From an uncultured Candidatus Saccharibacteria bacterium (GTDB lineage: Bacteria > Patescibacteriota > Saccharimonadia > Saccharimonadales > CAZJQT01), in assembly GCA_964636215.1 (NCBI GenBank), contig CAZWRJ010000003.1:6743-70742 (forward strand): a stretch of DNA of 64,000 nt. Direction: 5' to 3'. The notes below the pieces were generated by a model. It was not told where the DNA came from. It was given only the letters and a program-made list of their open reading frames with translations, and ran no database searches. A program made the position numbers and the translations under genes. Of the stretch, positions 1 through 64,000 are shown in pieces; positions within the stretch are counted from its first letter, which is position 1, and each line of letters starts with the position of its first letter.

Positions 1-1
1 A

Positions 2-469
2 GCTGATCAGTGGGTGGATAAGAAAGATCTACATTGCCAGTTGGCCATAGGACACAGCGGAGACTCTAGAGTTATTCTCTGTAAACCCACAACTATGATG
101 AATTTAAGCGGCAAAGCTGTACAAGCTGTACAACATTTCTATAAGTTAAGTAATCGAGATACGGTGGTTGTGCACGACGAACTAGATATAAATTTTGGCC
201 AGATTCGCTGCAGGATAGGGGGTAGCGATGCGGGGCATAACGGAGTGGCCTCGATTATCGAACAAGTTAGTGAAAATTTTGGTCGAGTTCGTATCGGTAT
301 TGGTCCGAAAACCCCGGATGAAATGGATAGTGCAGACTTTGTTCTAGCTAAGTTTTCCGAGGCTGAGAAAAAACAGTTGTCAAACTTAAACAAAGAGACA
401 GTAGCGCTACTTACCGAACGAATCGCCTCCGGCCAATTACCACACGACACCCGAACGTTTTTGGTCTAG
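2..469 (+). CDS. pth: peptidyl-tRNA hydrolase, 5'-truncated at window edge
   Basis: The frame is open from base 2; the track ORF at 14 begins on GTG. The sequence MNLSGKAV...HNG...IGIGP matches the Pth core, and the conserved N-terminal region of Pth is missing, so the gene starts upstream of the window. Confidence 0.85.
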   Translation, partial: ADQWVDKKDLHCQLAIGHSGDSRVILCKPTTMMNLSGKAVQAVQHFYKLSNRDTVVVHDELDINFGQIRCRIGGSDAGHNGVASIIEQVSENFGRVRIGIGPKTPDEMDSADFVLAKFSEAEKKQLSNLNKETVALLTERIASGQLPHDTRTFLV

Positions 470-478
470 ACAAAAAAA

Positions 479-521
479 GAGCCTCCAGAGGGGGTGGGCA
501 CCACTGGAAGCTCATTTTTGG
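479..521 (+). terminator. Rho-independent terminator after pth
   Basis: An A-run is followed by a stem gagcctccag/ctggaagctc (9 of 10 bp paired, 15-nt loop) and then atttttgg. Confidence 0.55.
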
Positions 522-529
522 ACACCTGT

Positions 530-1019
530 TATCTCGCAAAAGCGAAACACGTGTCCGGAAAAAACCCTTCAAGCCCACCCAGTGAAGCATCGGACATTTA
601 AACTCTAAAGTTGCCGTGCCTCTGACCGAAGTCAGAATCTTTGGGACTCACTTTATAAACGGGACCCACCAAAACGGGGTTCTTATCTCGTGAGAGATAA
701 GAGGTCTTAAAGGGGTTAGTTTGTCTTAGAGCGCTTCTGGCAGAAGCCAGGCGCACAAAGAGAAGTGGAGGGTAACAACTTTTCATATGGCACGCTCTAA
801 AACAATCTAACAATATTGTCTAGCAATACTGCTAGAATAGGGGTATAAGGTGCAAAAACGCGGTAAACCACGTTTACGAGTTGCAATTTTAGCAAATACG
901 TTTCATTATGTCAATACTTCTTAATGTTTTCGTATGAAAGTCAATAAGCTTAAGCGGCAAAATTAAATCCTTGGGCGCTGGCCATTGGGGTATTGCTTAA
1001 ATAGCGTTAGAATTTAGGT
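530..1019. ncRNA. candidate structured RNA or long leader, unclassified
   Basis: This ~490-nt non-coding gap sits in a compact genome. Perfect hairpins with 4-nt loops lie at 533-544 (tcgc-aaaa-gcga), 622-635 (ctgac-cgaa-gtcag), 681-702 (tcttatctc-gtga-gagataaga) and 737-750 (ctggc-agaa-gccag). The strand is not determined. Confidence 0.25.
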
Positions 1020-1190
1020 ATGGAAACCAAACACTACATTTATATAGGCCTTTTTGTCGGTTCGATAGTAGGCGGGCTACTTGGCTCGATACTTGATCAC
1101 GGCAATGGATTGGGGTTTTGGAGCTTTGCGCTCGGCACCGTTGGATCGTTCGTCGGCATCTGGGCTGGCTATAAGCTCGGCAACAGTTAG
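1020..1190 (+). CDS. small glycine-zipper membrane protein (56 aa), GlsB/YeaQ/YmgE-like; not in the ORF track
   Basis: An ATG at 1020 follows aggt and reads METKHYIYIGLFVGSIVGGLLGSILDHGNGLGFWSFALGTVGSFVGIWAGYKLGNS to TAG at 1188. The protein has two hydrophobic helices with GxxxG repeats, and TAGAAT -10-like boxes lie at 1008 and 1190. Confidence 0.5.
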   Translation: METKHYIYIGLFVGSIVGGLLGSILDHGNGLGFWSFALGTVGSFVGIWAGYKLGNS

Positions 1191-1261
1191 AATTTGCATT
1201 TACCAGAAAATCAAGTTAGTCTTACTTGCTGTTAATTGATAAATAGGTAAACTTAAACTTA

Positions 1262-3547
1262 ATGGCGAAAAACCTAGTTATTGTTGAGAGCCCCGCCAAA
1301 GCCAAAACTATTGAGAAATTTTTAGGTAGCGCTTACACGGTTAAGAGCAGCTTTGGACATGTCCGTGACTTGCCTAAGAAGGGCCTCAATATTGATATTG
1401 AAAAACACTTTGAACCAACTTATGCGGTGTCGCCTGATAAGGAAAAGGTTATCAGGGAGCTGAAGACTGCAGCCAAGGGTGCCACTGTCTGGCTGGCAAG
1501 TGATGAAGACCGCGAAGGCGAGGCTATAGCCTGGCATCTTTGCGAAGCCCTGAATCTAAGTCCTAAGGTCACTAAACGAATTGTTTTCCATGAAATTACC
1601 AAAACGGCTATAGATCGAGCTGTAGCCAACCCCAGAACTGTCGATATGCGTTTAGTGGATGCTCAGCAAGCCCGACGAATTTTAGACCGTTTGGTAGGTT
1701 ACGAACTAAGTCCGGTGCTTTGGAAAAAGGTTAGAACCGGTCTGAGCGCCGGCAGGGTACAGTCGGTAGCTGTTCGTCTGATTGTCGAGAGAGAACGAGA
1801 AATCAAAGATTTTAAGGCTGAGGTTTCTTTCAAGGTAATCGGCAGTTTTAAGGCTGGCTCTGATGAGTTTGAGGCAGAGCTGGATAGTCGATTCAAAGAC
1901 GTCGCCAGGACCAAGGATTTTCTGAATGCGGCCGCTAAAGCCACTTTTACAGTTAAGGGTATTGAACAAAAGCCCGCTACTCGCAGCCCTGGTCCGCCGT
2001 TTACTACTAGTAGTCTGCAACAAGAAGCTGCTAGGCGACTGGGATTCAGCGTTAAACAAACTATGTCCTTAGCTCAGAGGCTTTATGAAAGTGGTCATAT
2101 TACCTATATGCGCACTGACAGTCTAACGCTGTCTAACCTAGCTCTAGATGCTGCAGCCAAATACATCGAGAAGACTTTTGGGGCAAACTATCATCAAACC
2201 AGACAATACAAAACTAAGGACGCTAGTGCTCAAGAAGCTCATGAAGCCATTCGACCGACACATTTCGATAAACTAAAGGCGGGTGGTGACGAGCAACAGA
2301 GTAAGTTATATGAGCTGGTTTGGCAGCGAACGGTAGCCAGCCAGATGGCTGATGCCAAGGTTGATCGTACTGAAATAGGCATAGTTGTTAGCAATCGCTC
2401 CGAGCTGTTCGTTGCTAAGGGCGAGGTGCTGCGTTTTGATGGCTTCTTCAAAGTCTATGGTGGTGGCAAAGACGACGTTATCTTGCCTACACTCAAAGAA
2501 GGTCAGAAGCTCGATCTCAAATTAATGACTGGGCTTCAGACTTTTAGCCGTCCACCAGCGCGTTATTCGGAAGCCAGCCTAGTTAAGAAGTTAGAAGAAT
2601 TAGGTATTGGCCGGCCTAGTACTTATGCGCCAACAATTTCAACTATTCAAACCCGCGGTTATGTCGAGAAAGGTGACTTGGAAGGTCAGACCCGACAAGT
2701 TACCAAATTAGAGTTAAAATCCGGGAAAATTAGCGAGTCCGAAACCACTGAGACTTATGGCGCTGACCGAAGTAAATTACTGCCTACACCAGTAGCTGAG
2801 ATAACAACTGACTTTTTGGTCAAATATTTCGGTTCAATACTGGACTATGATTTTACGGCCAAAGCAGAGCTAGATTTAGATGCCATAGCTGAGGGCAAGG
2901 AGTCTCGTGAACGCATGCTCAGTGATTTTTATAAACATTTTCATCCTTTAATAAAGAAGTCAGAGTCAGTTAGTCGAGAAGAGACCAGTCAAGCTAGACA
3001 TCTAGGCAAAGACCCAGGATCTGGTAAGCCAGTCATTGCTCGCTTTGGTCGCTACGGACCGATGTTACAGCGCGGTGAAACCGAGAGCGAAGAAAAGCCA
3101 GACTTCGCGCCATTGCCAGAAGGCACTACTCTGGAAGACGTTAATCTTTCTCAAGCACTAGAAATGTTCAAACTACCAAGGGTGGTGGGACAGACTGTTG
3201 ACGGACAAGAGATTCAGGCTAATATTGGACGATTCGGGCCTTATATCCAAGTCGACAAGCTTTTTGTGTCAATTAAACCTCAAGACCCTATGAAAATAAC
3301 CGAGAAAGAGGCTAGGACACTCTATAAGGCCAAGCTTAAGAAAGAAGCTGAAAAGCACATCCAGACTTTTGATAGTGGCCTACAGGTGCTGAATGGTCCT
3401 TATGGGCCATATGTTAGCGATGGCAAGCGCAATGCCCGTATACCTAAAGAACAAGATCCTAAGAAATTGACTGAAAAGGCGGCCCAAAAGCTGCTTGATG
3501 AAGCCCCAACGACTAAACGGTTTTTCCGTAAGAAAACTGCCTCTTGA
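1262..3547 (+). CDS. topA: DNA topoisomerase I
   Basis: N-terminal TOPRIM (LVIVESPAKAKTI...), RLVGYELSPVLWKK, and length typical of topoisomerase IA. Confidence 0.95.
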   Translation: MAKNLVIVESPAKAKTIEKFLGSAYTVKSSFGHVRDLPKKGLNIDIEKHFEPTYAVSPDKEKVIRELKTAAKGATVWLASDEDREGEAIAWHLCEALNLSPKVTKRIVFHEITKTAIDRAVANPRTVDMRLVDAQQARRILDRLVGYELSPVLWKKVRTGLSAGRVQSVAVRLIVEREREIKDFKAEVSFKVIGSFKAGSDEFEAELDSRFKDVARTKDFLNAAAKATFTVKGIEQKPATRSPGPPFTTSSLQQEAARRLGFSVKQTMSLAQRLYESGHITYMRTDSLTLSNLALDAAAKYIEKTFGANYHQTRQYKTKDASAQEAHEAIRPTHFDKLKAGGDEQQSKLYELVWQRTVASQMADAKVDRTEIGIVVSNRSELFVAKGEVLRFDGFFKVYGGGKDDVILPTLKEGQKLDLKLMTGLQTFSRPPARYSEASLVKKLEELGIGRPSTYAPTISTIQTRGYVEKGDLEGQTRQVTKLELKSGKISESETTETYGADRSKLLPTPVAEITTDFLVKYFGSILDYDFTAKAELDLDAIAEGKESRERMLSDFYKHFHPLIKKSESVSREETSQARHLGKDPGSGKPVIARFGRYGPMLQRGETESEEKPDFAPLPEGTTLEDVNLSQALEMFKLPRVVGQTVDGQEIQANIGRFGPYIQVDKLFVSIKPQDPMKITEKEARTLYKAKLKKEAEKHIQTFDSGLQVLNGPYGPYVSDGKRNARIPKEQDPKKLTEKAAQKLLDEAPTTKRFFRKKTAS

Positions 3548-3630
3548 CGATGTTTTAGAGTAGGTATATAACATTACCTAACATCGTGAGTATCAAGATT
3601 ATTCCGATGGCACTTTGACAGACAGGTAGC

Positions 3631-3680
3631 CATCAGATGAGATATGGGAGTTTTCAAGAACTTCCGCACCTCATCTGATG
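3631..3680. repeat. 11-bp perfect inverted repeat (catcagatgag / ctcatctgatg) with 28-nt spacer
   Basis: Seen directly in the sequence; it lies at the upstream edge of the high-GC island. Confidence 0.6.
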
Positions 3681-3699
3681 CAACGGAAGAGCGACAAAC

Positions 3700-4150
3700 A
3701 CGAGCATAAGACGGTCCCTCTCAAGGACTGGTGGGAAGCCACTGAGGATCAAGGTACACCGACGACAACGGGGGTTACCGCATGCACCGACAGCACACCG
3801 TCACGGCCACTCGCGCCGGCCCGGAGAACACGGGCTTCGCTGACACGGCCAAGTTCATCACGTCGACGGCCAAGAAGGTCTTCGCCACCAAGGTCACCTG
3901 AGCGTCGCCGACGCGTCCTCGTGACGACCCGCATTACCAACCACTAGGTACACCTGGAACCAGCATGATGGTGTGCCGACATGGTCCGTCCATAATCAGT
4001 GCAGCGGCCGGATGGCCAAAGCCTCGGGAGTAGGCCGTGAAGATGGCAGGCAGGTGGTCGTAGGCCAGTGACGGAACGGTTGCGTTTAGGGGCTGTACGC
4101 CCGCATCCCCAACGCCCACCCCGCGCTCAACCCTCAATCCTACCTGTCTG
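3700..4150. other. high-GC compositional island (~60-70 % GC against a mid-40s % background) with no full-length CDS
   Basis: Manual counts on two sub-stretches give 61 % and 72 % GC. Only short GC3-biased ORF fragments are present: the plus-strand 3782-3901 reads MHRQHTVTATRAGPENTGFADTAKFITSTAKKVFATKVT, and the minus-strand 3960-4075 reads ...LAYDHLPAIFTAYSRGFGHPAAALIMDGPCRH.... The track ORFs here are Arg/Pro/Ser low-complexity. Confidence 0.6.
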
Positions 4151-4154
4151 TCAT

Positions 4155-4209
4155 CTTCACTAAATGAGTGTGTACTCATTCTGATGAGTCTAAAAAGACG
4201 AAAGTGAAG
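4155..4209 (+). ncRNA. type III hammerhead self-cleaving ribozyme
   Basis: Stem III is CUUCAC/GUGAAG with U16.1 and A17 at the cleavage site; stem I is AAUGAGU-GUGU-ACUCAUU; the CUGAUGA core is intact. Stem II is GUCU-AAAA-AGAC with the G10.1-C11.1 pair, followed by GAAA and the stem III closure. Confidence 0.8.
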
Positions 4210-4330
4210 TCAAAAATATTGGTTTTCCACATCTTGCACGCCTGACAAGATATTTTATGGTGATATTTCTACACCATGTAATAGGCAAAGGTGTCTATTT
4301 CGTGCTAAAATAAAGTAGATCAAAAAGGTG

Positions 4331-4358
4331 TTGACTTTTTGTACATTTGTTTTACAAT
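4331..4358 (+). promoter_or_regulatory. sigma70-like promoter (TTGACT, 16-nt spacer, TACAAT)
   Basis: Near-consensus hexamers lie about 48 nt upstream of the ATG at 4406. Confidence 0.55.
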
Positions 4359-4405
4359 AGAGTTATCATTTGACTGTTATTAGAGAGCAGGGAAGGATAG
4401 ACCAG

Positions 4406-5443
4406 ATGGCCGAAACGGCTACAGCAGCATTACAGCTGGAAAAAATTGTTACAGACATACTCCGTACCATCGACAGAGAAAGGGAACGCGAGATTATTTC
4501 ACGTCGCTTCGGTTTATTCGATCGAAAGGAAACCCTAGAACAAATCGGGGAATTGTTAGGTATTACCCGTGAACGCGTCCGACAGCTGGAAAAAGCAGTA
4601 GTCGCCCGCCTGAAAGCTCAAGCTGACAGCGGTCAATTGCCACACCTTGGCGCAGTGCAAGACGCTTTTATTGAGAAGCTTGGCCAAATGGGCAGTGTCG
4701 CCCGAGTGGCTGACTTGAGTTCTAAATTCGCTAAGGAAAACAGTCGTACCGATCAATCTCGCACCTCTTTCCTAGCTCAACTATGCCCCAAACTAGTCAC
4801 CGTTGACGAGAACGATTATTATTACCACTCCACCGGCATTAAGGGCCTGCATGACGAGAAAGCTCTAAAACAACTGGTGGAAAAGTTGATTGAAGCTATT
4901 AAAGCGCTTGGTGAACCAGCCAAGATTGACGAAATTGCTGCTAAGGCCGGGCTTGACTCTAACCGTCACGCTGCTGCTTTGGCTAGTATTAGTAAACAGC
5001 TGGCAACTCTTAATGGTCGCTGGGGCTTAGTTAAGTGGCCAATGGTTAATCCTAAGAATATTCGTGACAAAATCTACGTCATACTTAAAGAACACGGCAA
5101 ACACATGCACTTCAATGAAATTGCCCAGGCTATTAAGAAAAGTGACTTTAAGCGTAACAATGTGACTACCCAGGCCATTCACAACGAACTCATTAAAGAC
5201 AAGCGTTTCGTACTAATCGGCCGGGGCATTTACGCTCTGAAGGAATGGGGTTACGAAAAGGGCACCGTAGCCGACATAATTACTGAGGTTCTTAAGAAGT
5301 CCAAACAACCAATGCACCGTGACGAAATTGTTAAGCAAGTGCTTAAGAGCCGCTACGTCAAAGAAACGACTATTTTGTTAAATCTACAAGGCAAGCCACA
5401 GTTCAAACGCGTTGCCAAAGCCACCTACGCCCTAGCAGAGTAA
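4406..5443 (+). CDS. sigma-70 region 4 HTH plus tandem HARE-HTH domain protein
   Basis: The N-terminus ETLEQIGELLGITRERVRQLEKAVVARLK is a sigma region 4 HTH. The C-terminus has two HARE-HTH-like units (...FVLIGRGIYALKEW / ...RVAKATYALAE). The track start at 4370 is a TTG; the ATG at 4406 follows GGGAAGGA. Confidence 0.7.
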   Translation: MAETATAALQLEKIVTDILRTIDREREREIISRRFGLFDRKETLEQIGELLGITRERVRQLEKAVVARLKAQADSGQLPHLGAVQDAFIEKLGQMGSVARVADLSSKFAKENSRTDQSRTSFLAQLCPKLVTVDENDYYYHSTGIKGLHDEKALKQLVEKLIEAIKALGEPAKIDEIAAKAGLDSNRHAAALASISKQLATLNGRWGLVKWPMVNPKNIRDKIYVILKEHGKHMHFNEIAQAIKKSDFKRNNVTTQAIHNELIKDKRFVLIGRGIYALKEWGYEKGTVADIITEVLKKSKQPMHRDEIVKQVLKSRYVKETTILLNLQGKPQFKRVAKATYALAE

Positions 5444-5454
5444 TTAACATCTTT

Positions 5455-6018
5455 ATGTCAGAAATTGGGCACTTGCCTGAACAAGAAGCCAAAAGAGAAG
5501 TTTTTTTGGCTGAGCTTACAGCTTTTATTATTGAAGCAGGTCAGAATGGCTGGGCTGCTGGAGCACCAAAAATAGAAAATCCGCAGAGACCTGGGTTTAA
5601 AGAGTTAACTTATCAGAGTGAGAATGGCGACTGGGAGTATCGAGACAGTTATGCCGGCTATTATATGGCACCTGGATCTTCTGTAGTTTATTTTAGGGAA
5701 CGCCCCGTTTGGTATATGACCTACGGTGGAGAAGGTCAGTTGCCAGAATTTTACGATCAAGCAAAAGAAACTTATGCTTTTCTAAGGCGGGCCCTTATGG
5801 AGCCAGATCTTCGCTTTCCCGTCCGAGGTCCTTTAGTCCACAGAGAAGATAATGATAGAAGATTATACTGGTTTGATTTTAATGGCGATCTTGAACAAGG
5901 CAGCTGGACAGAATCAGTATTATTTGATCATGTTAGGATATTTGGGCAAAGGGGGGATGTTGGCTTGATAATTGATAAGGGTAAAAATAGAGATCCTTTG
6001 TTTCCTTGGGACTTATAA
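5455..6018 (+). CDS. hypothetical protein (DUF5680-like?)
   Basis: A 187-aa ORF lies 12 nt after the preceding gene and shows coding-like composition; the family call is tentative. Confidence 0.55.
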   Translation: MSEIGHLPEQEAKREVFLAELTAFIIEAGQNGWAAGAPKIENPQRPGFKELTYQSENGDWEYRDSYAGYYMAPGSSVVYFRERPVWYMTYGGEGQLPEFYDQAKETYAFLRRALMEPDLRFPVRGPLVHREDNDRRLYWFDFNGDLEQGSWTESVLFDHVRIFGQRGDVGLIIDKGKNRDPLFPWDL

Positions 6019-6275
6019 AACACTGTTTTAATCAGTCTGTACAAAATACGAACATTTAGGTAGCTAGAGAGCTGGGTGGAAGTAAGCGAGTTATAAGCAA
6101 ACTTGGAGAGAGATAGGACGTAGAGGGCAGGAAAATAAAAAAACAAAAACGTAAAACAAAAGTGAAAATAACCGACATAAATCGGGCAGTAGAGCACCAA
6201 CATTGTCCATAGACAAGATGTCGCACAATGTATATTTTACGACTCTATAATAGCGGTTGGAGATGAAGCCTATTA

Positions 6276-6298
6276 CCCCTACTGCAGGGGAGTTTTAT
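6276..6298 (+). terminator. hairpin cccct-actgc-agggg followed by agttttat
   Basis: A stem-loop plus U-run lies in the convergent intergenic region. Confidence 0.35.
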
Positions 6299-6434
6299 CA
6301 CGCCTAGTCTATAAACTAGTTCTATACTGCAGTTTGCTATCTCCATATTAAACCTTGTTTGTCCTGTGCTCGCCTAAGAACGTTGTACGAACTATCAACT
6401 AATACTTTTCCACAGCCATGCCCGTGAAAACATT

Positions 6435-6530
6435 TGCTTTTTCACGTGTTTCATATCGATATTTATTTCTTTCCCTACTACCCTTGCTCCAGCTATTATT
6501 TGACAATTGCCTTTTCACGTGTGTTCATAT
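6435..6530. repeat. two copies of tgcYttttcacgtgt(g)ttcatat (CACGTG core) about 73 bp apart
   Basis: A direct repeat seen at 6435-6456 and 6508-6530 in a 580-bp non-coding gap. Confidence 0.5.
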
Positions 6531-6599
6531 AGTTTTTTTCAAATCCAGTGTTTATAGTAATATGAACAAAAAACGAACTAGCTAGGGCAGCGTAGGGGT

Positions 6600-7490
6600 T
6601 TATTTGTAAAAAACTTTCTCTTGGACTCTTAGGTCTATATAGCTACTGGGAATAGGTCCTTGTTTATTCAGATGCTTGATAGCTGCCAAATAACTCCCTA
6701 CTGCTTGCTGGACATCACTTTCGATATTAAATTTTAGAAAGTAGTCTTTGCCGCCGAGATAAACGTCGACTTCATTAGCCGTTTTGGCTGGAAGCTCTAA
6801 CTTTTTTACATCTTGTTTGACCAACTTTAATTCAGCAGATAATCGAGTTATAAACGTTACTTCGCTAGAAGGCAGATTAGTATCCCCGACCTTTATCTCG
6901 CTACCGGTAGCATCCTCGACAATAGGAGTATTAGCTAACTTGGCAGTCTGTAGATCAGTAGTAGTCGCAAGCACTTTGCCGCCTTGATCTATATAATAAT
7001 TGGTCCCGGAGCTGTCTAGTATCAGAGCCGGTACGGCAGGAGTAAGTCGTACTGTTGGGCGTCTGCCAATCAGGGGTAATTCAACGTCGACTGCTGCTAA
7101 TTCTGGGAAACGGTTTTTAATATCATCCGTTATGGCTCTTGAGTTAATAGTTAGTTTGCTGCGACTAGTCAGAGAATTTGACCACAGCTGTTCAATCTGT
7201 TGCTGATAATCATTAAGATTGCGGTGAACACTACCGGGTCTATTCTCAATAATAATCCTTGGTTGTGTATTTAGTATTAAAGAGTAGCCAATAGCGATTA
7301 TTAGGCCTCCGGCTGCAAGATAGCTTGGCAGTTTATGTAACCAGCTTCGTTTCTGGGGAGTAATCGTCTGATTACGTCCAAGGTTGTCGCTGCTCGTGCT
7401 GCGTTTGGAACGATAGTCGTAAACTGGGGCGTCTGTGCTAAGTTTTTGCGGCTGGCGCCCTTTAAACAGGCTTTTGCGACTAAGTTTCAT
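6600..7490 (-). CDS. ftsQ: cell division protein FtsQ/DivIB-like
   Basis: It has a basic N-terminus, one TM segment and a POTRA-like periplasmic region, and lies directly downstream of murG in the dcw cluster. Confidence 0.65.
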   Translation of the reverse strand: MKLSRKSLFKGRQPQKLSTDAPVYDYRSKRSTSSDNLGRNQTITPQKRSWLHKLPSYLAAGGLIIAIGYSLILNTQPRIIIENRPGSVHRNLNDYQQQIEQLWSNSLTSRSKLTINSRAITDDIKNRFPELAAVDVELPLIGRRPTVRLTPAVPALILDSSGTNYYIDQGGKVLATTTDLQTAKLANTPIVEDATGSEIKVGDTNLPSSEVTFITRLSAELKLVKQDVKKLELPAKTANEVDVYLGGKDYFLKFNIESDVQQAVGSYLAAIKHLNKQGPIPSSYIDLRVQEKVFYK

Positions 7491-7499
7491 ATAGAAAGG

Positions 7500-8666
7500 T
7501 TACCGTAGCTTTTCATCGAGTAATATTTGAGCCACCCGATGTGCTGCATCAGGAATAACTAGTTTCTTTAGGTTTTCGGCAAGCCTTTTTCTCAGATCTT
7601 TGTCATCTACCAATTTAGCAAGCTGAGCAAAGAGGCCTTGTTGTGAATCGTACAACTCGTTACCACCTACCACTATGGCAGCTCCTTGCTCTTTCAGCCG
7701 GTCAGCATTTTTTAGTTGATGGCCACCAGTTAAATATGCACTAGGGACCGCGATGCAGGCTTTGCCTTGGATACCAATCTCTGCCAAGGTATTAGCGCTA
7801 GCTCTAGCTACCACGATGTCAGCCGCCCCCATGTATTGATACATGGGATTTAGAAATTCCAACACTTTCAGCCTAGGATGGGTTTTATTCTCGTAGGCGC
7901 CTGCCTTACCCTTGCCCACCTGATGAACAACATTTACGTCAGTGTGCTCGTCCAAAAAAGAGCCGATACCGTTAGCAACAACCTCATTCAGCTCTCTTGC
8001 CCCGGAACTCCCACCTGTAATTAACACTATTAAACCGTCAGTGGGTAATGCTAGTTTGTGCTTGAATTCTAGCTCTGTTTCATTATCTACGTACTGGTAA
8101 TTCTGTTCGACTAACACACCGACAGCTTCCACCTTATCCGGTGGATAGGAGTAAAATTCCGGCGGCAACGCGGTAGCATGAAGGTTGGCCCAACGGCTAA
8201 CAATGCGATTGGCGAGTCCTGGTAAGGCATCTGAATCATGGGTAACTATTGGGATATGTCTGGTGGCCGCAGCTAGGCCGATAGGTACGCCGACGTAACC
8301 ACCTTTCAAAAAGACAATGTTAGGCTTCAGCTTACCGAGCAACCGCCAGGCTTGCACAAGTCCGATAGGCACTAAGAAAAAGTCTCTGATGTTTTTTAAG
8401 ATAGTCGGTAAATCAAATAATCTTTTGAGCCAAGATTCACCGTGGTAACGTCTGAATTTGCCAGCAAAAATACTGTAGCTTTCATCAATGTCCGGATTAT
8501 CTCTGGTAAGCTCAGCAAATTTACCATGCCTTTCACCAACATAGATCGTTTGACACTGACTATCAAGCCGTTTTAATTCATGGGCGACGGCTAGGATAGG
8601 CGTAATGTGGCCGCCGGTCCCGCCGCCAGTCAACAGCACTTTCACTGCTTTCCCCCTCTGGTTCAT
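7500..8666 (-). CDS. murG: undecaprenyldiphospho-muramoylpentapeptide beta-N-acetylglucosaminyltransferase
   Basis: It carries VLLTGGGTGGHITP and the MurG fold. A GTG at 8645 preceded by AGGGGG is a possible true start. Confidence 0.9.
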   Translation of the reverse strand: MNQRGKAVKVLLTGGGTGGHITPILAVAHELKRLDSQCQTIYVGERHGKFAELTRDNPDIDESYSIFAGKFRRYHGESWLKRLFDLPTILKNIRDFFLVPIGLVQAWRLLGKLKPNIVFLKGGYVGVPIGLAAATRHIPIVTHDSDALPGLANRIVSRWANLHATALPPEFYSYPPDKVEAVGVLVEQNYQYVDNETELEFKHKLALPTDGLIVLITGGSSGARELNEVVANGIGSFLDEHTDVNVVHQVGKGKAGAYENKTHPRLKVLEFLNPMYQYMGAADIVVARASANTLAEIGIQGKACIAVPSAYLTGGHQLKNADRLKEQGAAIVVGGNELYDSQQGLFAQLAKLVDDKDLRKRLAENLKKLVIPDAAHRVAQILLDEKLR

Positions 8667-9825
8667 TATTTACCTCAAAAGTGGTGTGCCGTGAAATCTG
8701 AAACACCAACCCCAGTGCTGCTAAAACGAAAATAATACTAGTCCCTCCGTAACTTATAAACGGTAAGGTTATGCCCTTTAGTGGTAGTAAACCGAGCATA
8801 GCTCCGGTATTTATGATGGTTTGAGTGCTAAGCCAGGCCAAAACGCCTGCTACGATTAGCCTTGAAGCTCTGTCTGGGGCGCGCTCCATAATGCTTTTTA
8901 ATCTGATAAAGAAAGCAGTGAATAACCCAAGGAGTAAGCTTACGCCGAAGAATCCAAATTTTTCGGCAACTATGGCGAATATTGAATCGTTGGCAGCCTC
9001 TGGTAGATAGCCATAAGCCTCCACGCTATGTCCAAGGCCCTTACCAAACAAACCACCTGAGCCAACTGAAATCAAAGCCTGACAAGCCTGATAACCGCTA
9101 TTTAGGCAATCCTTTTCGGGATGCACAAAATTGAGCACACGTTCACGGCGATACCCAGGACCAGCAATAAGTAGTAGTACACCAGCTGCAGCAATAACTG
9201 CTCCTACTTGAAGGACCCTTTTCATTGGCAAGCCGGCAATAAAACTCATAGCCCCGATCATTACAGCTAGTACTGCTGCCGAACCAAAATCTTTCTGAGC
9301 AACTGCCACTACTATTCCCAAAACCCCTAGTAATATTAAGATTGGTTTTAGCGTACGATGAGAATCATTGATTATCCCCTGCTGAACCTTTTCGGCTAAG
9401 AAAAAAGCCAAACAAATAACCAGGGCGAATTTTACCAACTCGACAGACTGTAACGATAAGCCGCCGAAGCGAATCCAGCGGTGGGCCGGATAATCGACGG
9501 TTGTAGGTAAAATTAAAGCCACGGCGGTGGCTATCCCGGCCATCATGATCAAGGGACGCTGCAGACGTTTCCAGGTTGATAATGGGATACTAGCTACAAT
9601 AGTGAAAGCCACCAGTCCGATGGCAATAGCTATCAGTTGTTTTATAACAAAATAGTTGCTGTTAACTTGTTTCTGAATGGCCAGCCCGGGACTTATGGAA
9701 AAGATAACAATCAGCCCAATTACTAACAGCATGACCCCTATTAATACCAGTGTGTAATCTGGGCGGTGACGTCTTTGGCCGCTTCTATCGATATACTGTG
9801 GCTGGCGTCGTTTGGTATAGCTCAT
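8578..9825 (-). CDS. ftsW: peptidoglycan glycosyltransferase FtsW (SEDS family)
   Basis: It is a multi-TM SEDS protein. The ATG at 9825 forms an ATGA overlap with the mraY stop, and the extra 31 aa in the track ORF are not FtsW-like. Confidence 0.85.
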   Translation of the reverse strand: MSYTKRRQPQYIDRSGQRRHRPDYTLVLIGVMLLVIGLIVIFSISPGLAIQKQVNSNYFVIKQLIAIAIGLVAFTIVASIPLSTWKRLQRPLIMMAGIATAVALILPTTVDYPAHRWIRFGGLSLQSVELVKFALVICLAFFLAEKVQQGIINDSHRTLKPILILLGVLGIVVAVAQKDFGSAAVLAVMIGAMSFIAGLPMKRVLQVGAVIAAAGVLLLIAGPGYRRERVLNFVHPEKDCLNSGYQACQALISVGSGGLFGKGLGHSVEAYGYLPEAANDSIFAIVAEKFGFFGVSLLLGLFTAFFIRLKSIMERAPDRASRLIVAGVLAWLSTQTIINTGAMLGLLPLKGITLPFISYGGTSIIFVLAALGLVFQISRHTTFEVNNEPEGESSESAVDWRRDRRPHYAYPSRRP

Positions 9826-10865
9826 AGTTTTCTTTCTACGATGTACAGAACTAGCCCGAGCACACCGCAAACTTGACCGATAATCCAAAAGCGCATAGTG
9901 ACCTTTGTCTCCGGCCAACCAATGGCTTCAAAGTGATGATGAATTGGTGAGATGCGAAATATTTTTTTGCCGTGCCGGAGTTTTTTGGAAAGTATTTGTA
10001 GGACCACTGATCCAGCTTCAGCAACAAAAACAAAGCCAATAATCGGTAAAAGTACCATGGTATCGGTCAGCATTGCTACCACGCCTAGGGCTGTACCTAA
10101 CGCAAACGACCCAACATCTCCCATGAAAAAGCGGGCGGGAAAAATGTTAAACCAGGTATAACTTAGAAGCGCCCCAACAATACTCATACAAAAGGCCGCT
10201 ACACCGTAACGATGAGCGATGAAAGCGATAATAGTATAGATTCCAAAAGCTATAGCGGTTAGCCCTCCAGCTAGACCATCAAGGCCATCACTCATATTCA
10301 CGGCATTGGCTGAAGCCACCACAACTAGTACAAACAAAGGCACGATTAGCCAACCAATAGCCACTTGTCCAAGCCCAGGAATCAATATGTTATTAACATC
10401 TAGCTTAAAATAAAAGAATAGTCCGCCTATTAAAGCAATGGTCGTAATCAATGCTAGCTTGAGCTTGGAAGATAGACCAGCTACCCCCTTGCCTGAGCCA
10501 CGGATATTAATAACATCATCAAGTAGACCAACCCCACCGGCCCCGACAAACGCCGCCAGTGGCAACCAAGTCTCTGCGCGGCTGAGATTAAACACTAGCG
10601 TGGTTATACCGGCTGAGATAACAAAGATAATTCCGGCCATAGTTGGTATCAGACGACGATGCTTTTCGGCATGCAATTGATTAAAAACCTTGGCGGTCTC
10701 GCCTGTAACAGCAGTTTCGCGAGGCTTCTTCCACCACTCATAACGGTATGCCAGTGCCGTATATAGCGGAGTTATAAACATGCTCAGCGCGAAGCTGAGA
10801 CAACCGAGTAATAAAATCCGCGCCACGGTGCTGGTTTGGACTATGATTGTGAGGCTATTTTGCAT
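9822..10865 (-). CDS. mraY: phospho-N-acetylmuramoyl-pentapeptide transferase
   Basis: Motifs NAVNMSDGLDGLA, FMGDVGS and PIHHHFE are present. The start is ambiguous (10910 or 10865); I prefer 10865, which avoids overlapping ftsI. Confidence 0.9.
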   Translation of the reverse strand: MQNSLTIIVQTSTVARILLLGCLSFALSMFITPLYTALAYRYEWWKKPRETAVTGETAKVFNQLHAEKHRRLIPTMAGIIFVISAGITTLVFNLSRAETWLPLAAFVGAGGVGLLDDVINIRGSGKGVAGLSSKLKLALITTIALIGGLFFYFKLDVNNILIPGLGQVAIGWLIVPLFVLVVVASANAVNMSDGLDGLAGGLTAIAFGIYTIIAFIAHRYGVAAFCMSIVGALLSYTWFNIFPARFFMGDVGSFALGTALGVVAMLTDTMVLLPIIGFVFVAEAGSVVLQILSKKLRHGKKIFRISPIHHHFEAIGWPETKVTMRFWIIGQVCGVLGLVLYIVERKL

Positions 10866-10887
10866 GAAATCTTTCTTTATTATACCG

Positions 10888-12663
10888 CTAGGTACGTGGA
10901 TTAACGCCAAAATTATTGATTAGCATATTTACCAAATGGCCGAAAATTGGTGCTGCTGCCTGAGACCCAGCATAGCCGGCGATATGTGGTTGATTGACTC
11001 TAACAACAATTATGTACTGTGGCTGATTACCACCTACAAAGCCGATGAACATACCATTGAAACGGTCTTCGTAATAACCACCAGCTGGATTGGCAATTTG
11101 CGCCGTGCCGGTCTTACCGCCAACAATAAAGGCTGGATTTGGTTTATCCATATGATAGATGTAGTAGTTTTTAGCAATTACATTTTGCATCAAACCAACC
11201 ATTTCGTGGCTAATATTACTCTTCACCACATCCCTGCGCACCACAGTTGGGGCTATCGATTCTTTATTTCCATCAGTATCAATATAGGCGTCAACCAATC
11301 TGGGCTGATAATAGGTGCCGCCGTTAACAACCGCTGCTAGAGCTGCACCAACTTGGAGCGGTGTCGCGGTCATTCCCTGTCCGAAAGCAGTATTGGCATA
11401 TTGAATGTTCAATCCGTAACCATGGGTTGGATCAGGAATTGTACCAGCAGCTTCATAACCTTGCTCAACACCGGTGGTTTTGCCTAGCTGATAGTGATCA
11501 ACCATATAACCATGCCACGCTTCGCGGGCCTGTTGGTTTATTTCCCCGCCGCCCATTTGCATCAGAAGCCAAGTCGCTCCGGTGTTTAGCGACAGTTGCA
11601 GGATGTCAGCTATGCTGCGGGTACCTGCCCCACCGTCTTCTTCAATGTTAGTTATAGTATAGTCATCGACTTTAAAATGACTGGGGTCGTAATAAGTAGT
11701 GTTAGCGTTGACCACTCCTTGGTCTAGGGCAGCTGCAGCCGTAAACGGCTTCATTACCGAACCGATTTCCAGCGGTGAACTGACCGTTGGATTGGTAAAC
11801 AAGTTGGCGTCGCTGACTTTAGCAAAATTAGCAGGACTATAGGTTGGATAATTGGCCATGGCCTTTATTGCTCCGGTATTGGCGTCTAGAATAAGTGCCC
11901 CACCCGATGATGAATCAGCTTGTTTGAGTCCAGCTCGCAAGATATCTTCCAGCTGCGATTGCATACCTAGATCTAGTGTTAGTAGTACGTCCTTACCTGG
12001 GATTGGATCAATATCGATATTATCTTCGTTGGCAGCTAGAGGCACCCCGCTGGCGTCAGTAATGGCTTTTAGTTGTCCTGGTGTGCCGCGCAAACTTTGG
12101 TCGAGAGCCTGTTCTACGCCGTATGTCCCTTGGCCGTCATCGTTAACAAACCCCAAGACCTGAGCCGCTAGATTGCCCTGGGGGTATGTTCGGTAGTTAC
12201 TTGGAGTGGTACCGACACCCTTAAGCTTAAGATCAGTTATGGCGTTACTCTTGTCTTTGGTAACTTGAGTTGCCAGGCGTTCGTAACGACTGTTTTGGGT
12301 CTCCATTTTGCCTTGATAATCGCTGGCATTACCACCTATAACCTTTTGAACCGCCAGGGCTTCAGTACTTGGGTCGGTTATAAGTCCTGGATCGGCAAAG
12401 ACAGTGTAGCGAACTTCATTGAGGACTAAAGGTGTTGTGCTGCCGTAGTTATGCGCTAAAATGGCTCCACGTTTAGCTGGTATAGAAGGAATATTTTTAA
12501 GCTGAAAAGCTAGTGCAGCTTGTTCGTAATAAGTGTGTTTAATGACCTGTAAGTAGAAGGCTCTGATTACTAATGTCGCAGCCGCCACCAGTAAAAAAGT
12601 GTGCCACAACCGGATGCGTTGCACACTTGACGTTAGCTTTTGGGTAGTCTGGGTCGGTCGCAT
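10888..12663 (-). CDS. ftsI: penicillin-binding protein (FtsI/PBP2-type transpeptidase)
   Basis: The SVMKP (SxxK), SLN and KTGTA motifs are present, with an N-terminal TM segment. Confidence 0.9.
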   Translation of the reverse strand: MRPTQTTQKLTSSVQRIRLWHTFLLVAAATLVIRAFYLQVIKHTYYEQAALAFQLKNIPSIPAKRGAILAHNYGSTTPLVLNEVRYTVFADPGLITDPSTEALAVQKVIGGNASDYQGKMETQNSRYERLATQVTKDKSNAITDLKLKGVGTTPSNYRTYPQGNLAAQVLGFVNDDGQGTYGVEQALDQSLRGTPGQLKAITDASGVPLAANEDNIDIDPIPGKDVLLTLDLGMQSQLEDILRAGLKQADSSSGGALILDANTGAIKAMANYPTYSPANFAKVSDANLFTNPTVSSPLEIGSVMKPFTAAAALDQGVVNANTTYYDPSHFKVDDYTITNIEEDGGAGTRSIADILQLSLNTGATWLLMQMGGGEINQQAREAWHGYMVDHYQLGKTTGVEQGYEAAGTIPDPTHGYGLNIQYANTAFGQGMTATPLQVGAALAAVVNGGTYYQPRLVDAYIDTDGNKESIAPTVVRRDVVKSNISHEMVGLMQNVIAKNYYIYHMDKPNPAFIVGGKTGTAQIANPAGGYYEDRFNGMFIGFVGGNQPQYIIVVRVNQPHIAGYAGSQAAAPIFGHLVNMLINNFGVNPRT

Positions 12664-12685
12664 ATTGCCTTCTTAACGCACGTTG

Positions 12686-13033
12686 TTAGTTTTGGATAGT
12701 GGTCGATGGCGACAACGATACTAATTTGTTAGCAACATTGCTGTTTTTGACTCTATCCAGTGACTGCAAACGAGCCGCACTGACCTCTAGTTCGGAGTGT
12801 TGATCGGTAAGTTCAGTTTGATGTTGTTTGAGATCACTAATTTGATAGCTAAGCGCATTGGTTTTAGTTACCTGAGTTAGATAGAGCAAGCCTAGTAAAC
12901 AAGCCAGAACAATTAAGATAATGGTGTTACTGACTGGTCCAAGCGTTCGTTCCTTAGCGTTAAACCGAGTGGTATTTTGCTGTTTGGCCGCAAATCGCTG
13001 TCGACCTATAGCAATAGAGCTAGAATATGTCAT
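12686..13033 (-). CDS. ftsL: FtsL/septum-formation-initiator-like protein
   Basis: It has a single TM segment plus a coiled coil and sits between rsmH and ftsI. Confidence 0.6.
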   Translation of the reverse strand: MTYSSSIAIGRQRFAAKQQNTTRFNAKERTLGPVSNTIILIVLACLLGLLYLTQVTKTNALSYQISDLKQHQTELTDQHSELEVSAARLQSLDRVKNSNVANKLVSLSPSTTIQN

Positions 13034-13195
13034 TTATTTTTTGTTTTGTTTATTTTGGTGTTTATTTTGGTGTCCAGCCCCTAAAAGAGGCTGGACAATT
13101 AAGGTCAAAGGACTTTGACGCGGACCTTATACGCGCGGGAGAGATTTTTTACCTGGATAGGCACTTCTTTCCCCTTTCTTGGCTGTAACGCATTT

Positions 13196-14197
13196 CTACG
13201 CTACCAACCTTTTTGTTTTTATTTTAACTGCGGCACGTAGCTTTGCACTACGAGCACGTGGATTAAAAGCAAGTTCAGCCTTGTCAGCTGTGACTGGTTT
13301 AGGAGTCAGCAGCTTGAGGATGGCGTCGTAGCGATTACCAGAGTATTCCTTCAGGAAGTTCTTCACTATTCGATCTTCCAGACTGTGAAAACTGATAATC
13401 ACTATTCGCCCTCCTGGAGCCAGCAATTCTAGCCAAATTGGCAACGAAGCACTTAACTGGTGCAATTCGTCATTCACCGCCAACCTGATGGCTTGGAAGC
13501 TACGGGTTGCCGGGTGAATTTTGTGCGCTGGCCCAGGCCAAGCGCGGGCAATGACGTTTGCAAGTCGAAGTGTCGACTGAATCGGCCGGTTTTCCACTAT
13601 CAACTGCGCAACCCTGTGGGCTTTCGGCTCTTCACCTAAGTCCCTTAGCAGCTTGGCTAGTTCAGCTTGACTATAGTTATTGACTATATCGTAAGCTGTT
13701 AGCTTTTGCCTAGGGTCCATGCGCATATCTAGTGGGCCGTCTAATTTCAGACTAAAGCCGCGACTCGCATTGTCAAAGTGCGGTGACGATACACCTAAAT
13801 CAACCAGGATTAAATCAAACCGTTCAGCTCTGTCGCGCAATTGTCGACTGGCACTCAGATAATCCTGGTGGATTATATTTATGCCTGGTTTATCAAAGCG
13901 TTTTTTAAGCTGTTCTATGGCTTGACGATCGCGATCAACAAGAGTTACTCGTTGGTGAGCTAAGGTGCGTCCGATAACCGCGGCTGAATGCCCTCCATAT
14001 CCGGCCGTCAGATCGAGGAAGGAATCCCCTTCTTTCGGATCAAGATATTCAAGCACCCGGTCAACTAGTACCGGAAGATGTTCGGTGGTCAACTTTTGCT
14101 TGTCTACTTTTTTATCAGTAGCTTTTATGCCAGATACCTGGCTAGGCGAGAGTTTACTACCGGAAGTTTGGTGGTGATTTGTTTTGGTGTTTTTCAT
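13196..14197 (-). CDS. rsmH: 16S rRNA (cytosine1402-N4)-methyltransferase
   Basis: It matches the MraW family (LDLTAGYGGHS...). Confidence 0.9.
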   Translation of the reverse strand: MKNTKTNHHQTSGSKLSPSQVSGIKATDKKVDKQKLTTEHLPVLVDRVLEYLDPKEGDSFLDLTAGYGGHSAAVIGRTLAHQRVTLVDRDRQAIEQLKKRFDKPGINIIHQDYLSASRQLRDRAERFDLILVDLGVSSPHFDNASRGFSLKLDGPLDMRMDPRQKLTAYDIVNNYSQAELAKLLRDLGEEPKAHRVAQLIVENRPIQSTLRLANVIARAWPGPAHKIHPATRSFQAIRLAVNDELHQLSASLPIWLELLAPGGRIVIISFHSLEDRIVKNFLKEYSGNRYDAILKLLTPKPVTADKAELAFNPRARSAKLRAAVKIKTKRLVA

Positions 14198-14502
14198 GCA
14201 AATGTTCTTTGCAAGGTCACCTATCTAGCAATCAACTTTTTGTTTTTTTGGTGTTTTTGTTTTTGTTATTGGTAAATGATATTAGAAGGAGTTTGTTAAG
14301 ATTTAAAAAATCTTAAAACTTCTGACCAATTACCAAAATTTGAGAGACTTATGTGTGAGGTGGAGTTTTGGGAGGTGTTTTTTAGATAATGTACTAGGGT
14401 TTTTAATGTGGTTGCCCTCAAACCACATGTTGATTGCCAGATAGCTAATCTCGAGTCGCTATCTTGGCCTAATGCCCAAGTTGTTAAGGTTCTTGTGATC
14501 TT

Positions 14503-14859
14503 TCAGACCGCTTGTATGCGCCAGTAACGTCCGGCTCTTACGGCTACGACGTCACGACTTATCCCCGCGTAATCCAGCAAGTGCTGCTCTATAGTTACCC
14601 TGCCCTGCTTGGTGTCAAGCACGGCTTCTGTTTTACCCATTCGGAATTTCACGTTCAGGTCAGCGGTATGCTCGTCCAAGATATTGCCTTGGAGGGAGCT
14701 CTCAACCTGTTCGTCCCAGACCGATTTGGGATATAGGTGCAGATATTGCTCGAATCCACGGGTCAGTACTACCCCGCTGGAAAACTCGTTTCGAAGCTCA
14801 GTCGGTATGGTTAACCGACGCTTGTCATCAAGCTTCCTCTCGAAGTAGTCTGTGGCCAT
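14503..14859 (-). CDS. mraZ: transcriptional regulator MraZ
   Basis: Two DxKRR/DxKQGR-type repeats, first gene of the dcw cluster. Confidence 0.8.
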   Translation of the reverse strand: MATDYFERKLDDKRRLTIPTELRNEFSSGVVLTRGFEQYLHLYPKSVWDEQVESSLQGNILDEHTADLNVKFRMGKTEAVLDTKQGRVTIEQHLLDYAGISRDVVAVRAGRYWRIQAV

Positions 14860-14919
14860 CAGATCCTCTCTTAAATTGCAGTGGTTTTTGTTTGAGTGGT
14901 GGCAGACTTATTTTGGTCT

Positions 14920-14966
14920 ACCCACGCTTACCCACTAACATGAGTGTACAACCCACTCTTACCCAC
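14920..14966 (-). promoter_or_regulatory. MraZ-type operator with four GTGGGT repeats
   Basis: ACCCAC occurs on the plus strand at 14920, 14930, 14951 and 14961 (spacing 10/21/10), that is TGGG repeats on the mraZ strand immediately upstream of mraZ. Confidence 0.6.
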
Positions 14967-14974
14967 TGGCAAGT

Positions 14975-15010
14975 AGATAATAAGAAAACTGCCCTGTTTT
15001 CACGGGCAGT
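14975..15010 (-). terminator. Rho-independent terminator of the upstream minus-strand gene
   Basis: A 7-bp stem ACTGCCC/GGGCAGT with a 9-nt loop is followed on the minus strand by TTTTCTTATTATC. Confidence 0.55.
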
Positions 15011-15077
15011 TATCCACAGTTTTATAATATTTCGAACTTATGCACAATATATGGTGTGTGTGTTACCTTTTGCCACA

Positions 15078-15437
15078 CTATTCACCATTGTTCTGTGCAG
15101 CGTCTTCTGGCGGAGTTTGTGAATTGTGTTGCGTGGTAGTTGGTGCGGTCTTTGAATCAGTACCATCAGATGCACTGACTTCGTCTTGCCCAGTAATCGG
15201 GTGTGATTCAGCACCCCTGTCAGTCGCTTCTTTGAGATTTGTATGCATAGCTACACTAGCAGCCGTTAACCCAGCCGCTAGCATTAAGGCTTGCCCAGTT
15301 CGTCTTAATACTTGTCGGCCTCCCTGGCGGCGGACTTCATGATCGGGCATAAATCTAGCAGCTTCACCAACACGATGTTCGCCAGCATCATATAGAATTC
15401 TTTGAGTCAGGTTATTGTTAATGGGGTTTTTTGACAT
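15078..15437 (-). CDS. hypothetical protein
   Basis: A 119-aa ORF with an ATG start and a terminator downstream. Confidence 0.45.
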   Translation of the reverse strand: MSKNPINNNLTQRILYDAGEHRVGEAARFMPDHEVRRQGGRQVLRRTGQALMLAAGLTAASVAMHTNLKEATDRGAESHPITGQDEVSASDGTDSKTAPTTTQHNSQTPPEDAAQNNGE

Positions 15438-15483
15438 GACAATATAATAGCAAACATTAGCGTAATTGTCAAGTTTACGCGTC

Positions 15484-16059
15484 TTATACTTTTTCGGGGC
15501 GTTTTTTGTGGTCGTGGTAAGCTAGAACTCGTCGATCTTTGTCTAAGCGATCAATGTAACTATCATAACGGTTGAACAGTTTAGAGTAGTAGCCTGATGG
15601 AGTCAGGATTTTTAGCAGACGTTGGTTTTCTTCTAGATACTCTAGTAGGCTGTAAAAATCACCGTCACCAGAAACAATTATAGCCTTACTGTAGTTAGGT
15701 AATTCTTTCATGGCCCACAGTACCAAGTCGGCGTCTATATTACCTTTAACTGGTTTCTCATCTTCTTTTTTAACGGGTTTCTTATCTGAGGCTTCTATCC
15801 GTGGCTTAGTCATATCGTAAGTTGGCTTCAGGACAATCATGTAGCCGCTCTGGTGCAGTTGTTCATACATGGCTTCAAATTCCGGCACGTAGCCAATGAA
15901 CATGAAAGCTTTAGTAACACCGTACTTGTCCGCCAGGTAACTACGGAACTTCTGCCAGTTCATTTTCCAGCCGAGTTTCTGGGTACTGACATTCAGATTT
16001 TGACTGTCAATAAAGGCATAGACTTGGTCGGGCTTAGCTGGATCCATTCCACCCATCAT
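15484..16059 (-). CDS. NYN (LabA-like PIN) domain protein
   Basis: AFIDSQNLN ... GNIDADLVLWAM ... AIIVSGDGDF. Confidence 0.7.
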   Translation of the reverse strand: MMGGMDPAKPDQVYAFIDSQNLNVSTQKLGWKMNWQKFRSYLADKYGVTKAFMFIGYVPEFEAMYEQLHQSGYMIVLKPTYDMTKPRIEASDKKPVKKEDEKPVKGNIDADLVLWAMKELPNYSKAIIVSGDGDFYSLLEYLEENQRLLKILTPSGYYSKLFNRYDSYIDRLDKDRRVLAYHDHKKRPEKV

Positions 16060-16098
16060 AACACCAATCGCTTTCTGTCAATGTCGGTTGACGAAAAA

Positions 16099-16479
16099 TT
16101 ACATCGAGTTGACAACATTCAGGATGTTGCCGCTGGGATCTTTGAACCAAATGGCTTTGAGATCGCCCATAACATGTATATCGCCTTGCATGGTGACATT
16201 AGGGATTGAGTCATAGTGTTCTAGCGTTACACCTTTAGATTTTAGCTCTGTAGCCACACCCTCAACATCTTCAGCCATCCAAGCAGCAGCCGTGGCTTGG
16301 TTGGTGCCAGCTGAACTTGATTGATAAACAAACACGGCACCGTTGCCGCTTTTGTAAACCACTCCCCCATCTGGCGTTTCTTTATCGACTTTTAATCCTA
16401 GTGTTTGTTCATAAAATTTACGTGCTTCGGCCATATCCTTCACAGCCAGACAACCACATACACTCTTGTCTCCAAGCAT
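16099..16479 (-). CDS. VOC/glyoxalase-bleomycin resistance family protein
   Basis: It has the VOC fold. I prefer the ATG at 16479, which is preceded by GGAGGG, over the track start at 16494. Confidence 0.7.
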   Translation of the reverse strand: MLGDKSVCGCLAVKDMAEARKFYEQTLGLKVDKETPDGGVVYKSGNGAVFVYQSSSAGTNQATAAAWMAEDVEGVATELKSKGVTLEHYDSIPNVTMQGDIHVMGDLKAIWFKDPSGNILNVVNSM

Positions 16480-16552
16480 TATTTTGCCCTCCATTAATTG
16501 GTATTTTCATTATACGCTTGTTAGGTTTGGTTAGTTTGTCAGTTTATATTTT

Positions 16553-17125
16553 CTACTTCAGAATTTCTTCAACAAGTTCTGGGAACTCTTCTGTCTTCAT
16601 GTCTTCAATACAAAAATGTCCGTAATTATGAAATTCTTTGTATTTAATTCCAGGGACTTTATCAATAATAATTTTTGTAGTTTTTTGAACACTTTCCTGG
16701 TCATTATCCGAGTTAAATATAGTTATGCCTGCTGTTCGACTTACTAGTTTAGGATCAATTTCAAAATCATCAAAAAAGTTTTTTGTGTATTTGTTGCCTG
16801 GATCAAGCCACGGTGCGACCAGCACAACCTTTTCAACTTTTAGCTCCGGATGAATACTCAGGTACTTTACAAAAAAGCCCGCTCCAGTACTGTGGCCTAC
16901 TAAAATTGTTTCCGGTCCAAGCTCAAAACGTTCCACTTCTCTGGTCCAGGTTTTCCAATTGCGGTCATATGCATGTGGCACTTCCGGTGTATACGCATCG
17001 ATTTCGTTTATTAGCAACTGTTTTTGTAACCAAGGAAACCAATGTGAATTAGATGCACTAGGATATTTCGGATCATAGTATTCTTCCTTGCCAGGACCAC
17101 CATGTAATAAAATCGCTGTTTTCAT
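16553..17125 (-). CDS. alpha/beta hydrolase (RBBP9/YdeN-like serine hydrolase)
   Basis: A VGHSTGAG nucleophile elbow in a ~190-aa protein. Confidence 0.65.
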   Translation of the reverse strand: MKTAILLHGGPGKEEYYDPKYPSASNSHWFPWLQKQLLINEIDAYTPEVPHAYDRNWKTWTREVERFELGPETILVGHSTGAGFFVKYLSIHPELKVEKVVLVAPWLDPGNKYTKNFFDDFEIDPKLVSRTAGITIFNSDNDQESVQKTTKIIIDKVPGIKYKEFHNYGHFCIEDMKTEEFPELVEEILK

Positions 17126-17234
17126 CTAGCCTCAATCATAACACTTTATGAATTGAAAATTTCGGATGTAAGCATATAATTAGGTATGGATGTAGGTTCA
17201 GCGGGATCATCAAGATTCGTCCAATGCGGTTACT

Positions 17235-17260
17235 CCATAAACAATATTAATTGTTTATGG
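17235..17260. promoter_or_regulatory. perfect 11-4-11 inverted repeat CCATAAACAAT-atta-ATTGTTTATGG
   Basis: Seen directly in the sequence; it sits between divergent genes, about 40 nt upstream of the RBS of the HD-domain gene. Confidence 0.5.
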
Positions 17261-17300
17261 GAGACCGCTTTTTTGTTTCTCACAAAGGAAAGGACGTATT

Positions 17301-17756
17301 ATGGCAACGTTAGAGCGGGCCATAGAATTAGCAACAGAAGTACACGAAGGACAATTCCGCTTTGATGGAAGCCCTTACATAACTCACCCTCTTTGGGTTA
17401 TGCGTTGCGTGGAGTCGTTGGGTCATTCTGTGACTACTCAAATGGTCGCAGTAATGCATGATGCAGTCGAGGATAGCGGCGGTGCATTAACCTTTGATCA
17501 ATTAAGAGACGAGGGCTTTGGTGACGATGTAGTTTACCCTCTACAACTACTTACTAAAGAACCAGATGCTGACTATGATTTATACGTTCAAAGGTTAGCG
17601 CCAAATCCGCGGTCCAGGGCTGTAAAAAAAGGCGATCTCTTCCATAATCTTGATCTCACTGGTCTTGAGAATCCTTCTCTAGATCAGATTCTACGAATCG
17701 AAAAATATAGCCGCTCCTTGTTATATCTGGCCCGCTTCCCTCAACCTAGGGTTTAA
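17301..17756 (+). CDS. HD-domain protein, RelA/SpoT-type small alarmone hydrolase-like
   Basis: It carries AH.GQ.R..G.PYI.HPL ... MHDAVED, the Rel/SpoT hydrolase HD signature, and has no synthetase domain. Confidence 0.65.
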   Translation: MATLERAIELATEVHEGQFRFDGSPYITHPLWVMRCVESLGHSVTTQMVAVMHDAVEDSGGALTFDQLRDEGFGDDVVYPLQLLTKEPDADYDLYVQRLAPNPRSRAVKKGDLFHNLDLTGLENPSLDQILRIEKYSRSLLYLARFPQPRV

Positions 17757-17758
17757 CT

Positions 17759-18091
17759 TTATCTTTGATCATTTGGCATTACGACGCCGAATTCTTCGCC
17801 GGCAAAGCTGGTAATATCACCAAAGTCCTCGTTCTTAGGTAAGCCCTGCCATTGTTTAGCGTTTTCTGAATCACCATTATCAATATCAGTTTGCATAGCA
17901 TCGCGAGCTGTCTGAGATTCCCATTCGGCAATTAGGAAAAAGCATCTTGGCTCGTTTCTGACTCTATGAATATGTGTTCCTTTAGCACCGGGATATTTTT
18001 GAAGTATTTCACTGCCTATTTTCCAATGATTTATAAAATCATTTTCATCAACATCATCGTTCAGTTTAATTTTCCAAATATACCTGTACAT
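17759..18091 (-). CDS. ABM (antibiotic biosynthesis monooxygenase)-like ferredoxin-fold protein
   Basis: A ~110-aa protein with an FFLIAEWESQTARDAM-type segment. Confidence 0.45.
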   Translation of the reverse strand: MYRYIWKIKLNDDVDENDFINHWKIGSEILQKYPGAKGTHIHRVRNEPRCFFLIAEWESQTARDAMQTDIDNGDSENAKQWQGLPKNEDFGDITSFAGEEFGVVMPNDQR

Positions 18092-18097
18092 CTTGAT

Positions 18098-18364
18098 TCA
18101 ATCGTTTTGTTTCGATTCTGCTTCGGATTCCATTTTATCCAGCCGAGTGTAATAGTCCGGGATTTCTTTTAGGTGGGCCCAGGCAATCTTGCCCGTGAAT
18201 AATGGATCGTCTTTTGTGACATTCGTTTCGTCGCCCCACAGCGATCCATGTTCCATTTCCACTTCTAGCCCTCGCCTGAATTCATTTAATCGGAACTTGC
18301 TCCAATCAATTCCCAACTTATTGCCTATTTCTTTGGCTTCCGCTTCGGTAAATTTCTTCTTCAT
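18098..18364 (-). CDS. hypothetical protein (DUF5661-like)
   Basis: 88 aa with EMEHG ... IAWAHLKEIPDYYTRL. Confidence 0.5.
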   Translation of the reverse strand: MKKKFTEAEAKEIGNKLGIDWSKFRLNEFRRGLEVEMEHGSLWGDETNVTKDDPLFTGKIAWAHLKEIPDYYTRLDKMESEAESKQND

Positions 18365-18382
18365 CTTGCCACAATCATAACA

Positions 18383-19687
18383 CTAGGAAACTTTTGTTGG
18401 CAGGTCGGAAATAGAAACTCGGTCTTGTTCGGTTGTATCACGATCGCGAACCGTGATAGTTTGATCGTCTAGCGTTTGGAAATCAATCGTCAGGCAATGC
18501 GGCGTACCAATCTCGTCTTGGCGGCGATAGCGTTTACCAATATTACCATTGTCGTCCCATAGAACATTTCCAAACTCTTTTTTGAGCATGTCATAGACTT
18601 CCCTGGCCTTCTTGACCAGTTCCGGTTTGTTCTTGAGTAGTGGGAAGACAGCAACTTTGACCGGGGCAATGTGAGCTGGCAGCTTCAAGAACACACGCTT
18701 TTCACCACCCTGCTCGTCCTCTGAATAAGCCGAAGCCAGCACCGCTAATACGCAGCGCTCGACGCCAAAGGTTGGTTCCAGTACGTGCGGTATAAATGGC
18801 TCGTTACCATCCTTCGGATAATATTTAAGGTTCTTGCCGGAATGCTTTTCATGAGAACTTAGATCAAAGTCGGTGCGGTAAGCCAGACCAGTCAGTTCTT
18901 TGCGGCCAAATGGATAGTCAAATTCCCAGTCGACCGTTCGCTGGCTGTAGTGCGAGCGATCCTCGTCTGGGTGTTCGTACTGTTTGATCTTGGAAGTATC
19001 GACGCCGACATGCTCCAGGAATTCTTTCTGCTGACCCAGCCAGTAATCAAACATTTCTTGCCAATTGCTGCCCTTCGGTTCGAAGAAATATTCAATCTCC
19101 ATCATTTCTAGCTCGCGGTCGCGGAAGATGAAATCGCGAGGAGATATTTCGTTGCGGAAAGCCTTACCAATTTGAGCAATTCCAAACGGGATGTCTGGCT
19201 GGACACTGTCCACGACATTCTTAAAATTGGTGAAAATCCCCTGTGCGGTTTCAGGCCGCAAGTACGCGACCATACTAGAATCTTCGGTCACGCCCATCTG
19301 AGTTTTGAGCATCATATTAAATTGCCGGGGCTCGCCGAGCGTACCGGTTTTTCCGCAAGTCGGACAAGTATCATTCTCTATGTGATCAGCTCGGAGACGC
19401 GAATGACAGTTGGAGCACTCCACCATCGGATCGTTAAAACCGGCCACATGTCCTGACGCTTCCCAGACTTTGGCATTCATCAAAATCGCCGCGTCCAGTG
19501 GATACATATCATCGCGCTCAGCGACGAAATGATCCCACCAAACGTTTTGTATATTCTGTTTGAGCCTTACGCCAAGCGGACCATAGTCCCAAGTACCAGC
19601 AAGTCCACCGTAAATCTCGGAACCTTGAAAAATAAACCCACGCCGTTTAGCCAACGAAACTATATCTTCAAGAGAAACATCACTCAT
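18383..19687 (-). CDS. glyQS: glycine--tRNA ligase (alpha2 type)
   Basis: RRGFIFQGSEIYGGLAGTWDYGPLG plus class II motifs. Confidence 0.9.
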   Translation of the reverse strand: MSDVSLEDIVSLAKRRGFIFQGSEIYGGLAGTWDYGPLGVRLKQNIQNVWWDHFVAERDDMYPLDAAILMNAKVWEASGHVAGFNDPMVECSNCHSRLRADHIENDTCPTCGKTGTLGEPRQFNMMLKTQMGVTEDSSMVAYLRPETAQGIFTNFKNVVDSVQPDIPFGIAQIGKAFRNEISPRDFIFRDRELEMMEIEYFFEPKGSNWQEMFDYWLGQQKEFLEHVGVDTSKIKQYEHPDEDRSHYSQRTVDWEFDYPFGRKELTGLAYRTDFDLSSHEKHSGKNLKYYPKDGNEPFIPHVLEPTFGVERCVLAVLASAYSEDEQGGEKRVFLKLPAHIAPVKVAVFPLLKNKPELVKKAREVYDMLKKEFGNVLWDDNGNIGKRYRRQDEIGTPHCLTIDFQTLDDQTITVRDRDTTEQDRVSISDLPTKVS

Positions 19688-19751
19688 CTTGGGTGTAATT
19701 ATACCCTGCTACAAACAAATTTAGCCAAAAACAGTTTGGACTGCTTGAAAA

Positions 19752-20261
19752 TTAAGTTCGGCTACGATTTTCTATAGCCAGTAAACAAGCTATAACAAAG
19801 CTATCGGCATCAGCTTCAACAATTCCAGGTATTGGAACCTGATCATGACCAATCAAACCAGCAAGTTCATTATGCCCGTCCGGATAAACTTCGGCTATAA
19901 ACCCATCAAGCATGATTCGTCCACCTGCTCGGTATGGTAATTTATCTGAGAAACGTATTAACCCAGTTTGCAGTTCTTTACCATCCCTTTCACGCCTAAT
20001 ATCATCAATGCCAATTGTTGCTCTCTCAGTATCCAGAGCAACCGTCATGTGTGCTGTTTGCTGCCAGCTAACTCCAACATTACCTTCCGTATAGCCAACA
20101 CAAACTGATTTTTCATACATGGGCAGATGAGCCCGAAATTCATAAAACCGTCGTTGCCTAGCAAGTTTATCAATCGCCGCCTCAATTCGAACATAGTTAG
20201 TTCTGTGGGCAAAAGTATCCCAGGCTTTTTGGTCGATTTCTTTGTGACCAAGAATAGACAT
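19752..20261 (-). CDS. hypothetical protein
   Basis: A 169-aa ORF. Its C-terminus DADSFVIACLLA faintly resembles RuvC, but the N-terminal catalytic Asp is absent. Confidence 0.5.
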   Translation of the reverse strand: MSILGHKEIDQKAWDTFAHRTNYVRIEAAIDKLARQRRFYEFRAHLPMYEKSVCVGYTEGNVGVSWQQTAHMTVALDTERATIGIDDIRRERDGKELQTGLIRFSDKLPYRAGGRIMLDGFIAEVYPDGHNELAGLIGHDQVPIPGIVEADADSFVIACLLAIENRSRT

Positions 20262-20310
20262 ATTATTATATTATACCAGAATTATTGCAAATGTAAATAT
20301 CGGTTATTTA

Positions 20311-21003
20311 TTATCGTTGGAAAAAACGATGAGACATAATTTGGGAAAGTTTGAGGCAGTCTTGGGTAAGCGGTTCAAGTCCTTTTATTTGCTTGAGTTT
20401 TGTTGGTTTGTCGATCCTTATACACAGTCTTAGCAACTTGATGTGATCTGATTGATATCGGCCTGAGTTCGAAGCCGTAAAAGCCATGCTATCAGTATCA
20501 AAATTGTAATTACCTTTTGGTTGAAATGACTGCTTAGCTGCATCAGTTTCCAGATTGGGTGAATGACCGCTGATAACGAGCAGATCCAATGTAAACCATA
20601 ACCGTACAAGATCGCTAGATAGGTCAGGATCATTAAGTGCTTCAAGGGTAGATTGTAAAAAGTCAAAATAAGCCGGTTCTAGATTTTCTTCGGTGGCTTT
20701 ATTAAGCCGTTTTAATAATTCGTAGCCAAGCATGGTGCGTTCAATATCGCGTACGATCTGATCATAGTGCTTGATTAACCTACTAGAAGTAAGAGTCAGA
20801 AGCTCGCCTCTGCCCTGTATCAAACCAATTTCATTAACGCCAAACAGTTCGATACCACCGGCGAGTTTGGATTTGCTTTTGCGCACACCGCGAGCCAAGA
20901 CTCTAACCTTCCCAAGATCGGGAGTTAAGATTGTTAGTATGCGGTCAGCTTCTTGATAATTGGTGCGCGCTAAAACAATACCTTTAGTTATAGTCTGTTT
21001 CAT
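20311..21003 (-). CDS. recO: DNA repair protein RecO
   Basis: GIVLARTNYQEADRILTILT is a RecO N-terminal OB fold. Confidence 0.8.
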   Translation of the reverse strand: MKQTITKGIVLARTNYQEADRILTILTPDLGKVRVLARGVRKSKSKLAGGIELFGVNEIGLIQGRGELLTLTSSRLIKHYDQIVRDIERTMLGYELLKRLNKATEENLEPAYFDFLQSTLEALNDPDLSSDLVRLWFTLDLLVISGHSPNLETDAAKQSFQPKGNYNFDTDSMAFTASNSGRYQSDHIKLLRLCIRIDKPTKLKQIKGLEPLTQDCLKLSQIMSHRFFQR

Positions 21004-21383
21004 ATGGGAATCGACGCGAGATTTTCCACCACTCGTCTTAGTTGGTGGATATTTGAGTCAGGTTTGTAAAGAATGTTTTTGACTCCAAGTTGCTTAAAGG
21101 CAGCTTTATACTGATCGTCAAGAATATGTTGGTTTATGGAGTAAATGACCACTGGTAGATTTTGCCATTCTGGATAAGAACGTATTTCGTATATAAACTC
21201 GATACCGTTATGGAGGCCAAGCTGCAGCTCGACAACTATCACTTCTGGTGACACTTTGCCGTCAAGGGCATCGAGCGCGGTTTGAGCCGATCTGCGCCAA
21301 ACAATGGTGTGACCAAACTTCTCTAATGATTGTTTAGTGGTCTGCCCGAATAGTTTATCTGGTTCAATAAGTAAGATATGCAT
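21000..21383 (-). CDS. receiver-domain-like protein (atypical, Glu at phosphoacceptor position)
   Basis: It shows CheY-like topology but has VVELQL in place of the acceptor Asp motif; its start overlaps recO in an ATGA arrangement. Confidence 0.5.
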   Translation of the reverse strand: MHILLIEPDKLFGQTTKQSLEKFGHTIVWRRSAQTALDALDGKVSPEVIVVELQLGLHNGIEFIYEIRSYPEWQNLPVVIYSINQHILDDQYKAAFKQLGVKNILYKPDSNIHQLRRVVENLASIPI

Positions 21384-22064
21384 TTAAAGTAATTGTAGCT
21401 GATGGCTTGGCAGTAGCAGGTTGCCTACCCCACTCATAGATCGATGACGATAACTACGGAGCGGTGACTGAAGATGTTGGCTCAGAAGATCAGCAATAAC
21501 CAGACCAGCTCCCCCGCTGACACCAAGAGCTGGAGCGGATTGTGCGGCACGTCCATGAAGTTGTTTAGCAAGATTGATGACTCGCTGCGATAGATTAACT
21601 TGGCGGCTAAAAACCCCTACAACAATACCCTTGGCTGATTGATGCGTGCCAAGGATTAATTGCCTAGGAGAATCTTCTTCTTCAATATCAGCCGTAATTA
21701 AACTACTGCCTAGTAGTACTAAGATGGTTTTAAGCAGACGACGATTGGCCATGATTGGTACACTACGACCAACTTGATCAATCTCGATGCTGCAGTTTGA
21801 CTGTTTAGCAAAGCGGCTTAAACTTTCAGCAGCTTCGTACAAAACGCTGGAGGCAGCCAGCGGTTCTAATGTCAAAACAGTTTGGGAATCTCTTGCTTGA
21901 AGATAGGCATCGACAAGCGTTAAAGCTTGTTCACTAATGACGGCTATACGTGGCAAAGTATTGGCCGAATTTAGTTCTGACATACGAGTAATCTGAAGTA
22001 AAGGTACTTTAAGCTGCTCAGCCAAAGCTGTAAATAACGGATCAATTGATTGGTCCTGAACCAA
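21384..22064 (-). CDS. hypothetical protein
   Basis: 226 aa, a TTG start preceded by GAGGG, contiguous with the receiver-like gene. Confidence 0.45.
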   Translation of the reverse strand: MVQDQSIDPLFTALAEQLKVPLLQITRMSELNSANTLPRIAVISEQALTLVDAYLQARDSQTVLTLEPLAASSVLYEAAESLSRFAKQSNCSIEIDQVGRSVPIMANRRLLKTILVLLGSSLITADIEEEDSPRQLILGTHQSAKGIVVGVFSRQVNLSQRVINLAKQLHGRAAQSAPALGVSGGAGLVIADLLSQHLQSPLRSYRHRSMSGVGNLLLPSHQLQLL

Positions 22065-22116
22065 GTTCCTGCCCTCGTCTAGTTTGCTTTTAGTATAGCA
22101 CTAGCCCAGGCATCAT

Positions 22117-22818
22117 CTAGGGTACAAATTTGAGTTTCGGTAGAATTATTTTATTGAAATCGTTTAGAAATTCAGACGATTCTGTAGACAGCCGCAATGT
22201 CTTATCACGAAGTGGTAGAAGTATCATGCTGTCTTTTTGCCCAGTCGTAATTTCACCGTCAATTCGAGAGCCAACGACGCCTTTTACCATAGGTGCACTG
22301 TATGCCGTAATCCGTACTTTGCCAGCTTTGGCCTGAGATTTATAGGTTTCGAGAGCCTGGCTGTAACTTTGATTTAGTACCTCCAGCCGTAGCGCAAACG
22401 CTGTAGTGCCAGCGATATCTGGTACGAAACCAGGATAAAAATAACCGTCAACCGGACTCGAAGCGGTATCTTTATTTACTATGTAAGCATCCCAAGTTTT
22501 AGGGTATGTGACCGTTACCCCGCCGTAAGTATCTGGACCTTTGTAAGTTTTATATGGTGATTTCTCTTGCTCGGCAAATATTTTGACTTGTTTGTCATCT
22601 TCTTGCTTGACAGCTTGAGCAACGGCTGTGGCAGCTTTTTGGTCACTATTATTTTTGTAATCTTGGCGACCACCGAAGGCCCAGACCGCAAAAGTTATGC
22701 TAGCAATCAGCGCAATAACAAGTAACAATATTATAAGAATTGTAGCTAGAGATCGACCATGTTTTTGATGATGGCCGATATTAGGAGGAGTTCCGTAACT
22801 AGTTTGGTTGGGCGGCAT
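22117..22818 (-). CDS. membrane-anchored hypothetical protein
   Basis: N-terminal TM then a ~180-aa extracytoplasmic domain. Confidence 0.55.
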   Translation of the reverse strand: MPPNQTSYGTPPNIGHHQKHGRSLATILIILLLVIALIASITFAVWAFGGRQDYKNNSDQKAATAVAQAVKQEDDKQVKIFAEQEKSPYKTYKGPDTYGGVTVTYPKTWDAYIVNKDTASSPVDGYFYPGFVPDIAGTTAFALRLEVLNQSYSQALETYKSQAKAGKVRITAYSAPMVKGVVGSRIDGEITTGQKDSMILLPLRDKTLRLSTESSEFLNDFNKIILPKLKFVP

Positions 22819-22841
22819 GAGGTTATGATAACATAAGCGGT

Positions 22842-23336
22842 TTATTTTTTAAGAGGTTGGTAACGGTAATAAAATAAGCCGTTCTTTCCGACGGTGACTT
22901 TTTTACCCGGTATTTCAAAAGCAAAGCTAATAACTTTGACAGGTTTAGTAATTTCTTGAATAATTTTTTTATCCAATTTTGGCATATATCGTTTAAGTAA
23001 AAAAATGTAAATGGCATCTGTTTCTGGCCATGACTGGTGCCAATAGTTTCCAAACTGAACAGTAATTAATTTGCGGTGTCGCCAACTTGCTAGACGACTC
23101 CAAATAACTAGTATCGGGTTAAGCTCATAGCCTATACAAACAATTCCTCGATCAGCTGCCCTTCTAAGTACGCGTCCATCGCCGCTGCCCAGTTCGAGCA
23201 ATGTTTGGCCCGGTTTTAAATCAAGTAAATCCAGGGCAGTTTCGGTTTGTTTTTTTAACGTTGGCAGATATGGTGCCCCGAAAATTAACACAAATCCAAA
23301 TAACAGAACGATAATACTCAGGGCTATCAATATCAT
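22842..23336 (-). CDS. membrane-anchored class I SAM-dependent methyltransferase
   Basis: An N-terminal TM segment is followed by LLELGSGDGRV (motif I). Confidence 0.65.
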   Translation of the reverse strand: MILIALSIIVLLFGFVLIFGAPYLPTLKKQTETALDLLDLKPGQTLLELGSGDGRVLRRAADRGIVCIGYELNPILVIWSRLASWRHRKLITVQFGNYWHQSWPETDAIYIFLLKRYMPKLDKKIIQEITKPVKVISFAFEIPGKKVTVGKNGLFYYRYQPLKK

Positions 23337-24778
23337 TTGGGTAATTGTTCTTTATCGGTTGGCTCAATAACCTCAGGCGGCTGGTCAGAAACGGGAGTTG
23401 GTATTTCTGATGTTTTAGATGTCTGTGCTTGTTTAGGTGGTTGGTTGATTTTCTTGGGCGGAAGATTTTTAAGCCATGGTAGTTTGTGACGATGCCTATA
23501 GAGCAAGTAGCCCCCGAGCCCCGCAGCACCAAGAATGAGTAGTAGGCCGATGCCTATTAGCCAGCCGTAGGTGCCCTTTAACCTATTAAAGAGACTGGTA
23601 GGATTAGTTAGAGTGCCGAGTACAGCTTCTGGCACATCGCCAAGATCTTTTACTTCAGTTGTCTTCGAACCATCAGCCTGTTTTTGTTTATCATTACTAC
23701 TGGAAGCCTTGTCTGAATTATTGGAACTTGAACCGGATCCGGATCCACCACCTGCACCTGAGCCACCTCCAATGGCCACGCCAGTGTCGGCTAATATGGC
23801 AGCCCTTATGGCGTCTAGCCCGGATTGAACCCCGTTCATTTGGTGTGGCGCGCCAGCTACAACCGTTTTAGTAAGATATGGAGTGCCACTGGCTACTAAT
23901 TTATTATAGTAATCACCGACGTGAGCTTGCATGGTTTGGTCTTCGCCCCCAAGCAATAAGACAATTCGAGTATCAGCAAAATAATAATCCAGAGAACCGG
24001 TGTCTATGCCGTCACTATTCCAATGTGAAGTCCAAGAAGAGTCGTGATTTTCACAAGGACCGCCACCAGAAAGATATCCATAGTTACCGTCTAAGTATGG
24101 ATAGTCATTAGGGTTATAAGTGTAGGCATCGTGAGTATTTAGACAACCTTTGGCATAGGCCGAGTAAGGAGGACCTGAACTCGGTAGAGCTGCGTCGATA
24201 ATCGAGTCCAGTCCGTAAAACGCTAGAGCGTACATTGTCTGAGCGGCTCCTCCACTGTTACCGCTGACACAAAAACCACACTTTCCTATCTTGTCGACCG
24301 TGATATTAAGTGGTTTATATTTATTATCGTAAATCCATTTGATGACCGTTGATGGTCGGCAAGCAAGTTTGGAAATTCCAGCTCTTTCGCCATTGGCGGC
24401 CCGAACCCAAGGATTAACCCAGGCGACTTCAATAACCTTAAAGCCATCGCTGCGTAATTCACTTAGAAAATTAGCTTTTACTTGCTTGCCACCCAGATAC
24501 CAACTGGTACCGCCAGTACCAGTGAAAAGTACGACTAGACCTCTAGTTTTGGAAGTTGGGTTGTATTCAGCAATGGTTGCGTCATCGGCCTCGTCCAGAC
24601 TAGAACAACTAACACGTAGGTTGGTACAGTCGGCACTCGGTGGACAGGTGTTACCCCCACTTGTTACAGAGGCACTACCAAGTGATAATGATGATGACGC
24701 CTTGGCAGTAAGTGGTAACATGACCAGGAATAGTAGTAGAACTATGTTGATAAACAGAATTGAGCGAATTTTTGTCAT
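23333..24778 (-). CDS. surface-anchored alpha/beta-hydrolase-like protein (signal peptide, GNSGG elbow, Gly/Ser linker, C-terminal TM + tail), paralog A
   Basis: It contains KIGKCGFCVSGNSGG and AKLACRPSTVIKWI. It is a paralog of 58953-60443 and has a C-terminal TM with an EVIEPTDKEQ tail. Confidence 0.7.
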   Translation of the reverse strand: MTKIRSILFINIVLLLFLVMLPLTAKASSSLSLGSASVTSGGNTCPPSADCTNLRVSCSSLDEADDATIAEYNPTSKTRGLVVLFTGTGGTSWYLGGKQVKANFLSELRSDGFKVIEVAWVNPWVRAANGERAGISKLACRPSTVIKWIYDNKYKPLNITVDKIGKCGFCVSGNSGGAAQTMYALAFYGLDSIIDAALPSSGPPYSAYAKGCLNTHDAYTYNPNDYPYLDGNYGYLSGGGPCENHDSSWTSHWNSDGIDTGSLDYYFADTRIVLLLGGEDQTMQAHVGDYYNKLVASGTPYLTKTVVAGAPHQMNGVQSGLDAIRAAILADTGVAIGGGSGAGGGSGSGSSSNNSDKASSSNDKQKQADGSKTTEVKDLGDVPEAVLGTLTNPTSLFNRLKGTYGWLIGIGLLLILGAAGLGGYLLYRHRHKLPWLKNLPPKKINQPPKQAQTSKTSEIPTPVSDQPPEVIEPTDKEQLPK

Positions 24779-24825
24779 TTTGGCTTGTTAAGATTTCCCT
24801 GCTTATTATACGCTGTTGAGATATT

Positions 24826-25029
24826 TTAAGATTTAAAATTAGGGTTTATTTTTTTGACCTTGTTCTCAGCAAGTTTCAACTGTTTTTCTAACTCAGATAT
24901 GATGACCAGTCCTCTTTCGTATGCTTTCATAGCTGCCTCAATATCAAGATCACCGGACTGTAAGTTACTCATAAGACTATCGAGTTCATCGGTCAAACTT
25001 TGATAACTTAGTGATTTTTTTGTGGTCAT
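24826..25029 (-). CDS. xseB: exodeoxyribonuclease VII small subunit
   Basis: 67 aa, matches the XseB family. Confidence 0.8.
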   Translation of the reverse strand: MTTKKSLSYQSLTDELDSLMSNLQSGDLDIEAAMKAYERGLVIISELEKQLKLAENKVKKINPNFKS

Positions 25030-25033
25030 GGCT

Positions 25034-26155
25034 TTAGTTTAGCTTAATTTTCTTAATAATGGCGTCAATGGCTCCATCAGATAGCTGAATTGCTAGATTG
25101 TCGCCAGTTTTTAGTGTTCGAGTAGAACGGACCAATTGTCCAGTCACGGAACGTACTATGGCATAACCCCGCCCTAGAGCAGCATTTGGATTAAGGACTT
25201 CTATTAATTGTCTTTTTAGATTTAGTGAGTTTTTCTCTGCGCCAATTAAATTCCCCCATACCTCTTGTAAAATTGATGCTTTTTTAATTAGTTCGACTCT
25301 TAAGCCTGTAATTTGTGAATCCAAAAGCCTTAAAAGTTCTGATCGACTGTTTTTTATCTGATTTAATATCTGTTTTTTATCTGGAACAAGTAGTTCTGCG
25401 GCGTTTGAAGGCGTACTGGCTCTCTGGTCGGCGGCTAGTTCAGCTAAGCTGATGTCGATCTCATGTCCGATGGCCACCAAGGTGGGTATTCGACTTGCAG
25501 CCACTGCCCTAGTAACTTGCTCCGAATTAAATACTGCCAAATCCTCTATGCTACCGCCGCCTCGAGTTATGACAACTACTTCAACCGGCGTTCCAGAAGT
25601 ATTTAAATAGTCTAGGGCTGCAACGATTTGAGTCGCGGCTGTTTCACCCTGCACCGTGACGTCTATTAGGCTAATTTCGATCCCACCCCACCTTTCGCCA
25701 AGAATTTTAATAAAGTCATGGTAGGCAGCTGAACCCTGTGAGGTAATTAACCCGATATTGCTCGGCGGATAAGGTAGAGGGCGCTTACGTTCTTCATCAA
25801 ACAATCCCTCGGCTGTTAATTTAGCTTGTAGTAATTGGGCCGCCCGCTTAAGCGTGCCCTCCCCCTCAAGCTTAATATTTAAGATATTGATATTAAAGCC
25901 GTAGAGAGGATGCAGTCTAGGCATGCCACGGACTTTAAGCAACATGCCGTCTTCTAAAGGACCAGGTAATACGCTGATATTACCAAAGAACTTGACGCTG
26001 GCTGATTCGTCTTTTAAGTCGAAATATACCCATCTGTTTTTGGAGACCCTAAAATTAGTAACTTCGCCGACAATAGTAACTAATGGATAAGCAATTTCTA
26101 GGGTTTGATTAAAAACAGCTACAAAATCACTGACACCAAATATTAGTTCTGTCAC
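25034..26155 (-). CDS. xseA: exodeoxyribonuclease VII large subunit
   Basis: An OB fold plus the XseA catalytic domain, with a GTG start. Confidence 0.85.
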   Translation of the reverse strand: MTELIFGVSDFVAVFNQTLEIAYPLVTIVGEVTNFRVSKNRWVYFDLKDESASVKFFGNISVLPGPLEDGMLLKVRGMPRLHPLYGFNINILNIKLEGEGTLKRAAQLLQAKLTAEGLFDEERKRPLPYPPSNIGLITSQGSAAYHDFIKILGERWGGIEISLIDVTVQGETAATQIVAALDYLNTSGTPVEVVVITRGGGSIEDLAVFNSEQVTRAVAASRIPTLVAIGHEIDISLAELAADQRASTPSNAAELLVPDKKQILNQIKNSRSELLRLLDSQITGLRVELIKKASILQEVWGNLIGAEKNSLNLKRQLIEVLNPNAALGRGYAIVRSVTGQLVRSTRTLKTGDNLAIQLSDGAIDAIIKKIKLN

Positions 26156-27201
26156 AACGGTTGTGAAACTATTGGCTTAGAGTGTAAGTTTCGGTGATAG
26201 AAATAATACCCCAGTGGTAATTGAGCTAGCATGTTAACAATTCTGTACATGAAAGTTACGGGCAGGCTAACAGCCGCTGGGATACCGCCGGCAGCTAGCA
26301 CGGCAGTCATAAGCCCTTCGTAAATCCCGATACCTCCAGGTAAAACTGATATCAAACCAGCAAAATTGGCCACGGCGTATGCAAGGATCACGGCTCCAGG
26401 GTTTACCCACTGCCCAAAAGCCACGTAAACAGCATAGATTGCTGCTATCTCAGTAAGATTAGCCATAAAAGCAAATACTAGTGGCTTTTTTAGAACCCCA
26501 GGGTTACGACGTATCAGCATATAATTTTCGTGCAGCTCATCAAATGTTTGGCGAGCCGACTCTATGTTGATGGTTTCTGGCTGATGGCGTCTAAACATAT
26601 GAATCAATCGATTTAAAATACGAGTGATTGAGATAAAGAAGACATTTATTCGATGTTTACTGCCTATTACGTAACCAATTATCAGAGTAACAACAAGCAA
26701 CAAAGTAGCTACTACCCCGGATACTAAAATCATTACATCACTGGCCTTGCCGCCAATAGCTAGGGCTAGAAGCCCGGTGAAAAGCAGGACTTGAAAGGAT
26801 ATAAAGATTAATATAAAACGCATCATTTGCACTAAACTGGCTCTGGCTGTTGAAATTTTCTCTCCTTTTAGTCTAATACTTAAATAAGAAAACCCGCTAA
26901 CGCCACCGCTAGGAAATACACTATTTATAAAATTTAGTTCTAGCGAGAGGCGGAACATAGAACGTGTCCGAAAACGCTCGCCAAGAATTCTGAACATACC
27001 CTGATAAAGTTTGCCACCACAATAATGATTAAGTAATTCTAGTGGTACTACTAAAAAAACCAGCCATAAATTGACTTTGGAAAGATTCTCATATGTGTAG
27101 GCAATTTGATCTCTGACGGCATAGATAAGTATGCCAAGGGCGGCGAGCGTAGCGAAAGTCAGAACAGTCTTCCAGCGCCGGCTGCGTAGTTTCTCGGTCA
27201 T
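26152..27201 (-). CDS. flippase-like (UPF0104 / MprF-TM-like) integral membrane protein
   Basis: Eight or more TM helices and basic loops. Confidence 0.55.
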   Translation of the reverse strand: MTEKLRSRRWKTVLTFATLAALGILIYAVRDQIAYTYENLSKVNLWLVFLVVPLELLNHYCGGKLYQGMFRILGERFRTRSMFRLSLELNFINSVFPSGGVSGFSYLSIRLKGEKISTARASLVQMMRFILIFISFQVLLFTGLLALAIGGKASDVMILVSGVVATLLLVVTLIIGYVIGSKHRINVFFISITRILNRLIHMFRRHQPETINIESARQTFDELHENYMLIRRNPGVLKKPLVFAFMANLTEIAAIYAVYVAFGQWVNPGAVILAYAVANFAGLISVLPGGIGIYEGLMTAVLAAGGIPAAVSLPVTFMYRIVNMLAQLPLGYYFYHRNLHSKPIVSQPL

Positions 27202-27231
27202 TTAGCTCTATTATACAGGTATACTAAAAAC

Positions 27232-28425
27232 ATGCAGACGGTTATTATCCTAGGTCGCCAGCCCGAGCTTGGCTTGGCAGAGCTCGAAAGTCTTTATGGA
27301 GCTGAGCGAGTTAAATCTTTCGGACGCTTTGCCGCCGTAGTTGATCATGAGCCCACACAGATTGATTTTGGCCGTCTGGGTGGTGCTGTCAAATTATGTA
27401 AATTATTAACTGAGTTAGACGATACTAAATGGGATGTTTTACATCAATATCTGGAAGAAACAATCCCTAAGCATCTGTCTTCCCTGCCCGAGGGTAAATT
27501 GAGATTGGGTCTAAGTACCTACGGAATAAATGTCAACACGGAACAACTCACTTCCAGCGGGTTAGTACTTAAAAGAATGATCAAAGCAGCTGGTCGTTCG
27601 GTGCGTTATGTGCCTAATACCGGATTAGCGCTAACTAGCGCGCAGATACTTCATAATCAGCTGACTAGTCAGCTAGGTTGGGAATTAGTTTTTGTCAGCG
27701 ACGGCAACAAGACGCTGTTAGCCCAAAATATGTTTGAACAAGACATCGAAGCTTACGGACGACGCGATCAAGCTCGACCCAAGCGCGATGCTCGTGTTGG
27801 TATGCTGCCACCCAAATTGGCCCAGATCATCGTTAATTTAGCCACCGGTCTTTGTGAAATTAGTGAAGCAGCCTGTGGGCCAGGAGAACCTAAGCATAAA
27901 ATCTTACTTGATCCCTTTTGTGGGACAGGTGTTTTACTTCAAGAAGCTTTGCTTATGGGTTATGAAGCCTTGGGTAGTGACCTCGAGCCTAGAATGATTG
28001 AGTACACTGAGGCCAATTTAAAATGGTTAGGCGGAAACTTGCCCAAGTGGAAACTCGAGGCTGGAGACGCCACAGATTTTCAGTGGCCCAGTTTTGATAT
28101 ATTGGCCAGCGAAACTTACTTGGGCCGCCCTTTTTCTTCCCTGCCCCAGACTATTAAATTGGATGAGGTTATCAAGGATGTTGATACTATTCATCGGAAG
28201 TTCCTGAAAAATTTGGCCGGCCAAACTACTTCTGGATTCCGACTGTGCTTGGCCTTGCCAGCTTGGAAGACGCCTCGTGGCTTTATGCACCTGCCAATGC
28301 TTGACCGATTAACAGATATGGGGTATACTCGTGCGGTATTTGTTCACGCTGGTGGTAAAGATTTAATTTATCACCGCGAAGGTCAAATTGTTGGCCGCGA
28401 ACTAGTCGTATTAATCAGGAAATAA
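27232..28425 (+). CDS. putative RNA methyltransferase (Trm11/THUMP-like, class I SAM MTase)
   Basis: LLDPFCGTGVLLQEA is motif I, and the N-terminal domain resembles Trm11. Confidence 0.55.
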   Translation: MQTVIILGRQPELGLAELESLYGAERVKSFGRFAAVVDHEPTQIDFGRLGGAVKLCKLLTELDDTKWDVLHQYLEETIPKHLSSLPEGKLRLGLSTYGINVNTEQLTSSGLVLKRMIKAAGRSVRYVPNTGLALTSAQILHNQLTSQLGWELVFVSDGNKTLLAQNMFEQDIEAYGRRDQARPKRDARVGMLPPKLAQIIVNLATGLCEISEAACGPGEPKHKILLDPFCGTGVLLQEALLMGYEALGSDLEPRMIEYTEANLKWLGGNLPKWKLEAGDATDFQWPSFDILASETYLGRPFSSLPQTIKLDEVIKDVDTIHRKFLKNLAGQTTSGFRLCLALPAWKTPRGFMHLPMLDRLTDMGYTRAVFVHAGGKDLIYHREGQIVGRELVVLIRK

Positions 28426-28426
28426 T

Positions 28427-28699
28427 ATGTCACACGTTAAAGCTGGTGGTTCATCCAAAAACGTTCACGACTCCCCAGGTCAAAGACTGGGAGTCAAACT
28501 TTCTGGTGGCCAAAAAGTTAAGACCGGCCAAGTTATCGTGCGTCAGACTGGTCATACCAAACGAGCTGGCGTGGGTACTTTTACTAGCCGTAACTTTACT
28601 ATCCATGCTGCCAAAGACGGTGTAGTTAAATTTCAAACTCGTAAAGTCCGTCGCTTTACTGGTACTTCAGTTCGCCGAACTGAAGTCATCGTCGAGTAA
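28427..28699 (+). CDS. rpmA: 50S ribosomal protein L27
   Basis: MSHVKAGGSS...RLGVK..GGQ.V..G.VIVRQ.G. Confidence 0.9.
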   Translation: MSHVKAGGSSKNVHDSPGQRLGVKLSGGQKVKTGQVIVRQTGHTKRAGVGTFTSRNFTIHAAKDGVVKFQTRKVRRFTGTSVRRTEVIVE

Positions 28700-28711
28700 T
28701 TTTTATAAATT

Positions 28712-28996
28712 CTAAGCTGCTTCGGTGGGTTCAGCTACATCTATTTCAGCTTGATACTCAATAGGCACTATGGGGGCCTCTTCTGAGATTGGCTCTGGTT
28801 GGTTCGAATTAGTACTAATTTTGGGGGTGGAGCTTGAGTCACTTAGGTCGAGCTCTCGCCAGCCACCGTGGCCTTGTGCCGTTTCACCGCTACCAGCTAA
28901 TCTCAGCACCTTGGCAATTATAGTTGCAACCGCTAGAGCTGTCATTGCTCGCAACGCATATCTGTTATCAATCGGAAGTTTTTTCTCGGGGTTCAT
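28712..28996 (-). CDS. hypothetical small membrane protein
   Basis: A 94-aa ORF with an ATG; a plus-strand ORF overlaps it and it is unclear which one is real. Confidence 0.3.
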   Translation of the reverse strand: MNPEKKLPIDNRYALRAMTALAVATIIAKVLRLAGSGETAQGHGGWRELDLSDSSSTPKISTNSNQPEPISEEAPIVPIEYQAEIDVAEPTEAA

Positions 28997-29043
28997 CTAT
29001 AATCGAATCATGTCATAAACAGCAAAGTCTGTCCAGATGATTG

Positions 29044-29496
29044 TTAGTTTGGATTTTTGTTTTTTGCTTTAAGATATTCTGGCAACCATTTAGGTTCTTG
29101 AATAGTTAGTTTCAATCTGTGTTCGAGTTTGCCGCCTTTGGTAGGCTTTCGAGTAAGAACTAAATAAACAGGCTTCTCGTCACTAAATTTTCCGCTATAG
29201 ACAGATTTGTAGACATCCCCAACACTATTCAATGGCTGGCCTGGTACGTGTTCAGTTAGCCTTTCCCCGGTCCATGTGCCGTGTATAAGTCCGAGCGTTT
29301 GATCAATAACAGACTGTTGTTCTGGATCTAGGTTTTCAGCTTCAATTACAAAGTCTTTACTATTATCCGTTAAGTCGATAGTATTAGGATTCCAAGAAAT
29401 GGGTATCGACATTTCACCTTCATTATTTCTTAAATAAGATACATTATGTGCTAGTTGAAGGTTTGGAGCCGGAATGTCGACTACAGTTTCGCTCAT
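29044..29496 (-). CDS. hypothetical protein
   Basis: 150-aa ORF. Confidence 0.5.
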   Translation of the reverse strand: MSETVVDIPAPNLQLAHNVSYLRNNEGEMSIPISWNPNTIDLTDNSKDFVIEAENLDPEQQSVIDQTLGLIHGTWTGERLTEHVPGQPLNSVGDVYKSVYSGKFSDEKPVYLVLTRKPTKGGKLEHRLKLTIQEPKWLPEYLKAKNKNPN

Positions 29497-29537
29497 AAAT
29501 ATACATTAGCATAATACTGCGCTGGTGTCAATTTTAG

Positions 29538-30071
29538 CTAGATGCCTAGATGCTCTTTTATCTTCTCTACTACGTCAGCGATAACTACTTGTGATTTTAC
29601 CAAGTAATCATCAACTCCCAGATTTTTGGCACGTTCCCTATCACTGTCCTGTCCAAGAGCCGTTAACATAATAATTTTGACATTGGTAGTTTCGGGTGTA
29701 TTCCTGAGAATATCTAGTACATCGAAACCACTGACCTTGGGCATCATTACGTCAAGTAGTATAAGGTCGGGGTGATAAGCAGTTGCAGCTGCTAAGGCAT
29801 CTTCACCGTTAGCAACACGCTTGGTAGTAAAGCCTTCGGCCTGCAGTCTAGTTTCATAAACACTGGCAAGAGAATCATCGTCTTCAACTAGGAGGATTTT
29901 CTTGGCATGACTCCTGATATCGTCGGTCATGGGAACGTCTGGTTGACTAACGGGGTGGGCTTTTTCTTGTTGACTTGATTCAGGTTGAGCCGGTTCCGAA
30001 GGTTGATCTGTAGCAGGTGTTGTCTGTTCAGTATTTGGCTGTGGTGCGGCTGGGTTTGGGTTGTCATCCAT
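29538..30071 (-). CDS. standalone response regulator receiver protein with Pro/Gln-rich N-terminal extension
   Basis: KILLVEDDD...LILLDVMMP...IMLTA...DYLVK; the true start may be the internal M48. Confidence 0.75.
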   Translation of the reverse strand: MDDNPNPAAPQPNTEQTTPATDQPSEPAQPESSQQEKAHPVSQPDVPMTDDIRSHAKKILLVEDDDSLASVYETRLQAEGFTTKRVANGEDALAAATAYHPDLILLDVMMPKVSGFDVLDILRNTPETTNVKIIMLTALGQDSDRERAKNLGVDDYLVKSQVVIADVVEKIKEHLGI

Positions 30072-30086
30072 AGGGCTAATGCTAAC

Positions 30087-31703
30087 TTACTTGGTAGGCT
30101 TTTTCAAGCTAGCGATAATTAGACCATTAAACAATGGATGGGGACGGTTCGGGCGAGATTTCAGTTCCGGATGAAACTGACTGGCCAGAAAGTAAGGATG
30201 GTCTATACCTTCGATAATTTCTACCAATTTACCATCTGGGCTGGTGCCAGCTTCTCTGATCCCCCAAGATCGATACTGGTTTCGGTAGTCGTTATTACAT
30301 TCGTAGCGGTGGCGATGACGTTCTTGAACCAGCTTTTGACTATAAAGTTTAGCGGCTTTACTGTCTTTGGCGATGATACACGGGTAATTTCCAAGTCGCA
30401 TTGTTCCACCAGTGTTTTGCATTCCCTCCTGTCCCGACATAGTATTTATGACTTTGTAAGAACTCTTGGGATCAAGTTCACCACTAGTAGCTTGGGTTAG
30501 ACCAGCATTTCTGGCAGCAGCAATTACGCCCATTTGAAGTCCCAGACAAAGCCCAAGATAAGGAATTTTTTGCCGTAGTGCATACTGGGCTGCCTTAATC
30601 TTGCCCTCAAGTCCCCTGGTACCGAAACCACCAGGCACCACGATAGCGTGGCAACCAGTCAGTTCTTTGGCAATATTTACTTTCGATTTTTCTAATTTCT
30701 CAGCATCAATCCAGCGAATTTGTACCCGGGAATCGTTCCACCAGGCGGCCGATTTTAGGGCTTCAAATACAGACATATAGGTGTCTTGGTTATCCAGGTA
30801 TTTTGCCACCAATCCAATAGTAATTTCTGGTTTATGGTTAGCGGTGGCTCGTTTTACTACTTCTCGCCAACTTTTTAAGGCAGGTTTGGAGATTTTAAGA
30901 TTCAAGTGTCTAGCTATAACTTCAGTGATACCAGTATCTTCTAATTCAAGCGGTACTTCATAAATACTGCTAGCGTTAGGCAGTAGCGCGATAGCTTCCG
31001 GTTCAACGCCCGTAAACATGCTTAGTTTAGTCTTGACACTACTCGGCGCTGGTTGTTCGCTGCGTACCACGAGAACGTTTGGGATAATCCCCAAGCCTCT
31101 AAGCTCGCGGACAGAATTTTGGGCTGGTTTAGTCTTAAACTCTTGGCTGGCACCAAGGTATGGCATATAAACAACATGTACGTATAAACAGTTTTCCTGG
31201 CCAACGGTTTGGCCCAATTCCCTGATTGCCTCTATGAAACTCAGTGATTCATAGTCTCCTACGGTACCACCAATTTCCACAATGTGAACGTCAAAATCCT
31301 TACCAGCTTCAATAATGTACTCTTGGATAGCAGCTGTTAAGTGTGGAATGATCTGGACGTCTTCCCCAGCGTACTTTCCGGCTCTTTCGTCTTGAATAAC
31401 TCTTAATAGCACTCGCCCACTCATTAGGCTGCTACTCTGAGTTAATTCTTCGTCTAAGAATCTTTCGTAGTGACCCAGGTCGAGATCAGTTTCAGCTCCG
31501 TCGCGAGTTACAAAACACTCTCCATGTTCACGAGGATTTAGAGTACCAGCGTCAACATTAAGATAAGGATCACATTTCTGAAGATTAACTTTGAGTTTGC
31601 GAGCTTTTAAAAGATTGCCTATGGAAGCGGCCGTTATGCCCTTCCCGACACCCGATATGACACCACCTGTAATAAATATGTATTTTGTCTGACGTTTTGG
31701 CAC
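30087..31703 (-). CDS. pyrG: CTP synthase
   Basis: An N-terminal synthase domain and a GATase domain; GTG start. Confidence 0.95.
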   Translation of the reverse strand: MPKRQTKYIFITGGVISGVGKGITAASIGNLLKARKLKVNLQKCDPYLNVDAGTLNPREHGECFVTRDGAETDLDLGHYERFLDEELTQSSSLMSGRVLLRVIQDERAGKYAGEDVQIIPHLTAAIQEYIIEAGKDFDVHIVEIGGTVGDYESLSFIEAIRELGQTVGQENCLYVHVVYMPYLGASQEFKTKPAQNSVRELRGLGIIPNVLVVRSEQPAPSSVKTKLSMFTGVEPEAIALLPNASSIYEVPLELEDTGITEVIARHLNLKISKPALKSWREVVKRATANHKPEITIGLVAKYLDNQDTYMSVFEALKSAAWWNDSRVQIRWIDAEKLEKSKVNIAKELTGCHAIVVPGGFGTRGLEGKIKAAQYALRQKIPYLGLCLGLQMGVIAAARNAGLTQATSGELDPKSSYKVINTMSGQEGMQNTGGTMRLGNYPCIIAKDSKAAKLYSQKLVQERHRHRYECNNDYRNQYRSWGIREAGTSPDGKLVEIIEGIDHPYFLASQFHPELKSRPNRPHPLFNGLIIASLKKPTK

Positions 31704-31772
31704 GTCCTGCTACCCTTCGCTTATAGGTAGAATACTACCTTAATATAGCTTTAGGGCGCAAGCTTGGAAATA

Positions 31773-32984
31773 TTACTTACTCAAGATGGCTTGAGCGGCA
31801 GATAACTGTGGATCGTGACCAGCCTTAATATCTGCGTCACTCAATTTAACTTCTTTGTCCGGGGTAATTCCTTGTTTGTCGATGTTTTGTCCAGCGGGCG
31901 TATACCACCTGGCAATAGTTACTTTCAAAATCCCACCGTCCATAAAGCTTTCCAGCTGTTGCACACTACCTTTACCAAAACTTTTAATCCCAAGTAGTTT
32001 GGCCACATTGTTGTCGTGAAGTGCCCCGGCGGTGATTTCTGAAGCTGAGGCGCTACCTTCATTAATTAAGACCACCGTTGGTATACCCAATAGAGTTGGT
32101 GTCCCAGATGATTTGTAAGTCTTAATCACTGTATCACCGCGCTTTTCTTGCAAGACAGTTTGCCCTGGCTTAAGCCACTCACTACTGACTGATACAGCAG
32201 CATCCAGTAGCCCACCCGGATCGTTCCGAAGATCTAAAATTACCCCTTTGACACCGGCTTTTTTAAAGTCATTGGCAGCTGCTTCAGTAAGTTTAGCGGT
32301 GTCTTCGGCAAAACGGCTGATTTGAATATAACCAATGTTACCTTTTAATATTTTGCTATTTACGCTTGGAACAGTAATTTGTTCCCTTGTTATAGAGAAA
32401 TCTAACTGTTTTGTCTTGTCACGAATAACTTTAAGTTTAACAACGCTGCCTTTTGGCCCGCGGATTTTAGTTACAACTTCACTGACAGATTGGCCACTGA
32501 CAGATTGGCCATCAACCTCTAGAATAATATCTCCTGCTTTTAGTCCTGCCTTAGCTGCCGGGAATCCAATTAATGGTGAAATAATTACAGTGTTACCCTC
32601 AGCATCTTTACCTAGTTCCGCTCCAATGCCTTCGAATGTTCCGTTCAACTGACTATTAAAGTCATTGGCAGCCTGGGCATTTAGATACTCCGTGTAGGTA
32701 TCACCTGCGGCCGCAACTAGGCCTGACTTGAGCCCATCTAGTAATTTTTGTTGATCTAGCTGTCCGTCGTAATCATTCCTTAATGTGTCGTAAACCTGTT
32801 CAACCGAAGAGTAATCGAGATTAGCTGGGGCGGATTTTTGCACGCTTTTACGAAATAACTGATCTTTAGATAGAATAATGTGACCACTGCCAATTGCCCA
32901 ACCGCTCAAGAAAATCAAGCTGGCAACTAACGCATAACTACTAGCTCTAATAACTGAAAATTTCTTAGAAATTCTATCGGCCAC
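31773..32984 (-). CDS. S41 family C-terminal processing peptidase (PDZ)
   Basis: A PDZ domain (GLKAGDIILEVDG) and INEGSASASE; GTG start preceded by GGAGGG. Confidence 0.85.
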   Translation of the reverse strand: MADRISKKFSVIRASSYALVASLIFLSGWAIGSGHIILSKDQLFRKSVQKSAPANLDYSSVEQVYDTLRNDYDGQLDQQKLLDGLKSGLVAAAGDTYTEYLNAQAANDFNSQLNGTFEGIGAELGKDAEGNTVIISPLIGFPAAKAGLKAGDIILEVDGQSVSGQSVSEVVTKIRGPKGSVVKLKVIRDKTKQLDFSITREQITVPSVNSKILKGNIGYIQISRFAEDTAKLTEAAANDFKKAGVKGVILDLRNDPGGLLDAAVSVSSEWLKPGQTVLQEKRGDTVIKTYKSSGTPTLLGIPTVVLINEGSASASEITAGALHDNNVAKLLGIKSFGKGSVQQLESFMDGGILKVTIARWYTPAGQNIDKQGITPDKEVKLSDADIKAGHDPQLSAAQAILSK

Positions 32985-33042
32985 TTTCCCTCCTGGCTCA
33001 AAATTGTCTCATCCATTATGGCACACATGTTATGCTTAGCGT

Positions 33043-33456
33043 ATGCGAATTGGTGTTGTTGGGAGTATGCACTACACCGAAAAAATGCTTGCTTTGGAGG
33101 ATAAACTAAACGAGCTTGGACATGATGCTTTCGTGACTACTTTAGCTTCGCCTTTTGTCGGCAAAACTGATGAACAAAAAGAAAAGATTAAGCTAGAACA
33201 AAAGTTCCATAAAGATGCTATTCGTGAGTTTTGGCGAATGATGCAAGGAGCAGACGCTATCCTGGTAGCTAACTATGATAAGCATGGCATCAAAAATTAT
33301 ATTGGCGGTAATACACTTATGGAGATCGGCTTTGCCCACGTATTAGATCAGAAAGTTTATCTACTCAATCCTGTACCTGACATTCCGTTCTATAAGTCAG
33401 AGATCGAAGCCACTCAACCTATCGTCTTGCATGGTGACCTTTCTAAAATAGTCTAA
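33043..33456 (+). CDS. nucleoside 2-deoxyribosyltransferase-like protein
   Basis: ADAILV...GGNTLMEIGFAH pattern; 137 aa. Confidence 0.5.
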   Translation: MRIGVVGSMHYTEKMLALEDKLNELGHDAFVTTLASPFVGKTDEQKEKIKLEQKFHKDAIREFWRMMQGADAILVANYDKHGIKNYIGGNTLMEIGFAHVLDQKVYLLNPVPDIPFYKSEIEATQPIVLHGDLSKIV

Positions 33457-33536
33457 GGGAAAAAGAGCAACCAGAGCGGTAATTCACTTGACCGCCCTGC
33501 GTGACGATAAAAACCGTAGGTTTATCTCAGTTATCG

Positions 33537-34688
33537 CTAAAAATGAATGAAGTACAGATTACCAGCGCTACGGGTGTTTACGGAATAGGTACCATCTAAG
33601 AATTGGTTATATTGACTAACCAGCACTGTTCCATCACTATTAACTGCTTCTACATACATGGCGTGACCATAATAACCGGCAGTGCTAATAGCGACATCAC
33701 CAACCCTAGCGTGACCGCCATAGTCCATGGGGATACCTGACCGTCTAGCGTTACCTGGCCACTGGTTGGCATTGCCGACCCCGCCCCAGTAAGGCATAAA
33801 TCGTCCACTTAGAGCTACCTTAAAAGCTGCAAAACTGACACATTCTCGGTTGAACATTCCCCAACTGTCAATAATAGAATCTTGAGGAGCGTAAGCCCAA
33901 CCGTGTGGGTAACCACCGCCGCCAGGTACACCCTTGGTCATTCCACCAAGAATGCCCTTCATGTTCTCGATAAGTTGTTGGGTGCGCAATTTTGTGATTT
34001 CGGCGTTGTTCTTTGTAAATTGCTGGTTAAGAGCAGCTCTTTGGCTTTCGTTCAAGTTAAGCAAATGATTAACTTCGGCCTGTTGATCGTCAAGCTGGTT
34101 CTGCATATTTTTTTGGTCGGTGATCAGATCTTTTAGAGTATCATTTTCGGCTTTCAACTTAGCTTTTAAGGTAGTGATCTTGTCTAAGGTATCTTTGATT
34201 TTTTGCTCAACCGCGCTGCGGTATTCTTGTTTATCTAAGAAGTCGCTTAGGTTCTTGCTAGAAGCTAACATTTCTAAGGTACTTATCTGGCCTTCGACAT
34301 ACATAGCCCGTATATTTTCACCGAGCAAAGCTTTTTGCTTATCCAGTTCTTTTTGGGCAATGGCGATTTGTTTTTCCAATTTTTGGCTTTTTTGGCTATT
34401 GGCATCAATCTGTCGTTGCAAATTATCGATCTGTTGTTGTAACTTGTTAATCTTGTCCTGTAAGCTACTAGCTTCTACGCTCAAACTATCTTGCTTGTGT
34501 TGGATGGTTGAATTTTCACCTTGAAGTTGATTTATTTGGGCATCAAACCGGTCAGCCATAGCTAGTGGTGAAATAACAAATCCAACGCTCATTACACCGG
34601 TCAGCGCTAATAAGGCCATAGAGTTACCAAGGCGAATAAGACGTTTAGTTTGAACTGATTTTTGTTTTTTCATGAACAGTTTGATCAT
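33537..34688 (-). CDS. PcsB-like secreted coiled-coil / CHAP-domain peptidoglycan hydrolase
   Basis: A signal peptide and a long coiled coil lead to a C-terminal CHAP domain (C...GDVAI...GHAMYVE). The ATG at 34688 is preceded by AAGGGG; the track start is a TTG. Confidence 0.75.
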   Translation of the reverse strand: MIKLFMKKQKSVQTKRLIRLGNSMALLALTGVMSVGFVISPLAMADRFDAQINQLQGENSTIQHKQDSLSVEASSLQDKINKLQQQIDNLQRQIDANSQKSQKLEKQIAIAQKELDKQKALLGENIRAMYVEGQISTLEMLASSKNLSDFLDKQEYRSAVEQKIKDTLDKITTLKAKLKAENDTLKDLITDQKNMQNQLDDQQAEVNHLLNLNESQRAALNQQFTKNNAEITKLRTQQLIENMKGILGGMTKGVPGGGGYPHGWAYAPQDSIIDSWGMFNRECVSFAAFKVALSGRFMPYWGGVGNANQWPGNARRSGIPMDYGGHARVGDVAISTAGYYGHAMYVEAVNSDGTVLVSQYNQFLDGTYSVNTRSAGNLYFIHF

Positions 34689-34796
34689 ACCATACCCCTT
34701 ACCCTTTTTCAACTTTTATGATGTAGTCTGAAGAGCTACAAAACAAACCCTCGTTTTAGGTTATCTGTTTAATCGATTATTTGAAGCTTGTTTGAT

Positions 34797-35741
34797 TTAC
34801 TTAGAAGTTTTGAATTTGAGATAGCGCCGTGTGGCTACGACTGACGATACGGCACCAATTAGTATACCAATGGTAAGCTGCGATAGCAAAATCAACCAAA
34901 AGTTATCTTTCAGATAATCACTAGCAAATCCGATGTCGAGTAGGCCTAGGCTGGTGGCATTAAAAGCCGAAGCTGCCACCGCAAACAGCGTGTTACATAG
35001 AACGATAGATAAGACCGCTGAAATAATGCCATAAATTATGGCTTCAACAACGAAAGGCCCACGAATAAACCAACTGCTGGCGCCTAGTAATCTCATAATG
35101 GTTAGCTCATCACGGCGATTGAAAACGGCCATCCGAATAGTATTAAAGATAATTAGCATGGATACGGTGGCAAATATAAAAACACCAACTAGTCCTGCTT
35201 CACGTAAGAATTTGGTAGCCTTACTAATTTTATCGACTGCCGTTTTTCGATCACCGCTATAATTTGTTTCATCGGACTGAAGTGCCACAATATCTGGTTT
35301 GTCTAAATAAGCCTTGAGTTCATCAAGTTTATTGGGGTCTTTGGGTTTAATTCTAATGGTCGCCGGCAATGGGTTGTCGGTTTGGGAAATAGCCACAAGC
35401 AAATCAAGATTATTCTGATTTTGTTCTTTATATATCTCCAGAGCATCGTCTTTTGATAGATAAGTAACTTCCTTGGTATTAGGTAGTTGCTTTAGTTCAT
35501 TAAGTAAATTATCGCGCTGGGCTTCAGTTACACTATCTTTCAAATAAACCGACACATCGATTCGATCAGTAATTTGTTGAACAGTGTTCCCGAATGTGGC
35601 GTTAGCAATAACCGAGAATAAAATAATTGATAGGGTTATTAACATTACAGCCATAGCAGCAATAGCAAGAGTGGCGTTCCGCAAAAAATTTTGGGTACCA
35701 GTACGAATAATTCGGCCTAGGGTAATTAGCTGGTGCCTCAT
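34797..35741 (-). CDS. ftsX: cell division permease FtsX
   Basis: Four TM helices with a large periplasmic loop, immediately adjacent to ftsE. Confidence 0.85.
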   Translation of the reverse strand: MRHQLITLGRIIRTGTQNFLRNATLAIAAMAVMLITLSIILFSVIANATFGNTVQQITDRIDVSVYLKDSVTEAQRDNLLNELKQLPNTKEVTYLSKDDALEIYKEQNQNNLDLLVAISQTDNPLPATIRIKPKDPNKLDELKAYLDKPDIVALQSDETNYSGDRKTAVDKISKATKFLREAGLVGVFIFATVSMLIIFNTIRMAVFNRRDELTIMRLLGASSWFIRGPFVVEAIIYGIISAVLSIVLCNTLFAVAASAFNATSLGLLDIGFASDYLKDNFWLILLSQLTIGILIGAVSSVVATRRYLKFKTSK

Positions 35742-36433
35742 TTGACTATGCCTTTGTGGTCATAATCGGCATTGGCTCGGTCGTTGACCACTCTTCCATC
35801 TCTTAGGGTAATCACTCGTCTTTTCAGACGATTTACTATTTCTTGGTTGTGAGTGGTGAGTAATACGGTGGTGCCAAAGCGATTAATTTTTTCCAAAACC
35901 TTTATAACATCCCAAGCGTGTTTGGGATCTAGATTACCGGTAGGCTCATCGGCAATTAATATCTTTGGTTGACGAACAATTGCTCTGGCAATCGCCACCC
36001 TTTGACGCTCACCACCGGACAATTCAAGGGGCATGCGTTTTTCCTTGCCCTTAAGACCAACAATGTCCAGAACCTTGGGAACCGTATGTTTAATCTCACC
36101 ATTGCCATAACCAACAATCTCTAATGCGAAAGCAACATTTTCAAAGACATTTTTATTAGGTAACAGTTTAAAGTCCTGGAAAACTACGCCGATTTTGCGT
36201 CTCAGAAGTGGTATGTCTTTGTCTTTTAATTTGTCATAATCAATGCCACCAACTACAATCTTACCGCTAGTTTGACGTTCCTCGCGAGTTAATAATTTGA
36301 GCAGGGTGCTCTTGCCTGCTCCGCTAGTACCAATAATAATAACGAACTCTTTCGGCTCAACATGCAGACTAACGCGGTCAAGAGCTGTAGCGCTACGATT
36401 ATAAACTTTTGTTACCCGGTCCAGTAAAATCAC
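35738..36433 (-). CDS. ftsE: cell division ATP-binding protein FtsE
   Basis: ABC ATPase with Walker A GTSGAGKST. Confidence 0.9.
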   Translation of the reverse strand: MILLDRVTKVYNRSATALDRVSLHVEPKEFVIIIGTSGAGKSTLLKLLTREERQTSGKIVVGGIDYDKLKDKDIPLLRRKIGVVFQDFKLLPNKNVFENVAFALEIVGYGNGEIKHTVPKVLDIVGLKGKEKRMPLELSGGERQRVAIARAIVRQPKILIADEPTGNLDPKHAWDVIKVLEKINRFGTTVLLTTHNQEIVNRLKRRVITLRDGRVVNDRANADYDHKGIVK

Positions 36434-36456
36434 TAGACGTATTATAGCAAAGCGCT

Positions 36457-37542
36457 TTAGCTAGTAGTTATGTGTTCGAGATAAGCAGTTATAAATTCGT
36501 CTATTTGGCCATTAAGAACTTCGTTAGCGGCTGATGTTTCATGTTTAGAACGCAAGTCCTTAACCTGTTTATAGGGATGGAGTACGTAGCTACGAATCTG
36601 GTTTCCCCACTCCGCAGATTGATTAGGTCCCTTTAGCTGGCTGAGGTCTTCTAGGTGCTGTTCTTGTTGTAACTGAGCTAACTTGGAACGTAGGATAGCC
36701 ATAGCTGTTTCTTTGTTTTGCAACTGTGAACGCTCATTTTGTATAGCCACTGTAATATTGGTAGGTAAATGAGTGATGCGTACTGCCGAGTCGGTCGTAT
36801 TAACGGACTGCCCTCCCTTGCCACCACTACGGTAAACGTCAACTTTCAAGTCTTTGTCATCAATGTGAACTTCTTCAGGACTATCTATCTTGGGCAAGAC
36901 TTCAACCTTGGCGAAACTAGTTTGTCTGAGATTGTCGGCATTAAAAGGACTTAGCCTTACTAGACGATGCACGCCCTGTTCACCTTTAAGTTTGCCGTAA
37001 ACAAAAGGTCCATCAACTTCTATAGTTACACTTTTGAGTCCGGCTTCCTCGCCGGCTGATTCATCAATGGTTTTTGTCTGGAGTTTTTGGTTTTCGGCCC
37101 ATCGACTATACATTCTGAGTAACATTTGTGTCCAATCTTGAGCATCGGTGCCACCAGCGCCGGCATAAATACTCAGGATAACGTTATGGTCGTCATAGGG
37201 TTCGTTAAATAACAGTTCTTTTTTTAGGTTATCGTAGTCGGTTTTAAGATCGTTGAGTTGTTTGGTCAGTTCACTGAGCATAGATTCGTCCTTAGTACCT
37301 AGCAGCTCGACAACCTCACTGAGCTTATTTTCTAAATTGCGCCAAGCTTTGATCCGATTTTCTAAGCTAGCTTGCTCTTTCAATAGTTGTTGGGCGGCTG
37401 GTTGATCTTGCCAAAGGGCTGGATCAGCTGCCTTTGTATTAAGCCCTGCAAGTTTAGCTTCTAGAGCTTTAATCTTAATTCTTTCTAGTGTCGCCACAAG
37501 CTCTGACTGTAATTCATGTGCTTGTTTATCCAGTGGTTGCAT
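36457..37542 (-). CDS. prfB: peptide chain release factor 2 (no programmed frameshift)
   Basis: GGQ and SPF motifs are present in a single uninterrupted ORF. Confidence 0.9.
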   Translation of the reverse strand: MQPLDKQAHELQSELVATLERIKIKALEAKLAGLNTKAADPALWQDQPAAQQLLKEQASLENRIKAWRNLENKLSEVVELLGTKDESMLSELTKQLNDLKTDYDNLKKELLFNEPYDDHNVILSIYAGAGGTDAQDWTQMLLRMYSRWAENQKLQTKTIDESAGEEAGLKSVTIEVDGPFVYGKLKGEQGVHRLVRLSPFNADNLRQTSFAKVEVLPKIDSPEEVHIDDKDLKVDVYRSGGKGGQSVNTTDSAVRITHLPTNITVAIQNERSQLQNKETAMAILRSKLAQLQQEQHLEDLSQLKGPNQSAEWGNQIRSYVLHPYKQVKDLRSKHETSAANEVLNGQIDEFITAYLEHITTS

Positions 37543-37560
37543 ATATTCCTATTATAGGCT

Positions 37561-38850
37561 TTAACTTGACCATAGTGGGTCCAGGATAGCGACTAGTTGT
37601 TCACGAAGTTCCTGGGGGGCACTACCCAAAAAGCCGATGCCATAGTGAGGCTCAACGAAGAAAGCTTTTGCAATATCAACGATTTGTTCTTTGGTTATTG
37701 CTTTGATCCGTGCGGGAATTTGATAATAATCATCGATGTAATCATCAAAGAAATAGCGACCACTGTAACCATTAGCTACCCCACTAACGGTTTGGCCACT
37801 ACGCTGGAAGCGCCCTAACAGATATTGCTGAGCAGCAGCTATATCGGTATGGCTTATATCACCTTGGCATATGGCTGCTAATTCATTAGCCATGACTGTG
37901 AATAAGGCTACGGCATTATCTGCTGTGACTTGACTACCGAACCACCAATTAGCAGCTAGCTTAGTTTGCAGAAAACTAGAGTTCATACCGTACACCAGAC
38001 CGCGTTCCCTAGCCTCGCCCAAAATACGCGAGTGAAGTGTTTCGGTTAGCATGGTATTCAGTAGCCCAAGGGTGTCGGCTTCATCCTCGCTCAAGCGACG
38101 ATCCAGGAAGCTATCAATATAAAAGTGGATATTTTCAACTGTCCGGTTAGGAATATGCAATGGTTTTCTTAGACCTTTTGGTCGTTCATCGGGTAGATCA
38201 ATGCGTCGATCCCCTTTTGATAAATCCATAGTCTCAAGTAGTTCTACTAGCCGCGCTTGTCGGTTAGCTGTTAGTTTACCGGCAATTACAAAACGCATAT
38301 TCTTGGTGAAATGGGTTTTTTCATAATGCTTCTTTATATCCTCTACCCCAACGTTTTTCATACGTTTCAGGCGTTCTTGATCAGTCAAAACTCTATATCC
38401 GTATGCTTGGCGCAAAGCTAAACTGAGGTGCCTAAAATGATTATTAGAACGCCCGGTCATTTCTTCACGTACGTTACCGTATTCGGCTTTGAATTCATCA
38501 TCTAAAAAGAGTGGCTTACTAATGGCCGTTAGTAACAAGTCGCCAATTCGCTCCCATTCAAAATCGGCGCATTCCGCTTCGTAAGTGATGTCATAGCTAC
38601 CGGTGCTGGCGTTGCAATAAGCGCCGTTCTTTTCAAATTCTGCCTGGAACGCCCTAGCCCGTGGAATAAGTTCGTTAGCCCCAAGCAGTAAGTGCTCCAT
38701 TAGATGAGCTACTTCCCATTTAGCTGGTGGTGCTAGAAAATCTCCTGCCCTAAAGTTGACTTCAAGACTCATAACCGTAGCCCCCGGGACGTGGACAAAC
38801 AAGCCCTGTGCCCCATTCTTTAGGCGATGGCTAGTTACAGCGTGTTTCAT
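37561..38850 (-). CDS. M16 family zinc peptidase
   Basis: HLMEHLLL is the inverted HxxEH motif. Confidence 0.75.
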   Translation of the reverse strand: MKHAVTSHRLKNGAQGLFVHVPGATVMSLEVNFRAGDFLAPPAKWEVAHLMEHLLLGANELIPRARAFQAEFEKNGAYCNASTGSYDITYEAECADFEWERIGDLLLTAISKPLFLDDEFKAEYGNVREEMTGRSNNHFRHLSLALRQAYGYRVLTDQERLKRMKNVGVEDIKKHYEKTHFTKNMRFVIAGKLTANRQARLVELLETMDLSKGDRRIDLPDERPKGLRKPLHIPNRTVENIHFYIDSFLDRRLSEDEADTLGLLNTMLTETLHSRILGEARERGLVYGMNSSFLQTKLAANWWFGSQVTADNAVALFTVMANELAAICQGDISHTDIAAAQQYLLGRFQRSGQTVSGVANGYSGRYFFDDYIDDYYQIPARIKAITKEQIVDIAKAFFVEPHYGIGFLGSAPQELREQLVAILDPLWSS

Positions 38851-41442
38851 CTATTTACGACGGCCTTTTTTGCGTCGTTGGCGTTCAGCTTTACGCGTTT
38901 TTTTAATCTTGGATTTACTTTTAGTTTTTTCGGCAGCAACTTTTTCTGCTGGCACAAAATCGGTTTCGGTAAACTCATCAGAATCAATAATTTGATCGGC
39001 GTTTTCTACCGAGCGGCGGGCAGCTCTAGTAAGCTCAGTTTCGGCGGGCTCATCAGGGTTGACTGGTTGGGCGTTAAATAGAGCCTTGACCGTATCCTGC
39101 CTAAGAGTTTGTTGCATTTGGTCAAACATAATTTGAGATTGTCGACGGTATTCTACTAGGGGGTCACGTTGACCAATGCTTATCCAATGAATACCTTGGC
39201 GCAGGTGATCCATGCTCTCTAGGTGTTGCATCCAAAGGTTATCTAGAATCTGAAGATAGATATCGCGTTCGATTTTACGCATTACTTCAGATCCAAAGGC
39301 TTTTTCGCGGCTATCGTAAAGTTTGTTGGCTTCCTTATGTAACACCTCTCCGAAGTTCGCAGCCTCACTGTCAAATACCCGGTCAAGTTGTTTATCGTCA
39401 AAAGGAAAGAGTTCGCTAACGGCTGTTTCTAATTGATCTCCAAGTGTGAGAGCGGCAGCAGCTAGGGCTTTGGTTTCATCAGAAATATATAGTTTTATGC
39501 GTTTTTGAATATCAGCTTCATGTAAGATCTCGCGGCGCATAGTATAGATGGCTCGCCTATGACGATTCATAACATCATCGTATTGAACGACGTTTTTACG
39601 AGCGTCAAAGTTGTAGCCTTCAACTTTTTTCTGGGCACCTTCTAGGCTTTTACTAATCACTCTGTTTTCGATTGGTGTCTCATCATCAACACCTAAGCGA
39701 TTCATAATAGCGGCAATTCGTTCACCACCGAAAATGCGCATCAAGTCGTCTTCGGTACTAACGAAAAATTGAGTAACACCAGGGTCGCCCTGTCGTCCAG
39801 AACGGCCTCTTAGCTGGTTATCAATACGTCTTGATTCATGTCTCTCGCTGCCTAAAACAAATAAGCCGCCTAGTTCTTTCACTTCTTCGCTAAGCACGAT
39901 GTCTGTACCTCGTCCGGCGATGTTAGTAGCTAGAGTCACAGCCCCTCGTTGACCAGCCTTGGCAACAACGGCCGCTTCGTGTTCATTATTTTTGGCGTTT
40001 AGGGTTTCATGTTTAACACCGGCTTTAGCCAAAGCCTGACTCAGAGCTTCGTTCTTTTCAACTGATACCGTTCCAATTAAAACCGGTTGACCTTTATGGT
40101 GCAAGGCGTTTACCTCTCGCACAATGGCTTTGAACTTACCCGATTCAGTACGATAGATTCGGTCCGAACGATCAAGTCGAACTATCCGCCGGTTAGATGG
40201 AACTTGGACGACGTCTAGTTTATAAATTTGGTGAAATTCTTCGCTTTCGGTTTCAGCTGTACCTGTCATACCTGATAATTTGGCGTAGAGTCTAAAGTAG
40301 TTCTGAAAGCTAATGGTTGCTAGGGTCATTGATTCCTCTTGAACTTCTACGCCTTCTTTAGCTTCAATAGCCTGGTGTAATCCTTCGTTATAACGCCGCC
40401 CTTTCAACAGACGCCCAGTAAACTCATCAACGATAACTACTTCACCGTCCTTGGTAACTACATAGTCTTTGTCGCGATGAAATAAGGCTTGGGCTTTTAG
40501 GGCTTGTTCGAGGTGATAAATAGTTCGAATATTTTCGGTCCCATACAAACTGTCAATGCCTAGGATTTTTTCAACATGTTCAATTCCAGCATCAGTTAGT
40601 ACGACGGCCTTACGTTTTTCGTCAGTTTCAAAGTCAGCATCTTTTTTTAGCTGGCGAGTTACTTTGGCAAACTGGGAATAGGCTGTACCACTAGTAATTG
40701 ATGGAGCACTAATAATTAACGGCGTCCTGGCTTCGTCGATTAAAATTGAGTCCACTTCGTCGACTATGGCAAAATTTAACTCACGCTGACGCAGTTGGTC
40801 GACTTCCCTAACCATGTTGTCGCGAAGATAGTCGAAACCAAATTCGTTGTTGGTTCCATAGGTAATATCAGCCGCATAAGCTTCCTGTCGGGTGCAAGGC
40901 TCTAGGTGGCGAAAGCGTGGATCACTATGATTTTTATTTTCAAATTTGGCGTTATAGCGGTAGGATTCATCAGCGATGATGACACCTACACTGAGTCCTA
41001 AGAAATCATAAATTTGCCCCATCCAACCAGCATCACGTTGAGCCAGATAATCGTTTACGGTCACGATATGTGCGCCTTTACCGTCAAGAGCATTTAGGAA
41101 GATAGGCAGGGTGGCAACTAGAGTTTTACCTTCACCGGTCTTCATCTCGGCTACCTTTCCTTCATGGAGCACCATGCCACCAACTAGCTGAACATCAAAA
41201 TGTCTTTGATTTAGGGTGCGCGTTGAGGCTTCGCGAACTAGCGCAAAAGCTTCTGGCAAAATTTGATCGAGTGATTTATTTTCTAATTGTTTTTTTAAAA
41301 TGGTAGTTTGATCTTTTAGTTGTTTGTCGGTCATTTTGTGGAACTTGGGTTCAAGAGCATTAATTTCTTTGACACGACGACCTAGACGTTTGAGCGTCTT
41401 TGCCTGGGGGTCACCAAGAATTCTTTTAATTACTCGTTTCAC
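38851..41442 (-). CDS. secA: preprotein translocase ATPase SecA
   Basis: DEAD-like motor domains and a basic C-terminal tail; GTG start. Confidence 0.95.
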   Translation of the reverse strand: MKRVIKRILGDPQAKTLKRLGRRVKEINALEPKFHKMTDKQLKDQTTILKKQLENKSLDQILPEAFALVREASTRTLNQRHFDVQLVGGMVLHEGKVAEMKTGEGKTLVATLPIFLNALDGKGAHIVTVNDYLAQRDAGWMGQIYDFLGLSVGVIIADESYRYNAKFENKNHSDPRFRHLEPCTRQEAYAADITYGTNNEFGFDYLRDNMVREVDQLRQRELNFAIVDEVDSILIDEARTPLIISAPSITSGTAYSQFAKVTRQLKKDADFETDEKRKAVVLTDAGIEHVEKILGIDSLYGTENIRTIYHLEQALKAQALFHRDKDYVVTKDGEVVIVDEFTGRLLKGRRYNEGLHQAIEAKEGVEVQEESMTLATISFQNYFRLYAKLSGMTGTAETESEEFHQIYKLDVVQVPSNRRIVRLDRSDRIYRTESGKFKAIVREVNALHHKGQPVLIGTVSVEKNEALSQALAKAGVKHETLNAKNNEHEAAVVAKAGQRGAVTLATNIAGRGTDIVLSEEVKELGGLFVLGSERHESRRIDNQLRGRSGRQGDPGVTQFFVSTEDDLMRIFGGERIAAIMNRLGVDDETPIENRVISKSLEGAQKKVEGYNFDARKNVVQYDDVMNRHRRAIYTMRREILHEADIQKRIKLYISDETKALAAAALTLGDQLETAVSELFPFDDKQLDRVFDSEAANFGEVLHKEANKLYDSREKAFGSEVMRKIERDIYLQILDNLWMQHLESMDHLRQGIHWISIGQRDPLVEYRRQSQIMFDQMQQTLRQDTVKALFNAQPVNPDEPAETELTRAARRSVENADQIIDSDEFTETDFVPAEKVAAEKTKSKSKIKKTRKAERQRRKKGRRK

Positions 41443-41537
41443 TAATTCCTCTTAGTCAGTTTGGAGTCGTTTTCTGAAATCCATCCCATTGTACCGCAAG
41501 TTTTACAGAGATGCGAGGCCATTTAGGGCCCGGTTTT

Positions 41538-41897
41538 CTAACTATTTCTTTTTATTCTAGCCAAAAGACGCCTATGGATTCTAAGGCTATTATGGGTATC
41601 TTTGTATTTTTTTAGCTGGTTTTTTAATTTAGCTTCTACGATATCGACGGCCGCATAGATATTTACAGTCGCTTCCTTGGTGGTTAAGGTTTCTTTTGGC
41701 AGGTGTAGGATAACTTCACAGATGCAATTTTTCTTGGCTTTAATCATCTCTTCTTTCAAAAAAACTTCAGCATGTAGGCTTTCCCGGCTATGACGAGATA
41801 CAAAGCGATCTAACCTACCAAGTTTTTTAGTAGTGTAATCAAATAATTTTGGGTCGATATGTAAATGAACACCGTGAATTTCTATTTTTTTGATCAT
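41538..41897 (-). CDS. hpf: ribosome hibernation promoting factor (RaiA/HPF)
   Basis: 119 aa, matches the HPF short form. Confidence 0.8.
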   Translation of the reverse strand: MIKKIEIHGVHLHIDPKLFDYTTKKLGRLDRFVSRHSRESLHAEVFLKEEMIKAKKNCICEVILHLPKETLTTKEATVNIYAAVDIVEAKLKNQLKKYKDTHNSLRIHRRLLARIKRNS

Positions 41898-43201
41898 AGT
41901 TTTTCGCGGTTCCCTAAATAAGACTTGAGTACCTCGGGCACCCAGATGCTGCCGTCCTTGTCTTGATAATTTTCGACGATTGCAGCAAGCGTTCGCCCCA
42001 AGGCAAAGGCCGTGGCATCGTTAGTGTGGACTAATTCCAGATCGCCACTAGGCCGTCGCAATTTAGTATTTAGGGCTCTGGCTTGGTAGTCGCTCATAAA
42101 GTCAGCAGTATGAGTTTCAATGTAGCGTTTTTGTCCTGGGAACCAACAGTTTAGATCGACGCCGTTGGCATTAGGCATTCCGATATCGGCAGTGCATTTT
42201 TGGATATACTGATAAGGTAATTTAAGCTGATTAATTAAGTACTCCTGAACAACAATCAATAGTTGGTGCTCTCTTAGCCCTGTCTCGGGTGTACTAAAGA
42301 CTTCTAGTTCTAGTTTGTCGAACTGATGCATCCTAATCAATCCTTCGGTATCCTTACCGTAGGTGCCGGCTTCACGACGGAAACTGGTGCTGTATCCTAG
42401 ATAACGAATCGGTAACTCTTCTTCACTTAGGATTTCGTCCATATATAACGTACATAGACTATGTTCGGCGCTGGCATTCAGCCACAAATCATCGCTAGCC
42501 AATTTGTAGGTAACTTCTTCAGCATTTAATCGTCCAGAAGCTAAGTAAGGCCTAGTTTTAATCAGAGCCGGTGGTAAAACAGCCTTAAAAGGCGTTGGTT
42601 TAAGTTCCAGGTTATTATCGCTAATGAGCTTCTCAACGGTCGCTTGATCAGTAAGAGTATTTATAACGAACTGTACCAGAGCAAACTGCAGCGAAACAAC
42701 ATCACCTATAAGATATGCAAAACGACTACCAGCGACTTTAGCTGCTCGTATCTTATCAAGCTGCCCGGTCATTTGCATAAGCTCCCAGTGATTTCTGGGC
42801 TCAAAATCAAAGGGATGTGGTTCGCCGACTGTTCTCACCACTACATTTTCGGTTTCGTTGGCACCAACAGGCACGTTGTCTAATGGCAAATTTGGCACTT
42901 GTCTTAAAAGTGCTTGGTATTCTTGTTCGACTGAACTTAATTGGTGTTCAAGATCAGTGAGTTTGATCTTAAGTTCCCTGCCTTGAACAACTTGTTGTTG
43001 GTTTGGCTTTTGGCCTTTACTGCTGGCAGTTAGTTGGTTACGTTTTTGTCTTAAGTCTTCTACTTGAGCAAGTAATTCGCGGCGCTTGGAGTCAAACCCC
43101 AGTAGCTGTTTTATATCAACGTCGTAACCCTTTTGTTTGGCTTTTTCCTGGACCTGGTCAGGCTTCTCACGGATAAGTTGGATATCAAGCATAGTAGCCA
43201 T
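41894..43201 (-). CDS. serS: serine--tRNA ligase
   Basis: N-terminal coiled coil and a class II core. Confidence 0.9.
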   Translation of the reverse strand: MATMLDIQLIREKPDQVQEKAKQKGYDVDIKQLLGFDSKRRELLAQVEDLRQKRNQLTASSKGQKPNQQQVVQGRELKIKLTDLEHQLSSVEQEYQALLRQVPNLPLDNVPVGANETENVVVRTVGEPHPFDFEPRNHWELMQMTGQLDKIRAAKVAGSRFAYLIGDVVSLQFALVQFVINTLTDQATVEKLISDNNLELKPTPFKAVLPPALIKTRPYLASGRLNAEEVTYKLASDDLWLNASAEHSLCTLYMDEILSEEELPIRYLGYSTSFRREAGTYGKDTEGLIRMHQFDKLELEVFSTPETGLREHQLLIVVQEYLINQLKLPYQYIQKCTADIGMPNANGVDLNCWFPGQKRYIETHTADFMSDYQARALNTKLRRPSGDLELVHTNDATAFALGRTLAAIVENYQDKDGSIWVPEVLKSYLGNREKL

Positions 43202-43311
43202 TATAACTTTAAGCTCCGCTAACTGTAAAAACTAAAGTGGACTTTACTAGATTTTGGTTATACTGGTGATCTATAGTGTTCGCAGGTTAAGTTGTAAGGA
43301 GTAAATCGGTT

Positions 43312-44022
43312 ATGGCTACAGAGGTACGCATCCACCATGCTCAAACCAGTATTCTCAGGGAGTTATTGTTCCATCCAGAGGCCGGTTATGCTGAGCTTCA
43401 AAAACCAACTGGACTAGGTAGTGATCATTTCAATTTTCATATTGCCCGCCTGATTGAGCTTGGATTAGTCGAAAAACTAGCCCGAGGCCGATACCGATTA
43501 ACGCCTCGTGGCAAAGAATATGCCAATCGTCTTGATACCGACAATAACACCGTTGAACGGCAACCAAAATCGGCTGTCATTCTGGCTCTTGAGCGTGAAC
43601 ATAGGGGCAAAAAACAATATTTATTTCAAGAACGACTGAAGAATCCCTATTTCGGTTTTTGGGGGTTGCCTAGTGGTAAGATCCGATGGGGCGAAACTAT
43701 AGTTCAGACTGCTGAACGGGAATCCATGGAAGAAACCGGCCTCAGTGCTGATTTTGAAGTAGCTGGCGTTTATCATGAGCATGTTATCCAGGAAGAAACT
43801 GGCGAATTACTAGAAGATAAAATTTTCTTTGTCACTAGTGGACGTAACCCAACTGGTAAACTTAAAGTTAATTTCGAGGGTGGCCATAATGAATGGATGA
43901 GTTTTGAGGCGGCCGGTAAAAAAGATAAAAAATTTGATAGCTTTAAGACCGAGATTGACATTTTAAGCACCAAGAGTTGGTTGATAGAACGAACTGTTTA
44001 CTACAATAAAAATTCTTTCTAG
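43312..44022 (+). CDS. NUDIX hydrolase with N-terminal winged HTH
   Basis: GLPSGKIRWGETIVQTAERESMEETG is a Nudix box. Confidence 0.75.
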   Translation: MATEVRIHHAQTSILRELLFHPEAGYAELQKPTGLGSDHFNFHIARLIELGLVEKLARGRYRLTPRGKEYANRLDTDNNTVERQPKSAVILALEREHRGKKQYLFQERLKNPYFGFWGLPSGKIRWGETIVQTAERESMEETGLSADFEVAGVYHEHVIQEETGELLEDKIFFVTSGRNPTGKLKVNFEGGHNEWMSFEAAGKKDKKFDSFKTEIDILSTKSWLIERTVYYNKNSF

Positions 44023-44024
44023 TG

Positions 44025-44429
44025 ATGCGGCCACGAGTAGTTATCTCTGGCACCTACCACCGCGATCCAACTGGTTTAAAACGCCTGTTTAGAGAGCTTG
44101 AGGTCACAGGCTGTCGAGTTCTGTCCCCTATTGCCCTTGATTTTGAAGACATAACCAAACCAGTGGTTAGTACTAAAAACGAGTTTGATCTGGGTATTAG
44201 GGAGTTAGAATTATTTCACCTTAGAGCGATGCGAGAAGCTGACTTTATATGGCTACACGATCCAGCTGGTCATATTGGCCTTAGTACGGCTTACGAGCTA
44301 GGTTTTGCCAGTGCTTTATGTAAACCGGTATATTGCTATCAAAATCCGGTAGATGAAATGTTAAGATCCAGGGTTAAGCTAGCCGGTTCAGTTTTTGAAG
44401 CCCTGGAGAACTTACAGCTACTTACTTAA
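44025..44429 (+). CDS. nucleoside 2-deoxyribosyltransferase-like protein (second copy)
   Basis: ADFIWLHDPAGHIGLSTAYELGFA. The track start is a GTG at 44022 and the ATG is at 44025. Confidence 0.5.
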   Translation: MRPRVVISGTYHRDPTGLKRLFRELEVTGCRVLSPIALDFEDITKPVVSTKNEFDLGIRELELFHLRAMREADFIWLHDPAGHIGLSTAYELGFASALCKPVYCYQNPVDEMLRSRVKLAGSVFEALENLQLLT

Positions 44430-45215
44430 CTTTTTTGTCGGTTTGATTGCCGAGAGTGTTAGTTTGGTGCGAGCTTTGGCATAGGTGCAAAATTCACAAT
44501 CTCCACCCATGGCAGCTTTGCCAACGGCTGGTATCGATCCGTCCATGGTACTTTTCATCTTTTTAAGAGTTGGTTCTATCCAGTTATCGTTAGCTTTATA
44601 AGGGATTACCTTGGTTCGAAATTCGATGCGATCAAAAAAGCCATCGACGTCCAATCGGCCGTTGGTGTAAATAAAATAGGCAGTATCGTTTACTTTGAAA
44701 CCATTTTGTCTCAGTAGCCACTGATAGACTTCCATCTGGCGTTTATAGCTAATCTGCCATTCAGCGTCCAGGGTTACTTCTGAAGCTTTGGCAGTAGCCT
44801 TATAGTCAACTACTATTAACTCACCCTTGTCGTTAATCCAAACGTCGTCTATAGCTCCAAAAATATGCAAGTTGGTTGATTGGTGAAGTGTTGATACACC
44901 CGTGAAGTTAGCCCGCCATTTGGCCAAATCTTGGTGCGCAAATGGCACTGCTTTGATCTGATTATCAACCATTAAAGGGTGTGGTTCGCCCTTAGCCCTG
45001 TAGTTGTCGAATTCTTTTTTTAATAATTCATCGACAGCTTTATTGATCTGGAATGGTGGACCATTCGGTCTTTTGATTTTGAGGCGCACATCTAGCCAAA
45101 AACAACGCGGACACTGCATAAACAATTCGATTTTACTACGACTAAGTTTAAACACTGTCGTCTGGTCCGGTTGATACGGTTTACTGCGCTCTGACCAGTA
45201 ATTATTGCCTGCCAT
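44418..45215 (-). CDS. PD-(D/E)XK nuclease, Cas4-like with four Cys
   Basis: CPRC at the N-terminus, IDD...VVDYK, and DCEFC at the C-terminus. Confidence 0.65.
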   Translation of the reverse strand: MAGNNYWSERSKPYQPDQTTVFKLSRSKIELFMQCPRCFWLDVRLKIKRPNGPPFQINKAVDELLKKEFDNYRAKGEPHPLMVDNQIKAVPFAHQDLAKWRANFTGVSTLHQSTNLHIFGAIDDVWINDKGELIVVDYKATAKASEVTLDAEWQISYKRQMEVYQWLLRQNGFKVNDTAYFIYTNGRLDVDGFFDRIEFRTKVIPYKANDNWIEPTLKKMKSTMDGSIPAVGKAAMGGDCEFCTYAKARTKLTLSAIKPTKKLSK

Positions 45216-45258
45216 GTCAGACTATTGTAACAGGTCGAGGTGTGTGCAGATGCTTGGT

Positions 45259-46122
45259 TTAGCGCATTAAACCGATAACTAGAACCAGACCAAAACCTAG
45301 TTTGGTAGCCAAACTAATTAGTGTGTAGTTTCGCTCAACAACTATATAATCGCGCCAGTTTTTATAGTCTCTCAGGAAGTTGTATTGGTTGAAGGCGTAA
45401 AGAACTAACGAGGCGACCAAACCGACAAATAAAGCATAGGTATACCAAGGACAACGAACCATACCATAGATTAAGGTAGCTATTAGAGGCATAGCAAGCA
45501 GTACAATCAACACTGCTTTGGTTAGCACTAGCAAAGTAAAAGTAGTCTTACTCCGACCACCATTTAGCTTTTTGTGACGTTCCCCTAACCAGCCAAACAT
45601 AGCCACTAGAACCATAGTTAAACCAATTAACTTTAGACTAACAACATCTTGGATACCTGATAACAGGGCGATAACTTCTACCATGACAGCTCCAGTAACA
45701 GCCAGGTCCAGCCAACGCCAGAAAACTATTTTATTATCAAGGGCTCTTTGATATTTCTTGGGATACTTAAACATATAAAGCAGCGGAACGATGAGTGATA
45801 AGACCATGACTGCGACAACTGCCCAACGTAACTGTAAATCCCATAATCTCCTAGAAGCAGAAACCAAAACTGCCGAAGAGTTACTAGCTAGAGCATCTTG
45901 TGTTACATAAGGCATAGTAATTGGTAGAGTAGCGTGTTTCATAAAGAACACTGCTGCTAGAGCTAAAAGTCCGAAAACCACTGCACTTACAGTGTGTAGG
46001 CGTCGTAGTCCTTTTACTATCGCAAACTTAGACGTTACAGAAGCTGTAGAGTTCTTGGCTGCGACGGTTTTTTTGTTAGTTGTTTTTGATTTTGCCTTCG
46101 TAGTTCTTTTCTTGGTTGCCAT
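45259..46122 (-). CDS. integral membrane hypothetical protein
   Basis: A basic N-terminus and about eight TM helices. Confidence 0.5.
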   Translation of the reverse strand: MATKKRTTKAKSKTTNKKTVAAKNSTASVTSKFAIVKGLRRLHTVSAVVFGLLALAAVFFMKHATLPITMPYVTQDALASNSSAVLVSASRRLWDLQLRWAVVAVMVLSLIVPLLYMFKYPKKYQRALDNKIVFWRWLDLAVTGAVMVEVIALLSGIQDVVSLKLIGLTMVLVAMFGWLGERHKKLNGGRSKTTFTLLVLTKAVLIVLLAMPLIATLIYGMVRCPWYTYALFVGLVASLVLYAFNQYNFLRDYKNWRDYIVVERNYTLISLATKLGFGLVLVIGLMR

Positions 46123-46175
46123 AGAGAGGAGTATATCACTTTATTGAAATTCACAAGTGGCTTAAACTTAGGGTT

Positions 46176-46706
46176 GTGAATGAATTAGCGACATTAGGTG
46201 GAGGTTGTTTCTGGTGCCTGGAGGCTTACTTCTTGCGTGTCAAAGGTATTATATCGGTTGTATCAGGGTACGCTGGAGGCACAGTTAAGAGCCCGACGTA
46301 TGAACAGGTCTGTAATGGTACTACAGGTCACGCTGAGGTCGTGCAGCTAAAGTTTGACCCAAAAATCATTAGTTACCGAGAGATCTTGGAGATCTTTTTT
46401 GTGATGCACGATCCAACAACCTTAAATCGACAAGGTAATGATGTCGGTGATCAATATCGCTCGGTGATTTTCTACCATTCCGAGGATCAAAAAAAGATAG
46501 CCAATGAGATGATTGAAGGTTTTGCAGCAAGAACCTGGAAGGGCCCTATAGTGACTCAGTTATTGCTTTTTAAGGAATTTTACGCCGCTGAGAACTATCA
46601 TCAAGATTTTTATAATCGTAACCCAAATCAAGGCTATTGTATGATGATTATTGATCCGAAGTTCCAGAAACTACGTCAAAAATTCGCCGAAAAACTGAAG
46701 GATTAA
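46176..46706 (+). CDS. msrA: peptide methionine sulfoxide reductase MsrA
   Basis: GGGCFWC motif; GTG start. Confidence 0.9.
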
Positions 46707-46710
46707 ATTA

Positions 46711-48240
46711 CTATTGTTTGGCGGTTTTATCTTTCCAATTTACGTCCGGGTAGATAGTCTTAGTGGTTTCATTTATCTCAGCCCGAAGTTGAGGAAATAT
46801 CACTCCCTCCCTGGCTGAGACGCTTTCCAGAGCCCAAAAGTAGCGCTCGCTATAGCTCCAGCCGGTAGCCGGTGGCATTCCGTATTCCAACATCTCGACA
46901 AAATCAATATCTAGCATTTGAGCTTCGGCATCGCCGGCATCTCGCATGGCTTGCTGCTCTAAAAAGCGTTTTAATTGTTCCTCGGGATCATTGAGCTCTG
47001 AGTAACCATTGCCCATTTCGGTCCCCCCAATAACTGGATGGAAACGTTGAGTCACCCTTGGGTCGTCCGGGTCTTGTTTAGCTAACGGTGAAATTTGCAC
47101 TGGCTCATGGATTAACCAAAATGGTCCGGCGGATTCACGGCGGACAATTTTCCAAACGGCGTCCATGGCGCGGGAAACGTTGACATCCCCGTCTAGTTTA
47201 ACCTTGTGGTCACTAAGAATCGATTTGAGTTGATCAAAATCAGGGTTAAATACGTCGATCTGAAATTTTTCTCGCATAATATCAGCGTACTTAACCACCG
47301 GCCATTTTTGTTCAAGATTGACATCAAATTCGCCAACCTTAAACTGTAATTTGCCCCAGGTAGATTGAGCGACTTCTTTCATCATGCGTTCATAGAGTTC
47401 CATGGCTTGTTCGTAGTCCTGATAGGCGGCGTAGCTTTCAAAAGCAACATGTTCCGGTAAGTGTTCATCAGAGTAATTTTCGTTACGAAAACGCGGGCCT
47501 ATATCAAAAACTCGCTCATATCCACCTCCGAGCAGACGCTTGAGTGGTAATTCATGACTTATTCTAAGATAAAAATCTTCGTCGATGGCATCCATGTGAG
47601 TTACGAATGGGTTGGCATCAGCGCCACCAGTGGTATGTTCTAGAACCGGTATATTAATTTCAATGAAGCCTTCTTTTTCCAAAAACTCCCGGGTAGCCTT
47701 CCAGAACTTGGACCTACGAATAAATCGCTCGAAAACATCCTTATTGACGTTGGTATCCACATAACGGCGACGGAGCCTTTCTTCTTTGTCGGTGAAACCT
47801 TCTTGTTCGGTTGGTAATGGTCTAAGTGATTTGGTGAGAATTCGCAAATTACTGACTTCTACGGAAATCTCATTGGTTTGAGTTTTGATTACTTTTCCAC
47901 TAGCTTCAATGAAATCACCGGGATCAAGCAAGTTGATTTGATCAAAACCTATTTCGCTATTTTTTGGATCGGCTTGGTTAAAGACATCATGTTTTAGAAA
48001 TAACTGTATTTGGCCGCTGGCATCTTTTAGAACAAAGAAAGCAATCTTGCCAAATTTGCGGGTACTGGTAATTCGACCGGTTAAGTGAACCTCTTGTCCC
48101 TGTAGTTGTTCAAAATCATCAGCAACTTGTTTGGTGGTGTGAGTACGAACTGAACGCGCTGGGTAAGGATTTATACCAAGTTTTTTCAGCTCCTCTAGCT
48201 TGCGTAGGCGCTCATCGCGCAACTCTTTTAGTGTGGCCAT
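46711..48240 (-). CDS. lysS: lysine--tRNA ligase (class II)
   Basis: OB anticodon-binding domain and class II motifs. Confidence 0.9.
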   Translation of the reverse strand: MATLKELRDERLRKLEELKKLGINPYPARSVRTHTTKQVADDFEQLQGQEVHLTGRITSTRKFGKIAFFVLKDASGQIQLFLKHDVFNQADPKNSEIGFDQINLLDPGDFIEASGKVIKTQTNEISVEVSNLRILTKSLRPLPTEQEGFTDKEERLRRRYVDTNVNKDVFERFIRRSKFWKATREFLEKEGFIEINIPVLEHTTGGADANPFVTHMDAIDEDFYLRISHELPLKRLLGGGYERVFDIGPRFRNENYSDEHLPEHVAFESYAAYQDYEQAMELYERMMKEVAQSTWGKLQFKVGEFDVNLEQKWPVVKYADIMREKFQIDVFNPDFDQLKSILSDHKVKLDGDVNVSRAMDAVWKIVRRESAGPFWLIHEPVQISPLAKQDPDDPRVTQRFHPVIGGTEMGNGYSELNDPEEQLKRFLEQQAMRDAGDAEAQMLDIDFVEMLEYGMPPATGWSYSERYFWALESVSAREGVIFPQLRAEINETTKTIYPDVNWKDKTAKQ

Positions 48241-48260
48241 TTACTATATCTTAGCAAGAG

Positions 48261-48593
48261 CTAGTAAAGTCTGCTACCAAGCGACACTTTTTTATCTGGT
48301 GTAATAAGTACGCAATCTTCGTTTTGATCTGGTACGCCTAGAGTCAATACTTCGCTTACAAACGGGCCGATTTGACGCGGAGGAAAATTTACCACCGCTA
48401 GCACTAGCTTGTTCTTAAGCGAAATTTTGGTGTAGTTAGTTGTTAATTGGGCGCTGGAGTGCTTGGTGCCGATTTTTGGACCAAAATCAATAGTCAGTTT
48501 ATAAGCTGGTTTATGAGCTTCTGGGAATTCTTCGACATCAACAATCCGGCCGACTCGAATATCTAATTTTTCGAAATCGCTGAAGCGTACCAT
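48261..48593 (-). CDS. tRNA-binding protein (CsaA/Trbp111 EMAP-type OB domain)
   Basis: 110 aa, IRVGRIVDVEE. Confidence 0.75.
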   Translation of the reverse strand: MVRFSDFEKLDIRVGRIVDVEEFPEAHKPAYKLTIDFGPKIGTKHSSAQLTTNYTKISLKNKLVLAVVNFPPRQIGPFVSEVLTLGVPDQNEDCVLITPDKKVSLGSRLY

Positions 48594-48602
48594 TTAGAGT
48601 TT

Positions 48603-49058
48603 TTAAGCGATTTCAACAATTTTATAGGTAGAAGTTTCTGATGGAGTTTTGATTTCGACTTTATCGCCTACGGCTTTGCCAAGCAATGCTCTACCGATTG
48701 GTGATTCATCACTGATTTTTCCGTTTGACGGGTCAGCTTCTACTGTGCCTACTACCTGAAACTTCTTAGTATCATGGTTTTTAAGCGTCACGCTGCTACC
48801 AATTTGTACCTTCTGGCTGCCTCGTGGCTTATTGATCAGTTCTACGTTTTGTAATATGTGTTCAATCTCACTGATTCTAGCCTCCAATTTATCCTGCTCT
48901 TGGCGAGCTGATTGATATTCAGCGTTTTCTGCTAAATCACCAAATTCGCGGGCTGTCTTAATCCGTTCGGCTACAGCCGAACGTTGGGAAATTAATCCAG
49001 TGTGTTCGGATTTAAGTTCATTTACTCCGTCTTTAGTAAGTAAAAAGGCTTTCTTCAT
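48603..49058 (-). CDS. greA: transcription elongation factor GreA
   Basis: A coiled-coil N-terminus plus an FKBP-like C-terminus. Confidence 0.85.
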   Translation of the reverse strand: MKKAFLLTKDGVNELKSEHTGLISQRSAVAERIKTAREFGDLAENAEYQSARQEQDKLEARISEIEHILQNVELINKPRGSQKVQIGSSVTLKNHDTKKFQVVGTVEADPSNGKISDESPIGRALLGKAVGDKVEIKTPSETSTYKIVEIA

Positions 49059-49175
49059 AATATTTAACTTCTAACCCCTTAATATACTTGTTTAATGCTC
49101 CACCGGAATTCAGATGCTGGAGATTATATCAGACTTTACGTCCCTGCCAAGCTTGAAATAACAGATCACTATGTC

Positions 49176-50429
49176 TTAACCGTTAAGCTTGTTAAGTAAT
49201 TCTGTTTCAGACAACAGGACACTTTCGTTGCCGCTGCGAGTTTTATATTCGTATTTGCCACCTTTGAGTGTTTTTTCGCTGATAATAATTCTACTGGGTA
49301 GTCCGATGAGGTCGGCGTTGGCAAATTTTTCACCGGTTCTACTTTCACTGTCATCATAGAGAACTGAGATACCGGCCTTTTCCAGTTTATCGTGGAGTTC
49401 GTCAGCTTGTTTAACAACTTCGCTATCATTTCCCAGCCTAACTAAGTAAACCTGGGCTGGAGCAAGTTCAGCTGGCCAAACAAGGCCCTTATCATCAGCG
49501 AATAGCTCAGCAATGGTACCCATCAACCGGCTAATACCAATTCCATAGCAACCAACAATGATTGATTGTTGCTTACCCTGCTCATCGCTGTAATAAACTC
49601 CTAAGGCGTCGGTATATTTGGACTCAAGTGGAAAAATATTGCCTACTTCTATCCCCCGCTTTTCAACCAGTTCTGGTTTATTCAGCCCTAGTTTAGCTAA
49701 GTTCTCGTCGGTATAAATTTCCTGATTAATAGCGACTTTCTTGCCTTCATGCAGATAAATAGTGTCTTCACCGATAGGGCTAAGGGTTTGGAATTCGTCG
49801 CTAAAGTTGGTAGTGAAGTAGCCACCATCAGCGTAAGTTCGATAGGTGATATCACCAATGCCTAGACGCTGGTAGATTTTGTTGTATACTTTAGCAACCC
49901 TTTCGTAAAGTTCGTGATGTTCAGACTGGCTTCGAGCAAAGGAGTACATATCCTTCATCAAGAATTCTCGGCCGCGAAGTAAGCCACTTTTAGCCCTCAG
50001 CTCATTTCTAAACTTAGCTTGAATTTGATAAATATAGATTGGTAAGTCTTTATAAGAATTAACGAAATCACTTAGGGTGGATACTATCGGTTCCTCGTGG
50101 GTTAAACCCATGCCCAGTTCAGCACCGCTGGCTAATTTAGTTTTAAACCAGTTATCGACTTTGGCATCGTCCCATCTGTCTGTTTTTTCAAATAATTCTT
50201 TAGGTTGTAGGGTGGTCATCTGTACTTCTTGGCCGCCGATGTTATTCATTTCCTCACGGATAATTCGAGTTATGTTATCAATTACCCTCTTACCTAGTGG
50301 TAAGTAAGCATAGACTCCGGCCATTTCCTTATGAATATAGCCAGCTCGAATAAGCAGCTGAGCATTTTTGGCTTTTTCGTCAGCCGGTGCCTGCCTGCGT
50401 GTCTTAGTAAATAACTGAGAAGTCCTCAT
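49176..50429 (-). CDS. proS: proline--tRNA ligase (short form lacking editing insertion)
   Basis: MRTSQLF...LLIRAGYI; 417 aa. Confidence 0.85.
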   Translation of the reverse strand: MRTSQLFTKTRRQAPADEKAKNAQLLIRAGYIHKEMAGVYAYLPLGKRVIDNITRIIREEMNNIGGQEVQMTTLQPKELFEKTDRWDDAKVDNWFKTKLASGAELGMGLTHEEPIVSTLSDFVNSYKDLPIYIYQIQAKFRNELRAKSGLLRGREFLMKDMYSFARSQSEHHELYERVAKVYNKIYQRLGIGDITYRTYADGGYFTTNFSDEFQTLSPIGEDTIYLHEGKKVAINQEIYTDENLAKLGLNKPELVEKRGIEVGNIFPLESKYTDALGVYYSDEQGKQQSIIVGCYGIGISRLMGTIAELFADDKGLVWPAELAPAQVYLVRLGNDSEVVKQADELHDKLEKAGISVLYDDSESRTGEKFANADLIGLPSRIIISEKTLKGGKYEYKTRSGNESVLLSETELLNKLNG

Positions 50430-50440
50430 ATGAATCTAGT

Positions 50441-51223
50441 TTACCTGAAATAGCCAACAACATTGAACAAAACTACGAAAGCTAGAGCATTTTTTAGCAT
50501 ATGAACGCCTATACTCGGCCAAAGACTGCCGGTTTTTTCCCGTAAGTAACAAAGCACCACAGATAATATAAAAGTATCGATGGCACCTACCCAAAGCAGA
50601 CCACCTCTGCCTTCTGGCAAATGAGCACCGGCAAATAATAAGCTGGTTATTAAAGTGGCAGTTATTACTGGCAACTTAGTCCTTAGACCAGTATATAAAA
50701 ATCCGCGCATAACTAGTTCTTCTACTAGAGGTGGCAGTATTACTAAGCTAATAAAAACTAGTGCCAGGTTGAGCCCGTGAGTAGCAGTGTTGAAACCGAT
50801 GTCCTGTTGTTGTTTGACGTTTAGCGAGGGTATGAAATGTGTAGCCAGCGATAAGCCGACAATGTAAAGAATAAAATAGCCGACAAAGCCAGTGGCAGCT
50901 AGGGCTAAGTAATAAAGTCGTGGGTGGTCAACTCCAAGTTGTTTTATGCTAGTACGTCTGCGATTTAGAAACCAAAGTAGAAGCAGGACAGTTATAGCTT
51001 CAAGGATAAAAACAGTAAAAAACTGCACAGCTACACTGGTATCTAGTAGATGGTTAATTTCGGATGGAGTTTTATGAAAAAGTGCTGGGACCAATCCAAA
51101 AGCTAGCCCAACTACTATTTGACTAATAATATATATACCAAGTGTGACAATAATAGCTGAGGTCGGGCCGTAGCCAAGCTTAGGCTCAATTGATTCGCGG
51201 TTTAGGTTATCTTTAGGCTTCAT
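50441..51223 (-). CDS. CPBP family intramembrane metalloprotease
   Basis: EELVMRGFLY and FAGAHL motifs. Confidence 0.7.
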   Translation of the reverse strand: MKPKDNLNRESIEPKLGYGPTSAIIVTLGIYIISQIVVGLAFGLVPALFHKTPSEINHLLDTSVAVQFFTVFILEAITVLLLLWFLNRRRTSIKQLGVDHPRLYYLALAATGFVGYFILYIVGLSLATHFIPSLNVKQQQDIGFNTATHGLNLALVFISLVILPPLVEELVMRGFLYTGLRTKLPVITATLITSLLFAGAHLPEGRGGLLWVGAIDTFILSVVLCYLREKTGSLWPSIGVHMLKNALAFVVLFNVVGYFR

Positions 51224-51225
51224 GG

Positions 51226-52392
51226 CTAAAAAATACGCTTAATATCAGCAATAGTGACTAATATGAACAACATAACAATTAAAACTACACTGCCGCCAAC
51301 AATTTTTTCTTCAGCTTGTTTAGTTAGTGGACGACCAAGTAATTTACGACTGAAAAGCATCATGTATAGTCGACCACCGTCTAGTGCCGGAATCGGTAAA
51401 ACATTCATGATAGCGAGGGCTAGTGATATTAGAGCAATAATAAATAGTACGAAGATAAAGCCCTCATGAGCGCCATTTTTAAGGATATAGATAATGCCGA
51501 TCGGACCACTGACTTGTTCGCCAGCTTGCGCTTGCCCTGCTTGGCGTTCGATTGTGTTATGCGTTAGCGTCCCGGCTACAATGTAACCTAGACCACTAAG
51601 CGCCCGTCCTAGACCCACAAACGTTAACTTGGTGATTTGAGTACTAAGACCAACCGCTACGATCGGGGCAGACCAGGTCGAACGAGTCACTTTATAGCCT
51701 TCCTCAGCAGAATAAGCCTGAACCCCTAAATGAGGCACTTCACTGCTCAAGCGAACTGTTTTTTTAATTTCATTACCTTCGTGGACATAAACTACCGATA
51801 CTATGTCACCAGCTGATGCCTGGGTTAAGTCAGATAAATTATTAGGCGACGTTATTATTTGGTTGTTAATGGACATGATTTGATCACCAGATACTATACC
51901 TATTTGGCTAGCTGGACTACCGTCAACTACTTGATCAATTTTGACGACCCCTTTGTTTGAGACATCTTTGACAACTTTAGTGTCACTGGCTACAGTAAAT
52001 TGAGTTTCACCTGTAGTCTGCTTGGTAATAAGATTGGGCATTCCAATGGCTGCAATGGCTGTAAAAAGACCGATTGCCACTACTAGGTTCATGAAAACTC
52101 CGGCCATCATGATTTTAGCTTTGCTTTTAACTGAGGCAGCTCCGAAACTACCAGGCGTTTTATCGGCGTCGTGCTCTCCTTTCATTTTCACAAAACCACC
52201 CAGTGGTAAGGCATTTATAGTGAAGTCGTAGCCTTTTTTCATCCGTCTGGACCACAGCTTTGGCGGGAAGAATATACCGAATTCCTCCACTTTTACGCCG
52301 TTCAACCTAGCTGCTAGGAAGTGGCCATATTCGTGAATAACTACTAGGCCAATTAGAAGCACCGGCCCCAATATCATAAGCACGATTAACAT
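51226..52392 (-). CDS. rseP: RIP metalloprotease RseP (M50, PDZ)
   Basis: HEYGHFLAAR, a PDZ domain and a C-terminal TM segment. Confidence 0.85.
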   Translation of the reverse strand: MLIVLMILGPVLLIGLVVIHEYGHFLAARLNGVKVEEFGIFFPPKLWSRRMKKGYDFTINALPLGGFVKMKGEHDADKTPGSFGAASVKSKAKIMMAGVFMNLVVAIGLFTAIAAIGMPNLITKQTTGETQFTVASDTKVVKDVSNKGVVKIDQVVDGSPASQIGIVSGDQIMSINNQIITSPNNLSDLTQASAGDIVSVVYVHEGNEIKKTVRLSSEVPHLGVQAYSAEEGYKVTRSTWSAPIVAVGLSTQITKLTFVGLGRALSGLGYIVAGTLTHNTIERQAGQAQAGEQVSGPIGIIYILKNGAHEGFIFVLFIIALISLALAIMNVLPIPALDGGRLYMMLFSRKLLGRPLTKQAEEKIVGGSVVLIVMLFILVTIADIKRIF

Positions 52393-52412
52393 CGAGTCAA
52401 TTATACGCTATT

Positions 52413-53096
52413 TCAGTGCCCGAAACGCCGTTGACGACGAGAATAGTCATCTAGGGTTTGGTCAATGTCTTTAGTGGTAACCTCTGGCCAATATTTATCA
52501 ACGAAGGCTAGCTCAGCGTAAGCGGCGCGCCACAGCATAAAACCACTAGTTCTTAGCTCGCCGGAAGTTCGAACGAGTAGGTCAACCGCGGGCACTTCCG
52601 GATGGTAAAGATGTTTACTTAAGTCTTCTGTTGTTAGATCGTCCGGATTAATTTTTTCCTTTAATATTTGTTTTACAGCGTCAACAATCTCTAGGTGTCC
52701 TCCGTAATTCAAGCAAATAGCTAAAGTGCCGCCGGTGTTATTCTTGGTCTTGGTCTCAGCAGCTTCGATAGCACGAATCACTTTTTTTTCTAACTTTTCC
52801 CGGTTGCCTAGTACTAGTACACGTATATTATCGTGGTGAAATTCATTAAGGTATTCCTTGAAAGCTCTAACAACTAAACTCATAATAAAACCAATCTCAT
52901 CTTTTGCACGTGACCAATTTTCAGTAGAAAAAGCAAAGGCGCTTACAAAAGGCACATTCTTTTCTTTTAAGACGTATTTACTTAGTTCTCGTAATCTTTT
53001 ATAGCCTTCGAGGTGCCCATCAGATGGTTTCAGTCCTTTAGACTTGGCCCAACGGCGATTGCCATCCATGATAATGCCGATGTGGTTTGGTAACAA
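52413..53096 (-). CDS. uppS: isoprenyl transferase (undecaprenyl diphosphate synthase)
   Basis: IGIIMDGNRRWA; the apparent start is a TTG. Confidence 0.9.
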   Translation of the reverse strand: MLPNHIGIIMDGNRRWAKSKGLKPSDGHLEGYKRLRELSKYVLKEKNVPFVSAFAFSTENWSRAKDEIGFIMSLVVRAFKEYLNEFHHDNIRVLVLGNREKLEKKVIRAIEAAETKTKNNTGGTLAICLNYGGHLEIVDAVKQILKEKINPDDLTTEDLSKHLYHPEVPAVDLLVRTSGELRTSGFMLWRAAYAELAFVDKYWPEVTTKDIDQTLDDYSRRQRRFGH

Positions 53097-53097
53097 T

Positions 53098-54168
53098 TTA
53101 GGCTCTTCTTTTCACTGCAAAATTAATAATATCGCTTATGAACTGTTTACCATCTCTGGAAAGATGACTTAATTCTACCGCTCTCAAGGCCCGATCACAA
53201 TAGGATTTGGCTTCATACTGCGCCTGCTTAAGAGCGCCGCTATCCTCTATTAGGGTTTTGACGTTGTCGTGCTCTTGTTGTGTTAGTTTGGTATTTCCTA
53301 GGGCATTTTTAATAACAGCTTGTTCAGCTGGTGACGTTTTTTGTAGAGCATGGTACATAAGTAAAGTTCTTTTGCCCTCTTTTAAGTCATCCATATTTGA
53401 TTTACCGGTCTCACTTTTCTGACCAAAGAGACCAAGTATGTCATCATGGATCTGAAAGGCCACACCAGCTGGTAAACCAATATTGAACAATTCTTGTATT
53501 CGTTTTTGATTATCTAGGCCGGTCATCAATGAACCAGTTTCAAAGGGGTTAATGAAGGTATAGTAACTATTCTTGAGTTCATAAAGTCTAAGTATTTGGC
53601 TTTTTGATGGCTGATTCTGACTTTCATAAATATCGTCGAGTTGGCCATATGCAGTGGCAGCAATATTCTTATGAAAAGCTGTTGAGGCAGCAATAATATT
53701 AGCTGGTTTCTCGCTCACTTTACATAACAGTTCCGAAGCCATATGTTGAGCTAGTAATGCGGTGGTTACTGCCATCATATTAGCTAGGTGTGTCGATCCA
53801 TTTGATAGTTCTTCAAAAAGCACATGGACTGCTGGCTGGCCACGCCTAGTATCGGAAGCATCAGTAACATCATCAATAATTAATAGGTAATTTTGAATAA
53901 GTTCCATAGCCAGGGCCAGATTGATGGCTGATGGGTTTTCCCTACCACCGAATTCTTCATAAACAAAAAGTGCCAAAGCACCACGAACCCGTTTGCCTGG
54001 CCTTTCACTGAATTCTTTGAGTCTCGCAAAGGCTTGTTTCTCCATGCCGCGAAGTCCAAGACCAAACGTCGCTTCGTCTGAAGCAAAATATTCAGATAGA
54101 GCTTTATTGATCCGTTCTTGGTAACTGGTCAGAAGTTTAGGTAGTGCTGATGGTTGGGACTTAGACAT
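53098..54168 (-). CDS. polyprenyl diphosphate synthase
   Basis: LIIDDVTDASDTRRG (DDxxD). Confidence 0.8.
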   Translation of the reverse strand: MSKSQPSALPKLLTSYQERINKALSEYFASDEATFGLGLRGMEKQAFARLKEFSERPGKRVRGALALFVYEEFGGRENPSAINLALAMELIQNYLLIIDDVTDASDTRRGQPAVHVLFEELSNGSTHLANMMAVTTALLAQHMASELLCKVSEKPANIIAASTAFHKNIAATAYGQLDDIYESQNQPSKSQILRLYELKNSYYTFINPFETGSLMTGLDNQKRIQELFNIGLPAGVAFQIHDDILGLFGQKSETGKSNMDDLKEGKRTLLMYHALQKTSPAEQAVIKNALGNTKLTQQEHDNVKTLIEDSGALKQAQYEAKSYCDRALRAVELSHLSRDGKQFISDIINFAVKRRA

Positions 54169-54177
54169 GAAATAATT

Positions 54178-54741
54178 TCAAAGGTTGGTGATTTCTTGTT
54201 CCTTAGTCTTTGCCGCAGCTTCTATATTATTTTTGGTATCATTCATAGCTTCATCGATTTGTTTTTCGAGCCTTTTAGCTTCATCCTCACCTACAGACTT
54301 AGCTTTTTTGGCTTTGTCTATCGAATCGAGGGCTTCATGGCGAATACTCCTAAGGCTAATCATTGATTCTTCAACTTTAGAACCCAGCACTTTGACGTAT
54401 TCGCGGCGACGCTCTTCAGTGAGTGGCGGTATTGGCACTCGCACTAAGCGTCCATCATCAATAGGGTTTAGTCCGAGAGTTGGGTTATCGCGAATAGCGT
54501 TGGCTATAGCTTGTAGATTCCCAGGATCAAAAGGTGTAATTTGTAGCAGCTGTGCTTCGGGAGCGGTGACATTAGCAACCTGGTTAAGTGGCATTGGTGT
54601 TCCGTAAGCTTCGACTGTGATTCCATCTAGCATACCAGCATGGGCTCGTCCGGTGCGGACCTTTTTAAGTTCGTTTTCAAAGTGGCTTGCAGCCTGTTGA
54701 AATTTGGTTTTGGCTTGGTCAACGGCTTGATTAGGATTCAT
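54178..54741 (-). CDS. frr: ribosome recycling factor
   Basis: 187 aa, matches the RRF family. Confidence 0.9.
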   Translation of the reverse strand: MNPNQAVDQAKTKFQQAASHFENELKKVRTGRAHAGMLDGITVEAYGTPMPLNQVANVTAPEAQLLQITPFDPGNLQAIANAIRDNPTLGLNPIDDGRLVRVPIPPLTEERRREYVKVLGSKVEESMISLRSIRHEALDSIDKAKKAKSVGEDEAKRLEKQIDEAMNDTKNNIEAAAKTKEQEITNL

Positions 54742-54757
54742 TGAATACAGTATACCC

Positions 54758-55147
54758 CTAAGCTACTTCAGAATTATCAACTAAGCTATGGTGGTTGATT
54801 TCCACTGGTACTTCAGAACATGTATAGGCACGATTTTCGCTTGGGTAGTACTTGCCGTCACGTGTTTCACCTGGGTTTTGGATACGGTCTCGCGCCCTAC
54901 AGAGTGCAGCAAGCAGTTCTTCGTTGCTTAAAACAGTGTCGTCTGGATTTCCTAACCTCTCACGAATCCATTCTAGTGACCTCTGTTTAGACACCAACGA
55001 CGGTTGCTTTACAGGTCGCAAGTCCATAATTGTTGTTGCCCAGTTTAGTGCCTTAAATCGGCTTTCGGGTGTTTCTAGAGCTTCCATTGGACATCTTGGA
55101 GGTCCAAATGGATCACATATTGAGGTAGGTCGTAAGTTGAGGGCCAT
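54758..55147 (-). CDS. hypothetical protein, occupying the position where pyrH is usually found
   Basis: A 129-aa ORF between tsf and frr; a long low-complexity antisense ORF overlaps it. Confidence 0.4.
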   Translation of the reverse strand: MALNLRPTSICDPFGPPRCPMEALETPESRFKALNWATTIMDLRPVKQPSLVSKQRSLEWIRERLGNPDDTVLSNEELLAALCRARDRIQNPGETRDGKYYPSENRAYTCSEVPVEINHHSLVDNSEVA

Positions 55148-55156
55148 GTCTTTTAC

Positions 55157-55753
55157 CTATTCCATTTCGCCAAGTGCCAAACGGTTAAAACGGCGGACCA
55201 CAATGTTTTCACCAAGTTTAGCAATATGTTCTTTAACTAGATCTCCGACTGTTTGGTCGGGGTTTTTGACAAATGGTTGGTCCATAAGACAGCGCTCGGC
55301 AAAATGTTTCTTAACCATGCCGTCAACAATCTTGGCCACCATATCACCTTGCTTGCCTTCTGATTTAACTTTCTCAGTAAATTCAGCAGTGGTCTTGTTT
55401 TTTACTTCAGCAGGAACGCTGTCAATTGATACAAATTCTGGTGCGCTGGCGGCAATTTGCATAGCCAAATCTTTTACTAGATTGGTGAAGAGCTCGTTAC
55501 GAGCTACAAAATCGGTTTCACAGTTCACTTCTACCAGAACACCAATTCGGCCGTCGTGATTATAGGTACCGACCACTCCTGCCCTAGCTTCTCGTTCCCC
55601 GCGTTTTTCGGCTTTAGTTAAACCTTTTTTGCGCATAGCTTCCAGCGCCTTATCAAAATCTCCATCAGCTTCTTCTAATGCGGCTTTGGCGTCAGTTAGA
55701 CCTACACCGGTTAGATTTTTGAGCCTCTTTACATCCTCAATATTGACGGCCAT
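55157..55753 (-). CDS. tsf: elongation factor Ts (short form)
   Basis: N-terminal UBA-like LTGVGLTDAKAALEEADGD. Confidence 0.9.
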   Translation of the reverse strand: MAVNIEDVKRLKNLTGVGLTDAKAALEEADGDFDKALEAMRKKGLTKAEKRGEREARAGVVGTYNHDGRIGVLVEVNCETDFVARNELFTNLVKDLAMQIAASAPEFVSIDSVPAEVKNKTTAEFTEKVKSEGKQGDMVAKIVDGMVKKHFAERCLMDQPFVKNPDQTVGDLVKEHIAKLGENIVVRRFNRLALGEME

Positions 55754-56508
55754 TATTTTGCCTCCTGTTTGACTTCGTCCTTGTCGGGTTTCGGCGAGCT
55801 TTTCTCGACTCGTTTGGCTTTAATAGCCTGTCCCTCTTCAACTGCTGAACGGACATAGTCAGTAATTAGTTGAATAGTTTTGATAGCGTCATCGTTAGCT
55901 GGAATTGGATAGTCAATCAATGTTGGATCGGCATTGGTATCAACGATAGCCACTACTGGAACACGTAGTTTACGAGCTTCTCTGACGGCATTTATGTCGT
56001 TAATTACGTCGGTCACAAAGACTACGCCCGGGCGGGCAGCCATTTCTTTGATGCCACCGTATATGACGTTCATAGCGTCAATTTCTTCCTGATAACGCTG
56101 AACTTCAAGCTTGCTGTATTTAGCTGCCAATTGGCCATTTTCCATCTTGGCTTCTTGGTCTTTTAGATATTTAACACGGCCGCCAATAGTATTACGGTTG
56201 GTTAGCATACCACCAAGCCATCTTTCAGTAACGTAAGGTTGTTTGGTAGCCACGGCGGCGGCCTTTACGATATCTTGGGCTTGTCGCTTGGTACCAACAA
56301 ATAAGATTTGTTTATCTTCACTAACGGTAGTTTTAATAAACTCCAGGGCTATGTTAAGTTGTTCGGCAGTTTTTACCAGATCAATGATGTGCGTTCCGCC
56401 TCGCTTGGAGTGGATATACTCTGCCATCTTAGGGTGCCAACGGCTGGTTTTGTGTCCAAAGTGAGCCCCGGCTTCAAGTAACTGTTTAACATCTACCTCT
56501 GTGGTCAT
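55753..56508 (-). CDS. rpsB: 30S ribosomal protein S2
   Basis: S2 family; a TAATG junction links it to tsf. Confidence 0.95.
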   Translation of the reverse strand: MTTEVDVKQLLEAGAHFGHKTSRWHPKMAEYIHSKRGGTHIIDLVKTAEQLNIALEFIKTTVSEDKQILFVGTKRQAQDIVKAAAVATKQPYVTERWLGGMLTNRNTIGGRVKYLKDQEAKMENGQLAAKYSKLEVQRYQEEIDAMNVIYGGIKEMAARPGVVFVTDVINDINAVREARKLRVPVVAIVDTNADPTLIDYPIPANDDAIKTIQLITDYVRSAVEEGQAIKAKRVEKSSPKPDKDEVKQEAK

Positions 56509-56627
56509 GCTTCCCTTTCTTTATGATTCTTGCTCTTCGTTTGGAAGCTCCGGCTGCCCTTCATGGGTGAAGTCAGAGAGAATCAATTCCCAAACTGCTT
56601 ATTAAATGACAGGTGGATTATAACAGA

Positions 56628-56656
56628 TTGACACATCTGTAGCAAATGCGTATAAT
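56628..56656 (+). promoter_or_regulatory. consensus sigma70 promoter (TTGACA, 17-nt spacer, TATAAT)
   Basis: Perfect hexamers; the -10 box overlaps the track start of rpmE. Confidence 0.6.
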
Positions 56657-57017
56657 GCCCCGAGTTGTGAAAAAGACCCTGCACCCAGACAATTACCGAC
56701 CAGTTGTGTTTCAAGATCTCAATAATGACACGACTTTTTTGACGCGTTCAACTGCTCAAACTGATGAAACTATTACGCTAGATGGTGTTGAGTATCCTCT
56801 AGTTCGTATCCACATCTCCAGCGCTTCTCACCCCTTTTTCACTGGTCAAGAAAAATTAGTTGATGTCGAAGGACGAGTCGATAAATTTAAAGCTCGCCAG
56901 GAAGCCGCACAGGCCAAAGCTGAAGCTATGAAAAAAGCAGCTGGTAAGGTCCGTGCCAAAACCCCAAAGATTGATGAATCTCAAAAAATGGGTTCACTCA
57001 AGCCCGGCAAGAAATAA
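56655..57017 (+). CDS. rpmE: 50S ribosomal protein L31 type B with long basic C-terminal extension
   Basis: KKTLHPDNYRPVVFQD...SHPFFTG with no CxxC motif. The start is uncertain (ATG 56655 or GTG 56667), and there is no SD sequence. Confidence 0.8.
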   Translation: MPRVVKKTLHPDNYRPVVFQDLNNDTTFLTRSTAQTDETITLDGVEYPLVRIHISSASHPFFTGQEKLVDVEGRVDKFKARQEAAQAKAEAMKKAAGKVRAKTPKIDESQKMGSLKPGKK

Positions 57018-57031
57018 CTAGCCAAACCGTA

Positions 57032-57071
57032 AACCGTCATTAGAAATTCTTCGATTGACGGTTTTCTTTAT
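57032..57071 (+). terminator. Rho-independent terminator after rpmE
   Basis: AACCGTCA/TGACGGTT stem followed by TTCTTTAT. Confidence 0.5.
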
Positions 57072-57090
57072 ATACTTAAGGTAAGTGACT

Positions 57091-58143
57091 ATGGAATCTA
57101 AAGAACATCAACTCAGGCAGGAGTACCAAAAACTGCAGGCCAAGCTGCAGGATCCTTCAATTTTTAGTAAACCCGAATACCCTAAACTGGCCAAACAATT
57201 GAGTCATCTTGAGGAAGTTTTTGTCTTGTATGATGAAAAAAAGCGATTACAGTCAGCCTCTAAAGAAGCATCCGAGTTAGCCATGAGTGGCGATGAGCTG
57301 GCAGAGTTAGCCCAACAGGAGCTTGATGAGACAGATACTAAACTTAAAGTCATTGAATCACAACTGCAGGAAAAATTGACCCCTAAAGATCCTAATGATG
57401 AAAAAGATGTGATTATTGAGGTCCGAGCCGCTGCTGGCGGTGATGAATCCAGCTTATTTGCCGGAGAATTATATAGAATGTATTGTCGTTGGGCGGAAAC
57501 TCATAATTACAAAACTGAGTTAATCAGCGAAAGTCCTAGTGAAGCTGGTGGTTTTAAAGAAATAATTTTTGCAGTTCGTGGGGACGATGTCTATCGCCAA
57601 CTTAAATTTGAAGCCGGGGTGCATCGGGTTCAACGGGTACCGGTTACCGAAAGCCAAGGTCGTATACATACATCTACGGTGACTGTAGCAGTTATGCCCG
57701 AAGCCGAGGAAACGGATATCGAGATCAAGGATTCGGATCTCAGGATTGATGTTTTTCGCTCAGGTGGACACGGTGGCCAATCAGTAAATACCACAGACTC
57801 CGCTGTGCGTATTACTCACCTGCCGACTGGATTAGTGGTTGCTAATCAAGATGAGAAATCTCAGATTAAGAATAAAGCTAAAGCGATGAGCGTATTGCGT
57901 TCTCGCCTTCTTCAAATGAAAATTGATGAAGAAACTAAACAAATGTCAGAATCTAGGCGCAAACTGATCGGCTCCGGCGATCGTAGCGAGAAAATACGCA
58001 CCTATAACTTCCCTCAGGACCGCATTACTGATCATCGTATTAGTTATAGCCGGTCAAACATACCGGGAGCTCTTAATGGTGATATCAATGATCTAATAGA
58101 GAAACTCTTAGCTTATGATCATGAGTTAATAGTCCACGAGTAA
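57091..58143 (+). CDS. prfA: peptide chain release factor 1
   Basis: PVT and GGQ motifs. The track start at 57085 is a GTG; the ATG at 57091 follows taaggtaag. Confidence 0.9.
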
Positions 58144-58150
58144 TTGGTCT

Positions 58151-58960
58151 ATGACCATACAGAACTTCTTGCGTACCAGTACAACCGAATTAACTAAGCA
58201 TGATGTGTTTACGGCAAGACTTGATTGTTTGGTGCTACTTGAGGACTTATTGAACACAGATCGTACTCAACTACTTGCGAATGGTGACAAAAAACTTAGT
58301 GTTGAACAACTTTCTATATTAAATCAACAAATTGAACGTCGGGGCGCCCACGAACCATTAGCCTACATTCGTGGTAAAACGGAGTTTTATGGTCGAGAGT
58401 TTGTGATTTCACCAGATACACTTGAACCCAGACCGGAAACCGAGACCATGATTGAGCTGGTTAAAAGTCTGGGTTTTACTAAAGGCACTAAACTTGCCGA
58501 TATCGGTGCTGGTAGTGGTGCGATTGGTATTACACTGGCCCTGGAAATACCTGGGCTTCTAGTTGATATGTATGAACTGAGTAAACCAGCCATTGAAATA
58601 GCCAAAAAAAATATAATGACTAACGGGGTTCAGAATTGTCATATATATAAGAGTGACCTACTTGCTGACCTAAAAACTAACTACCAAGTTATAGTTGCTA
58701 ACCTCCCTTATGTACCTGATAGTCATACAATTAACCCAGCTGCTATGCATGAACCAAAACTAGCGATTTTTGGCGGTCCTGATGGCTTAGATATCTACAG
58801 ACGTCTTTTTAGTCAAATAGCGGGTTTAGATCATAAGCCACATTATGTTTTAACTGAGGCTCTGCCCCCGCAGCACAAGGAGCTAGAACTAATTGCCAAA
58901 CAAAGTGGCTATAAGCAGTTAAAAACAGATGATTTCATTCAAGTATACGAGCTTACTTAG
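58151..58960 (+). CDS. prmC: release factor glutamine methyltransferase
   Basis: IGAGSGAIGI and NLPYV (a variant of NPPY), located directly after prfA. Confidence 0.8.
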   Translation: MTIQNFLRTSTTELTKHDVFTARLDCLVLLEDLLNTDRTQLLANGDKKLSVEQLSILNQQIERRGAHEPLAYIRGKTEFYGREFVISPDTLEPRPETETMIELVKSLGFTKGTKLADIGAGSGAIGITLALEIPGLLVDMYELSKPAIEIAKKNIMTNGVQNCHIYKSDLLADLKTNYQVIVANLPYVPDSHTINPAAMHEPKLAIFGGPDGLDIYRRLFSQIAGLDHKPHYVLTEALPPQHKELELIAKQSGYKQLKTDDFIQVYELT

Positions 58961-60443
58961 AAGTTTGATCTTTATCGGTTGGTTCAATGATTTCTGGCGA
59001 TTCAGTTGGTGGTTCATTGGGGGTAGTTGGTTTAGTAGAAACTAGTGACGGGAAATGTCTATGCATAAATTCCTGTTTCTTCAGATAGCGCCAGCCAAAA
59101 TAGCCTCCTATTGCAAGACCCCCGAGTAAAATTATGAATCCAATAAGAATAGCCCAGCCCCATGGACCCTTAATGAGCTTTAAACTGTTTGTCGGATTAG
59201 TTATAAGACTCAGTACTCCGCTTGGTACGTCACCAGCGTTTTGAACACTACTATCAGGATTAGATTTATTATTGTCAGAGGTTTGCGAATCGTGATTTTT
59301 TGCCGATGAGCTACCTGAACCACCAGAGGAGGATGATCCAGATCCACCTCCAGATGAGCCGCCCTGGCCAGAATTTACACCTGTATCATCGAGAATAGCT
59401 GCTTCTATAGCCACAACTCCGGCATCAATATTTGTAATACCGTGTGATGCACCAGATACGGTTTCTTGGCTAAAATACGGCGTAACTCCTTTTAGTTTGG
59501 CTAAATAATCTTGAGCGTGAGCTGGTGCAACGGTAACATCAGCTGAACCAAAGATAAAATGCAATCTGGTAGTTGGATAGTTAAAATCAGTTCCTGCTTC
59601 AACACTGTCGGCTTTCCAATCTGGCGCGTAACTATCGTCATGACTCGCACAAGGCCCTGATGACGGATCACGTGGATTATAGCCATCATAAGAACTATCG
59701 ATATCACGGGCATTAGATACATCATAGTAGTAGTCTTCCTGCCCAGGCAGTCGTTGGCAACCTTTAGCTAAAGCGGCATGAGGTGGACCACTGGTTGGAA
59801 TAGCGGCGTCAATTATGCTATCTAACCCATAAAAACTGAGTGAAAATGATATTTGGCTGGAACCACCACTGTTACCAGATACACAAAAGCCACATTTACC
59901 AATTTTATCGGGGTGGATATTGAGATCTGCGTAAATGTTGTCATGGATCCACTTAATGGCAGTAGCTGGTCTACAAGCTAGTTTGGCTGGCCCCGGCTGT
60001 TCATTGCGCCCACTTTTGACCCAACCGTTGGGCCACGCTACTTGAATCATCGTTAATCCCTTGGCCCTCATATCAGATACAACCTGAAGTCTACCGCTGA
60101 CGCCACCGTCATGTGTCCACCAGTTACTACCATCTGCGCCACTAAACAACACGACTACACCGCGAACGGCGGTGGTGGCCTTACTTATACTCATATAACC
60201 GGGGGCGTCAGCGTTTGTACTTGGGCAGCTCACGTTAAACTGCGAACAAGTGGCACCGGAGTCACAATCTGGTGCTCCACTACCTGTTTGCGTGAACGTA
60301 CCCAGGGATAGGCTACTGGCTTTAGCTTGGCTATGCTTGTTCAAACCAAGTGCTAGTAAGTAAAAACTAACTATGACAAAACAGCTTGCCAGTAGAGCTT
60401 TCAGAGTATTTCCTAAAATTTTTGATGGTTTTAATTTAGTCAT
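58953..60443 (-). CDS. surface-anchored alpha/beta-hydrolase-like protein, paralog B
   Basis: It has the same architecture and motifs as 23333-24778 (KIGKCGFCVSGNSGG, AKLACRPATAIKWI, Gly/Ser linker, C-terminal TM, EIIEPTDKDQ tail). Confidence 0.7.
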   Translation of the reverse strand: MTKLKPSKILGNTLKALLASCFVIVSFYLLALGLNKHSQAKASSLSLGTFTQTGSGAPDCDSGATCSQFNVSCPSTNADAPGYMSISKATTAVRGVVVLFSGADGSNWWTHDGGVSGRLQVVSDMRAKGLTMIQVAWPNGWVKSGRNEQPGPAKLACRPATAIKWIHDNIYADLNIHPDKIGKCGFCVSGNSGGSSQISFSLSFYGLDSIIDAAIPTSGPPHAALAKGCQRLPGQEDYYYDVSNARDIDSSYDGYNPRDPSSGPCASHDDSYAPDWKADSVEAGTDFNYPTTRLHFIFGSADVTVAPAHAQDYLAKLKGVTPYFSQETVSGASHGITNIDAGVVAIEAAILDDTGVNSGQGGSSGGGSGSSSSGGSGSSSAKNHDSQTSDNNKSNPDSSVQNAGDVPSGVLSLITNPTNSLKLIKGPWGWAILIGFIILLGGLAIGGYFGWRYLKKQEFMHRHFPSLVSTKPTTPNEPPTESPEIIEPTDKDQTSK

Positions 60444-60450
60444 TTGAAAC

Positions 60451-61638
60451 TTACGATTCGGGCAAAGCTTTAAGGGTGGCTTTTGCGGTCATTTCTTTTC
60501 CATCTCTAATAATAGTCAGTGTCACTTCGTCACCGACACTATGCTGACCAATTACAGAAGTGAGATTGTTATCGGTATCTAGTACAGTATCATCAACTTT
60601 GGTAATGATATCTTTTTCCTTTAGCCCTGCTGCTTCAGCTGGGCTGCCGCTCATTATTGAAGATTGGCCGTTAGTACTGGGTAATATATAAGCACCTTTG
60701 GTGGTGTCTAGTTTAAGCTTATCTGCTACGGCTGGAGTCAATGTTATATACCTAACACCTAAATAGGGTTGCTCGAACGCACCCGTTTTGAGAATACTGT
60801 CTATTAAGCCACGAATGTCGTTAATTGGAATGGCAAACCCAATGTTTTGGGCGGTGCCGCCGGCAATAGCAGTATTAATGGCTATAACCTCGCCGTTAAT
60901 ATTTACCAGTGGTCCGCCAGAATTACCCTGATTAATGGCGGCATCAGTCTGGAATAGATTTTGCAGGCTTTCACTACCAGTTTCGTCACCGGCTTGAACG
61001 CTGCGGTCAAAACCAGAGATTATGCCAGAGGTTACGGTGTTTTGAAACTCTCCTAGAGCATTACCGATGGCTACAACTTTATCGCCAACTCGAACCTCTG
61101 AAGAATCTCCTAACTTAGCCGGCACTAATTTTTTGCCTTTAGTGTCGCCAATCTTTAGAAAAGCCACATCGAGCGAACTACTGGTGTTACTGCGACCAAT
61201 AACCTCAACATTTTTGAATCTGGTTCCGTCGGCAAGAGTGATATTGACAGTTTTGGTTCCAGCCGGAACCACATGTCGATTAGTTACAATATAGCCATTG
61301 CTACTGATGATAATTCCGGTACCGGCGCTTTGTTGAAGAGTTGAAACGGGACCAAATGGACTTTGGGCTACCGCCTGGCTAGTCGTATCAATCGACACCA
61401 CGCTAGGACCAACCGTTTTGGCTATATTACTAATCAGTTGACTTTCATTAAGCACAACCTGTTGGGTGGCTTCTGTAGAGTTAGCTTGCTGTTTTAATTG
61501 AGCCCTGGAACCAAAATAACCGCCGCCAAAGCCGGCCGTAAGCGCAACCATTACGAGTAATATGTATCTCTTGGTTATATGACTAACAGGACCCTTGTTT
61601 TTGGTAGCATTCTCGGCTTGAATTTTGGGATCTGCCAT
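60451..61638 (-). CDS. HtrA/DegP-family serine protease with PDZ
   Basis: GNSGGPLVN plus a PDZ domain and an N-terminal TM segment. Confidence 0.85.
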   Translation of the reverse strand: MADPKIQAENATKNKGPVSHITKRYILLVMVALTAGFGGGYFGSRAQLKQQANSTEATQQVVLNESQLISNIAKTVGPSVVSIDTTSQAVAQSPFGPVSTLQQSAGTGIIISSNGYIVTNRHVVPAGTKTVNITLADGTRFKNVEVIGRSNTSSSLDVAFLKIGDTKGKKLVPAKLGDSSEVRVGDKVVAIGNALGEFQNTVTSGIISGFDRSVQAGDETGSESLQNLFQTDAAINQGNSGGPLVNINGEVIAINTAIAGGTAQNIGFAIPINDIRGLIDSILKTGAFEQPYLGVRYITLTPAVADKLKLDTTKGAYILPSTNGQSSIMSGSPAEAAGLKEKDIITKVDDTVLDTDNNLTSVIGQHSVGDEVTLTIIRDGKEMTAKATLKALPES

Positions 61639-61662
61639 TTTTACATTTCCTCTTTGTGAATA

Positions 61663-62412
61663 CTAAAAAGTACTAGGACTCCACTCTGACAAAAGTAAGA
61701 CAATAGCAATAACGGCTACCATCACAAACACTATCTGACGACGCATAAAAATCGATAAACGATCAGTTTCGCTCAGATAATAGAGACTACCTAGTCCAAA
61801 GCCGATTATAGTTAAAAGCAACGTTGGTTGGGCAATCACGCTATAGAAAATTAGCCAGTGGCCAGATAGCCACATCAGAGCAGCTGCAAAATACCCCCAG
61901 GTGTGTGAATATAGTGAAGTTCGTGGTTCATCGAAACTAGTGAAAAAGTGACGAGCCGCCAAATAAGCTATAGCCCAACCCACTAGCATCAAAGTAAATA
62001 ATGGGCTGGCTGGCCAAGCTAGAAATAAAGCCATTAATCCGTAAGTTTGGCCAATGAAAGCCTGAGCTGAGACACTTAGCACGTTCCGACCAGGTTTTAT
62101 AACAACTTGCCAAACAACGTATAGAGCCGCCCAGAATAATTGCCAAGAACCACTGTGGCTGTGTGTCATGAAAACTATAGTGCTAAGCCCGACTATTAGA
62201 TCAATGGCATTGGCCCGAATATTTGCTGGCCAAAACCGTGGTCTTACAGCCAACATCCGCCATTTACTAAGTAGTAGTACAGTGACCGCTAGTGGTACTA
62301 CATGAATCCTGATCAGAACATAGATAATTGCTGGGACCAAAGCACTTAAGAATATGTGAACGATGTGTGCAAAGCCTTTGGTAGGCTTTACTTTAAGTGC
62401 CAGTGTTCTCAT
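61663..62412 (-). CDS. integral membrane hypothetical protein
   Basis: About seven TM helices. Confidence 0.5.
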   Translation of the reverse strand: MRTLALKVKPTKGFAHIVHIFLSALVPAIIYVLIRIHVVPLAVTVLLLSKWRMLAVRPRFWPANIRANAIDLIVGLSTIVFMTHSHSGSWQLFWAALYVVWQVVIKPGRNVLSVSAQAFIGQTYGLMALFLAWPASPLFTLMLVGWAIAYLAARHFFTSFDEPRTSLYSHTWGYFAAALMWLSGHWLIFYSVIAQPTLLLTIIGFGLGSLYYLSETDRLSIFMRRQIVFVMVAVIAIVLLLSEWSPSTF

Positions 62413-64000
62413 TTTGCCCTAGTATTATAACAAAATCGGCGAGTCCAGGGTCTATTTTAGTATCCGGTAAACTGGTTACGGCTGTAGTTTTAAATCGCTG
62501 TTCTAAATAATGTTGAGTGTACTTATTTAAGCCGTTTCTTAGATCAACTAGAATAGTTTGAGAATAGTTGTGGGTCGGGGCGTCTTTAACCCCAATAATG
62601 TTATAACCGTAAGATTTGAGCTCAGTTTTCTTAGTTGTAGCCAGACCAGCAACACTAGTGCCATTTAGGATTAAGATTTTGGCGTTTTCTTTCGTAATAT
62701 GGCCATCAATTAATGATTTACGCACGAATAGTCTAATGGCGTCGTAATTGAACAAACCGGCTCTTGGTTCAACTACAGATAAGCCATTAACTCCGCCGGT
62801 TGTTAATAGGGCATTTGGTGGTGTAACCATATCAAGCGAAGTAATGTTTGAGGAGGTAATTTGTGAGCTGATGTCACGTAGCCTCAGTAAATTATCTAGT
62901 GACAGATCGGTGTAGACGTTACTACCTAGGCTCGATAGTAAATTAGATACTTTTAGTGGATTAGAAAGAGTGCCCAGACTAAAGGCTTTGTCTTTAAGTC
63001 CTTCTAACAACTGTCTTTGCCTCTGGCCTCTGGCGAAGTCTGAACTAGTCTCCCGCGAACGAGCGTAAAGCAAAGCTTGCTGTCCGAGCATAACCTGTAT
63101 GCCTTTGGCGGCAATTATCGGGTTATTGTTGTTTTCCCAGGCTATACTTGGGTCATACAGCTGTTCGGTCACATCAATCTTAACTCCTCCTACAGCATCT
63201 ACGGCTTGTTTGAAGGCTGAGAAATTAACTACGGCGTGATATTGGATGGGTATACCAAGAATCGGTTGCAGGGTTTGATCTAATAAGGCTATGCCAGCGC
63301 GCTTGCGAGTAGTAATTGATTTAGCAGTTGACTCTTCTTTACCGTAGGCATAGGCAGCGTTAATTTTTTGTTGACCGTGGCCGGGGATATTAACCCATAG
63401 GTCTCTAGGAATACTTAGTAGAACTGCTTTGTTGTTAATTGGGTCAATGCTAGCCAACAGAATAGTATCTGTTAGGTCTGGGCCATCATGGCCACTACCA
63501 CCAACCCCAAGTAGTAGGATATTGACCCGACCATCGCCTTCACCATTGAGTAAGTTAGGGTCGGCGTTTGGGTCAAGGGCTGCCGCATTACCACCGCCGT
63601 TTAGTACGTTATGGAGACCCCATATACCTCTACCAAACAAGAAACCAAAGATAAGTAGAATAACTACGGCGGAGCTAATTAATCCTTTTTTCCAGGTAAA
63701 AGGCTTTAGCCGAAGTTTTTTCCATATAGTTTTTTTAGTTGGTTTGTCCGGCGCTGGCTGTAAATTCAGCTCTATTTTTCCGTCTTTTCGACGGTGTGGG
63801 CTACGTCCTAACGGACGAGCATCTGTTGATTGTAGCTGAGGCTGTTTAGCCGGATGAAAACCATCAGATAATTTAAAATTATCTAACCGGGTTCTAGCCA
63901 GTAGTTGATTACCTCTTTCACGAATATTAGACGTTCTAAGCCCACTGGCACCCTTTCCTGGGTGGAGATCAGAAACAGATCCCGAAGTGACAATACCATC
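62393..64000 (-). CDS. LCP (LytR-CpsA-Psr) family protein, 5' end beyond window
   Basis: It contains ILLLGVGGSGHDGPDLTDTILLASIDP. The frame stays open upstream of the track start through a TM helix (AVVILLIFGF) to the window edge. Confidence 0.75.
   Translation of the reverse strand, partial: DGIVTSGSVSDLHPGKGASGLRTSNIRERGNQLLARTRLDNFKLSDGFHPAKQPQLQSTDARPLGRSPHRRKDGKIELNLQPAPDKPTKKTIWKKLRLKPFTWKKGLISSAVVILLIFGFLFGRGIWGLHNVLNGGGNAAALDPNADPNLLNGEGDGRVNILLLGVGGSGHDGPDLTDTILLASIDPINNKAVLLSIPRDLWVNIPGHGQQKINAAYAYGKEESTAKSITTRKRAGIALLDQTLQPILGIPIQYHAVVNFSAFKQAVDAVGGVKIDVTEQLYDPSIAWENNNNPIIAAKGIQVMLGQQALLYARSRETSSDFARGQRQRQLLEGLKDKAFSLGTLSNPLKVSNLLSSLGSNVYTDLSLDNLLRLRDISSQITSSNITSLDMVTPPNALLTTGGVNGLSVVEPRAGLFNYDAIRLFVRKSLIDGHITKENAKILILNGTSVAGLATTKKTELKSYGYNIIGVKDAPTHNYSQTILVDLRNGLNKYTQHYLEQRFKTTAVTSLPDTKIDPGLADFVIILGQNENTGT

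What the first reader, a model, noticed from the sequence alone, without database searches (positions are those of the whole stretch)
23333..24778. Two paralogous surface-anchored hydrolase-like proteins with a conserved cytoplasmic tail
Genes at 23333-24778 and 58953-60443, both on the minus strand, share the same architecture. Each has a signal peptide, then a ~330-aa domain with KIGKCGFCVSGNSGG (a GxSxG-type elbow) and AKLACRP(S/A)T(V/A)IKWI blocks. A Gly/Ser-rich linker, a single TM helix and a short cytoplasmic tail follow. The tail ends in a near-identical motif (PPEVIEPTDKEQ versus SPEIIEPTDKDQ). Conserving a tail motif across diverged paralogs suggests a shared interaction or sorting function. 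Such duplicated exposed enzymes are candidates for host or surface interaction.
Basis: seen in the sequence. Interest (0 to 1): 0.6.

Follow-up and report, generated by a model that had tools for sequence, protein, structure and literature searches.

The report
Two membrane-tethered serine esterase paralogs
Two diverged copies of an uncharacterised secreted serine-esterase domain are tied to the outside of the cell membrane and share a short conserved motif at the end of their cytoplasmic tails; the enzyme type is ordinary, but the family is unnamed and the tail motif is unexplained.

Summary
Both ORFs exist as given: A at 23333-24778 (-), 481 aa, and B at 58953-60443 (-), 496 aa. They are 41% identical over their full length.

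Both share one layout: signal peptide, ~310-aa domain, Gly/Ser linker, one TM helix and a Pro-rich tail. The tails end in PEVIEPTDKEQ and PEIIEPTDKDQ (9/11 identical; 0 of 3000 shuffles reach this).

The domain is an alpha/beta-hydrolase (AF2 pLDDT 97). Ser175, Asp280 and His312 lie at the canonical nucleophile-elbow, post-beta7 and post-beta8 positions.

No Pfam or NCBIfam model matches A or B, and none reaches its cut-off on the hydrolase domain of any relative. The best PDB fold matches are generic esterases (TM ~0.5, 11-16% identity). The domain nevertheless defines a large unnamed family of ~1300 cluster representatives, all secreted or surface proteins.

The substrate is unknown. Distant members often lie in or beside surface-glycan gene clusters, and B follows LCP and HtrA genes. 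I therefore favour an envelope or extracellular glycan esterase over a lipase, with low confidence.

The anchor-plus-tail module occurs in only three known proteins. Its partner is unknown. The host-interaction idea is untested.

The parts
23333..24778 (-). Gene A: 481-aa type I membrane protein (signal peptide, alpha/beta-hydrolase ectodomain, linker, TM, tail)
   Evidence: ORF list; full-length AF2 model; coordinates verified
24698..24778 (-). A signal peptide (residues 1-27, ...LTAKA|SSS)
   Evidence: Hydropathy peak 1-31; helix 2-19 in the model; the AxA cleavage site is inferred from the sequence
23777..24697 (-). A alpha/beta-hydrolase domain (residues 28-334)
   Evidence: AF2 pLDDT 97.1, pTM 0.94; Foldseek PDB hits are all alpha/beta-hydrolase esterases, lipases or S9 peptidases, best E 6e-9; family profile hit E 3e-134
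24254..24256 (-). A Ser175, putative nucleophile in G-N-S-G-G
   Evidence: Conserved 151/151; lies between strand 169-174 and helix 176-186
23939..23941 (-). A Asp280, putative catalytic acid (GGED)
   Evidence: Conserved 141/145; follows strand 271-277
23843..23845 (-). A His312, putative catalytic base
   Evidence: Conserved 144/145; in the loop after strand 302-307
23645..23776 (-). A Gly/Ser/Asn-rich linker (residues 335-378)
   Evidence: pLDDT <50 for 348-372; low-complexity sequence
23567..23644 (-). A conserved juxtamembrane block (residues 379-404, GDVPxxVLxx[IL]TNP[TS]...KG..)
   Evidence: Conserved in A, B, P0002, P0006 and more weakly P0005; two helices 379-391 and 393-400, pLDDT 71-88
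23495..23566 (-). A transmembrane helix (residues 405-428)
   Evidence: Hydropathy 402-427; helix 405-432, pLDDT ~90
23336..23494 (-). A cytoplasmic tail (residues 429-481): basic start, Pro-rich, disordered
23345..23377 (-). A tail motif PEVIEPTDKEQ
   Evidence: 9/11 identical to B, 0/3000 shuffles; 15-aa block shared with ortholog P0002, 5/2000 shuffles
58953..60443 (-). Gene B: 496-aa paralog with the same architecture
59376..60317 (-). B alpha/beta-hydrolase domain (residues 43-356); Ser192 (59868-59870), Asp302 (59538-59540), His334 (59442-59444)
   Evidence: Alignment A1; profile hit E 1e-138; coordinates
59091..59234 (-). B juxtamembrane block plus TM helix (residues 404-451)
58965..58997 (-). 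B tail motif PEIIEPTDKDQ
22842..23336 (-). 164-aa gene (N-terminal TM plus a weak SAM-methyltransferase-like match) overlapping A's stop codon by 4 nt; probably co-transcribed
   Evidence: Pfam Methyltransf_23 E 3.7e-5, below its cut-off; the same arrangement follows P0002 in L001
60451..63640 (-). Genes upstream of B with gaps of 7 nt, 24 nt and a 20-nt overlap: HtrA-type protease (60451-61638), 249-aa polytopic membrane protein (61663-62412), LCP glycopolymer ligase (62393-63640); probable envelope operon ending in B
   Evidence: same order in L023; no terminator above the shuffle background

Best explanation
A and B are old paralogs. Each encodes a catalytically competent serine hydrolase, most likely a carboxyl-esterase, of the alpha/beta-hydrolase superfamily. 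The domain belongs to a large secreted family that no curated model covers. Each protein is exported by a cleavable signal peptide. It stays tethered to the outer face of the single cell membrane by a C-terminal TM helix. A flexible Gly/Ser linker of about 45 residues lets the disulfide-rich catalytic domain reach into the wall zone. Ser175, Asp280 and His312 (A numbering) would form the charge-relay triad, with a GGG-type oxyanion loop (FTGTGG) after strand beta3. My preferred substrate class, held with low confidence, is an ester on a cell-envelope or extracellular glycopolymer rather than a lipid. The disordered Pro-rich cytoplasmic tail ends in a short linear motif, hydrophobic-hydrophobic-[EQ]-P-[ST]-D. 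This motif most likely docks a shared cytoplasmic partner that regulates, localises or turns over both enzymes. Shown: the architecture, the fold, conservation of the triad, the extracellular nature of the family, and the non-random motif. Inferred: catalysis, substrate class, disulfides, operon membership and the motif's role.
For: Fold: AF2 model pLDDT 97.1, pTM 0.94. All top Foldseek PDB hits are alpha/beta-hydrolase esterases, lipases or S9 peptidases. Triad: Ser 151/151, Asp 141/145 and His 144/145 across the best relatives, each at its canonical topological position. Family: 1300 representatives at E<=1e-3 and 346 at E<=1e-30. Extracellular nature: N-terminal signals; 8 conserved cysteines; accessory Calx-beta, Ig-like, RTX, CWB2, PA14, fn3 and T9SS domains in relatives. 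Topology. Monoderm host cell: heliorhodopsin gene, a family reported as absent from diderms (bioRxiv 10.1101/356287, listed), plus LCP. Glycan lead: family members lie inside GT4/Glycos_transf_4/Polysacc_deac_1 clusters in two unrelated contigs. Others lie next to GT2, GT92 or a weak GH26 match. Verrucomicrobial paralogs lie next to GT2, a sugar epimerase and ASST sulfotransferases. B lies 7 nt downstream of HtrA in a tight LCP-membrane protein-HtrA-B string. Tail motif.
Against: No activity data exist and no characterised homolog was found. No model coordinates were available, so the triad geometry and the pocket were judged from topology only. The glycan association is loose: two of six database contexts are strong and no partner gene is fixed. 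It comes from relatives that are 30-45% identical. Gene A itself lies among housekeeping genes (xseA, xseB). Fold neighbours include lipases and peptidases as well as carbohydrate esterases, all at similar TM scores. The tail motif is known from only three proteins in two genomes, and B versus P0002 alone is not significant (510/2000).
Confidence: 0.6

Rival explanations
1. Surface lipase or phospholipase. The tethered enzymes would release fatty acids or lipids from neighbouring or host cells for an organism with reduced biosynthesis.
For: Fold neighbours include monoglyceride lipases and thermophilic lipases at the same scores as the esterases. The window is a compact chromosome that shows no lipid-synthesis genes among those annotated. 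The enzyme is displayed on the cell surface.
Against: The organism was not identified, so a symbiotic lifestyle is unproven. The family is widespread in free-living-type soil bacteria and Verrucomicrobiae. Its members associate with glycan genes, not lipid genes. There are no lipase-family sequence hits above noise.
Confidence: 0.15
2. Serine peptidase of the S9-like branch of alpha/beta-hydrolases, acting on wall peptides or secreted proteins.
For: Faint Peptidase_S9 matches in 10 of 96 members, best E 1.8e-4. The GxSxGG elbow is typical of S9. S9 peptidases appear among the fold hits. B lies next to HtrA.
Against: All matches are below the Pfam cut-offs and cover only the catalytic C-terminal half that all alpha/beta-hydrolases share. 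There is no beta-propeller or other S9 N-terminal domain. Esterases score at least as well.
Confidence: 0.08
3. The tail similarity between A and B reflects gene conversion or a recombination patch between the two 3' ends, not functional constraint.
For: A and B in the same genome share the motif more closely (9/11) than A does with its own ortholog P0002. Six of the nine identical residues use the same codon, against 38% over the whole gene pair.
Against: Three of the nine identical residues differ at synonymous sites. The flanking tail DNA and protein are unalignable, so any patch would be only ~24-33 nt. The motif core survives in P0002 through conservative changes at the same place: IVQPSD against VIEPTD, with the 15-aa block significant at 5/2000.
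Confidence: 0.15
4. Non-catalytic surface adhesins or pseudo-enzymes that only keep the hydrolase fold.
For: No activity data. Relatives carry many adhesin-type accessory domains.
Against: Ser, Asp and His are intact in A, B and nearly all of the 151 best relatives, together with the oxyanion-loop glycines.
Confidence: 0.04

Closest known systems
Alpha/beta-hydrolase superfamily carboxyl-esterases: CE7 acetyl-xylan esterases (6fkx, 3fcy), Lactobacillus feruloyl/cinnamoyl esterases (7z2u, 3pf9), metagenomic esterases (6z68, 7zjo)
   Same: Same core fold. Nucleophile elbow GxSxG(G). Ser-Asp-His order. Cap insertion between beta6 and beta7. Foldseek probability 1.0, E ~1e-8.
   Different: Only 11-16% identity and TM 0.45-0.57. 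No Pfam or NCBIfam family reaches its cut-off. Eight conserved cysteines and family-specific blocks (LACRPAT, CGFCxxGNSGG, PTSGPP). Secreted, and here membrane-tethered.
Prolyl-oligopeptidase (S9) / phospholipase-carboxylesterase (PRK11460, YpfH-like) branch
   Same: GxSxGG elbow. Weak profile similarity over the Asp/His half: Peptidase_S9 in 10/96 members and PRK11460 in 8/96, best E ~2e-4.
   Different: All matches are sub-threshold. No propeller domain. Extracellular and disulfide-rich.
Extracellular short-chain-length PHA depolymerase, catalytic domain type 1 (NF050058)
   Same: Secreted alpha/beta-hydrolase serine esterase acting on a polymer. Faint match for B (E 0.0087) and two other members.
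   Different: 15.6 bits against a cut-off of 150. Only 2 of 96 members match. No PHA substrate-binding domain.
C-terminal sorting or anchoring signals (LPXTG/sortase, PEP-CTERM, GlyGly-CTERM and similar)
   Same: A conserved short block, then a TM helix, then basic residues at the C-terminus of a secreted protein.
   Different: No match to any NCBIfam sorting-domain model. The module is not shared with unrelated proteins. The tail is 45-53 aa long and has its own conserved terminal motif, whereas known sorting signals have only a few basic residues there.

Membership tests
Alpha/beta-hydrolase superfamily (serine hydrolases) | Central mostly parallel beta-sheet flanked by helices (alpha/beta-hydrolase fold) | tested here: met
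   AF2 model pLDDT 97.1 with alternating strand and helix elements. 738 PDB matches at E<=1e-3; all 50 best listed are alpha/beta-hydrolases.
Alpha/beta-hydrolase superfamily (serine hydrolases) | Nucleophile in a sharp strand-turn-helix 'elbow' with a small-x-Ser-x-small motif | tested here: met
   G173-N-S175-G-G lies between strand 169-174 and helix 176-186. The Ser is invariant in 151/151.
Alpha/beta-hydrolase superfamily (serine hydrolases) | Acid after beta7 and His after beta8, in the sequence order Ser-Asp-His | tested here: met
   Asp280 follows strand 271-277 and His312 follows strand 302-307. They are conserved 141/145 and 144/145.
Alpha/beta-hydrolase superfamily (serine hydrolases) | Triad residues within hydrogen-bonding distance in three dimensions | not testable with these tools
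   Model coordinates were not exposed to the sandbox. Only the secondary-structure topology could be read.
Alpha/beta-hydrolase superfamily (serine hydrolases) | Hydrolytic activity on an ester, amide or thioester substrate | not testable with these tools
   Needs biochemistry.
Any curated hydrolase family (Pfam-A, NCBIfam) | Score at or above the family's gathering or curated cut-off | tested here: not met
   No family with E<=1 covers the domain of A or B in Pfam. The best NCBIfam match is 15.6 bits against a cut-off of 150. Across 96 members the hydrolase-domain matches are faint: Peptidase_S9 (10/96), Abhydrolase_3, Abhydrolase_1, DUF1749, PRK11460 (8/96) and PHA depolymerase (2/96).
Peptidase S9 (prolyl oligopeptidase family) | N-terminal beta-propeller or equivalent gating domain plus an S9 catalytic-domain match | tested here: not met
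   The domain begins about 10 residues after the signal peptide with three short strands that belong to the hydrolase fold. S9 matches are sub-threshold.
Known C-terminal protein-sorting signals | Signature motif, TM and a short basic tail; shared by many unrelated cargo proteins of one genome; matches a sorting-domain model | tested here: not met
   No NCBIfam CTERM or LPXTG model matched. The module HMM hits only the hydrolase subclade in the window and in L001, L006, L007, L009 and L023. Tail length is 45-53 aa. Only 64 kb of the genome could be searched.
Carbohydrate esterase (functional class) | Fusion to carbohydrate-binding modules, or fixed linkage to glycan-active genes | tested here: inconclusive
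   Two of six database contexts lie inside glycan-biosynthesis clusters and three more next to GT2, GT92 or weak GH26. PA14, BD-FAE and GH39_C fusions each occur once. There is no classical CBM and no fixed partner.

The most novel reading that the evidence does not exclude
The pair represents a previously undescribed family of extracytoplasmic esterases that edit ester groups on the cell's own wall or surface glycopolymers. In this lineage their activity or placement would be controlled from inside the cell through a dedicated C-terminal tail motif, hydrophobic-hydrophobic-[EQ]-P-[ST]-D, possibly a phospho-Thr/Ser docking site. That would be an inside-out regulatory link between the cytoplasm and wall-modifying enzymes in a small-genome monoderm bacterium.
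Probability: 0.12. Interest if true: 0.65.

Novelty: new variant of a known kind. Interest (0 to 1): 0.35.

Why it matters
The domain defines a large family of secreted alpha/beta-hydrolases: ~1300 clusters at 50% identity, mostly from soil and other environmental metagenomes. The family has no curated model, no solved structure and no characterised member. The sources call it 'hypothetical protein'. A name, a profile and one biochemical assay would annotate thousands of proteins. They might also reveal a new carbohydrate- or polymer-esterase activity. The membrane-tethered pair adds a small puzzle: a cytoplasmic tail motif kept between paralogs whose catalytic domains are only 45% identical. 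That implies a partner inside the cell for enzymes that work outside it. None of this overturns current understanding. It is a solid annotation lead rather than a surprise.

Tried and rejected
- **Curated models and PDB by sequence.** Direct Pfam, NCBIfam and PDB sequence searches with A and B gave nothing usable. A PDB profile search with 96 members gave a best E of only 0.13, aligning the oxyanion loop to the HGGG loop of brefeldin A esterase.
- **Triad geometry.** Model coordinates are not exposed, so distances could not be measured.
- **Source organism.** Cluster look-ups gave no names or accessions. Exact-protein look-ups gave only run accessions, or nothing. No paper mentions those accessions. 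The GTDB species-representative scan found only Verrucomicrobiae relatives, not the source genome.
- **More tail-bearing orthologs.** Two word-index searches, one profile word-index search that yielded only 5 proteins, the exhaustive representative search and a metagenome scan found none beyond P0002.
- **Portable sorting domain.** Rejected.
- **Fresh gene conversion of the tail.** Unlikely, because synonymous differences lie inside the motif, but an old short patch is not excluded.
- **Promoter and terminator scans.** Nothing above the shuffle background.
- **Literature.** GNSGG returns HtrA proteases, which have a different fold. Family-specific peptides return nothing. A Saccharibacteria/lipase search returned nothing.
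Full report
**Observation**

BLASTP aligns them end to end at 41% identity, E 2e-110. The quoted blocks are present. IGKCGFCVSGNSGG is identical in both proteins. KLACRPSTVIKWI in A matches KLACRPATAIKWI in B. The tails end in PPEVIEPTDKEQLPK and SPEIIEPTDKDQTSK.

A family-profile scan of the six-frame translation finds these two copies and no third.

**Architecture**

Hydropathy shows one N-terminal signal segment and one C-terminal TM segment in each protein. An AKA|SS site follows the signal, and basic residues follow the TM. A full-length AF2 model of A gives these elements:

| Residues (A) | Element | pLDDT |
|---|---|---|
| 2-19 | Signal-peptide helix | not given separately |
| 35-334 | Hydrolase domain | ~97 |
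| 340-372 | Gly/Ser/Asn linker, disordered | <50 |
| 379-400 | Two juxtamembrane helices | 71-88 |
| 405-432 | TM helix | ~90 |
| 438-481 | Tail, disordered | 35-51 |

This is a type I membrane protein with the enzyme domain outside the cell and the tail inside.

**What the domain is**

No Pfam or NCBIfam model and no PDB sequence match A or B. The word-indexed search of 5.8 billion clusters found only A, B and one 47%-identical protein, P0002.

An exhaustive HMMER profile search of 1.84 billion representatives found about 1300 relatives at E<=1e-3, and 346 at E<=1e-30. So this is a large family that has simply never been curated. The sources call its members 'hypothetical protein'.

Conservation among the 151 best relatives, in A numbering:
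- Ser175, the GxSxG serine: 151/151.
- Asp280, in GGxD: 141/145.
- His312: 144/145.
- Asp230: 150/151.
- Eight cysteines are also conserved.

With a 96-sequence alignment, AF2 gives a model at pLDDT 97.1 and pTM 0.94. Foldseek against PDB returns only alpha/beta-hydrolases among the matches listed. These include esterases, feruloyl and acetyl-xylan esterases, monoglyceride and thermophilic lipases, and S9 peptidases. The best E is 6e-9, with TM only 0.45-0.57 and identity 11-16%.

The serine lies between a strand and a helix, which is the nucleophile elbow. The Asp follows the next-to-last strand and the His follows the last strand. These are the canonical triad positions.

Triad geometry could not be measured because model coordinates are not exposed. 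The other fold libraries were unavailable.

Scanning 96 members against Pfam and NCBIfam gives only faint sub-threshold touches on the hydrolase domain. These are Peptidase_S9 in 10/96, PRK11460 esterase in 8/96 and PHA depolymerase in 2/96. GNSGG is also the catalytic motif of HtrA proteases, including the gene next to B. That is a coincidence between unrelated folds.

**The family is extracellular**

Members carry N-terminal signals. Their varied C-terminal additions include Calx-beta (10 of 32 long members), Ig-like domains, InlB B-repeats, CWB2, RTX repeats, PA14, fn3, a T9SS sorting tail, a second esterase (BD-FAE), and in a minority a C-terminal TM anchor.

**Genomic setting**

The window is an ordinary compact bacterial chromosome. 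It carries:
- TopA and a dcw cluster (MraW, PBP, MraY, FtsW, MurG).
- SecA, PrfA and PrfB.
- Several aminoacyl-tRNA synthetases.
- FtsE and FtsX next to a CHAP hydrolase.
- RseP, UppS, CTP synthase and RecO.

The window also holds a heliorhodopsin gene. That family is reported to be confined to monoderms (bioRxiv 10.1101/356287 and 10.1101/2021.02.01.429150, listed). Together with an LCP ligase, this argues for a single-membrane envelope. The ectodomains would then be truly surface-exposed. The organism itself could not be identified.

Gene A lies 47 nt downstream of xseA-xseB. Its stop codon overlaps a small gene with a TM segment and a weak methyltransferase-like match. Gene B lies 7 nt downstream of an HtrA protease, at the end of a tight string of LCP, a 249-aa polytopic membrane protein, HtrA and B. 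Promoter and terminator scans are uninformative.

**Orthologs and age of the duplication**

P0002 is 60% identical to A in the domain. It lies in the same xseAB...RecO...HisRS neighbourhood on a 63-kb contig.

P0005, from an NCBI MAG, lies beside prfA-prmC, near the same S2-Tsf-RRF-UppS-RseP-Rce1-ProRS-GreA-AspRS block that neighbours B in the window. It is therefore B's positional ortholog.

In a distance tree A groups with P0002. B is as far from A (45%) as from P0005 (46%) or an unrelated-looking member, P0015 (47%). The duplication is therefore deep.

**The C-terminal module**

The juxtamembrane block (DVPxxVLxx[IL]TNP[TS]...KGx[YW]GW) and the TM helix recur in A, B, P0002 and P0006, and more weakly in P0005. 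P0005 and P0006 have short tails without the motif.

An HMM of the module finds no other protein in the window or the related loci. It is therefore not a general sorting signal, as far as 64 kb plus the loci can show.

Tail comparisons after shuffling:

| Pair | Result |
|---|---|
| A vs B | 9 of 11 identities; 0 of 3000 shuffles reach it by identity, 0 of 2000 by BLOSUM score |
| A vs P0002 | Significant 15-residue block, TPVSDQPPEVIEPTD vs SPANDMPAAIVQPSD; 5 of 2000 shuffles |
| B vs P0002 | Not significant alone; 510 of 2000 shuffles |

The shared core is hydrophobic-hydrophobic-[EQ]-P-[ST]-D, 4-10 residues from the C-terminus.

Three of the nine identical motif residues use different codons in A and B. 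That argues against a fresh conversion patch. Codon identity in the motif (6/9) is nevertheless above the gene-wide 38%, so an old short patch is not excluded. No further tail-bearing protein exists in the databases searched.

**Substrate clues**

Contexts of six more distant members and three Verrucomicrobiae paralogs:
- P0101 and P0057 lie inside similar surface-glycan clusters. These hold GT4 enzymes, a WecA/MraY-type Glycos_transf_4, two CE4 deacetylases and sugar-nucleotide enzymes. One cluster also holds a sulfotransferase.
- P0171 is followed by an unannotated 188-aa gene and then a GT2. P0155 is next to a GT92. P0174 is next to a weak GH26 match.
- P0169 shows no glycan link.
- Two of three Verrucomicrobiae paralogs follow an ASST arylsulfotransferase gene. 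One has a GT2 next to it and one has a sugar epimerase nearby.

Together with the LCP-HtrA string upstream of B, this leans towards an esterase acting on envelope or extracellular glycopolymers. No partner gene is fixed and no classical CBM fusion was seen, so I hold this at roughly one chance in three. Lipase and peptidase readings remain open.

**Verdict**

The sorting and host-interaction ideas are not.

The finding is a new, uncurated family within a very well known superfamily. In this lineage it takes an unusual tethered form with a conserved cytoplasmic tail motif of unknown partner. It is a good annotation and enzymology lead of moderate interest, not a categorical novelty.

Noticed in passing
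window 45259-46122 (-): A 287-aa ORF matches Pfam Heliorhodopsin (E 2.9e-27, above its cut-off). Heliorhodopsins are reported to be restricted to monoderm organisms, so this bears on the envelope type of the unidentified source organism.
   Followed up: partly
window 60451-61638 (-): The HtrA-type protease just upstream of B carries the same pentapeptide, GNSGG (NQGNSGGPLVN), as the hydrolase elbow of A and B. It is the trypsin-fold catalytic motif, so this is a coincidence between unrelated folds that could mislead a motif-based reading.
   Followed up: yes
window 22842-23336 (-); L001 11428-11931: A 164-aa gene with an N-terminal TM and a sub-threshold SAM-methyltransferase match overlaps A's stop codon by 4 nt (ATGA). 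The same overlap follows the ortholog P0002 in L001. This may be translational coupling; its function is unknown.
   Followed up: partly
window 61663-62412 (-): A 249-aa polytopic membrane protein with no Pfam match lies between the LCP ligase and HtrA, overlapping the LCP gene by 20 nt. It is part of the same tight gene string as B.
   Followed up: no
P0004 (656 aa, from the representative search): One relative carries two complete copies of the hydrolase domain in tandem, joined by a poly-proline linker. Both copies keep the GNSGG serine, and they are 43% identical to each other.
   Followed up: partly
L003 6057-9545 and L004 7349-9424 (Verrucomicrobiae MAG CAWCST01): Two of the three paralogs of the family in one Verrucomicrobiae genome are immediately preceded by ASST-type arylsulfotransferase genes. 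A sulfotransferase also lies in the glycan cluster around P0057 (L026). This may be a link to sulfated substrates.
   Followed up: partly
window 33537-36433 (-): FtsE (35738-36433), FtsX (34797-35741) and a 391-aa CHAP-domain protein (33537-34712) lie in a row. This is the arrangement expected for FtsEX-controlled cell-wall hydrolysis.
   Followed up: no
window 7500-14197 (-): In the dcw cluster the ORFs of at least 150 aa read MraW, PBP transpeptidase, MraY, FtsW, MurG. No Mur ligase gene (murE, murF, murD, murC) lies among them.
   Followed up: no
window 16553-17125 (-); L001 19279-19836: A separate small alpha/beta-hydrolase of 190 aa (Pfam Ser_hydrolase) is unrelated to A and B. It is conserved in the syntenic contig L001.
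   Followed up: no
window 21384-22818 (-): Two consecutive genes downstream of the A operon (233 aa and 226 aa) encode proteins with no Pfam match. The 233-aa protein has an N-terminal TM segment, read from its sequence. Both have same-sized counterparts in L001.
   Followed up: no
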